From Cyanobacteriota bacterium (lineage in GTDB: Bacteria > Cyanobacteriota > Cyanobacteriia > PCC-6307 > Cyanobiaceae): DNA of 64,000 nt. Below the pieces are notes generated by a model. It was not told the DNA's origin. It did no database searches and saw only the letters and a program-made list of their open reading frames with translations. A program made the translations under genes and the position numbers. Each line of letters starts with the position of its first letter. Position 1 is the first letter of the stretch. Below, in pieces: positions 1 to 64,000 of this stretch. The stretch spans positions 352,001 through 416,000 of the forward strand of contig JBJOMY010000002.1 of the NCBI GenBank assembly GCA_046052125.1, written 5' to 3'.

Positions 1-811
1 CGACGCCGCCGAGCAGATGATCAAAACCTTCATTCAGAAGGGCAATGAAGGCCGCGGCATCGTGGCGCCCCGCCTGGTGATCGGTATTCCTAGCGGCGTC
101 ACCGGTGTGGAGCGCCGCGCCGTGCGCGAGGCCGGCCTGGCCGGTGCCCGCACCGTGCACCTGATTGATGAGCCCGTGGCGGCCGCTATCGGCGCCGGTC
201 TGCCCGTCACCGAGCCCGTCGGCACGATGATCGTCGACATCGGCGGCGGCACCACTGAGGTGGCCGTGTTGTCGCTGGGCGGCACCGTGCTGAGCGAGTC
301 GGTACGCGTGGCTGGTGACGAGCTGAGCGATGCCATCAGCGTGTATTTGAAGAAGGTGCACAACCTGGTGGTGGGTGAGCGCACCGCGGAGGAGATCAAG
401 ATCCGCATCGGCTCCGCCTTCCCCGAAGACGTGCACGACGAAACCTCGATGGACGTGCGCGGTCTGCACCTGCTCTCCGGTCTGCCCCGCACCATCAACG
501 TGCGCGCCGGCGACGTGCGCGAGGCGATGGCCGAGCCGCTCAACGTGATCGTGGAAGCGGTGAAGCGCACCCTCGAGCGCACCCCGCCCGAGCTGGCTGC
601 CGACATCGTGGACCGCGGCATCATGCTCGCCGGCGGCGGCGCCTTGGTGCGTGGCATCAGCGATCTGATCAGCCACGAGACCGGGATCCTGGTGCATGTA
701 GCGGAAGACCCGCTGCTCTGCGTGGTGAACGGCTGCGGCATGGTGCTGGAGGATTACAAGCGTTTGGAGCGGGTGCTCGACACCCCTGACTTCAGCCGCG
801 TCTCCGCCTGA
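1..811 (+). CDS. mreB: Rod shape-determining protein MreB (5'-truncated by window edge)
   Basis: Actin-like motifs VDIGGGTTE and MLAGGGAL; frame is open from the window start; followed by mreC and mreD. Confidence 0.97.
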   Translation, partial: DAAEQMIKTFIQKGNEGRGIVAPRLVIGIPSGVTGVERRAVREAGLAGARTVHLIDEPVAAAIGAGLPVTEPVGTMIVDIGGGTTEVAVLSLGGTVLSESVRVAGDELSDAISVYLKKVHNLVVGERTAEEIKIRIGSAFPEDVHDETSMDVRGLHLLSGLPRTINVRAGDVREAMAEPLNVIVEAVKRTLERTPPELAADIVDRGIMLAGGGALVRGISDLISHETGILVHVAEDPLLCVVNGCGMVLEDYKRLERVLDTPDFSRVSA

Positions 812-816
812 TCCCC

Positions 817-1554
817 ATGCCCGGCCGCGGCCTGCGCGTCCCCACACTGCGCAAGGTGGCCGAGGCATGGCCTTGGTGGCTGTTGCTGCTCGCCTTAGTG
901 GGCGTGCGCCTGAGCAAAGGCGCGGGATTTGCCGATGCCTACGCCCTGTTGAGCCGGCCGTTCTGGCCTGGTTCGGCTCAGTCGGAGTGGCTGCGCTCAG
1001 CGCAGCAGCTGCAAAATCAGGCCAGCCTCCAGGAGTTGCAGCGCGACAACCAACGCTTGCGCGGCTTGCTCGACCTGGATCGCAACAGCGCCGGCCGGGT
1101 GTCAGCTCCGGTGATCTCCCGGGATCAAGGTGGCTGGTGGCAACAACTGGAACTGGGCAAGGGCAGCCTCGATGGCATCCGCGCCGGTGCCCCGGTGCTG
1201 GCTCCCGGTGGTCTGATCGGCCGGGTGAGCAGCGTCACCCCCACCACCGCTCGGGTGCAGTTGCTCACCGACAGCGCCAGCCGAGTGGGGGTGTGGGTGG
1301 CGCGGGTGCAGCGCCATGGGCTGCTGGTGGGGCAGGGCACGCCGCGGCCGCAACTGCAGTTTCTTGAGAAAGACACCGGCGTGCGCCCCGGCGATGTGAT
1401 CACCACCTCCCCCGCCAGCACCCTGGTGCCCCCCAATGTGTTGATCGGGGTGGTGCAGAGCGTGAATGAGGAGTTGGCCCCGGCCCCGGATGCTGCGGTG
1501 CAGCTCAGTGCACCGGTGGATGCGGTGGATTGGGTGCAGGTGGTGACGCGCTAG
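817..1554 (+). CDS. mreC: Rod shape-determining protein MreC
   Basis: N-terminal TM helix, coiled coil, GLIGRV and GDVITTS motifs; follows mreB. Confidence 0.93.
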   Translation: MPGRGLRVPTLRKVAEAWPWWLLLLALVGVRLSKGAGFADAYALLSRPFWPGSAQSEWLRSAQQLQNQASLQELQRDNQRLRGLLDLDRNSAGRVSAPVISRDQGGWWQQLELGKGSLDGIRAGAPVLAPGGLIGRVSSVTPTTARVQLLTDSASRVGVWVARVQRHGLLVGQGTPRPQLQFLEKDTGVRPGDVITTSPASTLVPPNVLIGVVQSVNEELAPAPDAAVQLSAPVDAVDWVQVVTR

Positions 1555-1556
1555 CC

Positions 1557-2060
1557 ATGGGTGTGTTGCACCGTCAGCGCTGGTGCGGGGCCACGGGCTT
1601 GCTGGTGCCTTTGCTCACGCTTGCCTCGCCGGCGTTCCTGAAGATCGCAGGGGTTGCTCCGAGCTGGGCAGTGTTGTGGTTATTGCCCTGGGCGCTGGTG
1701 GATGGCCCCGCTTCTGGAGCCATTGCCGGCCTTTGTCTGGGTCTCGTGCTCGACGGGCTGCATCTCGGCCAGGCCAGTGAGGTGCCGGTGTTGATCCTGC
1801 TCGGCTGGTGGTGGGGGCGGATCGGCCGGCGCGGCCTGCCGATCGAGCGCAGCTACAACCTGGGTTTGTTGGCTGTGCTCGGAAGCCTCTTGCTTGGAGC
1901 CAGCCTGTTGCTGCAGCTGCACTGGCAGGGACAACTGCCGTTGCCCGTGGCGGGGCTGCACACCCTGGTGGCCCAGAGCTTGATCACGGCTCTGCTGGCG
2001 CCGGTGCTCTGCTCGTTGCAGCTGCTGCGCTGGCGCCGGATCGCCGATCTGAGGAGTTGA
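1557..2060 (+). CDS. mreD: Rod shape-determining protein MreD
   Basis: Hydrophobic polytopic protein directly after mreC; ATG at 1557. Confidence 0.85.
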   Translation: MGVLHRQRWCGATGLLVPLLTLASPAFLKIAGVAPSWAVLWLLPWALVDGPASGAIAGLCLGLVLDGLHLGQASEVPVLILLGWWWGRIGRRGLPIERSYNLGLLAVLGSLLLGASLLLQLHWQGQLPLPVAGLHTLVAQSLITALLAPVLCSLQLLRWRRIADLRS

Positions 2061-2064
2061 TGCG

Positions 2065-3435
2065 ATGAGCTTGCCCGCCCCGACCGATCGCTGGCCACGC
2101 CGCTTGCTGTTGCGCCGGATCGCCAGCGGCGTCGCCGGTTTGGCCCTGGCGCTTGGGGTCGGCGCCTGCCGCAACCCTGCACCGCAGCCGGGCGGCGAGC
2201 GCACCATTCAGTTCTGGACTCTGGATCTGGCGCCGAAGTTCAACACCTATATCCGCGATGTGATCAGTGCCTGGGAGCAGCAGAATCCGGGCTATCGCGT
2301 GGTGTGGACCGATATCCCCTGGGGGTCGGTGGAGCGCAAGTTGCTGGCGGCGGTGTTCGCCCGCACCGCTCCCGATGTGGTGAACCTCAATCCTCTGTTT
2401 GCCGCCAACCTGGCCAGCAAGGGTGGCTTGCTGCCCCTGGATTCGGTGTTGCCACCTGGAGCGGCCAGCGGCTATCTGCCGCTGATCTGGCAAGCGGGTC
2501 GCAGTGCCGGCCCCGAGGGCCAGCCCCAACAGTTCGCCATCCCCTGGTATCTCACCGCCCGGATCACGCTGGCAAACCGCACCTTGCTTCAGCAAGCGGG
2601 CTACAGCGCCCCACCCCGCCGTTGGGAGGAGGTGCCGGCCTACGCCGAGGCGGTGCGGCGCCGCACCGGTCGCTACGCCCTGTTCGTGACGGTGGTGCCC
2701 GACGACTCAGCGGAGTTGATGGAGAGCCTGGTGCAGATGGGTGTGACCCTGCTCGGCCCCGATCAGCGCGCCGCCTTCAACACTCCGGCCGGCCGGCGCG
2801 CCTTTGCCTTCTGGAGCGATCTCTACCGCCGCGGCCTGCTGCCGCGGGAGGTGGTGAGCCAGGGCTACCGCCGCGCCATTGAGCTGTATCAGAGCGGTGA
2901 GCTGGCCCAGGTGGGCAGCGGCGCCGAGTTTTTGCGCAGCATCCAAACCAACGCGCCCCAGATCGCGGCGGCCACCCGCCCCTATCCGCCGATCACCGGC
3001 GCCAACGGCGAGGCCAACGTGGCGGTGATGACCCTGGCGATTCCGCGCCAGAGCCAGGTGGCCAAACCCGCCGCTGCCTTCGCCCTGTTTCTCACCAACG
3101 CCGCCAATCAGCAGCGTTTCGCCGAGCAGGCGCGGGTGCTGCCCTCCTCCAGCGGTGCCCTGCAGCAGATGCGCCGCAACCTCGAGTCGGAGCGCGCTCC
3201 GGGGCAGGCAGAGGCGCTGGTTCAGCAGGCGCGGCTGCTCTCGGCCGATACCCTCGCCAGCGCCCGGGTGCTCGTGCCAGCCAGCCCTGGGGTGAAACGC
3301 CTGCAGGCGATCCTCTACACCCAACTGCAGCGGGCGATGCTCGGCCAGATCAGCAGTGATGCGGCCCTGGCGGAAGCGGAGCGGCAGTGGAATGCCTATG
3401 CCAAAGGGCGCTTCTCAGGCCAGGCGAGCCGATAA
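2065..3435 (+). CDS. ABC transporter sugar-binding lipoprotein (SBP family 1)
   Basis: Lipobox-like VGAC, APDVVNLN, AIPWYL, PRRWEE motifs. Confidence 0.85.
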   Translation: MSLPAPTDRWPRRLLLRRIASGVAGLALALGVGACRNPAPQPGGERTIQFWTLDLAPKFNTYIRDVISAWEQQNPGYRVVWTDIPWGSVERKLLAAVFARTAPDVVNLNPLFAANLASKGGLLPLDSVLPPGAASGYLPLIWQAGRSAGPEGQPQQFAIPWYLTARITLANRTLLQQAGYSAPPRRWEEVPAYAEAVRRRTGRYALFVTVVPDDSAELMESLVQMGVTLLGPDQRAAFNTPAGRRAFAFWSDLYRRGLLPREVVSQGYRRAIELYQSGELAQVGSGAEFLRSIQTNAPQIAAATRPYPPITGANGEANVAVMTLAIPRQSQVAKPAAAFALFLTNAANQQRFAEQARVLPSSSGALQQMRRNLESERAPGQAEALVQQARLLSADTLASARVLVPASPGVKRLQAILYTQLQRAMLGQISSDAALAEAERQWNAYAKGRFSGQASR

Positions 3436-3554
3436 ATCTTCGGCCAGAAGAAATCCTTAAGAGTTGCCCGCATACCTCTGTTTCCAGGGGTTTTGGGCCG
3501 CAGACGGCGCATCCTGAGATGTATCGTTGCGCTTCTTCATCGCTCGTAGTGCGT

Positions 3555-4352
3555 ATGGCCTTCGGCGAACAACACCAGCCTGGTGATGTTTCCGGGGCCA
3601 GCGAGCACCGCGCCACCTTGCTCGTTGTTGACGACGAGCCTGCTGTGCGCCGCGTGCTGGTGATGCGCCTGCAGCTCGCCGGTTATCGGGTGGTCTGCGC
3701 TGAAGACGGCGAAGAAGCTCTCAACCTCTTTCACCAGGAGCAGCCTGATCTCGTCGTGCTCGACGTGATGCTCCCCAAGCTCGATGGCTTCGCGGTCTGC
3801 CGTCGCCTGAGAGCGGAATCCTGCGTGCCGATCATCTTCCTCTCGGCCCTCGATGCCATCGCCGAGCGCGTGGCTGGGCTTGATCTCGGGGCCGACGACT
3901 ACCTGCCCAAGCCCTTCAGCCCCAAGGAGCTTGAGGCCCGGATTTCCACGATCCTGCGCCGCATCGGTCGCGGCTCCGCAAGCACAGAGCCCCGTGATGT
4001 GGCCCCCGGCCAGGGCGTGCTGCGGGTGGGTGATCTGGTGGTGGACACCAACCGCCGTCAGGTGACCCGCGACGGCGAGCGCATCGGTCTCACCTACACC
4101 GAATTCAGCCTGCTGGAGCTGCTCTTCCGCGAACCTGGTCGAGTGGTGCCCCGCGCCGAGATTCTCGAGCAGCTCTGGGGCTACCCACCGCGCCGCGCCG
4201 CCGATCTGCGGGTGGTGGATGTTTATGTGGCCCGCCTACGCGGCAAGCTCGAGCCCGACCCCCGCAATCCCGAGCTGATCCTCACGGTGCGCGGCACCGG
4301 CTATGCCTCCCAGCGCGTGGGAGAAACCTCCGGCATGGCTGCTGCCGGCTGA
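3555..4352 (+). CDS. OmpR-family response regulator, RpaB paralogue (SrrA-like)
   Basis: Receiver domain VVDDE...LDVMLP...KPF plus winged helix (VVDVYVARLRGKLE...TVRGTGY); ATG at 3555 is the likely start. Confidence 0.9.
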   Translation: MAFGEQHQPGDVSGASEHRATLLVVDDEPAVRRVLVMRLQLAGYRVVCAEDGEEALNLFHQEQPDLVVLDVMLPKLDGFAVCRRLRAESCVPIIFLSALDAIAERVAGLDLGADDYLPKPFSPKELEARISTILRRIGRGSASTEPRDVAPGQGVLRVGDLVVDTNRRQVTRDGERIGLTYTEFSLLELLFREPGRVVPRAEILEQLWGYPPRRAADLRVVDVYVARLRGKLEPDPRNPELILTVRGTGYASQRVGETSGMAAAG

Positions 4353-4419
4353 GGCTGTTCTGCCCCGGGTCTGCACCGCGTTCCTGCAGGATGGCCGCAA
4401 GCAGAGTTGAACCGGTCCT

Positions 4420-5928
4420 TTGTCTGAGCTGCGCGAGACCCGCCTCGAGAAAGGCAAGGCCCTAGCGGAGCTGGGCCAGGGGCCCTACGCGCTGAGGTTC
4501 GAGCCCAGCCATCGCACCGCCGAGCTGCAGCAGGCCCACGCCGATCTCGCCAATGGCGAAGAGCGCGACGTTGCCGTGGCCGTGGCCGGCCGGGTGATGA
4601 CGCGCCGGGTGATGGGCAAGCTCGCTTTCTTCACCCTGGCCGATGAAACCGGCCCGATCCAGCTGTTCATCGAGAAGGCCACCCTGGCTGCGTCGATGCC
4701 GGATGACCCTGAGGCCTTTGTTCACATCACCTCGCTGGTGGATGCAGGTGATCTGATCGGCGTGCAGGGCAGCCTGCGCCGCACCGACCGCGGCGAGCTC
4801 TCGGTGAAGGTGCAGCGCTGGCAGATGCTCAGCAAGAGCCTCCAGCCCCTGCCCGACAAGTGGCATGGCCTCTCCGATGTGGAGAAGCGCTACCGGCAGC
4901 GCTACCTCGATCTGATCGTGTCGCCCCACACCCGCGAAACCTTCCGGCGCCGGGCGGTGGCGGTGAGTTCAATCCGCCGCTGGCTCGATGAGCGCGGCTT
5001 CCTGGAGATCGAAACGCCGGTGCTGCAGAGCGTGCCCGGCGGCGCCGATGCCCGCCCGTTTGAAACCCACCACAACGCCCTCGATCTGCCGCTCACCCTG
5101 CGCATCGCGACTGAGCTGCACCTGAAGCGGCTGGTGGTGGGCGGCTTTGAGCGGGTGTACGAGCTGGGCCGGATCTTCCGCAACGAGGGCATCAGCACCC
5201 GGCATAACCCGGAGTTCACCTCGATCGAGGTGTACCAGGCCTACGCCGACTACAACGACATGATGGATCTCACGGAGCAGCTGATTGCTCATGTGTGCCA
5301 GCAGGTGTGCGGCGGCACCGTGATCACTTATCAGGGCACCGAGATCGATCTCACGCCCCCCTGGCGCCGGGTCACCATGCACGAGCTCGTGCAGGAGGCC
5401 ACCGGCCTGGACTTCACGGCTTTTGCCTCGCGGGCTGAGGCGGCCGCGGCGATGGAAGCCAAGGGTTTGGCCGCTCCGGCCCTGGCCGATTCAGTGGGCC
5501 GGCTGCTGGTGGAGGCGTTTGAGCAAACGGTGGAAACCGATCTGATCCAGCCCACCTTCGTGATCGATTACCCGGTGGAAAATTCGCCCCTGGCCCGGGC
5601 TCACCGCAGCAAGCCGGGGCTGGTGGAGCGCTTCGAGCTGTTCATCGTGGGCCGCGAAACCGCCAATGCCTTCAGCGAGCTGATCGATCCGGTGGATCAG
5701 CGCCAGCGCTTGGAGGCCCAGATGGCTCGGAAGGCCGCCGGCGACGATGAAGCCCAGCAGGTGGATGAAGACTTCATCCAGGCCCTGGAGGTGGGCATGC
5801 CCCCCACAGGCGGCCTGGGCATCGGCATCGATCGCTTGGTGATGCTGCTCACCGACAGCCCGTCGATCCGGGACGTGATTGCTTTCCCCTTGCTGCGGCC
5901 GGAAGCCCGCACTGCTTCTGCGGACTGA
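4420..5928 (+). CDS. lysS: Lysine--tRNA ligase (class II)
   Basis: [35 protein letters not shown] motifs; TTG start. Confidence 0.98.
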
Positions 5929-5996
5929 CGCGCCGGGCGCAATGGGATAATCAACCCTAGTAGGCAATCTCCCCCATCCGGGGGTTACGGGATCCC

Positions 5997-6260
5997 ATGA
6001 GTGGCGAGCGCGTCGGTTTCCGCTTCAAGCACGCTGATGCGGTGGTGAAGCGCAACCCCCAGGGCCGTTCCCGCCGCGGCTGGGTGATGGAACCGGTGGA
6101 GCAAACCACCAGCCGTGGCACCAAGATGCCCGCCTACCGGATCCGCTGGCGCGATAGCGAGCGCCCCGAGATCGTGCTCCAGCACATGCTGATCGCTGAC
6201 CCTGATCCCACCCCGCCGCCTGAGGGTGTGAGCCTGGTGCCCCCGGCCCCCAAGCAGTAG
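5997..6260 (+). CDS. Small hypothetical protein, probably conserved in picocyanobacteria
   Basis: 87-aa ORF with host-like codon usage filling the gap after lysS. Confidence 0.75.
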   Translation: MSGERVGFRFKHADAVVKRNPQGRSRRGWVMEPVEQTTSRGTKMPAYRIRWRDSERPEIVLQHMLIADPDPTPPPEGVSLVPPAPKQ

Positions 6261-6263
6261 GTC

Positions 6264-7069
6264 TTACGACCAGCCTTTGAGCCGATAGATCGCCAGCCCC
6301 AGGTGTTCCTTGAGGGCGATCGTGCTCAGGTGCAGCGCCTCGGCATCTGGCACCAAGCTCTTGATCACCGATCCCGCTGTGGGTGTGCCGAAGGCGGCGC
6401 GGTTGGGGAGTTGGTAGTCGCAAGCCACGGGGATCACGCTCAGACCACTGCTCTGGCGGAACGTCGCCAGGGAGCGGGGCATGTGGAAGGCGCTGGTGAC
6501 CAGCAGGATGCTTCTCCAGCCCCGGGCGCGTGCCATCACGCCGATATCGCGCGCTTCCTCAGCGGTGGTGCGAGAGCCGGGATTGATCAGGATGCGGTTG
6601 GCGGGCAATCCCAACTCCACCGCGAGCGCCTTGGCGCTGATCGCTTCCGGCGGGGCTGGATTGGATGCCCTGAAGCTCACGCGGCCGCCACTGGTGATCA
6701 ACAGCGGGGCCTTGTTCTCGCGCATCAATCGCAGACCCGTGAGCAGGCGATCACCCCCTCCGATACCTCCACGCCCTGACGTGGCGCTAGTGCGGGCCTG
6801 AGGCCCCCACCCAGCACCAACACCGCATCGGCCTTGGGAATCGCGGCGGGCGTGAGTGCGGCCGCCTGCTCCTCCAGCCCCCAGATCAGCTGACGGCTGA
6901 TGAGCGGCGTTGAGAACAGCCAGATCAGGCCAATGCCGGTTCCACTCAGGGCGATGGCCCCGCGCTTGTGCCCCCGGTTGGCGGCTCCCAGCCCTGCGAG
7001 CTGCAGCAGTAGGCCCAGCCCCAGGGGATACAGGAACAGCGGCAGCAGCTTGGAGAGCAGGAAGCCCAT
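6264..7069 (-). pseudogene. YdcF/DUF218 (ElyC-like) protein with a 1-base frameshift (pseudogene or sequencing error)
   Basis: N-half (DAVLVLGGG) is in ORF 6725-7069; C-half (DRLL, ITSGG, SRTTAEEA, LVTSAFHMPRS, KEHLG) is in ORF 6264-7166; frames switch at the C5 run 6754-6758. Confidence 0.85.
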
Positions 7070-7174
7070 GGTTCAGGGGGAGTGGAGGGGCCGGCTGGGG
7101 TTGAGAGGGCAGGCCTGAGGGCGGGGTTGGGGTTTGTGAGGGGCCGGGTGTTCTGCGCGACCTCACATCAGGAC

Positions 7175-7194
7175 TTCTGTGCGGTCTGTACGGA
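7175..7194. repeat. Dispersed quasi-palindromic intergenic repeat core, copy 1
   Basis: TTCTGTGCGGTCTGTACGGA is identical to 38363-38382. Confidence 0.8.
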
Positions 7195-7255
7195 ATCCTG
7201 GAGGCGCTGCGTAAGCCATTGCCAGGTATTTCAAGGCAGTCCTGAATGCTGCCGC

Positions 7256-7786
7256 TCAGCGGCCTTGGCCTTGGTTTTGTCGGGCCCGCAGCGCTTCGAG
7301 CTCCTGCTCGGTTTCAAAGCGGGCCCAGGCTTGGTCGAGGGGCTCCCTGCCTGTTGCCGCGGTGGTTGTGGCATTTGGCGCTGCGCTGGCCTGAGTCGTG
7401 CCGGCGGTTGTCGTCGCCCGCGGGGCCGCCGGCGGTGGGGTGTCGCGCACCTGGCGGCCGAGCTGCTCGAGGCTTTGCCAGCGCTGGCGGCCGCGCTCCA
7501 TCAGCTGGAGCACCTGTTGATCAGCCCGATCGGCCAGCTCCGTGGCGCCGGCACCGCGGGCCCGCTGGGCGCGATCGCGCCACTGCTGAATCTCGGAGGC
7601 CAGGTGCAGCAACTCGCTGCGCAGCACCTCGGCCTTCGCGAGTGCCTCACGCTGTTGTTGCCGCCGCTCGAGCCGCTCCTGCTCCTGCAGCAGAGCCTCC
7701 TGGGCCGGGTTTGCCCGCAGAAAAGCCTCCAGCTGCTGCTCCAGGCGGGCTTCCAGTTGCTCGAGCCAATCGGCGGCCGCGCTCAT
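7256..7786 (-). CDS. Hercynine metabolism-associated coiled-coil protein
   Basis: WLEQLEARLEQQLEAFLRANPAQEALL start, PspA-like C-terminus; in operon behind egtB-egtD. Confidence 0.75.
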   Translation of the reverse strand: MSAAADWLEQLEARLEQQLEAFLRANPAQEALLQEQERLERRQQQREALAKAEVLRSELLHLASEIQQWRDRAQRARGAGATELADRADQQVLQLMERGRQRWQSLEQLGRQVRDTPPPAAPRATTTAGTTQASAAPNATTTAATGREPLDQAWARFETEQELEALRARQNQGQGR

Positions 7787-8022
7787 GGGCTTTCGTTGCT
7801 CTCCGGCGCCCGGGTGATCAGCGGAGCCTCGATTTCCTCCTGCAGCGGCGTGATTGCCGCTTCGCGGGAGCGCAGCAGCAGCTGGGTGAGGCGGGCGATC
7901 CCGCCCTCCCCCAAGTTCTGGCTGGCGAGCGTTTCGAAGGCGTTGCCATAGAGCTCCTCCAGCTGGGCAATCAGGCCCTCGCGCAACTCGCGCACGGCCC
8001 GGCGCTGCTCTTCTCTCGACAT
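7783..8022 (-). CDS. Hercynine metabolism small protein
   Basis: 79-aa ORF (GEGGIARLTQLLLRSRE) directly after egtD; 4-bp overlap with the next gene. Confidence 0.75.
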   Translation of the reverse strand: MSREEQRRAVRELREGLIAQLEELYGNAFETLASQNLGEGGIARLTQLLLRSREAAITPLQEEIEAPLITRAPESNESP

Positions 8023-8040
8023 GCGTGCTCCCCGCTGGGC

Positions 8041-8994
8041 TCAGTCTGCCTGCACCAGTAGGTGCAGCGATAAATCCTCAGCCGGATCGCTCCAGCGCTG
8101 CGCGCCGCGCCAGCCTGCCGCTGCCGCCAGCTCCAGGAAGGCCTCTGGGCTGTATTTGGCGCTGGTTTCGGTGATCAGGGCTTCGCCGGCCGCAAACGTC
8201 CACCGCTGGCCCGCCAACTCCACCTGCTGGGATCGCTCACTCACCAGCGCCATCTCGATGTGGCTGGCCTCCGGCCGCCAGAGGGCGCGGTAGCAAAACG
8301 ATTCCAAATCAAAATTGCCGGCCAGATCGCGGTTCAGCCGCGCCAGCAGATTCAGCGCGAAGGCCGCCGAGATCCCGGCTGCATCGTTGTAGGCCGCCTC
8401 CAGTCGCTCCACGGCCTTGGGCTGATCGATGCCAATCAACAACTTGCCGCCCGGGCCGAGCAGCCGCCGGAACTGCACAAGCAGCGCCCTGGCTTCCTCG
8501 GGCGCGAAATTGCCCAGGGAGCTGCCTGGGAAGAAGCCAAGGTGCGCGGTGCCGCTCAACAACGGATGCGCTGGCAATTGCTCCAGCTGGCTGTAATCGC
8601 AACACACCCCCAGGATTGGCACCGCCGGAAACTGCTGCTCCAGCCGTTGGCAGGCCGCGGCCAGGTGCTCGGCGCTGATGTCGAGCGCCACATAGGCGGG
8701 CTGGCGCAGAGCCTGGAGCAGCGGAGCTACCTTGCGGGCGCTTCCAGCACCGAACTCCACCAGGGTTCCGGCCCCGAGGGCGGCTGCGATGGCGGGGGCT
8801 TCCCGCTCGAGCAGGGCCGTTTCCGTGGCGGTGAGGCTGTATTCGGGCTGCTGGCAGATCAGGTCAAACAGGCGGGAGCCTGCGGCGTCGTAAAGAAACC
8901 AGGCCGGCAGCTGTTTGGGGGTGCGGCTGAGGCCGTCGATCACCAGCTGGCGCATGTCCGCCGGGGCGGGATGGAGATCCAGCAGTTCAGACAT
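8041..8994 (-). CDS. egtD: L-histidine N-alpha-methyltransferase
   Basis: PKQLPAWFLYD, EFGAGS, FFPGSSLGNF, AYNDAAGISAAF, TETSAKY motifs. Confidence 0.95.
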   Translation of the reverse strand: MSELLDLHPAPADMRQLVIDGLSRTPKQLPAWFLYDAAGSRLFDLICQQPEYSLTATETALLEREAPAIAAALGAGTLVEFGAGSARKVAPLLQALRQPAYVALDISAEHLAAACQRLEQQFPAVPILGVCCDYSQLEQLPAHPLLSGTAHLGFFPGSSLGNFAPEEARALLVQFRRLLGPGGKLLIGIDQPKAVERLEAAYNDAAGISAAFALNLLARLNRDLAGNFDLESFCYRALWRPEASHIEMALVSERSQQVELAGQRWTFAAGEALITETSAKYSPEAFLELAAAAGWRGAQRWSDPAEDLSLHLLVQAD

Positions 8995-10192
8995 CGCGCA
9001 CCTGATCGCGCGCCAGCCGGATCCCACTGGCCATCCAGCGGCTCGCCGGTGGATAGAAGTTGCGGTAGGTGAGCCGTTCGTGGCCGGAGGGGGTGAGGAA
9101 GCAGCTGCCGCGCAGCACGAATTGGGAGGTCATGAACTTGCCGTTGTATTCCCCCACCGCCCCAGCTGCCGGTGCAAAACCGGGATAGGGCCGATAAGGG
9201 CTGCCGCTCCATTGCCAGAGGCAGCCGTAGGCCTGGGGTAGCTCCCCGCCGGCCGCCGCCAGCTCCCACTCCGCCTCAGCCGGCAGACGTGCGCCGGCCC
9301 AACGGGCATAGGCATCGGCCTCAAACCAGCTCACATGCCGCACGGGTGCCTCGGGCCGCCGCGGCCGCAGGCCCGCCAGGCTGAACTCCCCCTCCCCGCG
9401 CCAGTAGCGCGGTGCCTGCCAACCGCGCTGCTGCACCACCGCCCAGCCTTCGCTCATCCACAGCTCCGGCCGCCGGTAGCCGCCATCGGCGATGAAGGCG
9501 GCGAACTCGCCGTTGCTCACCAGTCGGTTGGCGATGGCAAACGGCTCCAGCCACACGCGGTGACGGGGCGCCTCGTTATCGAAATGGAAGGCGCCGATGG
9601 AGGTGTCGGGGCCGCCGTTGCCCGCGGGATGGCCGATCTCCACCAACCCTCCCGCCATCTCCAGCCAGCTCAAGTGGGCTGGGGCCGCCGCGGAAGCGGC
9701 CTTGTAGGCCGCTTCCGGTTGAGGACCCGCCGCATCGGGCGGATAGGCCGCTGGTTCCAGGGGATTGCGGCTGAAGCCATCGAGCAGATCCATCAGCAGC
9801 AGCTCCTGGTGCTGCTGCTCGTGTTGCAGCCCCAGCTCCACCAGCGCTGGATCGAGTTGCTCAAGGTGCTGCTCAAGCGCGTCGGTGACGCGCTGGCGCC
9901 AGGCGAGCACCTCGGCAATCGCCGGGCGGGTGAGCAAGCCCCGCTGCGGCCGGGGGTGCCGCTCCCCCACCGCCTCGTAATAGCTGTTGAACAGGTAGCG
10001 CCAGCGGTTCTCGGCCGGTGTGTAGCCGGGCAGGGCCCCGAGCAGGAACTCCTCGAAAAACCAGGTGGTGTGCCCCAGGTGCCACTTGGCCGGACTGGCA
10101 TCGGCCATGCCCTGCAGGCAGAGGTCCTCCGGCTCCAGCCCCTTGATCAGGGCTTCGCTGGTGCTGCGGATCTGGCGGAGCCGGGCGAGCAG
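8987..10192 (-). CDS. egtB: Ergothioneine biosynthesis sulfoxide synthase (start uncertain)
   Basis: DASPAKWHLGHTTWFFE, HEQQHQELL, FDNEAPRH, GEYNGKFM, YRNFY; homology continues in frame upstream of the ATG at 10108. Confidence 0.93.
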   Translation of the reverse strand: MLARLRQIRSTSEALIKGLEPEDLCLQGMADASPAKWHLGHTTWFFEEFLLGALPGYTPAENRWRYLFNSYYEAVGERHPRPQRGLLTRPAIAEVLAWRQRVTDALEQHLEQLDPALVELGLQHEQQHQELLLMDLLDGFSRNPLEPAAYPPDAAGPQPEAAYKAASAAAPAHLSWLEMAGGLVEIGHPAGNGGPDTSIGAFHFDNEAPRHRVWLEPFAIANRLVSNGEFAAFIADGGYRRPELWMSEGWAVVQQRGWQAPRYWRGEGEFSLAGLRPRRPEAPVRHVSWFEADAYARWAGARLPAEAEWELAAAGGELPQAYGCLWQWSGSPYRPYPGFAPAAGAVGEYNGKFMTSQFVLRGSCFLTPSGHERLTYRNFYPPASRWMASGIRLARDQVRDV

Positions 10193-10276
10193 GGCTGGGG
10201 CGCATCTGCGGCGACCCTAGATGTGGCAATGGGCCCCCTACGATCGCGCCACTGCAGAACGCGTGGTGGCGAGCGC

Positions 10277-11278
10277 ATGGCGGCCAGCTCTCCCGGCATC
10301 ACTTCCGGCTTTGTGGGGGCCGTGGGCAACACGCCGCTGATCCGGCTGAACGCCCTCAGTGAAGCCACGAGTTGCGAGATCCTGGGCAAGGCGGAATTCA
10401 TGAACCCCGGCGGTTCGGTGAAAGACCGTGCCGCACTGGGGATCCTTCTGGAGGCCGAAGAGCAGGGCCTGCTCCAACCTGGCGGCACGGTGGTGGAGGG
10501 CACCGCTGGCAACACCGGCATCGGTCTCACCCACCTCTGCAATGCCCGCGGCTACAAGGCTTTGATCGTGATCCCCGACACCCAGTCGGCTGAAAAGATC
10601 GGTCTGCTGCGCAGCCTCGGGGCCGAAGTGCGCACGGTTCCGGCGGTGCCCTACCGCGACCCCAACAACTACGTGCGCCTCTCCGGCCGCATCGCCGAGG
10701 AAACACCCGGCGCCGTATGGGCCAACCAATTCGACAACCTGGCCAACCGCCGCGCCCACTACAACTCCACCGGCCCGGAGATCTGGCAGCAAACCGAAGG
10801 CCGCGTGGATGCCTGGGTGGCGGCCACCGGCACCGGCGGCACTTACGCCGGTGTGGCGCTCTATCTCAAGGAACAGAACCCGGCCGTGCGCTGCGTGCTC
10901 GCCGATCCCCACGGCAGCTCCCTCTACAGCTGGGCCACCAGTGGGGAGCTCAGCAGCGAGGGCAATTCGATCACCGAGGGCATCGGCAATAGCCGCGTCA
11001 CCGCCAACCTCGACGGTGCCCCGGTGGACGATGCCGTGCGCATCCACGATCAAGCAGCCCTTGACACCATCTATCAGCTGCTCTGGCAGGAGGGGCTGTT
11101 CCTGGGGGGCTCGGTGGGTATCAACGTGGCCGCGGCGGTGGAAACCGCCCGCCGGCTGGGCCCGGGCCACACGATCGTCACCGTGTTGTGCGACAGCGGC
11201 GATCGCTACCGGTCACGGCTTTATGACGGCGAGTGGCTGAGCACCAAGGGATTGCAGCAACCTGTGCGCGCAGCCTGA
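10277..11278 (+). CDS. cysK: Cysteine synthase (PLP-dependent O-acetylserine thiol-lyase family)
   Basis: GNTPLIRL, KAEFMNPGGSVKDR, EGTAGNTGIG, GTGGT motifs. Confidence 0.9.
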   Translation: MAASSPGITSGFVGAVGNTPLIRLNALSEATSCEILGKAEFMNPGGSVKDRAALGILLEAEEQGLLQPGGTVVEGTAGNTGIGLTHLCNARGYKALIVIPDTQSAEKIGLLRSLGAEVRTVPAVPYRDPNNYVRLSGRIAEETPGAVWANQFDNLANRRAHYNSTGPEIWQQTEGRVDAWVAATGTGGTYAGVALYLKEQNPAVRCVLADPHGSSLYSWATSGELSSEGNSITEGIGNSRVTANLDGAPVDDAVRIHDQAALDTIYQLLWQEGLFLGGSVGINVAAAVETARRLGPGHTIVTVLCDSGDRYRSRLYDGEWLSTKGLQQPVRAA

Positions 11279-11290
11279 AGTGCTTCGGCG

Positions 11291-13261
11291 TTGGACCGGC
11301 CAGCCACCCCTGATCCGCAGACCCTTGAGCCAGCAGCCCAGCTGATCGCCGGCCGCTATCGGCTCGAGCGGCAGCTCTCGGCCAGCGAGCAGGGTGTGTT
11401 GTGGCGCGGCACCGATCAGCTGGCTGGTGGATTGCCGGTGGCGCTGCGTCAGATCCCGGCCGATCAGGCGCAGCTGCAGGCTGAGGTGCGTCAGCTCTGG
11501 CCGCGGCTGCAGGGGGTGCTCCATCCCCAGGTGCCCCGCTTCGGAGAACTGATCGAGCAGGAGGGATCGCTTTGGTTGCCGCGGGAATGGCAGGAAGGCA
11601 GCAGCTACGCCGATCTGCTGCAGGGGCGGCGGGAGCGGCAGCTGGTGTTTGGCGCCGGTGAGGTGCTGTTGCTGCTCCGCCAGCTGCTTCCGGCCCTGGC
11701 CGTGCTCCACAGCCAGGGGCTCTGCCATGGCGATCTGAGCCCAGCCAATCTGCTGCGCCGCGATCGCGACGGCCTGCCGGTGTTGCTGGATTTCGGCCCT
11801 GGCGGTGTGACCCCCGGCTATGCCCCACCGGAGCGGGGGCGTGGCGCCGAGCCGGCCGCCTGGATGGATCTCTACAGCCTCGCGGTGGTGGCCCTGGTGC
11901 TGCTCAGCGGCGACGAACCAGCCCAGTTGCTCGATGCCGCCACGCTGCAGTGGCGCTGGCCCAGTGCCCTCGATGCCCTGCCAGGTCTGCGCCAGGCACT
12001 GGAACGGATGCTGAGCGAGGCCGCCGAGCAGCGCTTCCCCTCCGCTTCAGCGGCCCTGCAGACGTTGCAACAGCTGCCGATGCCCGAGAGCACCGGCCCC
12101 GTACCCCGGGCGGATCGCACGGTGGCGCTGGTGCCGTCGGCCCGCGCCAGCGCTACCCCCGCTGCCACCCCCGGCCCCAGCCTGCCGGCGGTCGCCGCAG
12201 CGCCTGCCGCCAAGCCGCCATCGCCGCTCCCCCGCTCCCGCCAGGAGCTCAAGGAGGAGGCCGCGGAGGGGCGCCTCTGGCCGGTGGTGCTCGCCCTGGT
12301 GGTGTCGGCTGTGGTGGGTACCGGCCTGGGTTGGCTGCTGCTCAGCCGTGGACGCCTGGCGACCCCAAGCGCCCAGCCCAGCGTGCAGCTGCCCACCAGC
12401 CTGCCGCCGGCTGAGGTGAATCAGCGCCAGCAACTGCTCAACCGGCTGCGGGCCCTGCAGATCGATCGCGGCTGGTTCCTGAAACTCGTGGACGCAAGCC
12501 TCCTGGCCCAATACCCGGAGCGGGGCGGCCGCCTGCCCAGCGACAGCCTCGATGACGCACCGCTGCGCAAGGTGTGGAACCAGCTGGCGGAGGAGTGGCT
12601 CAGCCGCGTGGAGCAGCTGCCCCTCGAGCTGCGCACCCGTCTGGGCCGCTTCACCGGCGGCGACTGGCGCCGGCGTCAGGCCGCCCTGGTGGCCAAGGGC
12701 CTGAGCGGCTCCGTGGTGGAGCAGCTCGTGTCGGGCAGTGCGCAGAACCTGTTGCCGGGCCGTGCGGGCGGTGAGATCCCGCCGGAACCCTTCCGCCAGC
12801 TCTGGTATGCCGCCGCCGAGCAGGCCCTGGCCAATGTGAAGATCGAGTCGATCCAAGCGCAGCTCGGTGAAACCAAGGTTGTGTCGGCGTCGGTGCCAGC
12901 CGCCGGAGCGCGCTTGTTCCCGATTCGTTTGCCAGCGAACAGTCGCTTGGTGCTGGGGGTGAACGGTTCGCCCCTGATGCAGATGAGCGTGTTTGGCGCC
13001 GATGGAGCGGTACTGGAAGCCCGAGGACCCTTGCGGGTGGTCACGGTGGGCGCCGTGCAGCGCTCGCCTGTGCAGTTGCTGATCACCAACGAAGGCCTCG
13101 CCTCAGCGCTGATCACCCTGTCGCTGCGGGCAGACCCGCCGCTGTTCAACCCGGTACCAAAGCCCGTGCCTGCTGCGCCGTTGGCACCCTCGGCCCCGCC
13201 GTCGGTTTTGGAGGCCTCGCCGCCGGGTCCAGGTCAGGGCTCAGCCTCACCGGGCAACTAG
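11291..13261 (+). CDS. Membrane-anchored Ser/Thr protein kinase-like protein
   Basis: GRYRL, HGDLSPAN, LLDFG, GYAPPE, DLYSL; Pro/Ala linker and a single TM helix. Confidence 0.85.
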   Translation: MDRPATPDPQTLEPAAQLIAGRYRLERQLSASEQGVLWRGTDQLAGGLPVALRQIPADQAQLQAEVRQLWPRLQGVLHPQVPRFGELIEQEGSLWLPREWQEGSSYADLLQGRRERQLVFGAGEVLLLLRQLLPALAVLHSQGLCHGDLSPANLLRRDRDGLPVLLDFGPGGVTPGYAPPERGRGAEPAAWMDLYSLAVVALVLLSGDEPAQLLDAATLQWRWPSALDALPGLRQALERMLSEAAEQRFPSASAALQTLQQLPMPESTGPVPRADRTVALVPSARASATPAATPGPSLPAVAAAPAAKPPSPLPRSRQELKEEAAEGRLWPVVLALVVSAVVGTGLGWLLLSRGRLATPSAQPSVQLPTSLPPAEVNQRQQLLNRLRALQIDRGWFLKLVDASLLAQYPERGGRLPSDSLDDAPLRKVWNQLAEEWLSRVEQLPLELRTRLGRFTGGDWRRRQAALVAKGLSGSVVEQLVSGSAQNLLPGRAGGEIPPEPFRQLWYAAAEQALANVKIESIQAQLGETKVVSASVPAAGARLFPIRLPANSRLVLGVNGSPLMQMSVFGADGAVLEARGPLRVVTVGAVQRSPVQLLITNEGLASALITLSLRADPPLFNPVPKPVPAAPLAPSAPPSVLEASPPGPGQGSASPGN

Positions 13262-13353
13262 ACCAACAGCCCGAGGGTTGACTGCAGCCGGATTGGTTAC
13301 GGCCGCCTGCCCCGGGAGGCGGCCTGCACATGTGCTCAGTCGAGATCTTCGGA

Positions 13354-13373
13354 TCTGTACAAACCGTACGGAA
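13354..13373. repeat. Dispersed quasi-palindromic intergenic repeat core, divergent copy 2
   Basis: TCTGTACAAACCGTACGGAA; its reverse complement matches copy 1 at 16/20, and its downstream flank resembles that of copy 1. Confidence 0.6.
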
Positions 13374-13535
13374 CTGTGGACGGCGCTTGAGCGGGTTTAG
13401 AGCTCTGCTTGGGCAGTCTTAGAGCTGCGTTGGTGGGTGCAGAACTCCCCAACGATTGGAGCGTTCAGATGCCCTCCAGGTTGTGACTTGCCTTGGGCGC
13501 TCCTCTCAGGGCGCATCGCTCACGCCAGCTGCTCC

Positions 13536-14033
13536 TCAGTAGCGGGCGATCGCGGCCTTGGCGTCCTTGATGTCCTGCTTGCGGCGCTCTTCCTGGCGCT
13601 TGTCGTGGAGTTTGCGGCCCTTACCCAGGCCGATGGTGGCCTTGATCCAGGAACCCTTGAGGTGCAGGTTGAGCGGGATCAGGGTGAGGCCCTTCTGATC
13701 GAGGGCCACCCGCAGCTTGTCGATCTCACGGCGGTGCGCCAGCAGAGGGCGCATGCGCAGCGGGTCGTGGTTGAAGTAGGCGCCGGCGTGGCTATGGGGG
13801 GAGATGTGCACGTTGTGCAGCTGCAGCTGGCCGTTGCGGATCAGGCAGAAGCCATCGCGCAGGTTCACCTGGCCCGCTCGGATCGACTTCACCTCGGTGC
13901 CGAGCAGCTCGATGCCGCACTCGAGCGTTTCCAGGATTTCGTATTGGTGGCGCGCGAAGCGGTTGTCCGCCAGCAGCTTGTTGGCGGCATCCCGCAGGGC
14001 CTTGGCGCTCTTCTTGCCACCGCCCTTCGCCAT
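13536..14033 (-). CDS. smpB: SsrA-binding protein
   Basis: [39 protein letters not shown] motifs. Confidence 0.98.
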
Positions 14034-14115
14034 AGCGCTGCCGTTGCTCCTGCTCCACTATTCACCCGACCCTAGGGATCTCCCGGCCAGCCGCCAGCGC
14101 CGGTACCCTCGGGCG

Positions 14116-15195
<1,080 letters not shown>

Positions 15196-15208
15196 GCAGG
15201 TTGTTCTG

Positions 15209-15979
15209 ATGACCACTCTGTTGGCCGTGGTGCTCAGCCTGCAGTTGGCGGTGTCGGCAGCGTTGCCGCAGCTGTTTGATCAGGCCCTCAGCGCCAGCCG
15301 TGATGGCGATTTCGGCCGCGCCCTGCCCCTTTGGGATCAGGTGATTCAGATCGCTCCTGGGGATGCCGCTGCCTGGAGCAACCGCGGCAACGTGCGCCTG
15401 GCGCTCGGGGATGCCGAAGCGGCGATCGCCGACCAGAGCGAGGCGATGCTGCTTGATCCCCAGAGCCCCGATCCCCATCTCAACCGCGGCACGGCGGAGG
15501 AGGCCCTGCAGCGCTGGGATGCCGCTGAGGCCGACTACCGCTGGATCCTCGAGGCCAATGCGGCGGCCGGCGAGCCGCAGGATGCCTCGGCCCTCTACAA
15601 CCTGGGCAACGTGCAGGGCTCCCGCGGCGATTGGGCCGCGGCCCGCGAGAGCTTCGTGCAGGCCGCCGATGCTCGGCCGGGGTTTGCCATGGCCCGCTCC
15701 AGTGGCGCCCTGGCGGCTTTTCAGCTGGGGGAGCTGGATCAGGCGGAGCTGGAACTGCGCCGCTTGATCCGCCGCTATCCCTTATTCGCCGATGCCAGAG
15801 CCGGGCTCACGGCATTGCTCTGGCGCCGCGGTGCCCGCGGGGAAGCGGAAAGCCACTGGGCCTCGGCCTCGGGTCTCGACCCGCGCTACCGCCAGCCAGA
15901 ATGGCTGCTCGAGATCCGTCGCTGGCCTCCGGAACCGGTGCAGGCTCTCAGCGATTTCCTGGATCTCAACAACGGATGA
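15209..15979 (+). CDS. Tetratricopeptide repeat protein (probably exported)
   Basis: Signal-like N-terminus; TPR motifs AWSNRG, PHLNRG, ALYNLG. Confidence 0.85.
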   Translation: MTTLLAVVLSLQLAVSAALPQLFDQALSASRDGDFGRALPLWDQVIQIAPGDAAAWSNRGNVRLALGDAEAAIADQSEAMLLDPQSPDPHLNRGTAEEALQRWDAAEADYRWILEANAAAGEPQDASALYNLGNVQGSRGDWAAARESFVQAADARPGFAMARSSGALAAFQLGELDQAELELRRLIRRYPLFADARAGLTALLWRRGARGEAESHWASASGLDPRYRQPEWLLEIRRWPPEPVQALSDFLDLNNG

Positions 15980-17157
15980 ATGCAGTCCAGCTCAAGGCAG
16001 CGGTGGCCGCGCAGCTGCCGGAGCTGGTGGCGATTCGCAGGCACCTGCACGCTCACCCTGAGCTGAGCGGCAACGAGCATCAGACGGCCGCGCTCGTGGC
16101 GGGTGAACTGCGCAGCCTCGGCTGGCGGGTGCAGGAGGGGGTGGGTCGTACGGGTGTGGTGGCGGAACTCGGTCCTACGGGCAGCGATGGCCCCGTGGTG
16201 GCCCTACGTGTGGATATGGACGCCCTGCCGGTGGAGGAGCGCAGCGGTGTGCCCTACGCCTCGGTGCATCAAGGCCTGATGCACGCCTGCGGCCACGACA
16301 TTCACACCACCGTGGGGCTGGGGGTGGCGCGGGTGTTGGCCCCCTTGGCCGATCAGTTGGCGGCCAGGGTGCGGATCCTGTTTCAGCCGGCGGAAGAAAC
16401 CGCCCAGGGGGCGGCCTGGATGATTGCTGATGGCGCCATGCAGGGGGTGGACGCCCTGTTTGGCGTGCACGTGTTCCCCAGTCTGGAGGCCGGCACGATC
16501 GGCGTGCGCAGCGGCAGCCTCACGGCGGCGGCCGGCGAGCTGGAGGTGGAGGTGCTCGGCGAAGGGGGCCACGGCGCCCGCCCCCACCAGAGCACCGATG
16601 CGATCTGGATCGCGGCGCGGGTGGTGAGTGGTTTGCAGGAGGCGATCAGCCGCCGCCTTGATGCTCTGCATCCGGTGGTGGTGAGCTTCGGGCGGATCGA
16701 AGGGGGCAAAGCGTTCAACGTGATCGCCGATCACGTGCGCCTGCTCGGCACCGTGCGCTGCCTCGATCTGGAGCTGCATGCCGAATTGCCTGGCTGGATC
16801 GAAGACACGGTGAAGGCGATCTGCACCGCCTATGGCGGAGAAGCGCGGGTGAGCTACCGCTGCATCTCGCCGCCGGTGCACAACGATCCTGCGCTCACCG
16901 AGCTGGTGGCGGATGCAGCCACCGAGCTCCTCGGGCGCCAGCAGGTGCACTGGCTGGAGCAACCCTCCCTGGGTGCGGAGGATTTCGCCGAACTGCAGCA
17001 GGGCACCCGCGCCACGATGTTTCGGTTGGGGGTGGCGGGGCCTGAGGGCTGCACACCGCTTCACAGCAGCACGTTCCGGCCCGATGAACGCTGCCTGGCG
17101 GTGGGGGTGGAAGTGCTCAGCGCCAGCCTGTTGCGCTGGATCGAGGCCCGGCCATGA
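15976..17157 (+). CDS. M20D amidohydrolase (N-acyl-amino acid hydrolase family)
   Basis: RRHLHAHPELS, LRVDMDALP, MHACGHD, FQPAEE, GAEDF; ATGA overlap with the TPR gene. Confidence 0.93.
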   Translation: MNAVQLKAAVAAQLPELVAIRRHLHAHPELSGNEHQTAALVAGELRSLGWRVQEGVGRTGVVAELGPTGSDGPVVALRVDMDALPVEERSGVPYASVHQGLMHACGHDIHTTVGLGVARVLAPLADQLAARVRILFQPAEETAQGAAWMIADGAMQGVDALFGVHVFPSLEAGTIGVRSGSLTAAAGELEVEVLGEGGHGARPHQSTDAIWIAARVVSGLQEAISRRLDALHPVVVSFGRIEGGKAFNVIADHVRLLGTVRCLDLELHAELPGWIEDTVKAICTAYGGEARVSYRCISPPVHNDPALTELVADAATELLGRQQVHWLEQPSLGAEDFAELQQGTRATMFRLGVAGPEGCTPLHSSTFRPDERCLAVGVEVLSASLLRWIEARP

Positions 17158-17381
17158 CTCCAGCTCGCTCCCGCTTCAGCCGCGATTTGCTCGCCCTGGC
17201 CACGCCGCTGTTGATCCTGTTGTCGCTGGTGGGGGTGAGCTTGCGGCAGGGCTCCGATCGCCTTCAGGCGGTGCCGGCCCTGGTGATCGGCGTGTCGCTG
17301 TTGCTCCAGAGCGCCTGGAGCTGGCGCCGCCGCCGTCGGGCCCTGCTCACGGCTTTGCACGATCACTCCGGCGAGTCCTGA
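17154..17381 (+). CDS. Small two-TM membrane protein (DUF3188-like)
   Basis: Two hydrophobic segments with a basic tail; ATGA overlap. Confidence 0.7.
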   Translation: MTPARSRFSRDLLALATPLLILLSLVGVSLRQGSDRLQAVPALVIGVSLLLQSAWSWRRRRRALLTALHDHSGES

Positions 17382-17409
17382 CCCAGAGTGGGTTGCCCAG
17401 CGTGAGCGC

Positions 17410-18000
17410 ATGAACTTCGATGCCCTGCGAGAGGCCATCGCCTCCGATAGTCCCGGCCGCTCCCGGCCGGCGCTGGCCAGCCTGGTGGACGCCACACCTG
17501 AGGAGGCTGAACCGCTGCTGCTGCTCGGCTTGCAGCAGAGCGACATGCTGCTGCGCCAGTTGAGCTGCTCTGGGCTGGGGCACAAACCCACCCCCGCCGG
17601 CTGGGAACCCCTGGTGAACACCCTCCAAAACGACCCTGAGGTGGCGGTGCGCGCTGAAGCGGCCAATGCCCTGGTGAGCCATGGCCTTGAGCGGGCCTGG
17701 CCGCTGTTGCTGGAGGCCTTTCAGCGGGAGCGCGAGTGGTTGCTGCGCTGCAGCGTGCTCTCCGCGGTGGCAGAGCATCCAGAAATGAGCGCCGATCAGC
17801 TGCTGGAGATCGGCAAGCTCGCCCTGGAGGACGCCGATGGAACCGTGCGTGTGGGTGGCACGGAGGTGTTGGGCCGGCTGGTGCGGGAGTGCCCGCCGGA
17901 TGCAGCGGCGGTGGCTGAGGCCAGAGCTGCTTTGGCGCAGCTGCAACACGATGAGGATCACCGGGTGGTGGCCGCGGCCCTGAATGGTTTGCAGGGCTGA
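17410..18000 (+). CDS. HEAT/PBS-lyase repeat protein (NblB-like)
   Basis: Repeated HEAT motifs VRAEAANAL, TVRVGG, RVVAAAL. Confidence 0.8.
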   Translation: MNFDALREAIASDSPGRSRPALASLVDATPEEAEPLLLLGLQQSDMLLRQLSCSGLGHKPTPAGWEPLVNTLQNDPEVAVRAEAANALVSHGLERAWPLLLEAFQREREWLLRCSVLSAVAEHPEMSADQLLEIGKLALEDADGTVRVGGTEVLGRLVRECPPDAAAVAEARAALAQLQHDEDHRVVAAALNGLQG

Positions 18001-18044
18001 TCAGGCGGCCGGGGCTCGTTTCGGCCTTGCTAGGTTTCGAATGT

Positions 18045-18122
18045 CACTAGGGGTGCCCCTGAATAGGGGCTGAGATCACACCCTCCGAACCTGATCCGGG
18101 TCATGCCGGCGCAGGGAAGTGA
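18045..18122 (+). promoter_or_regulatory. TPP riboswitch
   Basis: CTAGGGGTG...GCTGAGA...ACCC..GAACCTGATCCGGGTCATGCCGGCGCAGGGAAG consensus in the thiC leader. Confidence 0.95.
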
Positions 18123-18187
18123 GAAGAGAACCTCAGGCTGCGCCCCGTACTTGCCGGTTGATCCGGCCGTATCACCCTTCGCCGTAG

Positions 18188-19588
<1,401 letters not shown>

Positions 19589-19668
19589 TCTGTCTCGTTG
19601 ATCGAGAATCGTCCCCGAAATTCCTTAACAGTGTCAATCCGATACTGGCAACCTGATGTGTGCGTCTG

Positions 19669-20658
19669 ATGCAAGAAAATAAATCTCTCGATCGCCCTAG
19701 AAAGATCGCAATCGTTACAACAGCTTACAATGAAGCAGGAAATATTGCCGATTTTGTGGCGCAGATCGACTTCATTGCGAATGACTTCGTCTGCGCCTGC
19801 GGCGATCTTGCGGATTATTCAATCTGGGTTGCCAATAATGGCAGTACAGACGAAACCCTGGCTGAGCTGCTGCGGCTGCAGGAGGTATATAAACATCTCT
19901 ATGTGCTTAATAACTACTTTAACTATGGTTATGATGTATCGATTTTAAATTGCCTGAGCCTCGTTCAGGCTGATCTGTATGTGGTCATGTGCAGTGACCT
20001 AGAAGATCCACCTGAGACTGCCAAGGAGCTGATCAAGCACTATTTGGTGGAGTCTGCCATGGATCCTCAGATCGATAGCATAATCGCGTGCAAACACGTT
20101 AAGCAGAGTCCGATCATTAAAATCTTTAGGAAAGGCTACTATCTTATCTCCGGGTTTGGTGAAAGACGATCTGAAGTCAATGGCTTCCACGGTTTTGGTA
20201 TTTATACACAGAATGTTATTCAAAGAGCGTCTCTGTACGCTAAGCACACATCTGCGAACGCAAGATCCTCCCTGCTTTGGGGATCTAAAGTTTCACAGAA
20301 GATCTTTTATCAAAAGGGTAGCCGAAAGTCTGGAGCTTCAAGCTATACTATTTTTCGGTATATGATGGAAGCTCTTAATCAGATTATGGATCTTCCAGCT
20401 CTTTCAACTCGGCTGGCGATCCGGCTCTCGATAATTTGTGCGCTGATTGCGATAGTGCTAATTCTTGTGATTGTTGTTAATTACTTTTTGTTATTCATGA
20501 GTTTCTCAAGTGGTATATCAACTGTGTTGGTACTGGTTTGCGGGCTCTTCTCGATGCTATTTCTTGTTGTCGCCCTTTTGTCAAAGCAAATTGAGAATAT
20601 CAGATCGCCAAATCTTCTAATTACAGCAGCAGCAGAAGTCTATGCTCCTAAAGCGTAA
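19669..20658 (+). CDS. GT2 polyprenol-phosphate glycosyltransferase (GtrB/DPM1-like)
   Basis: AYNEAGNI, NNGSTDET, SDLEDPPE motifs; two C-terminal TM helices. Confidence 0.85.
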   Translation: MQENKSLDRPRKIAIVTTAYNEAGNIADFVAQIDFIANDFVCACGDLADYSIWVANNGSTDETLAELLRLQEVYKHLYVLNNYFNYGYDVSILNCLSLVQADLYVVMCSDLEDPPETAKELIKHYLVESAMDPQIDSIIACKHVKQSPIIKIFRKGYYLISGFGERRSEVNGFHGFGIYTQNVIQRASLYAKHTSANARSSLLWGSKVSQKIFYQKGSRKSGASSYTIFRYMMEALNQIMDLPALSTRLAIRLSIICALIAIVLILVIVVNYFLLFMSFSSGISTVLVLVCGLFSMLFLVVALLSKQIENIRSPNLLITAAAEVYAPKA

Positions 20659-21037
20659 AGCTCTCCTCTTGATTGAGGAATCTTACTTAGTAAGGTACCT
20701 GCTGAGTGGCCTCGTCGTCACTGCTTATTCGCTTATCGTATTAACCTTGCTGACGCGGATTAATTTTTATATTGCTTATATCGTTGTTGAGCTTACTTCG
20801 AATCTGATCAGGTGTTGTCTATTTGAGCAATTTGTATTTGTCAGGGATGAAGGCCCGCTGCTTGTCAGGCTGAAGCGCTACGGAATCGCTACGCTACCTG
20901 TCATCGGTGTTAATTACTTGACGTATTTTTTGCTGCCAGCCAGTCCATTTATCGCAAGCCTGAGGGCAGTTGCCATTGCCATAGTCCTAGGCTTTATCCT
21001 GGCCAAGAAGGTCTATTCTAAAGATCGAATAGCTTAG
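20642..21037 (+). CDS. GtrA-like small flippase
   Basis: 131 aa, about 4 TM helices, VRYLLSG...FVF pattern; overlaps the GT2 gene. Confidence 0.65.
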   Translation: MLLKRKALLLIEESYLVRYLLSGLVVTAYSLIVLTLLTRINFYIAYIVVELTSNLIRCCLFEQFVFVRDEGPLLVRLKRYGIATLPVIGVNYLTYFLLPASPFIASLRAVAIAIVLGFILAKKVYSKDRIA

Positions 21038-21896
21038 ACGCTTGGTGCAAATAGTTTTCACTGCCTACCAAGCCAATGGTCTCTGTTAGGAGTGATTTTG
21101 ATCTGACTTTGCTAATATGTTTTGTGCCGATCAGGCTTTCTAAGACCCAAGAGCAGAATCCAGCATCCAGAAGATGATCTTCAATGATCACGATCTCATC
21201 ATACTGATCAGCAAAGCTTGACATGTGTGCCTTATGCCGCAGTCCCCAGGCCGGCAACGTGTAATGGCTGAAGTCTTCGTGGCTTTGTACGTAGGCATGA
21301 GCGCCCTGCCCACAGAAGCCGGTTGTCAGAAGAACACGCCTCGCTGCGCGTTTACCGGATACGTACACAGGGATACCCGGTGTAATGGTACGTTTGGCAG
21401 CGGTGATGAGATCTTCTCCTGCTTTGTGAAGCCTCAGATAGGAGGGCGATGTGTACTTGATAATTGAAGCGAAACAGTTGCTAGCTTCATTGGCATCAAC
21501 GGGTGCATAAATCGTCGTATTTGGCAGCGTTCTCATTAATGCCATGTCTTGAATGGCATGGTGAGAATAGCCCATGTTCCCATAAGCGACACCGCCGCCT
21601 ACACTGACAGTGCAAACGGGTAGATTGTGGTAGTCAATATCGTTCCTGATTTGCTCTGCACACCTAAACGTATTGAAGTTGCCGATTGAGTAGCAGAATA
21701 CGTGAAAGCCTTCGGAAGCAATACCTGCGGCAATGCCCGCCATATTTTGTTCGGCTACTCCAACATTGATAAAGTTATCGGGGTGCTTCTCGTAGAATTC
21801 CTCAACAACAGAGAAGCCCAAGTCGCCAACTAGAAGAAAGGCGTTTCCTCCCTCGTCATTATATCGGACCAAGCTGTGTATTAAAGAATTTCTCAT
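21018..21896 (-). CDS. Transketolase-like protein, C-terminal (pyrimidine-binding) subunit
   Basis: GDLGF, NVGVAEQNM, EQIRND, HHAIQD, YLRL, EDH motifs. Confidence 0.92.
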   Translation of the reverse strand: MRNSLIHSLVRYNDEGGNAFLLVGDLGFSVVEEFYEKHPDNFINVGVAEQNMAGIAAGIASEGFHVFCYSIGNFNTFRCAEQIRNDIDYHNLPVCTVSVGGGVAYGNMGYSHHAIQDMALMRTLPNTTIYAPVDANEASNCFASIIKYTSPSYLRLHKAGEDLITAAKRTITPGIPVYVSGKRAARRVLLTTGFCGQGAHAYVQSHEDFSHYTLPAWGLRHKAHMSSFADQYDEIVIIEDHLLDAGFCSWVLESLIGTKHISKVRSKSLLTETIGLVGSENYLHQASKLFDL

Positions 21897-22684
21897 TGGT
21901 AAAAGTTCTCGAGTTCAATGGTCAGTTCATCGAGCTGTGAAGTGCTTGGTGGCTTGTAGTGCCACTCCACCTTGTTGGTCATGAACGAGATGGGATGCCC
22001 TTTGGTAGTGTCACAGAGAATGAGCTTCGGTTTCGAATTTGAATCTGCGGCAAACGCAGATCGTAATTCAGTCAGAGAATGTCCATCGCATCGGATAACG
22101 TGCCAATTGAATGCATTCAACTTATCTTCAAGTGGCTCTAGATCCAGTGTGTTATATGTTGTGGTCAAGCTCTGCAACTTATTGTAATCGACGATGGCCG
22201 TTAGGTTTTCCAGCTTGTGATAGCCCGCAAACATGAAAGCTTCCCAGTTGCTACCTTCATCTAATTCGCCATCGCTCAGTAAGCAATAGACTCTTCTGGT
22301 GATCGCCTTTCTTTTGCGTAAAACCGCCTTTCCAACAGCAAAGGGCAGGCCGTGACCCAAGGAGCCGGTTGAAAATTCTACATGCTTAACCTTATGGCAT
22401 ATATGGGCCATTAAGGGCGAGCCATCCAAGGCGTATGTATCGAGCTGCTCGTCGTCAAGGTAACCCTGGCAATTCAAGGCGCTATAGACTCCTGCGCAGC
22501 AGTGACCCTTTGAAAGGATAAAAGTATCGGCAAAGCTGGAGTCGTTCTTGGATAGGATCTCTCCATAGAGAAGAGCAATAATGTCTGCGGAAGAAAAGAC
22601 GCCACCGATGTGTGAGCTTTTCGCGCGATGGATGATGCGAGCAGCCCGCAGTCTAATTTCTAGTTGAAGTTGTTTAGTGTCCAC
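21893..22684 (-). CDS. Transketolase-like protein, N-terminal (TPP-binding) subunit
   Basis: SHIGG, FILSKGH, STGSLGHGL, SDGELDEGSNWEA, DYNKLQ, DGH, TTKG motifs; GTG start. Confidence 0.92.
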   Translation of the reverse strand: MDTKQLQLEIRLRAARIIHRAKSSHIGGVFSSADIIALLYGEILSKNDSSFADTFILSKGHCCAGVYSALNCQGYLDDEQLDTYALDGSPLMAHICHKVKHVEFSTGSLGHGLPFAVGKAVLRKRKAITRRVYCLLSDGELDEGSNWEAFMFAGYHKLENLTAIVDYNKLQSLTTTYNTLDLEPLEDKLNAFNWHVIRCDGHSLTELRSAFAADSNSKPKLILCDTTKGHPISFMTNKVEWHYKPPSTSQLDELTIELENFYQ

Positions 22685-23550
22685 TATTCAAAACCATGTG
22701 ATTTAAAATAGTCTACAGTGCGCTTGATTCCTTCCTCAATGCTGACAAGTGGCTGCCAGCCTGTAGCTGCTTTCAGCTTCTCATTGCTGCCCTGCAAATG
22801 AGAAACCTGGTCTGCTCTGAATGGCACCTGCCCGTAGCGCGGCCGACCGTTTTCGGGGTTGATGTAGGCATAAATCTGATCAACAACGTCGCGCAGCTTT
22901 ACTGGTTTGTCAGACGAGAGGTTGTAGGTGCTGTCTTTGGGAGCCAGGCAAGGGGACAGCATTCGTACGCATCTGCATAGGTCTTCGATATAGACATAAT
23001 CCCAATACTGAGTACACTCCGTTAAGTTGGGTGATTCGCCCTGTAGCGCGCACTTAATCACATAGGGCATGAACCAGGCTGGGTTATCTCCGGGGCCGTA
23101 GGGATCATAGAGGCGAAGCCAGCATAGGTTGAAGCCCGCTTGATCAAGGCAGCTTCTGAAGATGTTGTGGCATCTGACCTTGATTTCTCCGTAGAGAGTT
23201 GTTGGTGTTGTCGGATAGGTTTCGTCGACACGGATATTTGGATTTCCATATTCTGCTTGAGAGCCAAAAGCGACGATGGTCTTGACGTTATACGCTTCAG
23301 CTATTCTGATCACCTGAGCAGTGATGTCTTCGTTGATTCTTTGTTCGTCGGAGTTTCTGTGCTTGCCAAGCACGCCAGCCCAGGCTGAATGAATCAGGAT
23401 TGGTTGCTCTTCAAACACTGCATGTCTGAGCTTCCCTGCAGCAAGTTCAGCCCTGCTGATGCATGTGACGTGGTCGCCAAGATTGGTTAGATAATGAGCC
23501 AAGGAGTTGCCGACAAAGCCAGTCGACCCCGTGATCAAATAAGTGGTCAT
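22684..23550 (-). CDS. NAD-dependent epimerase/reductase (extended SDR)
   Basis: ITGSTGFVG, GSQAEYG, YGEIK (YxxxK), YGPGD motifs. Confidence 0.9.
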   Translation of the reverse strand: MTTYLITGSTGFVGNSLAHYLTNLGDHVTCISRAELAAGKLRHAVFEEQPILIHSAWAGVLGKHRNSDEQRINEDITAQVIRIAEAYNVKTIVAFGSQAEYGNPNIRVDETYPTTPTTLYGEIKVRCHNIFRSCLDQAGFNLCWLRLYDPYGPGDNPAWFMPYVIKCALQGESPNLTECTQYWDYVYIEDLCRCVRMLSPCLAPKDSTYNLSSDKPVKLRDVVDQIYAYINPENGRPRYGQVPFRADQVSHLQGSNEKLKAATGWQPLVSIEEGIKRTVDYFKSHGFE

Positions 23551-24662
23551 GCGTGCAACTCGTAGAAGAGGCGTGAAGGTGCGTCATTGAGGCTGGCATC
23601 CCTGCTTTGCGGCAGATAAAGCGCCTGCCCTGCTTCTCTGGGGATCAGCTGGATATCAAAGATCTGCGCACCATTGCCCCATTCAAGGATGTTGACGATT
23701 TCACCGGAGTGTCTATCAATTGTGGCGATACCGCATTTACTTGATTGAGGGCTCACTCCCGGAGCATATTGATTTTTGCCTTCCTGCACCCTGGAGAGCC
23801 CAACAAAAATAAAGTCGTCGTGAATGATCAGGCCACGCGTGAAGCCATCGACCGTCGCAATGACGGTGTCATCACTACCATCTAGGTTGCAGCTGCGAAC
23901 TTCGCCAAAACCTGAGTTGCAATAGAAAAGTCTATTGTCTCTAATGCGTGCAGAGTGGGGACACGTCAGATCTCTGACGATGACCTGGTCATCACTGTGT
24001 CGGATGATCCCGCCTTTGTTGAGTGGGCCAACTTCATCCTTCCAGGGCTTAAAAGTGCTCTTAATAGTGCTGAAGCAGGTTGAGTAAAACGTATTGGTGT
24101 GATCACGGCAAAGAGAGTTGAGCTGCATGCAGTTGGTCAGCCCATTTGGAATAAAGCCAGGGAGATAGTCGCTCTTGAGCTCTCCAGTAAAATCAATCGG
24201 CAATGAAACGACCTTGTTGAGCCCGGTCGCGTTCATGAAAAGTCGCGAATCGATGGCTAAAAGCTCATGAGCGTATAGGCAGCCTGGCAGGACCTTGATC
24301 AAATCTGGAATCAGGTAGTGCTCGTGTCCTGAGTCCTGGATTTGCCTGAATCGATAGAGGAGATGGGGGGTCCGGGTTGAAAGAACGTAGATGGATCCAT
24401 CATGTCCCCGAGCAATGCCACTGGGGTGAGGCATCTCCAGGTATGAAATGGCGAGCTCACTGCTTGCTGCTGTGATAATCCCGAAGGCGTGCTCGTATTC
24501 TCGAGTAAACGCCAGATGGTAATTAATCTGTGAGCAGATATCGTGTAACGACTTTCTCCCTGACTCCTGATAGGCGCAGAAATCAGAGTCAAATTTCAAA
24601 GATGTGCTCGAGCCGGCCAGCGTGCTCAGGTTGCGCTGTTCTGCAATGTGATTGCTTGTCAT
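23547..24662 (-). CDS. DUF4915/TIGR03032-like beta-propeller protein
   Basis: HEL, QLNSL, LTCPHSAR, NSGFG, GFTRGL, FVGLSR motifs. Confidence 0.75.
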   Translation of the reverse strand: MTSNHIAEQRNLSTLAGSSTSLKFDSDFCAYQESGRKSLHDICSQINYHLAFTREYEHAFGIITAASSELAISYLEMPHPSGIARGHDGSIYVLSTRTPHLLYRFRQIQDSGHEHYLIPDLIKVLPGCLYAHELLAIDSRLFMNATGLNKVVSLPIDFTGELKSDYLPGFIPNGLTNCMQLNSLCRDHTNTFYSTCFSTIKSTFKPWKDEVGPLNKGGIIRHSDDQVIVRDLTCPHSARIRDNRLFYCNSGFGEVRSCNLDGSDDTVIATVDGFTRGLIIHDDFIFVGLSRVQEGKNQYAPGVSPQSSKCGIATIDRHSGEIVNILEWGNGAQIFDIQLIPREAGQALYLPQSRDASLNDAPSRLFYELHA

Positions 24663-25624
24663 GGCTCAAGAAGCTTGTAGAGAGAGACGCACTGATCGAG
24701 AAGTTGGACGGCGTGATTGTCTGCCTTGGCTAGCGTTCGTTTGGCTTCAGCAATATAGTTTTTGTGCGACTGTGCACTCCAGCTCATAATACCACCGAAT
24801 GGAAAGCCGATGTCGCCCATGGCTTCCCCTAGAAGCGTGGGTGTTCGAGTGGTGGCGTTCATGGTGCTGATGCCAAGAAAATCGTGAGCTCGCGCTATAT
24901 TCTCTGCCTGCTGATTGGCGTCGGCTGAAGAGCGGAGAATCAGCACATGCTCAGGATGCTGTTGTTTGAGCTGAAGTGATGCCTGGTTGATGCGGAGCCA
25001 GCGCTCCAAATATCTGTGCGGCGGAATCTTATTCCTGGCATGCATGTTGCCAAATCCCCATCTAGGGTCGATGACAATCACGATTGCCCGACTGAAAACG
25101 CTCCAGAATTGTGGCCTCTCCCAGTCGAGTGCGGCGCAGGGGGAGTGAATGAGGTTGATGGAGGCATGGTGTCCGGCAAAGACGGCTTTCATCGATTCGA
25201 TGTAAGCTAGGACGGCATCAGTCTGCAGAAGCTGTCTGTGGTCTGGTGTCTGGACTGCGAGGCTATCGACGAAGGATCTGGCCCGGTCTTTGTACTGCGA
25301 GAGTGCCTCAAACTTTCGTGCTGCCAGCCAGTCGTTTAGTTCGGATTCGGATGGATCCAGCGCTCTTTGGTTCAGTGGCTCCTGCTCTAGGACCGCCTGA
25401 AATTGCTCTGGATCTCGAAATACGTTCCAGCGGTATTTGCCGGAGACTAGGCTGGGTTCGTTCTGGATCCCGACCGCGGCTTCTGCGCCTAGTAGCAACT
25501 CAAACGGAAACGCAAAGACCTGATCGGCACCGTCCATCAAGCGCATGAATCGTCCGGCGCCAGAGTCATTCCAGGCGGTGACAAGAACGTTCTTGTACTC
25601 AGGTCTTGTCATGGCATTGCTCAT
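24659..25624 (-). CDS. Divergent sulfotransferase-fold protein
   Basis: VLVTAWNDSGAGRFMRLMDG...FPFE resembles a degenerate 5'-PSB region; IVIDPR resembles the RDPR 3'-PB motif. Confidence 0.5.
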   Translation of the reverse strand: MSNAMTRPEYKNVLVTAWNDSGAGRFMRLMDGADQVFAFPFELLLGAEAAVGIQNEPSLVSGKYRWNVFRDPEQFQAVLEQEPLNQRALDPSESELNDWLAARKFEALSQYKDRARSFVDSLAVQTPDHRQLLQTDAVLAYIESMKAVFAGHHASINLIHSPCAALDWERPQFWSVFSRAIVIVIDPRWGFGNMHARNKIPPHRYLERWLRINQASLQLKQQHPEHVLILRSSADANQQAENIARAHDFLGISTMNATTRTPTLLGEAMGDIGFPFGGIMSWSAQSHKNYIAEAKRTLAKADNHAVQLLDQCVSLYKLLEP

Positions 25625-26690
25625 AGGCCGTGAGATCCGCTAAGCACTTGTCCAAGGCTGAAGCACCTGAAAGGGTTTCGCGATACCAGTTGACCGTGTG
25701 TGCCAGTGTGGTCGCGAAATCCCAGCGCGGTTGCCAGCCGAGTCTGTGCTGCGCTTTATCGATCTGCAGATGGAGAAGATTGGCTTCATGGGGTGCTGAT
25801 GGATCACTTTGATCCAGCCACTTCCCTGGCCAGTGTCGCAGGATCGTGTCAACCAGTTCAACGACTGGGCGATTGCTGGCCAAGCTGGGTCCGAAGTTGA
25901 AGGCCTCGCAGGGCGGGCTGTCATCTTCCGCAAGCGCTTCGGCGAGGCGCAGATAACCGGCCAGCGGTTCGATCACATGCTGCCAGGGCCGCGTGGCCCT
26001 GGGATTGCGCACGGGGATCGCTTCCCCCCTGGCCAGGGAGCGGATCGCGTCCGGCACGATCCTGTCGGCTGCCCAGTCGCCACCACCGATCACATTGCCG
26101 GCCCGTGCAGTGGCGATTCGTAGATGGGGCGTCTGATGGGATGCCGAACCACAGAAGCTGGCTCGCCAGCTGGCAATGGCCAGTTCGGCGCCTGCTTTGC
26201 TGGCGCTGTAGGGGTCATGGCCACCCAGGCGATCGGGTTCGCGATAGCCATAGGGCCACTCGCGATTCTCGTAGACCTTGTCGGTTGTAACCATCACCAC
26301 GGCACAGGTGTGCTGGAGTGGTCTCAGGGCTTCGAGTAGATGCAGGCTGCCCATCACGTTGGTCGCCCAGGTGCCGAGTGGATCGGCATAGCTGAGCCGT
26401 ACCAGTGGTTGTGCCGCCAGATGCAACACCACATCCGGTTGAGCCTCCTGGACCAGCTGCTTGAGGGTTGCCAGGTCGGCCAGATTTCCGATGGTGTGAT
26501 GCCAGCCCTCGCCGGCTGGCCTGGCCTGAGCCAGCTCGCGGAAGAGGTTCGGTTGGGGGTCAGGCTCCAGTGCGTAGCCCCATACCTCAGCCCCAAGCTG
26601 CTGGAGCCAGAGCAGCAGCCAGCTGCCCTTGAAGCCCGTGTGCCCTGTGAGCAGAACGCGCTTACCAGCCCAGAATGCAGCGTTCGTCAT
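25599..26690 (-). CDS. rfbG: CDP-glucose 4,6-dehydratase
   Basis: FWAGKRVLLTGHTGFKGSWL, HLAAQPLV, TTDKVY, DPYSASK, RPWQHV motifs. Confidence 0.96.
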   Translation of the reverse strand: MTNAAFWAGKRVLLTGHTGFKGSWLLLWLQQLGAEVWGYALEPDPQPNLFRELAQARPAGEGWHHTIGNLADLATLKQLVQEAQPDVVLHLAAQPLVRLSYADPLGTWATNVMGSLHLLEALRPLQHTCAVVMVTTDKVYENREWPYGYREPDRLGGHDPYSASKAGAELAIASWRASFCGSASHQTPHLRIATARAGNVIGGGDWAADRIVPDAIRSLARGEAIPVRNPRATRPWQHVIEPLAGYLRLAEALAEDDSPPCEAFNFGPSLASNRPVVELVDTILRHWPGKWLDQSDPSAPHEANLLHLQIDKAQHRLGWQPRWDFATTLAHTVNWYRETLSGASALDKCLADLTAYEQCHDKT

Positions 26691-27460
26691 CACCACACCT
26701 TCCAGGGTGCTTTTGCGTTCGCCCAGAGATCTTCTAGGTAGACCCGATCCCGAAGTGTATCCATCGGTTGCCAGAAACCTTTGTGGTGATAAGCGGTGAG
26801 CTGGCCATCGGCCGCCAGTCCGCGCAGTGGTTCCTGCTCCCAGACGGTGCTATCCCCCTCGATCCGATCAATCACCTCCGGTTCAAGTACAAAGAAACCA
26901 CCATTGATCCAGCCCCCATCGCCTAGGGGCTTTTCCTGGAAGCCTGATACGGCCGAGTTCTTGCCAAATTGAAGAGCGCCATAGCGTCCCGGTGGTTGAA
27001 CGGCTGTCACGGTTCCAAGCCGGCCATGATCCTTGTGATGGGCGACGAGGGCACTGATGTCGACATCGGCCACACCATCGCCATAGGTGAAGCAGAATGT
27101 TTCATCGCGCACGTAATCGCGCACGCGTTTGAGCCGCCCACCGGTCATGCTGGTTTCACCCGTATCCACAAGCGTGATCTCCCAAGGCTCAGCCTTTTTG
27201 CGGTGGACTTCCAGCGAGTTCATGCGCATGTGGAACGTTACGTCGCTCATGTGTAGGAAGTAATTTGCAAAGTATTCCTTGATCACGTATCCCTTGTAGC
27301 CACAGCAGATCACGAACTCGTTGATGCCGTGGGCGCTGTAAATCTTTAGGATGTGCCAGAGGATGGGGCGTCCGCCAATCTCCACCATCGGCTTGGGGCG
27401 GAGGCTGGTTTCTTCGCTAATGCGGGTACCTAGGCCACCGGCCAAGATGACGGCTTTCAT
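26690..27460 (-). CDS. rfbF: Glucose-1-phosphate cytidylyltransferase
   Basis: MKAVILAGGLGTRISEET, PKPMVEIG, TYGDG, GFWQPMDTLRD motifs. Confidence 0.97.
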   Translation of the reverse strand: MKAVILAGGLGTRISEETSLRPKPMVEIGGRPILWHILKIYSAHGINEFVICCGYKGYVIKEYFANYFLHMSDVTFHMRMNSLEVHRKKAEPWEITLVDTGETSMTGGRLKRVRDYVRDETFCFTYGDGVADVDISALVAHHKDHGRLGTVTAVQPPGRYGALQFGKNSAVSGFQEKPLGDGGWINGGFFVLEPEVIDRIEGDSTVWEQEPLRGLAADGQLTAYHHKGFWQPMDTLRDRVYLEDLWANAKAPWKVW

Positions 27461-28076
27461 TGCTATCTTTTTGATCAATCTTATCATGCCAATCGGCTGC
27501 CTTGTTCCTGCCATCTAGTTTTAGCTGGCTGATCTCGCGTTAGTTGTCGGAGGGATGTATTTACATGTTTCGCCGCCGTTGATATCGGCAGCCTTTTCCA
27601 GGCAGAGGACTTGACCATTATCTCTTAATAGTTAAAGTTCTCTGCTTTGGTCGTTCACCAGTGGAATGCGGCCTGACTACTCACCAGCACTCACGCGAAC
27701 TGGACTAGCAAAGGGGTTCATTTCGCTCGTCCTATTGGCGATATCATTAAACACACATTGCCCAATTGAGTCGTGTGGTGCCCTTACCTTTTGCTAATGA
27801 GTTCACGTGACCTACCTGGTTAGAGGGTTCCCATCCATCTACATAGTCTGGAAGTTCATCCAATCTATATTCACAGGTTCTAGTCTGCCTGCGGACCCTT
27901 TGTGCTTTTGCTGCTTGTATGTAGATCCCAATGTTGCCATGCAATGACTTAATCTGTCCACTCTGCTAATGTTTCTGCCCATAAACCACATATGCCGAGT
28001 GTTAACTCGAATATAAAAATCTACATGGAGCCAATCACAGAAGAACCGATTTAATCTGGCCGGATATCCTATGATT

Positions 28077-29015
28077 CTATCGGTTTGTATAATGTGTGGG
28101 AGATGCTGACGCAAGTACGCGAATGTAAGCGCTAACGGGGTTGTGATCTAAGCCTCGGACTGAAAGAAGTATATCTTTGCTTTTACACGAGTAAACAACC
28201 TTCCTGTAATCGGAAAAGTCGATATTGTATCTAATGACTTTAGCGCTATCGTAGCTTTCTTCGAGTTGACGGCTTCCTAAGTTTACAATCCCTAATCCAG
28301 AGTTCTTAGTACATCCTACCCCAACTGATACACTAGAGGACGGACCACCAAATGCTACCAAATCGAAAAGTATTGGGATACTAGGTTGAGATTGGCGAGG
28401 TATGGAGGCAGAAGTCATAGCACGTGTTATCGATCTCGTAACATCTCTCGGTTTCAAATCAACCGAGTACGGTCGGAAGCTGACTCGTTCCGATGAGTAT
28501 GGTTGTCGTCGCTTGTAGTCAGACTTTAGTTTCCATATATCCATCGGAGGTATAGATAGTCTGTCGTAAGGCTGGTCAAATTGCGAGGGATCTACTCCCT
28601 TTTGTTTTATACTATACATATCGCCTAACAGAAAGGAATTCTGCTGAAGAAACTCTCCAAAGTTTTCTTTTAAATAACCATGGGGTCCAGCTTGTGAGTG
28701 GGTAACAACAAGCTTTGGAGGATTGCTAAACATCTTTTCAAGTAGACATGCTGGGGAGCCATTAAAAAGCTGGAGTGCCGTACAGATGTTAAGTGAGTAA
28801 TCAATAGGCTTTGCATTAAGCACTGCGTAATAACTTGGGTAGCTCCATCCATATGCAAAAATATGTTTGCCAGAGAGCATCACGTGGCTGCTTTTCTTGT
28901 TTTCACTAAGAGTTCTTTTTAGGACCAAAGTGCTTTGGCCCAAGTGTAGGAATAAGTAGTTTGATGCAACGCTAAAGATTGCAAAAAAGTAGGCAAAGCG
29001 CAGGAAGACGCTCAT
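28077..29015 (-). CDS. Hypothetical protein with an N-terminal TM helix (possibly the C-terminal part of the upstream membrane protein)
   Basis: 312-aa AT-rich ORF in the same frame as 29019-30248, separated by one TAA. Confidence 0.6.
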   Translation of the reverse strand: MSVFLRFAYFFAIFSVASNYLFLHLGQSTLVLKRTLSENKKSSHVMLSGKHIFAYGWSYPSYYAVLNAKPIDYSLNICTALQLFNGSPACLLEKMFSNPPKLVVTHSQAGPHGYLKENFGEFLQQNSFLLGDMYSIKQKGVDPSQFDQPYDRLSIPPMDIWKLKSDYKRRQPYSSERVSFRPYSVDLKPRDVTRSITRAMTSASIPRQSQPSIPILFDLVAFGGPSSSVSVGVGCTKNSGLGIVNLGSRQLEESYDSAKVIRYNIDFSDYRKVVYSCKSKDILLSVRGLDHNPVSAYIRVLASASPTHYTNR

Positions 29016-29018
29016 GAC

Positions 29019-30248
29019 TTAATTATGTAGCGACAAATCTCTGGAGCTGCCTGTTTCTGATATGTGTGTGCAAGGGGTATACGCAAGCGCTATCAAAGCC
29101 AGCTGAAACAAATAGAATACAGAATATACCGTGTAGTGCTGGAACCCCCTTAGTGGAAGGTATATTGTTATAAAATAGCAGCCTGTGCAAGTTGTCATAA
29201 GAAGAATCCTTGCATATCTTTGTGTGATGTGACCATATCTACGTATGACATTCGTGTTTGTAAATTCTGAGATCAGCTTGTCCTTCATTTGGTTCGTCAC
29301 AAACCAAGCGCACAGTATATAATACAATAGAATAGTGCCAGCTGAATCTAATGCAAATATGATCGAGGAATGCGCGCCTCCGTCTATATATGAGATGCTC
29401 TTAAGAGCTGTTTCCAGCGAGCTTGAAGAAAACGAATCTATTCTAAGATAGTCTCTTACAATCGATTCTGCTATAATGTAGAACGATGAGTCTGCTGATC
29501 CCCTATATGCGCCAAGGTCAATTAAAGCAAATAGCACAAATATGCAAATAGCATGGACACTTGCCCTCTTAACTGGCGTTGACCCCATCGGAGTCCTCGG
29601 TTCCTGACCTGGTAGAAAGGATAGTATTAGAACCGTGGATAAAATTAGTGGGGCTATCTGATACTTAGTGTGCAAAGCTGCTGCAAAGCCAAGCGATGAC
29701 AGGACTAGGCTAGTCAGAGGCGGAAGTGTATTTCTCATAAATATAGAAATTGAGAGTAATGCAAATGCAATAGAGCAATATTCTCCGTTTGGCGAGTAAA
29801 AATCTAATCCTTTCGAGATAAGTGCCGGCCCTAGGGTCAGAATCGTGAGTAGAACTGGAAAGAGATCTGATCTAAAGAATAAGCCGTACGCGTAGTAGCT
29901 AGCCAGCGTTATCAAGAATATCGTGACTCCTAGTAGAAGTGTAATGGTCAAGTGGTCGGCAAATTGACCTCTTAGGCCCACTGCTAGGCTAATCTTTTGT
30001 AATATCGATAGAGCGAGCGGCTGAATAAACCCAAGTGTATACTGGCTTTGAACTCGAGAGAGGTCAAAGCAAAAACCATCGCATATATATCTTCTGGCGA
30101 TGTCGAGACTGGCATATTGATCTATATTAAAAAGCTTCCCTAATGACCTAAGCATGAAAATTCCAGAAAAAACCAACGCAACGGCTAGCCCTTTCTGATT
30201 GCTATGTGTCCGTGCATGATAGAGACTTCGTCCTTGTCCGGCATTCAC
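29019..30248 (-). CDS. Polytopic membrane protein, GT-C/GtrC-like candidate (start uncertain)
   Basis: Many hydrophobic segments; NGEY and TKYQ patterns; located in a glycan island. Confidence 0.55.
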   Translation of the reverse strand: MNAGQGRSLYHARTHSNQKGLAVALVFSGIFMLRSLGKLFNIDQYASLDIARRYICDGFCFDLSRVQSQYTLGFIQPLALSILQKISLAVGLRGQFADHLTITLLLGVTIFLITLASYYAYGLFFRSDLFPVLLTILTLGPALISKGLDFYSPNGEYCSIAFALLSISIFMRNTLPPLTSLVLSSLGFAAALHTKYQIAPLILSTVLILSFLPGQEPRTPMGSTPVKRASVHAICIFVLFALIDLGAYRGSADSSFYIIAESIVRDYLRIDSFSSSSLETALKSISYIDGGAHSSIIFALDSAGTILLYYILCAWFVTNQMKDKLISEFTNTNVIRRYGHITQRYARILLMTTCTGCYFITIYLPLRGFQHYTVYSVFYLFQLALIALAYTPCTHISETGSSRDLSLHN

Positions 30249-30308
30249 GGCTTCGGTGGGAGTATGTTATTGCTTCTAGTCTACTGCATATCTCCTTCTC
30301 TCTCCTGT

Positions 30309-30353
30309 CCGACGACAATCTGGCTGAGGGGCACTCAGCCAGATTGTCGTCGG
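30309..30353. repeat. Perfect 20-bp inverted repeat with a 5-nt spacer
   Basis: CCGACGACAATCTGGCTGAG-GGGCA-CTCAGCCAGATTGTCGTCGG. Confidence 0.95.
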
Positions 30354-30809
30354 GCTGCAGTCCTTTTTGGTCTGAAGGCTCCAAGTCATGAGCACCAGAG
30401 GCGACGGCAACCTGCTTCATGGCCATGTGCCTCTCCCCTGATGATTTAATCTCGACCGTTTCTCCGATGCGGCGCGATTGCAGTTGCACGACCCCACCGT
30501 CACGATTCGAGTGAGTGCGGCCACCATATGGGAGTTCTGCCTCGATCTTCACGAAGGAAAGCCCGGAGCAGGACAAAGTGATTAAGGAATTGCCTTCCAT
30601 TCTGCTGACTGTTTGATTGCAGTCGTCGCGAATCTCCATCGCCGACGGGGCTTGAGAGCCAGTGTCTTCAGCCAGCTCCACTGAGATCCGTCTGATCGCA
30701 TGCTTGCCTCCTTAGCTGAGTTGGAAGCCCTTGTGTTGATGACCGCTGATGTGCACCTTGACAACTTTACCTTTCCAATCCTTTGATGAGTGGAGCGTAA
30801 ACGTCTGGC

Positions 30810-30835
30810 AAAAAGCCCCGCTTAATGGCGGGGCT
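30810..30835 (-). terminator. Rho-independent terminator of tkt
   Basis: AGCCCCGC/GCGGGGCT hairpin followed by a U-run on the minus strand, about 35 nt after the tkt stop. Confidence 0.85.
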
Positions 30836-30869
30836 AAAGGGTGTTGGTGGATCAACGAGCGGGGCTGAA

Positions 30870-32885
30870 TTAGCCCAGAGCCTTGGCCTTGGCCACCACG
30901 TTGTCCACCGTGAAGCCGAACTTCTCCATCAGCAGCGGGCCGGGGGCGGAGGCACCGAAGCGGTCGATCGACACGGTGTCGCCTTCGAAGCCGGTGTACT
31001 TGTGCCAGCCGAAGCTGCTGGAGGCTTCCACCACCAGGCGCTTGCGGCAGGCGGCGGGCAGCACGCTCTCGCGGTAGGCGGCGTCCTGCTCTTCGAACAG
31101 CTCCACGCAGGGCATCGACACCACGCGCACGTTCTTGCCTTCGGCGCGCAGCTGGGCGGCGGCCTTCACGCAGAGGTCGAGCTCGGTGCCGGTGCCGATC
31201 AGGATCAGGTCGGGGGCACCGTTGCTGTCTTCCAGGATGTAGCCGCCCTTGGCCACGTGGTCGGCGCTGGAGTTGGCCTGGTTGGCCATCGCCTGGCGGC
31301 TGAGGAACATCACGGTGGGGCGGTTGCGGTTGGCCACGGCCACCTTGTAGGCACCGGAGGTTTCGTTGCCGTCGCCGGGGCGGATCACCAGCATGTTGGG
31401 GATCGAGCGCAGGCTGGCCAGGGTTTCGATCGGCTGGTGGGTGGGGCCGTCTTCACCCAGACCAATGGAGTCGTGGGTTAACACGTAGATCACACCCAGC
31501 TCGCTCAGGGCCGAGAGGCGCATGGCGCCCACCATGTAGCCAGCGAACACACAGAAGGTGCCGCCGTAGGGCACCAGGCCACTGCCGTGATAAGCCAGGC
31601 CATTGAGGATCGCGCCCATGGCGTGCTCGCGCACACCGAAGTGCAGGTAGCGGTTGGCTTCAGCGCCCTTCTGGAAACCAGCCTCACCCTTGATGTCGGT
31701 GAGGTTGGAGTGGGTGAGGTCGGCAGAACCACCGATCAGCTCGGGCAGGTTGGGGCCGATGGCGTTGAGGCAGTTGTAGGAGTGCTGGCGGGTGGCCAGG
31801 CCTTTGTCGTCGGCGCCGTAGCTGGGGAGGTTGGCATCCCAGCCCTGGGGCAGCTCACCGCGCAGCCGACGCTCAAACTCAGCGGCTTCGGTGGGGTACT
31901 TGGCGCGATAGTCGGCCAGGGTGGCGTTCCAGGCGGCTTCAGCTGCAGCACCACGCTCGATGGCCTGGCGCCACTGGCTATACGACTCCTGGGGCACTTC
32001 GAATTCGCCGTACTCCCAGCCCAGGTTTTTGCGGGTGAGGGCAGCTTCATCAGCACCGAGGGCGGCACCGTGCACACCGGCGGTGTTGGCTTTGTTGGGG
32101 GAGCCGTAGCCAATGGTGGTGGTCACCTTGATCATCGACGGACGATCGGTGACGGCCTTGGCCTCTTCAATCGCCTTGGCGATGCCAGCCAGATCGGTGT
32201 TGCCATCCGCCACGTGGATGGTGTGCCAGCCGTAGGCCTCGTAGCGCTTCAGCACATCCTCGGTGAAGGAAACGTTGGTGTTTCCGTCGATGGTGATGTG
32301 GTTGTCGTCGTAGAGGGCGATCAGCTTGCCCAGGCCCAGGTGGCCGGCGAGGGAGGCGGCTTCGCTGCTTACACCTTCCTGATGGCAGCCGTCGCCCATG
32401 ATCACGTAGGTGTAGTGATCAACCACCTGGCAATCGGCCTTGTTGAACTTGGCCGCCAGGTGCGCTTCGGCCATGGCCAGACCCACGGCGTTGGCGATGC
32501 CCTGACCCAGAGGACCGGTGGTCACTTCCACACCGGCGGTTTCAAAGGTCTCGGGGTGACCGGGGGTCTTGGAGCCCCACTGACGGAACTGCTTGATGTC
32601 GTCGATGGTCACCGAGTCGTAGCCGGTGAGGTGCAGCAGCGCGTAAAGCAGCATGCAGCCGTGGCCAGCCGACAGCACAAAGCGGTCGCGGTTGAACCAC
32701 TTGGGGTTCTTGGGGTTGTGCTTGAGGAACTTGTCCCAGAGGGTGTAGGCCATGGGCGCGCAACCCATCGGCAGCCCTGGGTGGCCCGAGTTGCTCTTAT
32801 TGATCGCGTCGACCGCCAGGAAGCGGATGCTGTTGACGCAGAGGGAATCGACGGACTGGTTTCCAGCGACGGGTGCGGCGACCAT
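30870..32885 (-). CDS. tkt: Transketolase (housekeeping)
   Basis: [46 protein letters not shown] motifs. Confidence 0.98.
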
Positions 32886-32952
32886 GGGGCTACGGGTAAG
32901 GAGGAGGTGTGAGGGGCGGAGAAACCGTGGTTTCCGGCTCGGTGAACGGGGT

Positions 32953-34200
32953 TCAGTTCATCCGGCGGAACGCCAGGCAAACGTTGTGGCCGCCGAACCC
33001 GAAGGAGTTGGACAGCACCACATTCAGGTTGTGTTCCCGGGCTTGATTGGGAACGACATCCAGATCACAGGCCGGATCCGGATTTTGGTAGTTGATGGTA
33101 GGTGGCACGAGGTTGTGACCAATCGCCAGCACGGCCGCCACCGCTTCGATCCCACCGCTGCCGCCCAGGAGGTGGCCGGTCATCGACTTGGTGGAACTCA
33201 CCGGGATCTTCAGAGCACGCTCGCCGAGCGAGGCCTTGATCGCGGAGGTTTCGTTGAGGTCGTTGGCGGGGGTGCTGGTGCCGTGGGCATTCACGTAATC
33301 CACAGCCTCCGGCTCGAGGCGGGCATCGCGCAGGGCGAGGCGCATCGCTTCGGCGCCACCCACACCGCCGGGTGAGGGGGAGGTGATGTGGTGGGCATCG
33401 CAGGTCATGCCGTAGCCCACGATCTCAGCCAGGATCGTGGCGCCGCGGGCCTGGGCGTGCTCGAGGCTTTCGAGCACCAACACGCCGGCGCCTTCACCGA
33501 TCACGAAGCCGTCGCGCTCAGCGTCGAACGGACGGCTTGCCGTGGTGGGATCGTCGTTGCGGAAGGAGAGAGCCTTGGCGCTGGCGAAGCCGGCCACGCC
33601 CAGGGGCGTGATCGCGGATTCAGCGCCGCCGCACACCATCGCGTCGGCGTGGCCGAGCTGGATGAGGCGGAAGGCATCGCCGATGGCGTTGGAGCCGGCG
33701 GCGCAGGCGGTGGCGACCGCGGTGCTGGGTCCCTTGGCACCGATGGCGATTGCCGCCAGGCCGGTGGCCATGTTGGGGATCATCATCGGCACCGTGAAGG
33801 GGCTCACCCTCGAGGGGCCCTTGTCGGCCAGCACGTGTGCCTGGGTTTCCATCATCAGCAGACCGCCCACGCCGGAGCCGATGGCGGTGCCCACGCGGTG
33901 GGCGTTGCTGTCGTTGATCGTGAGTCCGGCGTCGGCCACCGCCTGCTTGGCGGCCACCACGCCGAACTGACAGAAGCGATCCCAGCGTTTCGCTTCTTTG
34001 GGCTCGATGTAGGCGGAGGGATCGAAATCCTTCACCTCAGCGGCAAAACGGCAGGCGTGAGCGGATGCGTCAAACAGGGTGATCGCTGCCACCCCGTTGC
34101 GTCCCGTGCTCAGACCTTGCCAATAGGAAGCAACGTCGTTGCCGATCGGTGTAACCGCGCCGAGGCCTGTAACGACGACGCGGCGGAGACCCTCCACCAT
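32953..34200 (-). CDS. fabF: 3-oxoacyl-ACP synthase II
   Basis: [30 protein letters not shown] motifs. Confidence 0.97.
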
Positions 34201-34207
34201 CAGTTCC

Positions 34208-34450
34208 TCAGGCCTGCTTGTCCTGGATGTACTTCACGGCGTCACCCACGGTGGTGATGCCTTCAGCGGCCTCGTCGGGGATCTCGATATCGAAGGCTTC
34301 TTCCAGAGCCATCACCAGTTCAACGGTGTCGAGCGAGTCAGCACCCAGATCGTTCTGGAAGTTGGATTCCGGCTTCACCTCGCCGGCGTCAACGCTCAGT
34401 TGCTCGACAACGATCGAGCGGACTTTCTCGAAGATCGCTTCCTGGGACAT
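34208..34450 (-). CDS. acpP: Acyl carrier protein
   Basis: [18 protein letters not shown] motif. Confidence 0.98.
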
Positions 34451-34510
34451 GGCCGGTGTGGCGGACGCCGCATCCTACGGGGCGGCCTGGAATGGGCTTG
34501 CTGTTGATGA

Positions 34511-34825
<315 letters not shown>

Positions 34826-34851
34826 GCCTTCCGGCTTCTTCCCATAAGCTC

Positions 34852-34876
34852 AAGCCCGGCCCCGCCGGGCTTTTTT
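34852..34876 (+). terminator. Rho-independent terminator of psaC
   Basis: AAGCCCGGC-CCC-GCCGGGC followed by TTTTTT. Confidence 0.9.
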
Positions 34877-34891
34877 GTTGTTGGCAGCGCT

Positions 34892-36794
<1,903 letters not shown>

Positions 36795-36808
<14 letters not shown>

Positions 36809-38279
36809 GGTTCGGTGCCAGGTCGCTGCGGCCGTATTGGTCTTCAAAGCGGCGGATGTCGTCTTCCCCTAGGTAGGGGCCGCTTTGAACTTCGATCATT
36901 TCCACCGGGATGCGGCCGGGGTTGGAGAGGCGGTGTTTGCAGCCCAGAGGGATGTAGGTGCTCTGGTTTTCGCCGAGCAGCTCTTCCACGCCGTCCTTTT
37001 CCACGAGGGCCGTTCCTTGCACCACGATCCAGTGCTCAGCGCGGTGGTGGTGCATCTGTAGCGACAGGCTGGCGCCGGGGTTCACCACAATCTTTTTCAC
37101 CTGCCAGCGATCGCCTTCGGTGATGCCGTCATAGCTGCCCCATGGGCGGTAGATGCGCCGGTGCGCCTTGCTTTCTCGGGCGCCTTCGCGCTCCAGTAAG
37201 CCCACGATCGTTTTCACGTCCTGGGCCCGGTCGCGGTGGGCGACGAGCACCACGTCGTCTGTTTCCACCACCACCAGGTTGTCCACCCCCAGCCCCACCA
37301 CCAGGCGGTGTTCGCTGCGCAGGTAGCAGTTGCTGCTGGCTTCGCTGATCACCCGGCCCCGGAGCACATTGCCTGAAGCGTCCTGCTCGGCGGTTTCCCA
37401 GAGGGCGCTCCAGCTGCCCACATCGCTCCAGCCGGCGTTGAGTGGCAGCACGGCACCGCGGTCGGTGCGCTCCATCACGGCCACATCGATGGCCACGTTG
37501 GGGCAAGCGGCAAAGGCTTCGCGTTCGAGGCGCAGGAAATCGAGGTCTTCACTGTCGTGCTCGAGGGCGGAGCGGCAGGCGCTCACCACCTCCGGGGCCA
37601 GGCGCTCCAGCTCCGCCAGGATCGCGCTGGCCTTGAACAGGAACATGCCGCTGTTCCAGGTGAAGCGCCCGCTTGCCAGGAACTGCTCAGCGGTGGCGCG
37701 GTCCGGCTTCTCCACAAAGCGCGCGATCCGCACGGGCTGCAGAGGCTTTTGATCGCTGTCATCACCCGCGTTGGCGGTGTCGAGTGCTTCCGCCGCCTCG
37801 ATGTAGCCGTAGCCCGTTTCCGGGGCCGTGGGCACGATCCCGAACGTCACCAGTTGGCCGGCTTCCGCGGCGGCCATGCCGGCTTCCACCGCCCTGCGGA
37901 AACCGGCGGCGTTCTGAATGACGTGGTCGGCGGCTAGCACGAGCAGCAACGGGTCATCGCCGTGCGCTGTGGCCTGCAGGGCTGCCACGGCCACGGCGGG
38001 TGCTGTGTTGCGGCCCAGCGGCTCCAGCAGGATCGCAGCCGGCTCCACCCCGATCTGGCGCATCTGCTCGGCCACGATGAAGCGGTGGTCTTCGTTGCAG
38101 ATCAGCAGGGGTGGCTGCAGAGCGGCGATGCCCTCCAGCCGCTGGTGTGTCTGCTGCAGCAGGGTTTCCTCGCCATCACCCGCCAGCGCCCAGTACTGCT
38201 TGGGGTAAGTGGCGCGTGAAAGGGGCCAGAGGCGCGTGCCGGTGCCGCCGCAGAGGATCACGGGAACGAGGGCGGTCAT
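36795..38279 (-). CDS. manC: Mannose-1-phosphate guanylyltransferase / mannose-6-phosphate isomerase
   Basis: GGTGTRLWPLSR, EPLGRNTAPA, GWSDVGSW, RPWG, HHHRAEHW motifs. Confidence 0.96.
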
Positions 38280-38362
38280 GGCTGGGCGCAGAAGCGATGA
38301 AGCGTCTGGCTATTCCAACCCAGTGCAGGGCCGCTGCATAGATGGCCGTTGCCACCTGGCGA

Positions 38363-38382
38363 TTCTGTGCGGTCTGTACGGA
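38363..38382. repeat. Dispersed quasi-palindromic intergenic repeat core, copy 3
   Basis: TTCTGTGCGGTCTGTACGGA is identical to 7175-7194. Confidence 0.8.
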
Positions 38383-38446
38383 TTCGGATCAGGCGTGGAC
38401 AGGCTTGGGTTCTCCGAGTGACCTCATTGGTCGTCGGCCGCATCCG

Positions 38447-39043
38447 TCAATCGCTCCCATTGGCCTCAGCTTCCTTCCCCGCGCCCAGTTCCAGCAGTCC
38501 CGGTGGCGGCGTGATCCCGATCCATCCTTCCGCCAGCTCCACCCGCGGCACGATCGCCTCCACGAAGGGAATCCAGAGGGGAGCGACGCCACTCTCCAGC
38601 TCCACCTCAAGTAGGTCGTTGCCGGCGTGGATCAGGTCTTTCACCCTGCCGATGGAGTGGCCGGGGGTTTGATTGGCGCCCGAGCCTTCCAGAACCCGCA
38701 CCTCCAGGCCTACTAGGTCGAGCAGGTGGAACTCGCCCTTGGCGAGCTTGGGGCGATCGGCAGCGGGCACCAGTAGCTCCTGGCCCACCAGCGCCTCGGC
38801 GCTGTCTCGGTCGTTTACGCCCTCAAGGCGGATCACGAACAGCTCCTTGCCCGGCAGTTGGCGGCCGCTGAGCAGGGTCACCTCGCGGGCGGCGCTGTGG
38901 CGCGCCTGTAGCCAGCGCGTGCCGGGACGGGTGAAGCGCTCCGGGAAATCGCTGAGGGGATTCACCCGCAGCTCACCGCGCAGACCCTGGGCTGACACCA
39001 CCCGGCCCACCACCAGCAGCTCCTGGTTTTGCTCCTGCGCCAT
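38447..39043 (-). CDS. rimM: Ribosome maturation factor (alternative start 39061)
   Basis: [41 protein letters not shown] motifs. Confidence 0.93.
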
Positions 39044-39097
39044 CAACCCACGCTGCGCCATCAGCCTCGATAATGGCTCCGCACCCGTGCCGCACCC

Positions 39098-39280
39098 ATG
39101 GCTGAAACCCTGCCGATCCTGCCGGGCTCCACCGTGGTGGTGCGCGACGTCACCTCTATCTACAACGGCTATCAGGGCTTCGTGCAGCGCATCAGTGGCC
39201 GCAGCGCCGCCGTGCTCTTCGAAGGCGGCAACTGGGACAAGCTGGTGACGATGCCGCTCAAGATCCTCGAGCAGGCCTGA
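39098..39280 (+). CDS. ndhS: NDH-1 subunit NdhS
   Basis: ILPGSTVVV...YQGFVQRI...[14 protein letters not shown]. Confidence 0.93.
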
Positions 39281-40004
39281 GCTGCTCAGCTTGGTTGAGC
39301 TGATCAAGGGCGGCCCTGGCGGCCTGTTGCTCTGCTTCCCGCCTGGATCCTCCTCTGCCTTCGGCTGACACCCAGCCCTCCAGGCTCACCTTGCAGTGGA
39401 AGCGCTCAGGGTCAGCGTGGCGCTTGCTGCGTTCTTCGGTGCTGTAGCTCGGTAACCCCAGCCCCTTGGCCTGGCTCCACTCCTGCAGGGCGGACTTGCT
39501 GTTGCCTCGATGGGGATCCTTGAGCACGTTCAGGCTGGTGCGCTCCCAGATGGGTGTGAGCCAGCGGTGAATCGGTTCGAGCGAGTCGCCGGCTTTGTAG
39601 AGCGCGCCGATCAGCGCTTCTGTGGCTTCCGCCCGGAGGGTGGCAGCTGCGGTGGCATCGCCGCCGGCCTTGCTGCCGATGCGCAGGACATCGCTGATCC
39701 CGATCGCTTCGCCTACCTCCGCTAGCCAGCGATCACTCACCAGATGGGAGCGCAGCGCTGAGCGCTCACCCACCGCCAGGCCGGCGTGGTGGATTTCGAT
39801 GTATTCGCTGGCCGCCAGACGCAGCACCGCATCGCCGAGAAACTCCAGTTGCTCGTGATTGCGCGGGAGGCCCGCTGAAGTGTGGGTGAGCGCTTCATCC
39901 ACCAGCGCGAGCCCTGATGTATCAATCGCATTGGATTGAACATCGATGCGGCTCAGGAACTGCCGCAGTTGCTCAGCGCGTTGAGGTGATAAGGCCGGGT
40001 GCAT
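39258..40004 (-). CDS. rnc: Ribonuclease III (alternative start 40022)
   Basis: [23 protein letters not shown]; dsRBD KSALQEW...AEQQAA. Confidence 0.93.
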
Positions 40005-40029
40005 GGCTGTGGAGGGCTTCACCGCAGGC

Positions 40030-41454
40030 TCAGCTCCTGGAGCAGATCAGGATCGAGGCGTTCACCGGGCGGCAGGGCATCTGCGCGGCTTCCGCTTCGC
40101 GGCGCACGCGCGCCACTTGGGGGCCCAGCTTGGAGCGGTCGACGCGCTTGAGCTTGCCGGCGATGTTGATCGGAATATCGGGCGCTGGCAGCACGATCCA
40201 GTCGTACTGATCCACCGCGCCGTAGCCCGGCTTCTCGATCTGCTTCACCATCTGCCGGCCCGCCATGTGGGCGGCGTAGTTGGCAATGGTGAGCACGGAA
40301 TCGTTGGCTTGGATGATTTGCTTGGCCTCCTGGAAATCCTGCGCCTCCTGCAGGCGAGGCAGCAGCCGGGAGTTGTAGTAGCCCAGGCGGCCGTACCCCA
40401 GCAAGGCCGCTGTGGCCAGCAGCAGCGTGGCGTAGAGCATGGTTTTGGCCCGCTGCAGCGATGGGGGATTGGCTTGAGCCAGGGCATCGATGCAGCCTCC
40501 GATCAGAAAGGCAACGATTCCGATCGAATAGTGGTGATTCAGCTCCCGCTGAATGCTCGACGCAGAAATGATGTTGGTGAGGTAGATGGGTGTGCAGCCC
40601 AAGAGCGCCCGCCACGACGCCTTGCCCAGCAGTGCCAGAAACGGCAGGGACAATCCCAGGGTGTAGAGCAGGATTGAATCCGGCGGTGCCTCGCTGAACA
40701 CCACCCAGGGCCTGGTGATCAAGGTGGTGAGCATCGCCAGCTTCGTGTCGCCCAGGTAGCCCAGGCGGATGCCCACGTGATCACCCCCAGCGGACGACAT
40801 CTGGGTGGCGAGAGTCCACCAGGCCACGGAGATCGCCAGGGTGATGGCCGCACGGGCTCGCTGCCCCTTGGCCAAGGCGTAGAAACTCAGGCCGATGCCG
40901 AAGAGGGCCTGGGCGTTCTTGGCGAACAGGGTGAGCAGCAGGCAGGGGTAGTAGAGCCAGCCCCTCGGTTGCTCGGCCTCCCGGATTGCCACCAGCATCA
41001 GCGGCAGGGTGAGCACATCCGGGTGGAAATCCCCGCGGTTCACCAGGAAGCTGTAGGGGGAGAGCACGATCGCGATGGCCAGCGCCCAGGTGAGCTCACG
41101 GCTCACGCCTTTGCGCAGGCAGAGATCGGCGGCCAGGGCCGGCATGCAGCCCAGAGCCAGCGACTGGAGCGCTAACAGCGTGTAGGCGTTGGGTGCAAGC
41201 TTGTAAACCAGCGCAATCGGCAACAGCAGCAGGGAGAAGTGGTCCTGCAGGGGCGTGATGTTGCGCAGGCTGCTGATCATGTTGATCTTGCCGTTGGCGA
41301 TCAGCCAGTTGAACTGCTCGAAGATGCCCAGGTCCCACACCTGGGACCCCATCAAATAGTGCTGAACCGCCGTGGAGCTGAACAGCACGGCGCTGTACAG
41401 CACCGCGAGGATTACAAACGGTCGCCTGGAGGGGTGGATCAGGGAGAGCAACAC
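40030..41454 (-). CDS. DUF2079-family membrane protein (GT-C-like)
   Basis: WDLGIFEQ, DHFS, DFHPD motifs; many TM helices. Confidence 0.8.
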   Translation of the reverse strand: MLLSLIHPSRRPFVILAVLYSAVLFSSTAVQHYLMGSQVWDLGIFEQFNWLIANGKINMISSLRNITPLQDHFSLLLLPIALVYKLAPNAYTLLALQSLALGCMPALAADLCLRKGVSRELTWALAIAIVLSPYSFLVNRGDFHPDVLTLPLMLVAIREAEQPRGWLYYPCLLLTLFAKNAQALFGIGLSFYALAKGQRARAAITLAISVAWWTLATQMSSAGGDHVGIRLGYLGDTKLAMLTTLITRPWVVFSEAPPDSILLYTLGLSLPFLALLGKASWRALLGCTPIYLTNIISASSIQRELNHHYSIGIVAFLIGGCIDALAQANPPSLQRAKTMLYATLLLATAALLGYGRLGYYNSRLLPRLQEAQDFQEAKQIIQANDSVLTIANYAAHMAGRQMVKQIEKPGYGAVDQYDWIVLPAPDIPINIAGKLKRVDRSKLGPQVARVRREAEAAQMPCRPVNASILICSRS

Positions 41455-41488
41455 CGCTGCTGGTTCGCGTGGACAAGAAAAAAGGGGT

Positions 41489-41885
41489 GAAAGCAGGACG
41501 TAAGCCGGGTTCTGTTCCCTGCCAGGGGCAGGGGGCGATCATCTGTCTGGGACCACCGTTACCGGTGGCCTCGAGCGGCGCGATTGAACGGGACGGGTGT
41601 CATGGCCAACCGTTGTCCCTGGGCCTTGCTCCCAGCCGGGGTTTACCGAGCCAGCACCTCTCGATGCTGCTGGTGCGCTCTTACCGCACCTTTGCACCCT
41701 TACCTGTGCACGGGCTGCGCCCGGCCATCGGCGGTGTGTTTCTGTGGCACTCTCCTCACGGTCACCCGCACTGGGCGTTACCCAGCAAGCCTGGCCATTG
41801 GGGAGCCCGGACTTTCCTCAACCGGTCCGTTCCACCAGCCCGAGGGCCTGGGCGTTGCCCGGTCGCGATCACCTCGCCTGCTTTC
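41489..41885 (-). ncRNA. rnpB: RNase P RNA (type A)
   Basis: Minus strand carries GAGGAAAGTCCGGGC and AACAGAACCCGGCTTA; P1 helix GAAAGCAGG/CCTGCTTTC. Confidence 0.97.
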
Positions 41886-41920
41886 GGCATCCATAATGCC
41901 GATGCGGCCTGTCCGCATCA

Positions 41921-41994
<74 letters not shown>

Positions 41995-42088
41995 TGATCT
42001 GGATGTTGAACTCGGTATCCAGCACTACGGGTAGCGGGATGGCGAATCAGATCACTGCCGCTAGCGTGTCCGCAGTCGCCACGAGCCC

Positions 42089-42406
42089 ATGGCACAGCTG
42101 CATGATCTCCGGCTGAGGCTGTTGGTGCAACAGGAGAGCGAGCAGATCGTTGAGAACCTGCCCGATGGTCTCGATCTCTCGGTGATTCAGGCCCGCTGTT
42201 TGTGCTGGCTGGCGCTTCTGGCCGAGGCGCACGAAGACAGTGCCAATGAAGCTGTCGCCGATGGCGATACCGATCAGGCCATGGCCTGGTTCGCCGATTC
42301 GATGCGCCTGCGGGATGTGATTCAGGTGGTGAGTTCGATCGAGATCCCCATGCCTGGTGCCAGCGACGATCCCGACGACAGATCTGACGGCCTCGAAGCT
42401 GCGTGA
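42089..42406 (+). CDS. Hypothetical protein
   Basis: 105-aa ORF with host-like codon usage. Confidence 0.75.
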   Translation: MAQLHDLRLRLLVQQESEQIVENLPDGLDLSVIQARCLCWLALLAEAHEDSANEAVADGDTDQAMAWFADSMRLRDVIQVVSSIEIPMPGASDDPDDRSDGLEAA

Positions 42407-42441
42407 TGCCATGATGTGCTCTGAAACGCCAAGGGACTGCG

Positions 42442-42894
42442 GTGCCGGAAGAGCCCTGCCAATGCCCTGACTGCCAGCGCTTCTACCGGGAGCACGACCG
42501 TCTGATCCGGGAGAACCCCACCCTGCGTCAACAGCAGGAGCTGAGCTGGGCTGCGCTGCAGTCGTTCCGCACCCTGGCTGGCCGCGCCCTCGAAGAGCTC
42601 CAGAAAACCCACGGTGATGGCGAGCCCAGTCTGGCGGCCGCTGCCTCAGCTCCGGCTCCAGCTGAAACGCCCGAAGCTGAAGCGATGCAGCAGGCGATTG
42701 CTGATCTGGAGAACATCAACGCCCATCTGTTCTCAATTGAGGCCTTGATGGAGCGCATCTTTGATGTGCGGGTGCCCGAGCCCGTTGAGCAGAAATTCCG
42801 TGAGCTGGCCGGCGAGCTCGCCCCTGATCCCCTCAATGCCGACCGGTTGCGTCTGAACCGGCTTCTCCACCAAACCCCTGATCTGCCCGGCTGA
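42442..42894 (+). CDS. Hypothetical protein with N-terminal CxCxxC
   Basis: 150-aa ORF, GTG start, host-like codon usage. Confidence 0.75.
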   Translation: MPEEPCQCPDCQRFYREHDRLIRENPTLRQQQELSWAALQSFRTLAGRALEELQKTHGDGEPSLAAAASAPAPAETPEAEAMQQAIADLENINAHLFSIEALMERIFDVRVPEPVEQKFRELAGELAPDPLNADRLRLNRLLHQTPDLPG

Positions 42895-43897
42895 TCAGCC
42901 GCGCGATCATCCCCTCCTCATCCGCGTCCACCTGCTGCCACCGCACAGGTCCAAGCCAGGCCATGCCTCGCTGAAGCTCGCTGAGCAGCTCGGGATCGTT
43001 GGCACCAATGCCGCCGCTGAGCGCGATCTGATCTATGCCCCCCAGGCTGGCCGCCATTGCCGCAATCTCCTGCCGCAGCCGGTGCAGGAACACCGCCAGC
43101 GCTAGCCGTGCACCCGAGTGGCCGCTGGTGGATGCGGCTCGCAACTCTTGCCAATCGCTGCTCAGCTCCGAGAGTCCAAGCAGGCCGCTGCGCCGGTTCA
43201 GCCCCTGATCGAGTTCGTCGAGGCTGAGGCCCATCCGTTGCAAGTGCAGCAGCAGCCCTGGATCCACGCTGCCGCTGCGGCTGGCCATCACCAGGCCCTC
43301 CAGGGGCGTGAAGCCCATGGTGGTGTCGATGCTGCGCCCATCGCGGATCGCCGCCAGGGAGCAGCCGGCCCCCAGGTGGGCACTGATCAAGCGCGTGCAG
43401 GGCACGGCTTCGGCTACGTGTTGGTGGTTGAGGCCGTGAAAGCCGTAGCGGCGATACCCCTCCGCCCGCCACTCCGCCGGTAAGGCGTAGGTGCTCGCTT
43501 CAACCGGCAGGGTGGCGTGAAAGGCCGTGTCGAAGCAGGCCCACTGGGGCAGGTGCGGTTGTTGGCGGCTCAGCCAGGCGATCGCCTGCAGTGCCGCGGG
43601 GTTGTGCAGCGGTGCGAGAGCTGAGACTGTCTCCAGCTCCTGCAGCACCTCTGGGTTGAGAGGGGTGGGCGCTGTGAAGCGTTCACCACCATGCACCACT
43701 CGATGGCCGGCGGCCTTCAGCCGGGGCCACCAGGGCTCAAGCTGTGGCTTCAACCACTGGCTGAGCTGCTGCTCAAGCGGGCCCTCGCGACGGCTGCCGC
43801 TCTGCCAGAGCCGTTCAGCTTTGTGGGCTGTGGCCTCGAGCACAGCGGCCTTGAGGCTGGAGCTGCCCACATTCAGCACCAGCACCAGGGCCGCCAC
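42833..43897 (-). CDS. ackA: Acetate kinase
   Basis: LNVGSSSLK, GHRVVHGG, APLHN, FDTAFH, YGFHG, MGFTPLEG motifs. Confidence 0.95.
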   Translation of the reverse strand: MAALVLVLNVGSSSLKAAVLEATAHKAERLWQSGSRREGPLEQQLSQWLKPQLEPWWPRLKAAGHRVVHGGERFTAPTPLNPEVLQELETVSALAPLHNPAALQAIAWLSRQQPHLPQWACFDTAFHATLPVEASTYALPAEWRAEGYRRYGFHGLNHQHVAEAVPCTRLISAHLGAGCSLAAIRDGRSIDTTMGFTPLEGLVMASRSGSVDPGLLLHLQRMGLSLDELDQGLNRRSGLLGLSELSSDWQELRAASTSGHSGARLALAVFLHRLRQEIAAMAASLGGIDQIALSGGIGANDPELLSELQRGMAWLGPVRWQQVDADEEGMIARLISRADQGFGGEAGSDATGRH

Positions 43898-43903
43898 GCT
43901 GGA

Positions 43904-46429
43904 TCACTCGTCGAGGTTGCAGGTGATCGTCACCGGGAAGCTCTCGGCTTTCCAGATGCGGCTGGCATACTCACGGATCGAGCGATCCGATGAGAAGAAG
44001 CCGGTGCGGGCGCTGTTGAGCAGCGACATCCGGTTCCAGGCGGTGCGATCGGCCCAGGCCTGGCTCACCTGCTGTTGCACGCGCAGGTAGTCGGCGAAAT
44101 CCGCCAGCACGAAGAAGGGATCGCGGCCGGTGAGGTTTTCCAGCAGCGGCCGGAACAGATCGCCATCGCCATTGCTGAAGTGGCCCTGTTCCACCAGCTT
44201 GAGCACTTCGCCGAGTTCTGGTTGCTGAGCGATCAGCTCCCAGGGGCGATAGCCCTCGGTGTGCAGATCGGCCACCTCGGTTTCGGTCATGCCGAACAGG
44301 AAGAAGTTGTCGGCTCCAACTTGCTCGCGGATCTCCACGTTGGCGCCATCGAGGGTGCCGATCGTGAGCGCACCGTTCATGGCGAATTTCATGTTGCCGG
44401 TGCCGGAGGCCTCCAGGCCGGCGGTGGAGATCTGCTCGGAAAGATCCGAGGCGGGGTACACCCGTTCACCCAGCTTCACGTTGTAATCCGGTAGGAACAC
44501 CACCCGCAGGCGGCCATCCATATCCGGATCGGCATTCACCGTTTCGGCAATGCCATTGAGGAAGCGGATGATCAGCTTGGCCATGTAATAGCCCGGTGCC
44601 GCCTTGCCGCCGAAGATCACCGTGCGTGGCGCCAAGCCATCGGCCTGGCCGTTTTTGATGCGCAGGTATTGGGCGATCACCTGCAGGGCGTTGAGGTGTT
44701 GGCGCTTGTATTCGTGGATGCGCTTCACCTGCACGTCGAATAGCGACGCTGGATCCACCAGCAGGCCGCTCTGGCGGTGGATGTAATTGGCGAGATGGCG
44801 TTTGCTGGCCAGCTTGGTTTGCTGCCAGCGCTCCAGGAAGGCGCTGTCGTGCTGGAACTGCTCCAGTTGCCGCAGCTGATCGAGATCCGCCACCCAGCCT
44901 TCGCCGATGCTTTCAGCCAGGAGCTGACGCAGGGCCGGGTTGGCCAAGGCCACCCAGCGCCGCGGCGTGACGCCATTGGTGACATTGGTGAACTTCTCTG
45001 GCCAGAGGGTGGCGAACTCTGGAAACAGCTTGGTGCGCACCAATTCGCTGTGCAGCGCCGCCACCCCGTTCACGTGGTGGGAGGCCACCGTGGCGAGGTT
45101 GGCCATGCGCACCGCCTTATTGCCTTCCTCGTCGATGATCGACACCTTGCGCAGCAGTGCCTCATTGCCGGGGTACTTGAGGCGCACCGTTTGCAGGAAG
45201 CGGCGGTTGATCTCGTAGATCAATTCCAGGTGGCGTGGCAGCAGCGAGCCGAACAGCGGCAGCCCCCACTTCTCGAGGGCTTCCGGGAGCAGGGTGTGGT
45301 TGGTGTAGGCCAGCGAGCGGCTGGTGATCTCCCAGGCCTCATCCCAATCGAGGTGTTTGTCGTCGATCAGCAGCCGCATCAGCTCGGCCACGGCGATCGC
45401 CGGGTGGGTGTCGTTCAGCTGCACCGCCCAGTGATCCGGGAATTCCCGTACGGGGATGCCACGCTGATCGAGGCTGCGCAGCATGTCTTGCAGGGAGCAG
45501 CTCACGAAGAAGTGCTGCTGCTTCAGGCGCAGGCGGCGGCCCTCATCGGTGCCGTCGTTGGGATACAGCACCTTGGAGAGGGTTTCGCTGCCCACCTTCT
45601 CTTCCACGGCGCCGTAGTAATCGCCGATGTTGAAGGCGTAGAAGTCGAAGCTCTCGCTCGCATCGGCCCGCCACAGCCGCAGCCGATCGCAGGTGTTCAC
45701 CCGGTAACCGAGCACCGGCACATCGTGGGGCACCCCGATGGCGTGCTCCTCCGGGATCCAGCGCACGCGGTATTGGCCGCGCTCATCGCGGTAGCTCTCG
45801 GTGCGGCCGCCGAAACCCACGAAGCAGGCCTGATCCGGATGGGGGATCTCCCAGGGCCAGCCGCCCTTGAGCCATTTATCGGTGATCTCCACCTGCCAAC
45901 CGTCGCGGATCAGCTGATCGAAGATGCCGAACTCGTAGCGGATTCCATAGCCGGTGGCCGGGATCTCCAGGCTCGCCAGCGATTCCATGAAGCAGGCCGC
46001 AAGGCGCCCGAGGCCGCCATTGCCCAGGCCTGGTTCTTCCTCAACTTCCAGGATCTCGTCGAGGCGTTCGATGCCGAAGCGCCGCAGGGCCTCTTCCGCG
46101 GCATCCTGAATACCCAGCATCAGCAGGTTGTTCCCCAGCTGCGGGCCGATCAGAAATTCAGCAGAGAGGTAGGCCACCACCCGGGTGGGCGTGGCGTTGA
46201 TTGCTTCGATGCCCGCCAGGTAGCGGGTCATCAGCCGGTCGCGCACGGCATGGCTCAGGGCCAGGTAGAGGTCGTGGCGGCTGGCGGTGGGGGCGAGTTT
46301 GCCGAGCGTGTAGAAGAGGTGCTCGGCCATGCCGTCGAACACGTCGTCGGCAGTCAGACCGCTGCGATCTGGATCGGCATAGCAACCGGGTGTGGGCAGT
46401 TGCAGCTGGCGGGGGTGTGGCTCGTGCAT
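43904..46429 (-). CDS. glgP: Glycogen/alpha-glucan phosphorylase
   Basis: PGLGNGGLGRLAACF, QLNDTHP, KRIHEYKRQ, EASGTGNMKF motifs. Confidence 0.97.
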   Translation of the reverse strand: MHEPHPRQLQLPTPGCYADPDRSGLTADDVFDGMAEHLFYTLGKLAPTASRHDLYLALSHAVRDRLMTRYLAGIEAINATPTRVVAYLSAEFLIGPQLGNNLLMLGIQDAAEEALRRFGIERLDEILEVEEEPGLGNGGLGRLAACFMESLASLEIPATGYGIRYEFGIFDQLIRDGWQVEITDKWLKGGWPWEIPHPDQACFVGFGGRTESYRDERGQYRVRWIPEEHAIGVPHDVPVLGYRVNTCDRLRLWRADASESFDFYAFNIGDYYGAVEEKVGSETLSKVLYPNDGTDEGRRLRLKQQHFFVSCSLQDMLRSLDQRGIPVREFPDHWAVQLNDTHPAIAVAELMRLLIDDKHLDWDEAWEITSRSLAYTNHTLLPEALEKWGLPLFGSLLPRHLELIYEINRRFLQTVRLKYPGNEALLRKVSIIDEEGNKAVRMANLATVASHHVNGVAALHSELVRTKLFPEFATLWPEKFTNVTNGVTPRRWVALANPALRQLLAESIGEGWVADLDQLRQLEQFQHDSAFLERWQQTKLASKRHLANYIHRQSGLLVDPASLFDVQVKRIHEYKRQHLNALQVIAQYLRIKNGQADGLAPRTVIFGGKAAPGYYMAKLIIRFLNGIAETVNADPDMDGRLRVVFLPDYNVKLGERVYPASDLSEQISTAGLEASGTGNMKFAMNGALTIGTLDGANVEIREQVGADNFFLFGMTETEVADLHTEGYRPWELIAQQPELGEVLKLVEQGHFSNGDGDLFRPLLENLTGRDPFFVLADFADYLRVQQQVSQAWADRTAWNRMSLLNSARTGFFSSDRSIREYASRIWKAESFPVTITCNLDE

Positions 46430-48852
46430 CAGATGGCCTCGCTGGAATCGGTGGCGGCCCATTGCCAGTCGGTGATGGTGGGGGCATCCATGCCGTGCTC
46501 ATGGGCGTAAGCGCGGTTGGCCAGGATCGCCTCCTTCATCTGCTCTTTCACGTGAGCGGCGCGTGACCCTAACCCTGGAACGCGGTCGATCACATCAATC
46601 ACCAGATTGAAGCGATCGATCTGGTTGTTCATCGCCAGCTCCAGGGGGGTGTTGATGTTGCCTTGCTCCTTGTAGCCACGAACATGGAAATTGCCGTGAT
46701 TGGTGCGGCGATAGGTGAGGCGATGAATCAGCCACGGGTAGCCGTGGAAGTTGAAGATCACCGGGCGATCGGTGGTGAACAGGCTGTCGAAATCCCGATC
46801 GCTCAGGCCGTGCGGGTGTTCGCTCGGCTGGGTGAGCGCGAACAGTTTCACCACATTCAGTACCCTGATCTTGAGGCTGGGGATTTCGCGGCGCAGGATC
46901 TGCACCGCTGCCAACGTTTCCTTGGTGGGGATGTCACCGGCGCAGGCCATCACCACATCCGGTTCATCGGGTTCGTGGCCGATGTGATCGTTGCTGGCCC
47001 AGCTCCAGAGGCCGATGCCTTTGGCCACGTGGGCGCGGGCCTGCTCGAGCGAGAGGTACTGCAGATGTTTCTGCTTATCGCTCACGATGATGTTGCACAC
47101 ATTCGGCTCCACCAGCGCCTGCTCGGCCACCGCCAGCAGCGAATTGGCATCGGCAGGCAGATACACGCGCACCACCTCGCCGCTCTTGTTGCCGGCCAGG
47201 TCGATGAAGCCGGGGTCCTGATGGGTGAAGCCGTTGTGGTCCTGGCGCCACACCGTTGAGGAAATCAGGCAGGTCCAGGGGCCGATCGGGGCGCGCCAGG
47301 GAGCGTGGTGCAGGCAGCTCTCCAGCCATTTGGCGTGCTGGTTGAACATCGAGGCGATCACATGGGCGAAGGCCTCGTAGGTGTGGAAAAAGCCGTAGCG
47401 GCCGGTGAGCAGGTAGCCCTCCATCATTCCCACCAGCGTGTGCTCGCTGAGCATCTCCACCACTCGGCCGCTGCGGGAGAGCTCGCTGCCGTTGAGGTCT
47501 TCCGGCAGTAGCTCTTCCATCCACACCTTTTTGCTCTGCTCGTAGATCGCCTGCAGGCGATTGGAGGCCGTTTCATCCGGGCCGAACACCCGCAGGGAAT
47601 CGGGGTTGAGGCCGATGGCATCGCGCAGCAGCTCCCCGAGCACCGCCGTGTTTTCGTGCTGCACGCGCCCGGGCTGGGTCACCGCCACGGCGTAGCGGCT
47701 GGTGGGCGGCAGTTGCAGCTTGCGGCGCAGCAGCCCGCCATTGGCGTGGGGGTTGGAGCCCATGCGGTGCTTGCCCTGCGGTGAAAGGGCCTGCAGCTCG
47801 AGCTTGAGCCTGCCGTGCTCATCAAAGAGCTCCCAGGGGCGGTAGCTCTTCAGCCAGCCCTCAAGCTGCTGCAGTTGCGCCGTGTCATGGCGGGGATCGG
47901 GCAGGGGCACCTGGTGGGCCCGCCAGAAGCCCTCCAGTTTTTTGCCCCCCAGCTCGGAGGGTCCCGTCCAGCCTTTGGGCGAACGCAGCACGATCATGGG
48001 CCAGTGGGGCCGCAGCGCCTCACCGCTGCGCCGGGCCTCGGCCTGGATGGCCTGGATGCGGCCCACGGCCTGCTCCATCGCAGCCGCCATCGCCGCGTGC
48101 ATGGCCAGTGGCTCGCTGCCCTCCACAAACAGCGGCTCCCAGCCATAGCCCCGCATCAGGCTGGCCAGTTCCTCCCGGGGGATGCGCGCCAGCAGGGTGG
48201 GGTTGGCGATCTTGTACCCATTGAGGTGCAGCACCGGCAACACGGCGCCGTCGCTGATCGGGTTGAGGAATTTGTTGATGTGCCAGCTGGTGGCCAGCGG
48301 GCCGGTTTCCGCTTCTCCATCGCCCACGCAGGCCAGGGCGATCAGTTCCGGGTTGTCGAACACCGCGCCGCAGGCGTGGGAGAGCACGTAGCCCAGCTCG
48401 CCGCCTTCGTGGATCGAGCCGGGGGTTTCCGGGGTGCAGTGGCTGCCGATGTGGCCGGGGAAGGAGAACTGCTTGAAGAAACGCCGCATCCCCTCGGCGT
48501 CCTCGGATTTATCGGGATAGATCTCCGAATAGGAGCCATCGAGATAGGTGGGACCCAGTACACCGGGTGCCCCGTGCCCTGGCCCCGACAGATAAATCAT
48601 GTCGAGGTTGCGCTCCCGGATCAGCCGGTTGGCGTGGGCCCAGATGAAGGCCTGGCCCGGGCTTGAGCCCCAGTGACCCAGTAGGCGGTTCTTGATGTGC
48701 TCGGGCCGCAGCGGCTCGCTGAGCAGTGGGTTGTCCTGCAGGTAGATCATGCCCACCGCCAGGTAGTTGGCAGCTCGCCACCACGCATCGATCTGGTTGA
48801 GCTGCTCGGGCGCCAGGGGGCTGCTGATGGCGCTGGCTTGGCTCACCGACAT
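46429..48852 (-). CDS. xfp: Xylulose-5-P/fructose-6-P phosphoketolase
   Basis: [57 protein letters not shown] motifs. Confidence 0.96.
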
Positions 48853-48934
48853 GGCGTGGACACCTTCAAGCTCAGCTCGGAACGTAGCCGTGGTCACAGG
48901 CCATGACCCTGTGGGGCGAGACTCTCGTGCGGAA

Positions 48935-50287
48935 TTGCCCACGTCTTTGATGCCCGAGATCGGCGCGCACCAGCTGGAGGTGGCGGAAACCCTGATCGGG
49001 GTGGGGCGTTTCCTGGTGATCTTCGTGGCGGCTCGGCTGTTGGCGGAGCTGCTGGTGCGCCTGCAGCTGCCCACGATCCTGGGCGAGCTGATCGCCGGCG
49101 TGATCATCGGCGCCAGTGGCCTGCATCTGATCGTGCCGCCGGAAACCCAGGCGGCGCTGAGCCAGGGGCTGGTGCAGCTGGTGGGCTCGCTGGCGGATGT
49201 GCCGCCGGATGTGGTGAGCCACCTCTATGCCGAGAGCTTCCCTTCCCTGCAGGCGGTGGCCACCCTCGGCCTGTTCGCCTTGCTGTTCCTCACGGGCCTA
49301 GAGAGCGATCTCGATGAACTGGTGGCGGTGGGCGGCCAGGCCACCACGGTGGCCGTGGCCGGTGTGGCGTTGCCCTTCGCTTTGGGCACCGCTGGCCTGA
49401 TGGCCTTCTTCCACGTGGATGTAATCCCGGCGGTGTTCGCTGGGGCCTCGATGACGGCCACGAGCATCGGCATCACCGCCAGCGTGTTCGGTGAGCTGAA
49501 GATGCTCCGCTCACGCGAGGGCCAGATCGTGCTCGGCGCCGCCGTGCTCGACGACATCCTCGGCATCGTGATCCTGGCGGTGGTGGTGAGCATTGCCGGC
49601 GGCGGCAACCTGGAAATCGGCCCGATCCTCAAACTGGTGGCCGCTGCTGTGGTGTTTGTGGTGGCGGCTATCGGCCTCAGCCGCACCGCAGCGCCGGGCT
49701 TCGACTGGGTGATTGATCGCCTCAAGGCCCCGGGGGATGTGGCCGTGGCCTCCTTTGTGGTGCTCACCCTCTGCTGCTTCGCCGCCACCGCCATCGGTCT
49801 GGAGGCTGCCCTGGGTGCCTTCGCAGCCGGCTTGATTCTCAGCAAGTCGAACCACAGCCATGCGATTGAGGCGGCGGTGAAGCCGGTGGTGGCTCTCTTC
49901 GCCACGATCTTTTTTGTGTTGATCGGCACCGGCATGGATCTTTCGGTGCTCAACCCGCTGGATCCCGCCAATCGCCCCGGCCTGGTGGTGGCCGCATTTC
50001 TGTTGGTGGTGGCGATCGGCGGCAAGGTGGCCGCGGGTTGGTGTTTCCTCTCCAAGCAACCCACCCAGCGGTTGGTGGTGGGTCTGGGGATGATGCCCCG
50101 CGGCGAGGTGGGCCTGATCTTCCTGGGACTCGGCACCCAGGCCAAGCTGCTCAGCCCGGCCCTTGAGGCCGCCATCCTGTTGATGGTGATCGGCACCACC
50201 TTCCTGGCGCCGGTGCTGCTCAGACTGGTGCTGGCTGGCAAGAGCGATGGACCCGACCTCGACCCCCTCGCCGAAATCCCCACTTGA
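48935..50287 (+). CDS. CPA2 Na+/H+ antiporter (NhaS3-like; start 48935 TTG or 48950 ATG)
   Basis: [37 protein letters not shown] motifs. Confidence 0.92.
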
Positions 50288-50798
50288 GGGTTGGCAGTTC
50301 AGCTGGGCCGGCTGGCTCGACAACCGCCACGGCGAGTGGTGGCTGCTTGCCCAGCTGGTGCTGATTGCTGCGCATCTTCTGCCGCCCTGGCCGGCTCCGG
50401 GCAGTTGGGGCTTTGCCTGGCCGCTGCCGATAGCACTGCTTGGCGTTGTGCTGTTTGTGGTGGGCTTGGCGTTGGCGGCCCAAGCGTTCTGGCGGCTGGG
50501 CGTGAATCTCACGCCGCTCCCGGATCCCAAGCCTGGTGCCGCCTTGGTGACGCGAGGTGCCTATGCCCGCTGCCGCCACCCCCTTTATCAGGCGGTGTTG
50601 CTCTGCTCCCTGGGGGTGGTGCTTGCCCTCGGAAGCCTGCTGCATCTGGCCCTGTTGCTGGGCCTGTGCGCGGTGCTCGGCGGGAAGGCCCGGCGGGAAG
50701 AGCGGATGTTGCTGCAGGTGCACCCCGACTACGCCGCCTACCAAAGCGCCGTGCCCGCAATCATTCCCGGGCTGCCCTGGCTGGATTGGCGCCGCTGA
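50247..50798 (+). CDS. Isoprenylcysteine carboxyl-methyltransferase/PEMT family protein
   Basis: LVTRGAYARCRHPLY and EERML...YAAY motifs. Confidence 0.85.
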   Translation: MDPTSTPSPKSPLEGWQFSWAGWLDNRHGEWWLLAQLVLIAAHLLPPWPAPGSWGFAWPLPIALLGVVLFVVGLALAAQAFWRLGVNLTPLPDPKPGAALVTRGAYARCRHPLYQAVLLCSLGVVLALGSLLHLALLLGLCAVLGGKARREERMLLQVHPDYAAYQSAVPAIIPGLPWLDWRR

Positions 50799-50830
50799 AT
50801 TTCTGAGGCGCTCGGGGCTTCGGGCCGGCT

Positions 50831-51172
50831 CTACTCGTTGCGGCTGGCCGCTAAGCCCCAGAACAAGCCATAGAGCGCGGCCATCAGCCCCAGGCTGGTG
50901 CCCCAGCCGGGACCCAAAGTCCAGCCCAGCACCAGGTTGATCACCACGCCGGCTCCGAGGGCCAGCAGCAGGCTGCTCACCACCAGGGCCACCAGCTGGC
51001 TGTCTTCATCGAGCGGCCCGGCGGCGAGGGCCTCTTCGAGGCGGGCGAGCGGAGCGCTCAGCGGCAGATACACCGCCAGGGCCCATAGGGCGCTGCCGGG
51101 GAGCAGCAGGGCCCAGCTCTCGGGGATCCAATCGGGCACGAGGGCGGGAGGCGGTGTGGATCTCCCTAGCAT
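50831..51172 (-). CDS. Small membrane protein (start 51172 or 51139)
   Basis: Hydrophobic ORF filling the gap between two plus-strand genes. Confidence 0.65.
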   Translation of the reverse strand: MLGRSTPPPALVPDWIPESWALLLPGSALWALAVYLPLSAPLARLEEALAAGPLDEDSQLVALVVSSLLLALGAGVVINLVLGWTLGPGWGTSLGLMAALYGLFWGLAASRNE

Positions 51173-51196
51173 CGGCCACCCACCCTTCAGTTGCCG

Positions 51197-52075
51197 GTGA
51201 CCGTTGCAGCGGGATGGACCTTCGAAGGCCATCCGATCCATTGCCTCAGCCGCCAGCCCGACAGCGTGGCGGCGGGTCCGGCAATCCTGCTGGTGCACGG
51301 CTTCGGCGCCTCCACCAACCACTGGCGCTTCAACATCCCAGCGCTGGCTGAGCACTATGAAGTGCATGCGTTGGATCTACTGGGTTTTGGTCGCAGTGCC
51401 AAACCGGAAGGCCCCCGCTACGGCGGCGCCCTCTGGCGCGATCAGCTGGTGGCCTACGTGAAGGAGCGCATCGGCCGTCCCACGGTGTTGGTGGGTAACT
51501 CGTTGGGGGGCTATGCCGCCCTGGCGGCCGGAGCTGCCCTGGGAGATCAGTGCGCCGGGGTGGCCTTGCTGAATGCGGCTGGTCCGTTTTCTGATGAGCA
51601 GGGTGAACCCAAGGGCTGGGGCGCGATCGCCCGCCGCACCATCGGCAGCGCCCTGCTCAAGAGCCCGTTGCTGCAGCGGCTGCTGTTTGAAAACATGCGC
51701 CGCCCCGCGAATGTGCGCCGCACCCTCAAGCAGGTGTACATCGACAGCACCAACGTGGATGACGAGCTGGTGGAGTCGATCCTGCGGCCCAGCCGCGATC
51801 CCGGAGCCTTCGGGGTGTTTCGCACCGTGTTCGACATTCCCCGCGGCCAGCCCCTTGATGAACTGTTCGCCGAGCTGCAGGCGCCGCTGCTCTTGCTGTG
51901 GGGCATCCGCGATCCCTGGATCAACGCGGCCGGCCGCCGCGGCGCCTTTCAGCGTCACGCTCCCGCCAACACCACCGAGGTGGTGCTCCAGGCCGGCCAT
52001 TGCCCCCACGATGAGGTGCCGGATCAGGTGAACCGGGCCATGTTGGAGTGGCTCGCCGGCCTGCCGGCGCGATGA
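51197..52075 (+). CDS. Alpha/beta fold hydrolase
   Basis: LVHGFGAS, DLLGFG, GNSLGG nucleophile motif, GHCPHDE. Confidence 0.92.
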   Translation: MTVAAGWTFEGHPIHCLSRQPDSVAAGPAILLVHGFGASTNHWRFNIPALAEHYEVHALDLLGFGRSAKPEGPRYGGALWRDQLVAYVKERIGRPTVLVGNSLGGYAALAAGAALGDQCAGVALLNAAGPFSDEQGEPKGWGAIARRTIGSALLKSPLLQRLLFENMRRPANVRRTLKQVYIDSTNVDDELVESILRPSRDPGAFGVFRTVFDIPRGQPLDELFAELQAPLLLLWGIRDPWINAAGRRGAFQRHAPANTTEVVLQAGHCPHDEVPDQVNRAMLEWLAGLPAR

Positions 52076-52788
52076 CCGAGCCGCCCGGGGCGTTGCTCTA
52101 CCGGCCCGTGCTCTGCCTGCCGAAAACCGGCAGCACTAGCCTCACACTCTGGCTGCGGAGCCAAGGAGACCCGGCACGGCACGAATGGCAGGTCCAGGAG
52201 CTCCTGCACCTAGGAGCCCTGTCCCATCGCCCTGATTTTCCAGAGCGCCGGCAGGCGTGGTTGCTTCAACGGGTCCGCGGGCTGGAGGGTGCCTGGGACG
52301 TCACCACCTCCCTCTATGCCGTGCTCTGGGATCTCTCCGCCTCCGGCGTTCCCGGGTTGCGGATCCAGCCTCGTTGGCTCTGCCGCTCCCCCGGCCCCTG
52401 GCTGGCGAGCAGCGTGGCTTGGAGCCTTCGCTTTGCTGCTGACCCCTTCCGCCGCCGCTGGTTGGGCTTGCATCGCGGGTTCGTGTTTCGTAGGGATCCG
52501 GCCCTGGCGGCCTTGATGCCCGCCAATCCCAGCAGCCCGCAGCAGTTGAGCGCCTACTGGCTACCCGTCTGGCTGACGTTTCAAACCCTGGTGCAGGAGC
52601 GGCAGCAGTCTTATCAGCTGACCGAGCGGCTGCCGGCCCGCCATCACGCCAATGCCAGCCCACCCGGCTCCATGAGGCTGCCGCCATGGCCTGAGCTGCC
52701 ACGCCTCAGCGGCTGTTTCCAGACCGATGGCCCCTGCCTGGAGGCTGTGAGGCGCTGCTGTCTTCAGCTGGGCCGGATCACGGGGTGA
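52072..52788 (+). CDS. Sulfotransferase-like protein
   Basis: LPKTGSTSL...RHE 5'-PSB-like motif and CRSPGPWLAS (RxPxxWxxS); ATGA overlap with the hydrolase stop. Confidence 0.6.
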   Translation: MTEPPGALLYRPVLCLPKTGSTSLTLWLRSQGDPARHEWQVQELLHLGALSHRPDFPERRQAWLLQRVRGLEGAWDVTTSLYAVLWDLSASGVPGLRIQPRWLCRSPGPWLASSVAWSLRFAADPFRRRWLGLHRGFVFRRDPALAALMPANPSSPQQLSAYWLPVWLTFQTLVQERQQSYQLTERLPARHHANASPPGSMRLPPWPELPRLSGCFQTDGPCLEAVRRCCLQLGRITG

Positions 52789-53555
52789 GCCTCCCCCTGA
52801 AGTGGATCCCCAGGCGCCAGTTGCGGGAAGTAGATCTCGCGGATGCGGCGCCGCAGCGTGGCGCCTCGAGCTGGATTGAAGCCGATGGGGTCGGGATTGA
52901 GCCTGGCCCCGTCTGGAATGAAGCAGGCCGCCAGGGCCAGTCGGGGCTCCGCCATCCGGTTGGGCAGGCCGCAGTGCCACACCACGCCGTTGTGCAGATC
53001 CACATCCCCCGGCTGGAAAGCGCTGGTGCTCGTCATCGGCATGCCGCTTCGCAAGAGCAGCGGCTTCAGTTCGTTCTCGTCGTTCAGGCAGCCCTGCTGG
53101 GGCTCCAGACGAGCCGTGCCTTCCGCGTAATAGAGGCCGCTGCTGTCCTGCACCGGTGTGAACGGGATCCAGCAGGTGAGGATCGGCGCATCGCTGGGGA
53201 TCACGTCCTTGTCGCGATGCCAGCTGGTCATGGCAGCGCCGGGTTGCTTGCGCAGCACGCCGAAGTGCAGCGGGCGCAGGGCCTGCCAGCCCGTGGCCCT
53301 CGCCACGAGCTGGGGTAGTTCACCGCTGGTGAGCAGTGCCCAGATGGCGGGGTGCTTCGGGCTCAGTCGCCATTCGCATCCGTGGGGATCCGCACCGGTG
53401 CGCTGCAGTTGGGCCGCGTTGCCGCTGCTGCTCAGCTGTTGCTGCCAGAGCTCCTCTGCTTCCTGACGCACAGCGGCGAGCCGCTCGGCCGGCCATAGCC
53501 CATCGCAGCGCCCATGGCCGCTCTGCTCCAGCTGCCGCTGCAGGTCAGTCGGCAT
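52764..53555 (-). CDS. PhyH-family Fe(II)/2OG dioxygenase
   Basis: KQPG...WHRD, TCWIPF, PGDVDLH...WH...PR motifs. Confidence 0.85.
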   Translation of the reverse strand: MPTDLQRQLEQSGHGRCDGLWPAERLAAVRQEAEELWQQQLSSSGNAAQLQRTGADPHGCEWRLSPKHPAIWALLTSGELPQLVARATGWQALRPLHFGVLRKQPGAAMTSWHRDKDVIPSDAPILTCWIPFTPVQDSSGLYYAEGTARLEPQQGCLNDENELKPLLLRSGMPMTSTSAFQPGDVDLHNGVVWHCGLPNRMAEPRLALAACFIPDGARLNPDPIGFNPARGATLRRRIREIYFPQLAPGDPLQGEAHPVIRPS

Positions 53556-54267
53556 TGCGCTGCAGCGTGTCGAGATTCCACTGCCGCACCTGGTTGATCA
53601 GTGGCGCCATGGCGCCGCCGCCTGCCTTGGCGATGGGGTTGAGCACCAGCGGGGCCGTGAGGTAGTTCACGATCAGTGCCTGCCGCTCGCTGGGTGCCGC
53701 CATGGCCAGGGAGCCATGCAGGGTCCAGAGCTGGTGCAGGGTTGCATCCCCCAGAGACAGCGGTGCCGCGACAACGGCGGTGGTGTGGGGTTCGACGCCA
53801 TCCGGCCAGCGGTCGCTCGTGAGTGGTTGTTCGATCAGGCAGAACCGCTGGGTGCCGGCGAAGAACACCAGCGGAGCGTTGTCGCCGTCAATCGGATGCA
53901 GCGGCACCCAGAGGGTGAAGGCCTGCAAGCTGTCGCTGGGGATGAACCGGCCGTCCTGGTGCCAGGCCGTGCCGTTGCAGCCAGGGGTTTTGCAGTAGAG
54001 CGTGGTGCCCAGCAGCTGGATCTGGCTGCTGCTGCGGCCCACATGCCGAGCCAGCCGAGCCAGCAGGGTGGGATGGGTGAAGATCTCGTGCAGGGCCGGG
54101 ATCTCGCGGTGCAGGAACCAGAGGGTTTCGGTTTGCGCCTGTTTCCGCTGCATGTAGGCCTGCATGGCCTCTCGCTGCGCCAGCAGCTGGTTGATCGCCT
54201 GGGGGCTGAGGGCCCCAGGCAGATGGCAGAAGCCATCGCGTTGCAGCTGGGCCTCAGACAGGTGCAT
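53545..54267 (-). CDS. PhyH-family Fe(II)/2OG dioxygenase
   Basis: QRDGF start, KTPG...WHQD, TLWVPL, GDATLH...LHGS...ER motifs. Confidence 0.88.
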   Translation of the reverse strand: MHLSEAQLQRDGFCHLPGALSPQAINQLLAQREAMQAYMQRKQAQTETLWFLHREIPALHEIFTHPTLLARLARHVGRSSSQIQLLGTTLYCKTPGCNGTAWHQDGRFIPSDSLQAFTLWVPLHPIDGDNAPLVFFAGTQRFCLIEQPLTSDRWPDGVEPHTTAVVAAPLSLGDATLHQLWTLHGSLAMAAPSERQALIVNYLTAPLVLNPIAKAGGGAMAPLINQVRQWNLDTLQRNAD

Positions 54268-55114
54268 GGGCCAGAAGGTAGAGCTTGAGCTGCACCCCAG
54301 TGCCGTCGCCGGCTCCATCGTTGGGATTCGCCACCAGCTTCAGGTGGCTGAACCCTGGCTGGAAGCGCTCCCCCAACCGGCGGCGATGCCACTGCCGTGT
54401 GCGCTCCAGGCTGCCGTGGGGGCACCAGGGTGTCAGCAGTTCCAGCAGGGCCAGCGCAGCGGGGTCGGCTTCGCCACTGCCGCGCTGCAGCCGCTCCGTT
54501 GGATACAGCTCCAGCCCCAGCCGTGGTTGCGGTGTGCTGTACCAGTCGAAGCAGGCCGACCAGGCCAGCTGCCCGGGCTGGGCCAACAACAGCGGCTCCA
54601 CACCCGCCCGCTGGAGCAGGGCAACGGCGGCGGGCAGCTGCTGCTGCAGCCAGCCCCACTGCGCCGCTGCCGGACCCACCAGGTTGCAGCGCCAGCTGGG
54701 GTGTCGCTGCCCCAGCCTCGGTGGAAACAGGCCCAGATGGGAGATCCGCACGCCGGTGGGTAGCGGCAGCGTGGCCAGGGGCTCCAGCGGTGGCGCATCC
54801 AGCAGCGTGCCCAGGGCTGCAGCCAGCGGCGCCAGTTCCCCCTGCGTGGCCGGGCGCTGCAGGCGCAGAAACAACCCGGGCCAGCCCTCGCCGGGCTGAT
54901 CGAACTCCAGCCAGGGATCTGCCAGCAGATCGGGCCACTGCCGCAGGCAGCTGTTCACCAGCGCGAGCAGCGGTTGCAGCTGCTCCCAGCCCGGCTGCTG
55001 GGCCACTGCCTTCGGATCCGGCAACGGCATCGACAGATCCGGGATCCGGATCGGTTCGTGGGCCTCGCTCAGTCTGTATTCGAATAGTCCTAGGTGCCCG
55101 AGCGGAGGGATCAC
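54254..55114 (-). CDS. Hypothetical protein, possibly with an ABBA/PT-barrel prenyltransferase-like fold
   Basis: Motif string WLEFD..P.LF, HLGL..R, PRLGLE.Y, SHLKLV...LKLYL; GTG start at 55114; fold is inferred. Confidence 0.5.
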   Translation of the reverse strand: MIPPLGHLGLFEYRLSEAHEPIRIPDLSMPLPDPKAVAQQPGWEQLQPLLALVNSCLRQWPDLLADPWLEFDQPGEGWPGLFLRLQRPATQGELAPLAAALGTLLDAPPLEPLATLPLPTGVRISHLGLFPPRLGQRHPSWRCNLVGPAAAQWGWLQQQLPAAVALLQRAGVEPLLLAQPGQLAWSACFDWYSTPQPRLGLELYPTERLQRGSGEADPAALALLELLTPWCPHGSLERTRQWHRRRLGERFQPGFSHLKLVANPNDGAGDGTGVQLKLYLLAHAPV

Positions 55115-55124
55115 AGCGGTGCCC

Positions 55125-55889
55125 TCACACGTAGGCCAGTAGGTGGCGCTGGTTGTGATCCAGCCGTAGAAACCCCCCCAGCACCAGCCGCGGCTGCGAT
55201 CCCTGGCAGGGCCGAATTCGGTGCCAATGCTCACCGGCGTTGAACAGCAGTGCCTCCCCTGCCCGGGGCGGCACCATGTCCACGGATTGCAAGGGCTGCG
55301 CCGCAACCGGTGGATTGCTGCCGCGATGCCGGAACAGCTCCAGTTCCCCGCCGCTGCTCGGAGCCTGGAGGATGTAGAGGAAGCTGAGTTGAAACGCCGG
55401 CTCCAGCGCCAGCGGGCCCAAGCTGTTGTCTTGAACGCCCAGACGACCGGTCTCGATCAGGTTGTGGCGGTTCCACACCTGTTCGCAGTGGGGATCGATG
55501 CCACAGCCCGGGTCCATCACCCGCAGGGCCCAGCACGGCAAGGGGAGCCCATCGGCGCTTTGCAGCCGTTGCAGTGGGCGCTCGAACAGGCTGTGGAGCC
55601 AGCTGCCGAGCGCGGGTAGTAAGAGCTGATCCACGGCCAGACAGGCTTCCTTAGGCCGACTGTCCAGGCTCGCCTGGTAGTGCTCCGCCGTGGCGCCCAC
55701 GCAACTGCGGGGCAGGGTCCAGCCCCAGGGGGTGCGTGCCCAGCCGGCAGCCTGAGGCTCGGGCTGTTTCAGCCGCTCCAACAGCGGTTGGCAGGCGTTC
55801 ATCAGCTCGGCGTGCGGCAGCAGCGCGGCGTGGCGATGCAACGCCAGTGCTCCCGCTAACACGGCCTCGAGGTTGCCATTGCGCGCCAT
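55125..55889 (-). CDS. Fe(II)/2OG oxygenase (prolyl-4-hydroxylase-like C-terminal domain)
   Basis: PHCE, LSFLYIL..P..GGEL, PRAGEALLF...WHRI.P..G...R motifs. Confidence 0.8.
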   Translation of the reverse strand: MARNGNLEAVLAGALALHRHAALLPHAELMNACQPLLERLKQPEPQAAGWARTPWGWTLPRSCVGATAEHYQASLDSRPKEACLAVDQLLLPALGSWLHSLFERPLQRLQSADGLPLPCWALRVMDPGCGIDPHCEQVWNRHNLIETGRLGVQDNSLGPLALEPAFQLSFLYILQAPSSGGELELFRHRGSNPPVAAQPLQSVDMVPPRAGEALLFNAGEHWHRIRPCQGSQPRLVLGGFLRLDHNQRHLLAYV

Positions 55890-55921
55890 CGGCGCAGGCT
55901 ATGGGAAGTCGGCTGCTTCGC

Positions 55922-56755
55922 ATGGCTCTGCACGTCCACAGCGATCCCTATCCGCATCTGGAATTCCGCCATCCCGAGAGCGGCGACCAGCTTCGGGTTG
56001 TGCCTGAACGGGGCGGCCTGATCAGCAGCTGGTGCAGCGGTGGCCGGGAGCAGCTCTACTTCGATGTCGAGCGCTTTGCGGATCCAGGCCAGAGTGTGCG
56101 CGGTGGCATCCCGGTGCTCTTCCCGGTGTGCGGCAATCTGCCGGGCAATCAGCTCAGCCTGCCCCAGGGTGTGTTCCCGATGGCGCAGCACGGCTTCGCC
56201 CGCGATCTGCCCTGGCAGATCGATGAGCTGGAGGATGGCCAGGGGATTCGCTTGACGCTGAGCGATTCAGCCCGCACCCGTGCCTCCTATCCCTTCGGGT
56301 TTCAGCTGAGCCTTGAGGTGCGGTTGGAGCCCCGTGCCCTGGCGATTGCGGCCTGCGTTGAGCAGCGCGGTGGCGATGGCCCCATGCCCTATGCCCTTGG
56401 TCTGCATCCCTATTTCCAGGTGTCGGATCTGGGGCAGGTGGTTCTACGGGGCTTGCCAGCGCAGTGCTTCAACCACCTCAGCGGCAGCCTGGAGCTCACC
56501 GCTGACCAGCTGCGGCGTCTGCCGGAGGGGGTTGATCTGCGGGTGGATCTGCCCGAGCCGGCGGCGCAGCCGTTGCGGCTGGGCCAGCTGGAGCTCCAGC
56601 TCGAGCCACCGTTCTGCCATGCCGTGGTGTGGAGCGACCCCCCCAGGCCGATGGTTTGCCTGGAACCCTGGAGTGCTGTGCGCGGTGCCCTCAGCCAGCA
56701 GCTGGCAGCTGGTGAACGCCAGTGGCTTCGCTGCCGCTACCGGCTCCTGGAGTGA
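55922..56755 (+). CDS. Aldose 1-epimerase / galactose mutarotase-like protein
   Basis: VPERGG, RGGIPVLFP, QHGFAR, GLHPYF, VCLEPW motifs. Confidence 0.9.
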   Translation: MALHVHSDPYPHLEFRHPESGDQLRVVPERGGLISSWCSGGREQLYFDVERFADPGQSVRGGIPVLFPVCGNLPGNQLSLPQGVFPMAQHGFARDLPWQIDELEDGQGIRLTLSDSARTRASYPFGFQLSLEVRLEPRALAIAACVEQRGGDGPMPYALGLHPYFQVSDLGQVVLRGLPAQCFNHLSGSLELTADQLRRLPEGVDLRVDLPEPAAQPLRLGQLELQLEPPFCHAVVWSDPPRPMVCLEPWSAVRGALSQQLAAGERQWLRCRYRLLE

Positions 56756-56762
56756 GCGCAGC

Positions 56763-57965
56763 TCAGGGCGGCGCCACCCCCGGCAGTCGGCCCCGGGCCA
56801 GCTGCTGTAGAGGGTCGAATTCCCGTTTGATCGCTTCGATCACAGCGCGCGCCGCTGCATCGCCCCAGGCGGGTAGGGCGTGGGGCTGGGGTTGTGCCAG
56901 CACCATGAGATCGCCACCCAGCTCCCGGCAGCGGCGCCGCAGCCGCTCCACCCTGTGGGCCGGCAGCGCCTTGGCGGCTGCCCAGGCCAGCCCCAGGCCG
57001 GCACCGGCGGGCAGGGTTCCCTGCAGCCCCTGGCAGGTCCCATCGCGCAGCAGCTGTTGCACCTGGGCCGGCAGCACCCCCAATTGCAATAGCCAGCGCT
57101 GCTCGCTGGCCAGGCGGTGGTGGCTGGAGGCTCCGCGGGCCTCCGCCTCCAGCGCTTGCAGGGCGTCGCCGCTCACAAGGTCCACGTTCAGCCCGAGCTC
57201 CGCCGCCCGCTGTCGGTGCTCCTGCAGCTGTGCATCGATCGCCGCACGACTCACACTCACCAGCGCCAGCAGCAGGCCGGCCTGGCCGCTCTCCTCCTCA
57301 GGCTGCAACCGCCAGTCGAGCCGTTGCGGCAGCAGCGGTGCCGCCAGGCACACCTGGCGCATGCGTTCGAGCGCAGCCACCGAACCCCGGATCCACAGGC
57401 CGGCCCGCTGCGGCGGCAGCGGATAGGTGCGCAGGGTGAGGCTGGTGATCAGGCCGAGGCTGCCCCAGCTGCCGGCCAGCAGTCGCATCAGGTCGTAACC
57501 GGCCACGTTCTTCACCACCCGGCCACCGGCCTTGGCTGGGGTGCCATCGGCGCGGATCAGGCTCACTCCGATCAGCTGATCACGGATGCCCAAATAACGC
57601 TGCCGCAATCCCCCCGACAGGCCGCGGGCCACCAATCCCCCCACCGTGCCGCTTGCTTCGCCGAACGGGCCGCTGCCCCAGGGCCAGTCGATCGCCAGCC
57701 ACTGTTGCGCGTCGGCCAGTTCGGCCTGCAGCTGCTGCAGCGGCAGGCCCGCTTCCACCGTCACGGTGAAGTCCCCCGCACAGTGCTCCACGAGGCGGTT
57801 CAGCCGGCTGGTGCTCACCACCAGCGCCTCGCTCTCCCCAACCCCTGGCTGAACGGGCGGTCCCCAGCTGAGGCGGCTGCCGCTGCCGGCCGGTAGCCAG
57901 GGCCGGGCCTGCCGGTGCAGGTCCTGCACCAGCTCCTGCAGCGCGCTGGGCTCAGGACAGATCAC
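56763..57965 (-). CDS. glcE: Glycolate dehydrogenase FAD-binding subunit
   Basis: DFTVTVEAG, GTVGG, GGRVVKNVAGYDL, GSWGSLG, KREFDP motifs. Confidence 0.85.
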   Translation of the reverse strand: MICPEPSALQELVQDLHRQARPWLPAGSGSRLSWGPPVQPGVGESEALVVSTSRLNRLVEHCAGDFTVTVEAGLPLQQLQAELADAQQWLAIDWPWGSGPFGEASGTVGGLVARGLSGGLRQRYLGIRDQLIGVSLIRADGTPAKAGGRVVKNVAGYDLMRLLAGSWGSLGLITSLTLRTYPLPPQRAGLWIRGSVAALERMRQVCLAAPLLPQRLDWRLQPEEESGQAGLLLALVSVSRAAIDAQLQEHRQRAAELGLNVDLVSGDALQALEAEARGASSHHRLASEQRWLLQLGVLPAQVQQLLRDGTCQGLQGTLPAGAGLGLAWAAAKALPAHRVERLRRRCRELGGDLMVLAQPQPHALPAWGDAAARAVIEAIKREFDPLQQLARGRLPGVAPP

Positions 57966-57979
57966 GGCACGATGGTGCC

Positions 57980-59344
57980 ATGGCAGAGCGGCGCAAGGTC
58001 ATCGTTCTCGATGACGATCCCACCGGGTCGCAGACGGTGCACAGCGTGCCGCTGCTGCTGCGTTGGGATGCAGACAGCCTGCGGCGGGGCTTGCGTCACC
58101 CCTCGCCGCTGCTGTTCGTGTTGGCCAACACCCGAGCGCTCGAGCCCGAAGCCGCGCGGGAGCGGGTGCGGCAGATCTGCCGGGGGCTGCGGGTGGTGCT
58201 GCAGGAGCTGGAGGCGGCCGGGGAACTGGATCGCTGGCTGATCGTGAGCCGGGGCGACTCCACCCTGCGGGGCCATTTCCCGCTGGAGGTGGAGGTGATC
58301 GCCGAAGAGCTCGGCCCGTTCGATGCCACCCTGCTGGCCCCTGCCTTCCTGCCCGGCGGCCGCACCACCCGCGGCGGTGTGCACTATCTGCATGGCGAGC
58401 CCGTGCACACCAGCCCCTTTGCGCGCGATCGCCTGTTTGGCTTTAGCAGCAGCGCGTTGCCTGAGTGGGTGGAGGAGAAAACCCGGGGTGTGATCCCTGC
58501 CGGCACGGTGGAGCGCTTGGATGGGGCCGAGCTCGATGGGCCTGCCGCAGCCTTGCAGGCTCGCCTGGCCTGTTTCAGCGCCCAACGCGTTGTGGCGGTG
58601 GATGCGGAGCGGCCTGAACAGTTGGCGGCCCTAGGAGAAGCGGTGTGGCGCAGCGAGCGGCGCCTGCTGTTCCAATCCGCCGCCAGCCTGATCAATGGTC
58701 TGGTGCCCCTGCCGCCCCAACCCCTCGATCGCGCTGGCCTGGCCGCCCTGCGCCGCTGCGGGGCCCATGGGGAATGGTTGCCCGTGCTGGTGATGGTGGG
58801 ATCCCATGTGCCCCTGGCGGATCAGCAACTGGAGCCATTGCTGCAGGAGCCCGCCTGTGTGGGGGTGGAGATCCCGGTGGCCAAACTGGCCCGGGTGCTG
58901 GAGGGCCCGGCAGCACTGCAGCTGCTCCGGTCGCTGGAGCAGAGCTGGCTGGAGCAGCTGCAGGCTGTGCTGCATCAGGGGCGCACCCCGCTGCTGTTCA
59001 GCAGCCGCGGTGAACTGGTGTGTGCTTCAGCCCAGGAGCGGCGACGCTTCGGCCTGGAACTGGCGGCCCTGATGGCACGCCTGGCCGCGGCCCTGGCCCC
59101 GCAGTTGGGACTGATCATCAGCAAGGGCGGCATCACCACCCACACCCTGCTGGCCGAGGGCTTGGGGCTGGATTGGGTGGAGTTGCAGGGGCAGCTTCTG
59201 CCGGGACTGTCGGTGGTGCTCACCCCGCCCGCGGCCACGGTTCCGGGCTTGCCCGTGATCACCTTCCCGGGGAACCTGGGCGATGCCGGCACCTTGCGCC
59301 AGGCCTGGCAGTTGATGGTTCAGGCGGATACGGGCTGCCCGTAG
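57980..59344 (+). CDS. Four-carbon acid sugar kinase family protein (DUF1537)
   Basis: VLDDDPTGSQ, SRGDSTLRGH, SKGGIT, FPGNLG motifs. Confidence 0.9.
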   Translation: MAERRKVIVLDDDPTGSQTVHSVPLLLRWDADSLRRGLRHPSPLLFVLANTRALEPEAARERVRQICRGLRVVLQELEAAGELDRWLIVSRGDSTLRGHFPLEVEVIAEELGPFDATLLAPAFLPGGRTTRGGVHYLHGEPVHTSPFARDRLFGFSSSALPEWVEEKTRGVIPAGTVERLDGAELDGPAAALQARLACFSAQRVVAVDAERPEQLAALGEAVWRSERRLLFQSAASLINGLVPLPPQPLDRAGLAALRRCGAHGEWLPVLVMVGSHVPLADQQLEPLLQEPACVGVEIPVAKLARVLEGPAALQLLRSLEQSWLEQLQAVLHQGRTPLLFSSRGELVCASAQERRRFGLELAALMARLAAALAPQLGLIISKGGITTHTLLAEGLGLDWVELQGQLLPGLSVVLTPPAATVPGLPVITFPGNLGDAGTLRQAWQLMVQADTGCP

Positions 59345-60684
59345 CGCTGCCACAGGTCTCCAGCGATACCCCCAAGCGCCACGAGGGCCAGGGCCAGCAG
59401 GCTGTCGGTGGTGTCGCTGATTACGGCTCCCACCAGAAAGGCGAGCGAACCGGCGCCCACCAGCCAGGGCGTCACGGGGTAGCCCCAGCTCAGAAAGGGC
59501 CGCGGCAGTTCCGGTTGTTGCCGGCGCAGCTGGATCTGGGCGGCGATGCCGCTCAGGGGCAGCCCCACATACAGGAAGGCTCCCATCCCTAGCAGGTGAT
59601 CAAAGGAACCCACCAGCACCAGCAAGGCCGCGCTGCCACTGGTGAGCAGCAAGGCGGCCGCCGGCGTGCCGCCCGGGTTCACCTGGCTGAGGACAGCCGG
59701 CATCAGGCCATCCCGGCTCAGGCCAAACAGGATTCGGGGCGCTGCCATCACCACGGTGTTGATCAGGCCCAGCAGCGACACCAGGGCCACGGCTGTGATC
59801 AGCTGCGCCCCTTGGCTGCCCAGCAGGCGGCGGGCTGCCTCGGCCGCCGGCAGCGTGGCCTGGCTGAGCGCTTGCATCGGCAACACGTGCAACAGCGCGC
59901 CGTTGATCAGCAGATAGAGCGCCAGCACAGCCAGCACGCCGCCGATCAGGGAACGGGGCAGATCACGGGCCGGTTCGCTGAATTCCTCGGCGAAATACAC
60001 CGGTGAGGCCCAGCCATCGAAGGTGGTGACCACGGCCTGCAGCGCCAGCACAGCCCCGATCCACAGCGCCGATCCCTGGGGCGGCAACACAGTGGGATGG
60101 CTGATGGCTGCATCTGGTGCAACGGCGGGCAGCAGAAAGCTGGCGGCCGCCAGCCCCAGGAAGGCCAGGGCCTTCATCAGGCTGAGCAGCTCCTGGCTGG
60201 CACCTCCGGCACGCACGCCCAGCCACTGGATGGCGCTGAACAGGATCAGCACCGCCAGGGCGATCGCCTGCCCCTGCCATGGGGCCGCGGCCTGTTCAGG
60301 GATCCACTCCACGATCAGGTCGCCCACGGTGGTGGCCACCCAGGCCAGGCCGATGCAGTGGGCCAGCCAGTCGGTCCAGCCCACCAGCCAGCCGGCCCGG
60401 CGCCCGAAGGCCTGCTCGGCGTACACATACCAACCCCCGGCCCGCGGCAGGCTGGCCGCAAGCTCGGCGATGCAGATCGCGCCGAGCAGGGCGTAGAGCC
60501 CCCCGAGCACCCAGGCGCCCAGCACCAGTGGTGCCGTGGCCAATTGCGCTGCCACCAGCCCGGGTGTGCGCAGGATGCCAGCGCCGATCGTTCCCCCCAC
60601 GGAGCCGGCCAGGCCGAAGGCCACACCGAGCACCGAGAGCAAGCCGCCGCTGCTCCGCTCCTCTGGCGGCGGTGGGTTGCTCAA
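59320..60684 (-). CDS. APC-family amino acid permease
   Basis: GGTIGAGI, ELAASLPRAGGWY, FDGW...AEE, RPFLSWGYP motifs. Confidence 0.9.
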   Translation of the reverse strand: MSNPPPPEERSSGGLLSVLGVAFGLAGSVGGTIGAGILRTPGLVAAQLATAPLVLGAWVLGGLYALLGAICIAELAASLPRAGGWYVYAEQAFGRRAGWLVGWTDWLAHCIGLAWVATTVGDLIVEWIPEQAAAPWQGQAIALAVLILFSAIQWLGVRAGGASQELLSLMKALAFLGLAAASFLLPAVAPDAAISHPTVLPPQGSALWIGAVLALQAVVTTFDGWASPVYFAEEFSEPARDLPRSLIGGVLAVLALYLLINGALLHVLPMQALSQATLPAAEAARRLLGSQGAQLITAVALVSLLGLINTVVMAAPRILFGLSRDGLMPAVLSQVNPGGTPAAALLLTSGSAALLVLVGSFDHLLGMGAFLYVGLPLSGIAAQIQLRRQQPELPRPFLSWGYPVTPWLVGAGSLAFLVGAVISDTTDSLLALALVALGGIAGDLWQRYGQPVSA

Positions 60685-62024
60685 GAACGCTGGGCCGCTG
60701 CCAGCAACTGCAACGGGTGGGCCACGCGCGGGCCATCGCCCAGGTGCCGGCGCAACTGCATCGTGCAGCCGATGTTGGCGCTGGCCACCAGGTCAGCGCC
60801 GGTGCCACGGAGATCGCTGGCCTTGATCTCACCCAGCGCCGCCGCTTCTTCGGGTTGAACCAGGTTGTAGATGCCGGCGCTGCCGCAGCACACCCCGGCT
60901 TCGGTGGCTTCCCGCAGCTGCAGGTGGGGGATGGCGCGCAGCAGTTGGCGCGGTTCGGCGCTGATCCCCTGGCCGTGCAGCATGTGGCAGGCATCGTGAT
61001 ACGCCACCACCACTGGGTTCTCGGCAGTGGCGGGTTGGCCGTCGCTGTGGGTGAGTGGCTGCAGCCCAGCCTGGAAGGCATCGCTCAGGCCCAGCTCCGC
61101 CAGGAATTGATGAACGTCCCGGACTTGGGACGCAAAGGCCGCGCCCTGATCGCTCTCCAGCAGCCGGTCGTAGTGCTTGAGCGTGTGCCCGCAGCCGGAG
61201 GCGGCCACCACAACAGCGTCCAACGGTTCGGGGCCCGCGGCTTTGCCGGGCCCCACCACGGCACGGAAGCTCTCGATCAGGGCATGGGCCAGCTCCCGGG
61301 TCTGCTCCAGTTCGCCCTGGTGATGGGTCACGGCGCCGCAGCATCCCTGGCTCGGCGGAATCACCACCTCCATACCGTTGGCCGTGAGCACCTGCAGCGT
61401 GGCGGCATTCACATCGGGATCAAAAAGCCGCTGCACGCAGCCCAGCACCAGCCCCACGCGGGCGCGGCGCTCCCCTTGGGCGGGGATCACGAGCGGCAGA
61501 CCATCGCGGAAGGCCTCTGGTTGCAGCGGCGGCAGCAGCTTGTCCATTGCCTCGAGTTGCGGCCCCAGCAATCGGGTGACCCCACTCCAGCGGGCCAAGC
61601 CTTGTAGCGGCGTGCCTGCGTAAGCGCGCAGGGGGGTGAGCGTGGCCCTCAGCCGTTGGGGGTAGGGCAGGAGGGCAAACAACAGCTTGCGAAAGGCCCG
61701 TTGGGCCGGGCTTCGCAGCTCAGGGGCATTGAGCTTCGGGCGCGTGGCCTCGATCAGCTCGTCGTAGCGCACGCCCGAGGGGCAGGCGCTCACACAGGCG
61801 AAGCAGCCCAGGCAGCTGTCGAAATGGCTGGCGGTGGTGGCGTCGAGCTCCAGCTCGCCGGCTTCGATCGCCTTGAGCGCATGGATCCGCCCCCGGGGCG
61901 AATCCATCTCCGTTCCCAGCACCCGGTAGCTGGCACACGTGGGCAGGCAGAAGCCGCAGTGCACGCAGGGGTCTGTGGTGAGGCTGCCCACTTGGATCGG
62001 ATCGGCCGGTGGCTGTCGACTCAT
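60681..62024 (-). CDS. glcF: Glycolate dehydrogenase iron-sulfur subunit
   Basis: CVHCGFCLPTC, SPRGRI, CLGCFACVSACP, two CCG domains, YHDACH. Confidence 0.9.
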   Translation of the reverse strand: MSRQPPADPIQVGSLTTDPCVHCGFCLPTCASYRVLGTEMDSPRGRIHALKAIEAGELELDATTASHFDSCLGCFACVSACPSGVRYDELIEATRPKLNAPELRSPAQRAFRKLLFALLPYPQRLRATLTPLRAYAGTPLQGLARWSGVTRLLGPQLEAMDKLLPPLQPEAFRDGLPLVIPAQGERRARVGLVLGCVQRLFDPDVNAATLQVLTANGMEVVIPPSQGCCGAVTHHQGELEQTRELAHALIESFRAVVGPGKAAGPEPLDAVVVAASGCGHTLKHYDRLLESDQGAAFASQVRDVHQFLAELGLSDAFQAGLQPLTHSDGQPATAENPVVVAYHDACHMLHGQGISAEPRQLLRAIPHLQLREATEAGVCCGSAGIYNLVQPEEAAALGEIKASDLRGTGADLVASANIGCTMQLRRHLGDGPRVAHPLQLLAAAQRS

Positions 62025-62031
62025 CGGCAAT

Positions 62032-62745
62032 TCAATAGTGGTAACCGGCCAGATCGATCTCGCGCTCAAAAATCTTGGCAATTCTCGAGGCTTGAGTGTG
62101 GGTTAAAACGTCTTGGTAGGGACGTTGTTCACGGCGAAACTGACGTTTGGCATGGGGGAGCAGGGGATTGCCTTGCAAATTCAGCTCTTCGAACAAACGG
62201 TTGAGTTCTGCTTGGGCATCTTCATAGCGGCACAGGCGATGGACAGCCAAGTTGCCGTTTAAGCAATAGATGGCTTCACTTTGTGCGGCCGCCCGTTGCA
62301 GATGCGGACCGTCGATGAAGGCATCAAGGCTTTCGGGTTCGGCTTGGTCTCTGATGTGCCAGAAGTAGTGCGAAATCGCGCGATCCCAAGGGTTGCGAAC
62401 GAAGCAGAAGCGGAAGTAGTTGTCCCACTGATGCTGGGGGAGATACTTCAGTGTTTGTTCGGCTGTGATGTGGGTGTGGAAGCCGATCCGCTTTAAATCG
62501 CTGTTCATCGACTTCCCGGTGATTTTGCGGCGCAGCCGCAGCTTCAGATAGGAGGGCGTGTTGTACCAGGGGATGAAATGCCTGGGCGATGGATAGCCCA
62601 GTTCTCGGCGAATGCGCTCATCCCGCCCCAGCGGCGTGATCACATCCTTCCTGTTGCAGGTGCTCGAGAGGGCGATGCCGATGGAGGTGGATGCCGTTTT
62701 CCGGTTCGCCAGGAAGATGAAACGTTTGCTATGGCTGATGATCAT
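62032..62745 (-). CDS. Sulfotransferase family 2 protein
   Basis: MIISHSKRFIFL..RKTASTS and FCFVRNPWDRAIS motifs; more AT-rich than neighbours. Confidence 0.85.
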   Translation of the reverse strand: MIISHSKRFIFLANRKTASTSIGIALSSTCNRKDVITPLGRDERIRRELGYPSPRHFIPWYNTPSYLKLRLRRKITGKSMNSDLKRIGFHTHITAEQTLKYLPQHQWDNYFRFCFVRNPWDRAISHYFWHIRDQAEPESLDAFIDGPHLQRAAAQSEAIYCLNGNLAVHRLCRYEDAQAELNRLFEELNLQGNPLLPHAKRQFRREQRPYQDVLTHTQASRIAKIFEREIDLAGYHY

Positions 62746-62767
62746 GGATCTTTGGAGGATGGCTGCA

Positions 62768-64000
<1,233 letters not shown>

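What the first reader, a model, noticed from the sequence alone, without database searches (positions are those of the whole stretch)
52072..55889. Orphan tailoring cassette: three Fe(II)/2OG dioxygenases, a prenyltransferase-like protein and a sulfotransferase-like protein
Seen: four tightly packed minus-strand genes (10-bp gap, then 14- and 11-bp overlaps): a P4H-like oxygenase, an unknown protein, and two PhyH-type dioxygenases with intact HxD...H triads. They converge on a sulfotransferase-like gene coupled to the hydrolase by ATGA. The block sits between two housekeeping-type genes (hydrolase and mutarotase). All products look like modifying enzymes; there is no NRPS, PKS, LanM, transporter or evident precursor peptide in the window. 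Inference: an undescribed pathway that oxidises, perhaps prenylates, and sulfates a small metabolite, a lipid, or a ribosomal peptide encoded elsewhere (such as Nif11-type precursors).
Basis: partly seen in the sequence, partly recalled or inferred. Interest (0 to 1): 0.75.

Follow-up and report, generated by a model that had tools for sequence, protein, structure and literature searches.

The report
Orphan tryptophan-prenylating, oxidising, sulfating gene cassette
A freshwater picocyanobacterium carries a very rare, tightly packed set of genes for a prenyltransferase-fold protein, three iron/2-oxoglutarate oxygenases and a sulfotransferase-like protein, and the prenyltransferase proves to be a shortened relative of enzymes that attach lipid tails to tryptophan in ribosomal peptides.

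Summary
Four minus-strand genes, E-D-C-B, are packed as described, and a plus-strand gene A is ATGA-coupled to an alpha/beta hydrolase. B and C are PhyH dioxygenases with HxD...H...R. E is a WelO5/P4H-type oxygenase whose invariant HxE makes it a hydroxylase, not a halogenase. D has no Pfam, NCBIfam or PDB sequence match, but it models confidently (pLDDT 87.5) as a ten-stranded ABBA barrel, and every listed Foldseek hit is an aromatic prenyltransferase. A has sulfotransferase fold and motifs, with weaker support.

New here: D is homologous (hhalign E 7.5e-27) to an unannotated family of about 350 aa. All 4 of 4 loci of that family that I could examine lie in RiPP clusters with Nif11 or NHLP precursors. 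One is fused to a 2OG oxygenase, and two database relatives are fused to a terpene-cyclase-like domain. This matches the recently described MppC and NctPC tryptophan prenyltransferases. D lacks that family's N-terminal extension and a Phe-rich insert.

No precursor or LanM lies in the 64 kb. The acceptor is probably a tryptophan indole; whether it is free or peptide-bound is unresolved. The cassette is very rare: one other locus in 185,579 species genomes.

The parts
55125..55889 (-). Gene E: Fe(II)/2OG oxygenase, 254 aa, WelO5/P4H-type, first gene of the minus-strand operon.
   Evidence: Pfam WelO5 47.2 bits (only profile positions 171-271 of 277) and 2OG-FeII_Oxy_3 31.0 bits. The C-terminal 50 aa align to WelO5/WelO15 chains at E 1e-6. 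H134-C-E136, H223 and R234 are invariant in 15 of 15 sequences. There are 14 homologues in 5.8 billion clusters, including marine Synechococcus RS9909 and BS56D.
54254..55114 (-). Gene D: ABBA (PT-barrel) prenyltransferase-fold protein, 286 aa, GTG start. It is a short subfamily of the RiPP-associated prenyltransferase superfamily.
   Evidence: No Pfam, NCBIfam or PDB sequence hit. The AF2 model has pLDDT 87.5, pTM 0.86 and ten strands. Foldseek against PDB gives 30 hits at E<=1e-3, and all 34 listed rows are aromatic prenyltransferases, the best being 5-DMATS 6zs0 at E 1.3e-6. hhalign to the wider family gives E 7.5e-27. E12, D26, W68, E70, D72, R133, R142, D190, E202, H257, K259, K277 and Y279 are invariant across both families.
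53545..54318 (-). Gene C: PhyH-type Fe(II)/2OG dioxygenase, 257 aa (240 aa if it starts at 54267).
   Evidence: Pfam PhyH 69.9 bits. The best solved relative is MysH at E 9e-11, followed by SnoN, EvdO1 and SnoK. The triad and 2OG arginine are H120-Q-D122, H201 and R212.
52764..53555 (-). Gene B: PhyH-type Fe(II)/2OG dioxygenase, 263 aa, last gene of the minus-strand operon.
   Evidence: Pfam PhyH 33.0 bits. Solved relatives are SnoK at E 1e-4, then PtlH and KanJ. B is 28% identical to C at E 7e-11. The triad and 2OG arginine are H113-R-D115, H194 and R205.
52072..52788 (+). Gene A: divergent sulfotransferase-fold protein, 238 aa, ATGA-coupled to the hydrolase and convergent with B (25-nt overlap).
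   Evidence: No Pfam or NCBIfam hit. The AF2 model has pLDDT 81. In Foldseek the top 16 rows are all sulfotransferases, but the best E is only 1.4e-2. The Atlas gives a feature score of 0.96 and TM 0.67 to Sulfotransfer_4/3/1 clusters. C-L-P-K18-x-G-S-T-S and R105-S-P-x-P-W-L-x-S113 are invariant in 11 of 11 sequences. There are 10 homologues only.
51191..52075 (+). Alpha/beta hydrolase, 294 aa, translationally coupled to A. It is possibly an accessory of the cassette and possibly a core gene.
   Evidence: Pfam Abhydrolase_6 88.6 bits. No NCBIfam model reaches its cut-off. The same coupling is present in the Vulcanococcus MAG. Its dS against that MAG is 0.61, like the flanking genes and unlike A-D.

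Best explanation
E-D-C-B is one operon built around D. D is a stripped-down prenyltransferase that descends from the leader-dependent tryptophan prenyltransferases of RiPP pathways (MppC/NctP type). It has lost their N-terminal extension and their Phe-rich insert.

Proposed steps:
1. D transfers a prenyl group from a prenyl diphosphate to an indole. Most likely this is free tryptophan or a tryptophan-derived small molecule, taken without a leader peptide.
2. The three Fe(II)/2OG enzymes then oxidise the product. E is a hydroxylase-type WelO5 relative; B and C are PhyH-type.
3. The convergent gene A O-sulfates one of the new hydroxyls with PAPS, either as a final decoration or to make a leaving group. 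The coupled hydrolase may assist.

Shown: gene structure, purifying selection, the folds and families, the metal triads, the homology of D to RiPP-cluster prenyltransferases, and the rarity.

Inferred: catalytic activity of D and A, indole as acceptor, a free rather than peptide-bound substrate, the order of steps, and membership of A and the hydrolase in the same pathway.
For: Operon architecture: a 10-nt gap and 14- and 11-nt overlaps.

D:
- ABBA barrel at pLDDT 87.5.
- All 34 listed Foldseek rows are aromatic prenyltransferases, led by the bacterial tryptophan prenyltransferases 5-DMATS, PriB and IptA.
- Its sequence relatives are RiPP-cluster prenyltransferases. The characterised examples act on Trp: MppC at indole C5 (PMC12715784, main text read), and NctPC, which geranylgeranylates Trp (review PMC13290415, passages).
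- So fold neighbours and sequence neighbours both point to indole.
- Polar and basic residues shared by both families, several spaced i, i+2 on predicted strands (E70/D72, H257/K259, K277/Y279, plus R133, R142, D190 and E202), are kept in D.

For a leader-independent or free substrate:
- D aligns only to columns 37-342 of the 363-column family profile.
- D lacks the N-terminal 35-45 residues and the 15-25-residue Phe-containing insert before strand 9.
- No Nif11 or NHLP precursor was found in the window or in L001 (0 hits with 7 precursor queries), and no LanM among the 57 window ORFs scanned. By contrast, 4 of 4 RiPP loci have precursors within about 1-3.4 kb of the PT-like gene.
- The closest solved relatives of B, C and E act on small molecules: MysH, SnoK/N, PtlH, KanJ and WelO5.

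A: sulfotransferase fold and motifs.

A, D and E share the same rarity and the same two identity tiers, about 85-90% and about 50%. Equal longest-contig lengths among their homologues hint at co-location: 5817/5817, 4555/4555/4554 and 3944/3943.
Against: - Every examinable relative of D outside its own subfamily is in a RiPP cluster (4 of 4), and MppC rejects free L-Trp. Ancestry therefore argues for a peptide substrate.
- That the missing segments are the leader-binding elements is inferred. I could not align MppC or NctPC themselves, because no tool gave their sequences.
- The gene neighbourhoods of the homologues at about 50% identity could not be read. Co-occurrence beyond one congeneric MAG rests on contig lengths only.
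- Foldseek TM-scores for D are modest (0.41-0.48), and the E-values for A are weak (>=1.4e-2).
- A is on the opposite strand and coupled to a hydrolase whose divergence pattern looks like the core genome, so A may belong to a different unit.
- E-like genes occur in marine Synechococcus genomes, while none of D's 8 other homologues carries an NCBI source label. E can therefore probably work without D.
- There are no expression data and no chemistry.
Confidence: 0.4

Rival explanations
1. This is a trans-acting RiPP tailoring cassette. D prenylates a tryptophan in a ribosomal peptide encoded elsewhere in the genome, either a Nif11/NHLP-leader lanthipeptide or proteusin or a leaderless mature peptide. 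E, C and B hydroxylate residues or the prenyl chain, and A sulfates a hydroxyl or a tyrosine.
For: - D is homologous to the wider family at hhalign E 7.5e-27.
- All 4 of 4 plasmid loci of that family lie in RiPP clusters: Nostoc, with LanM, 2 Nif11 and 2 NHLP precursors and a PoyD-like epimerase; Acaryochloris, with a Nif11 precursor and an rSAM C-methyltransferase; Azospirillum, with 2 NHLP precursors, TfuA, YcaO and LanM; and Pseudanabaena, with LanM and Nif11.
- In Pseudanabaena the PT-like domain is fused to a 2OG-FeII_Oxy_3 domain and preceded by another one. That is the same Pfam family that E matches.
- MppC needs the Nif11 leader and rejects free Trp.
- Picocyanobacteria are known for precursors scattered far from their lanthionine synthetase (prochlorosins; recalled, not checked here).
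Against: - No precursor was found in 64 kb, and no LanM, peptidase or exporter domain among the 57 window ORFs scanned, whereas all four reference loci keep precursors within about 1-3.4 kb.
- The D subfamily lacks the N-terminal extension and the Phe-rich insert of the RiPP-linked members.
- The nearest solved relatives of the PhyH and WelO5-type enzymes are small-molecule enzymes.
- The rest of the genome could not be searched.
Confidence: 0.35
2. There are two unrelated units. E-D-C-B is one operon. Hydrolase-A is a separate two-gene unit that merely abuts it, so no sulfation step belongs to the pathway.
For: - A is on the opposite strand and is ATGA-coupled to the hydrolase.
- The hydrolase diverges like the flanking core genes: dS 0.61, against 0.42-0.72 for the flanks.
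- The window holds another, unrelated sulfotransferase at 62032-62745, so such genes occur singly here.
Against: - A is as rare as D and E (10, 9 and 14 clusters), with the same two identity tiers.
- A's dS (0.23) resembles B-D (0.12-0.34), not the hydrolase.
- A and B overlap by 25 nt.
Confidence: 0.15
3. The cassette is not biosynthetic. It would be a salvage, catabolic or detoxifying set that hydroxylates and conjugates an exogenous aromatic or isoprenoid compound, with D acting as a binding protein or an inactive barrel, as PatF is.
For: - PhyH enzymes and sulfotransferases also serve catabolism and conjugation (general knowledge).
- PatF, an ABBA protein listed among the fold hits, is recalled as inactive.
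- The cassette sits among central-metabolism genes.
Against: - D keeps every residue that is invariant across the RiPP-linked family and is under purifying selection (dN/dS 0.27).
- All known ABBA-barrel proteins are prenyltransferases or their relics.
- The extreme rarity argues against a general salvage role.
Confidence: 0.1

Closest known systems
Leader-dependent RiPP (lanthipeptide) tryptophan prenyltransferases: MppC of Moorena producens and the P domain of NctPC
   Same: - Both have the ABBA barrel.
- D is homologous (hhalign E 7.5e-27) to a family that sits in LanM/Nif11/NHLP clusters in 4 of 4 loci examined.
- Two D-profile hits (P0030, P0043) have the PT-plus-cyclase-like architecture reported for NctPC (review passage).
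- The invariant residues are shared.
   Different: - D is 286 aa, against about 343-383 aa. It lacks the N-terminal 35-45 residues and a 15-25-residue Phe-containing insert.
- No precursor was found in 64 kb, and no LanM among the ORFs scanned.
- Its partners are three 2OG oxygenases and a sulfotransferase-like protein.
- MppC and NctPC sequences themselves could not be compared. The link is through architecture, context and literature.
Bacterial free-tryptophan ABBA prenyltransferases (5-DMATS SCO7467, PriB, IptA, CymD)
   Same: They are the best structural matches (E 1.3e-6 to 3e-3, probability about 1.0). They act on free Trp without any leader and often sit in very small clusters with one or two oxidases (recalled).
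   Different: There is no detectable sequence similarity: no Pfam Trp_DMAT hit and no PDB sequence hit. TM-scores are only 0.45-0.48, and D is 60-100 aa shorter.
AmbP1 plus WelO5 of the hapalindole/welwitindolinone pathways (cyanobacteria)
   Same: An ABBA indole prenyltransferase (AmbP1 is among D's fold hits) is paired with a WelO5-family Fe/2OG enzyme acting on a free-standing substrate (E: Pfam WelO5 47.2 bits; PDB WelO5 E 2e-6).
   Different: - E has an invariant HxE, not the HxG of the halogenase, so it should hydroxylate.
- Only the C-terminal third of E matches.
- No isonitrile synthase or Stig-type cyclase turned up among the 57 window ORFs scanned against Pfam.
PhyH-type tailoring dioxygenases MysH, SnoK/SnoN, PtlH and KanJ
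   Same: Same Pfam family, HxD...H triad and 2OG arginine.
   Different: Identity is only about 20-25%. The substrates of those enzymes (mycosporines, anthracycline sugars, a sesquiterpenoid, an aminoglycoside) give no hint for B and C.
Activating sulfotransferases with an alpha/beta-hydrolase partner (CurM/OLS ST-TE, SgdX2)
   Same: A's fold hits include SgdX2 (E 0.038), the Synechococcus PCC 7002 OLS sulfotransferase (0.096) and the CurM ST (0.42). A is translationally coupled to an alpha/beta hydrolase, the fold of the CurM thioesterase (recalled).
   Different: The scores are weak. The two are separate genes in the order hydrolase then ST, and there is no PKS. The idea of sulfation as a leaving group is speculation.

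Membership tests
ABBA (PT-barrel) aromatic prenyltransferases | Ten-stranded antiparallel beta-barrel made of alpha-beta-beta-alpha repeats | tested here: met
   The AF2 model has pLDDT 87.5, pTM 0.86 and ten strands alternating with helices. Foldseek against PDB gives 30 hits at E<=1e-3, and all 34 listed rows are ABBA prenyltransferases.
ABBA (PT-barrel) aromatic prenyltransferases | Sequence membership of a curated family (Pfam PTase_Orf2, Trp_DMAT, DUF5838) | tested here: not met
   No Pfam or NCBIfam hit at E<=0.1. There is no PDB sequence hit with the protein or with its profile. The Atlas feature search only points to clusters where 12-41% of members carry those families.
ABBA (PT-barrel) aromatic prenyltransferases | Basic and tyrosine residues lining the barrel that bind the diphosphate, plus a carboxylate base | tested here: inconclusive
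   R133, R142, H257, K259, K277, Y279, E70, D72 and E202 are invariant in 12 of 12 sequences, several spaced i, i+2 on predicted strands. No superposition on a liganded structure was possible.
ABBA (PT-barrel) aromatic prenyltransferases | Prenyl transfer activity | not testable with these tools
   This needs an enzyme assay.
Leader-dependent RiPP tryptophan prenyltransferases (MppC/NctP type) | Homology to the prenyltransferase family encoded in LanM/Nif11/NHLP clusters | tested here: met
   hhalign of A1 against A4 gives probability 99.7 and E 7.5e-27 over 261 columns. A4 against the Nostoc cluster protein gives E 1.7e-57. Direct comparison with MppC or NctPC was not possible.
Leader-dependent RiPP tryptophan prenyltransferases (MppC/NctP type) | Encoded beside its precursor peptide and a macrocyclase | tested here: not met
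   phmmer with 7 Nif11/NHLP precursors gave 0 hits in 1142 window ORFs and 136 L001 ORFs. No LanM was seen among the 57 window ORFs scanned against Pfam. The rest of the genome was not available.
Leader-dependent RiPP tryptophan prenyltransferases (MppC/NctP type) | Leader-engaging element (a Phe near residue 340 in MppC, PMC12715784) | tested here: inconclusive
   The D subfamily lacks the 15-25-residue Phe-containing insert and the N-terminal extension present in 6 of 6 wider-family sequences aligned. That this insert equals the MppC site is inferred from position only.
PhyH Fe(II)/2OG dioxygenases (PF05721) | Pfam score above gathering, HxD...H triad and 2OG-binding Arg | tested here: met
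   B scores 33.0 bits and C 69.9 bits against a cut-off of 22. B has H113/D115/H194/R205 and C has H120/D122/H201/R212.
WelO5-family carrier-independent halogenases (PF22814) | Pfam score above gathering | tested here: met
   47.2 bits against a cut-off of 27, but only profile positions 171-271 of 277 are matched.
WelO5-family carrier-independent halogenases (PF22814) | Carboxylate ligand replaced by Gly/Ala (HxG/A), leaving a site for halide | tested here: not met
   H134-C-E136 is invariant in 15 of 15 family members. E should therefore be a hydroxylase-type enzyme. The HxG signature of WelO5 is recalled.
PAPS-dependent sulfotransferases | Sulfotransferase fold | tested here: met
   In Foldseek the top 16 rows are all sulfotransferases, with probability up to 0.98 but best E only 1.4e-2. 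The Atlas gives structure TM 0.67 and feature score 0.96, with 183 shared features, to Sulfotransfer_4/3/1 clusters.
PAPS-dependent sulfotransferases | 5'-phosphosulfate loop (PKxGxT/S) and 3'-phosphate motif (R...S) | tested here: met
   P17-K18-x-G20-S21-T22-S23 and R105...S113 are invariant in 11 of 11 sequences. The motif definitions are recalled, not taken from a call.
PAPS-dependent sulfotransferases | Membership of a curated sulfotransferase family | tested here: not met
   No Pfam or NCBIfam hit at E<=0.1. There is no PDB sequence hit.
Biosynthetic gene cluster (conserved co-occurring set) | The same genes are neighbours in distant genomes | tested here: inconclusive
   Only 1 of 41 pattern matches in 185,579 species genomes is a relative. 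It is a Vulcanococcus MAG with the same order: E (3' end), D, C, B, A, hydrolase. For the tier at about 50% identity there are only equal contig lengths. Metagenome contigs were closed.

The most novel reading that the evidence does not exclude
The cassette is a free-floating RiPP tailoring island. It would be a leaderless descendant of the MppC/NctP prenyltransferases plus three oxygenases and a sulfotransferase, acting in trans on lanthipeptide-type peptides whose genes lie elsewhere in the genome. The products would be prenylated, hydroxylated and sulfated ribosomal peptides in picocyanobacteria. That combination of modifications, and that physical uncoupling of tailoring enzymes from precursors, did not turn up in my literature searches.
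Probability: 0.3. Interest if true: 0.8.

Novelty: new variant of a known kind. Interest (0 to 1): 0.58.

Why it matters
ABBA prenyltransferases that lipidate tryptophan in lanthipeptides were described only in 2024-2025, and they are leader-dependent. This cassette holds a natural minimal version that has lost the segments the leader-dependent enzymes carry. It is combined with oxygenases and a sulfotransferase and has no precursor nearby.

Either outcome would be useful. If D works on free tryptophan, it documents a RiPP enzyme recruited into small-molecule metabolism, and it offers a compact, possibly promiscuous prenylation catalyst. If D works on peptides in trans, it adds prenylation and sulfation to the chemistry of picocyanobacterial peptides.

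The family has no Pfam or NCBIfam model, so model-based mining tools are unlikely to flag it. The motif set and alignments given here make it findable.

Tried and rejected
- **E as a halogenase:** rejected. The Pfam name WelO5 suggested it, but HxE is invariant in 15 of 15 sequences.
- **Sequence searches for A and D** against Pfam, NCBIfam and PDB, both single-sequence and profile: nothing.
- **tblastn of D, E and A against 72,556 plasmids:** no match. Only wider-family queries found loci.
- **A against the window's other sulfotransferase:** unrelated.
- **Promoter and terminator scan of 50.5-57 kb:** 0 promoter-like sites, and 4 terminator-like sites against 2.5 expected, none of them between genes.
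- **Rfam and tRNA scans:** nothing in the cassette.
- **Precursor hunt:** phmmer with 7 Nif11/NHLP precursors gave 0 hits.
- **The cassette as a recently exchanged block:** A-D have lower dS than the flanks, but the identity profile is mosaic. This stays a hint only.
- **Literature:** None found this gene combination or the short subfamily.
  - Hubrich et al. 2024 (Chem) is not held.
  - The supplement of PMC12715784 is too large to read, so its mined BGC list may bear on whether the four loci are already catalogued.
- **The listing of cluster members:** switched off.
- **Closed or exhausted resources:** I therefore could not read the neighbourhoods of the homologues at about 50% identity, of the marine Synechococcus E-like genes, or the rest of this genome.

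Full report
**What is in the sequence**

The window is high-GC DNA (about 0.64-0.70 outside a low-GC island). At 51.2-55.9 kb it holds six tightly packed genes.

On the minus strand:
- E is 55125-55889.
- A 10-nt gap follows.
- D is 54254-55114, with a GTG start. Eight homologues begin at the same place.
- C is 53545-54318, or starts at 54267. That gives a 65-nt or a 14-nt overlap with D.
- B is 52764-53555 and overlaps C by 11 nt.

On the plus strand an alpha/beta hydrolase (51191-52075) is ATGA-coupled to A (52072-52788). The 3' end of A overlaps that of B by 25 nt. An aldose-1-epimerase-like gene starts only 11 nt from the start of E, on the other strand (55901).

All the cassette genes tested have host-like codon composition, with GC3 0.79-0.85 (E itself was not among the ORFs that script picked). 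Against orthologues in a Vulcanococcus MAG, the hydrolase, A, B, C and D evolve under purifying selection with dN/dS 0.09-0.27. They are real genes.

**The three oxygenases**

B and C match Pfam PhyH at 33.0 and 69.9 bits (cut-off 22).
- They carry HxD...H plus the 2OG arginine: B has H113/D115/H194/R205 and C has H120/D122/H201/R212.
- These positions come from alignments to MysH and to each other.
- Their nearest solved relatives are small-molecule tailoring enzymes. For C these are MysH (E 9e-11) and SnoN. For B they are SnoK, PtlH and KanJ.

E matches Pfam WelO5 at 47.2 bits and 2OG-FeII_Oxy_3 at 31.0 bits.
- Its last 50 residues align to WelO5/WelO15 chains at E about 1e-6.
- The name suggests a halogenase. 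However, in an alignment of E with its 14 homologues, H134-C-E136, H223 and R234 are invariant in 15 of 15 sequences.
- With a carboxylate ligand in place, E should hydroxylate. The HxG halogenase signature is recalled knowledge.

**The sulfotransferase-like protein A**

A has no Pfam, NCBIfam or PDB sequence match and only 10 homologues in 5.8 billion clusters. Three kinds of evidence point to a sulfotransferase:
- An AF2 model built on those homologues has pLDDT 81. Its top 16 Foldseek rows are all sulfotransferases, though the best E-value is only 1.4e-2.
- The ESM Atlas gives a feature score of 0.96 and TM 0.67 to Sulfotransfer_4/3/1 clusters.
- P-K18-x-G-S-T-S and R105...S113 are invariant in 11 of 11 sequences. 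They fit the PAPS 5'-phosphosulfate and 3'-phosphate motifs as I recall them.

I accept 'sulfotransferase-fold, probably active'. Membership of a curated family is not met.

**The unknown protein D**

D has no Pfam, NCBIfam or PDB sequence match, either as a single sequence or as a profile. It is very rare:
- 9 clusters in 5.8 billion, counting the window's own.
- A profile search of 1.84 billion representatives found 29 proteins at E<=1e-3, of which 7 are at E<=1e-10.

AF2 gives pLDDT 87.5 and pTM 0.86 with ten strands alternating with helices. Foldseek against the PDB returns 30 hits at E<=1e-3.
- All 34 listed rows are ABBA aromatic prenyltransferases.
- They are led by the bacterial tryptophan prenyltransferases 5-DMATS (E 1.3e-6), PriB and IptA.
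- DMATS1, AmbP1, PatF, NphB, PirF and LimF follow, at TM 0.41-0.48.

**Where D comes from**

The 22 weaker profile hits are mostly proteins of about 343-377 aa.
- None has a Pfam family, apart from sub-threshold noise on one repetitive protein (P0027) and the fusion domains described next.
- P0030 (719 aa) and P0043 (688 aa) carry a C-terminal squalene-hopene-cyclase-like stretch. It scores 27.8 bits in P0030, above the cut-off of 26.1, and 20.5 bits in P0043, below it.
- An alignment of 19 of these hits (A4) is clearly homologous to the D family: hhalign probability 99.7 and E 7.5e-27 over 261 columns.

tblastn of four of these proteins against annotated plasmids found four loci in all. All four lie inside RiPP clusters.

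| Locus | Record | Neighbouring genes |
|---|---|---|
| L002 | Nostoc sp. UHCC 0926 pn1 | LanM, two Nif11 and two NHLP precursors, a PoyD-like radical-SAM epimerase, then the PT-like gene (A4 against it: E 1.7e-57) |
| L003 | Acaryochloris pMB07 | Radical-SAM C-methyltransferase, a Nif11 precursor, the PT-like gene (split in two), a SAM methyltransferase |
| L004 | Azospirillum B510 pAB510a | Two NHLP precursors, the PT-like gene, TfuA, YcaO, LanM |
| L005 | Pseudanabaena galeata pPg_03 | LanM, a Nif11 precursor, an MBL hydrolase, a 2OG-FeII_Oxy_3 oxygenase, then a 597-aa fusion of the PT-like domain with another 2OG-FeII_Oxy_3 domain |

The literature fits this picture.
- MppC of Moorena producens is an alpha-beta-beta-alpha prenyltransferase in a lanthipeptide cluster. 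It geranylates indole C5 of one Trp, needs the whole Nif11-like leader, and does not accept free L-Trp (PMC12715784; main text read).
- NctPC is a fusion of an ABBA prenyltransferase of low similarity to cyanobactin enzymes with an MstE-like cyclase. It geranylgeranylates Trp (review PMC13290415, passages only). The primary paper, Hubrich 2024, is not held.

I could not compare the MppC or NctPC sequences directly. The identification rests on context, fusion architecture and the published descriptions.

**How D differs from that family**

I aligned six D-family and six wider-family sequences.
- E12, D26, W68, E70, D72, P79, G128, R133, R142, D190, G200, E202, H257, K259, K277 and Y279 are invariant. 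Several of them sit two residues apart on predicted strands, as expected for residues lining the barrel.
- D therefore keeps what the family conserves.
- The D subfamily lacks the N-terminal 35-45 residues.
- It also lacks a 15-25-residue insert before strand 9, which in the RiPP-linked members contains Trp and Phe residues.
- In MppC a Phe near position 340 docks into the leader's structured nucleus. By position, that is this insert.

This last point is my inference and is not tested.

**Rarity and conservation**

One scan of 185,579 species genomes found a single relative among 41 pattern matches. It is a Vulcanococcus MAG contig, L001.
- The contig begins with the last 66 codons of an E orthologue. 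The same 10-nt gap follows, then D, C, B, the convergent A and the coupled hydrolase, and then the same flanking genes.
- That is a close relative, with 86-96% protein identity, so it says little about selection for the set.
- The scan used two exact peptide patterns, so more distant relatives may have been missed.

A, D and E each show the same two tiers of homologues, at about 85-90% and about 50% identity. The 'longest contig' values coincide across families:
- 5817 for P0004 (D) and P0048 (E).
- 4555, 4555 and 4554 for P0006 (D), P0055 (E) and P0014 (A).
- 3944 and 3943 for P0054 (E) and P0016 (A).

This is circumstantial evidence that the genes are also neighbours in the divergent clade.

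E-like genes at 43-46% identity also occur in marine Synechococcus RS9909 and BS56D. None of D's 8 other homologues carries an NCBI source label.

**What is absent**

- No NRPS, PKS, LanM, peptidase or exporter domain was seen among the 57 window ORFs scanned against Pfam.
- phmmer with seven Nif11/NHLP precursors from the reference loci found nothing in the 1142 stop-to-stop ORFs of the window or the 136 of L001.
- The surroundings are core metabolism: phosphoketolase, acetate kinase, glycogen phosphorylase, GlcE/GlcF-like genes, a four-carbon acid sugar kinase-type protein (SBD_N/NBD_C) and isocitrate dehydrogenase.
- An amino-acid permease lies 3.4 kb away.

**Interpretation**

Fold neighbours (free-Trp prenyltransferases) and sequence neighbours (peptide-Trp prenyltransferases) both point to an indole as the prenyl acceptor. 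The open question is whether the indole is free or in a peptide.

For a free or leader-independent substrate:
- the lost extension and insert;
- the absence of any precursor or macrocyclase, where all four reference loci keep them within a few kb;
- the small-molecule affinities of B, C, E and A.

For a peptide substrate:
- the ancestry of D (4 of 4 contexts);
- the recurrence of a PT plus 2OG-FeII_Oxy_3 pairing, even as a fusion, in a bona fide RiPP cluster;
- the recalled habit of picocyanobacteria of scattering precursor genes.

I put the small-molecule, leader-independent reading at about 0.40 and the trans-acting RiPP reading at about 0.35. The remainder is split between 'A and the hydrolase are a separate unit' and a non-biosynthetic role.

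The order of steps is inferred from enzyme logic only: prenylation, then oxidations, then sulfation of a new hydroxyl, possibly as a leaving group with help from the hydrolase.

**Verdict**

The cassette is a new variant of a known kind: a short, unannotated offshoot of the recently described RiPP tryptophan prenyltransferases, in an unreported combination with three Fe/2OG oxygenases and a sulfotransferase-like protein, and without a precursor in reach. It is moderately to clearly interesting, and it can be tested with one enzyme assay and one genome look-up.

Noticed in passing
window 19600-30700: A low-GC island (0.42-0.56, against about 0.67). It holds a GT2 glycosyltransferase, a GtrA-like protein, a split transketolase-like pair, NDP-sugar epimerases/dehydratases, DUF4915, a nucleotidyl transferase and several ORFs with no family. 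It looks like a horizontally acquired surface-glycan island.
   Followed up: partly
window 62032-62745 (-): A second sulfotransferase, 237 aa, Pfam Sulfotransfer_2 at 40.4 bits. Its GC3 is lower (0.68). It is unrelated in sequence to gene A, and its ORF overlaps the upstream end of the GlcF-like ORF by 50 nt.
   Followed up: partly
window 50828-55326 against L001: Against the Vulcanococcus MAG, synonymous divergence of A, B, C and D (0.23, 0.18, 0.12, 0.34) is two- to five-fold lower than that of the flanking hydrolase (0.61), PEMT-like gene (0.72) and phosphoketolase (0.51). The identity profile is mosaic, so this is only a hint of more recent exchange of the cassette.
   Followed up: partly
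L005 9962-11755 (Pseudanabaena galeata pPg_03): A 597-aa protein annotated only as '2OG-Fe(II) oxygenase' is really a fusion. An N-terminal ABBA prenyltransferase-like domain is joined to a C-terminal 2OG-FeII_Oxy_3 domain, inside a LanM/Nif11 cluster. The adjacent 598-aa protein has no family.
   Followed up: partly
L004 6615-7658 (Azospirillum sp. B510 pAB510a): An unannotated RiPP cluster with two NHLP-type precursors, both of whose cores end in Trp. They lie next to a PT-like gene, TfuA, YcaO and LanM, which suggests a thioamidated, prenylated lanthipeptide.
   Followed up: no
window 18039-18134, 41486-41884, 41921-41994: A TPP riboswitch in front of thiC (18194-19588), RNase P RNA (class A), and tRNA-Arg(CCT).
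   Followed up: no
window 8041-9027 (-): An EgtD-type histidine-specific methyltransferase (Pfam Methyltransf_33, 340.9 bits). This hints at ergothioneine or hercynine synthesis. The neighbouring ORF 7082-7951 has no family.
   Followed up: no
window 55890-55900: Only 11 nt separate the divergent start codons of E and the epimerase-like gene. The operon's promoter must therefore lie inside the neighbouring coding sequence, or that gene starts at a later ATG (55922). No sigma-70-like site was found.
   Followed up: partly
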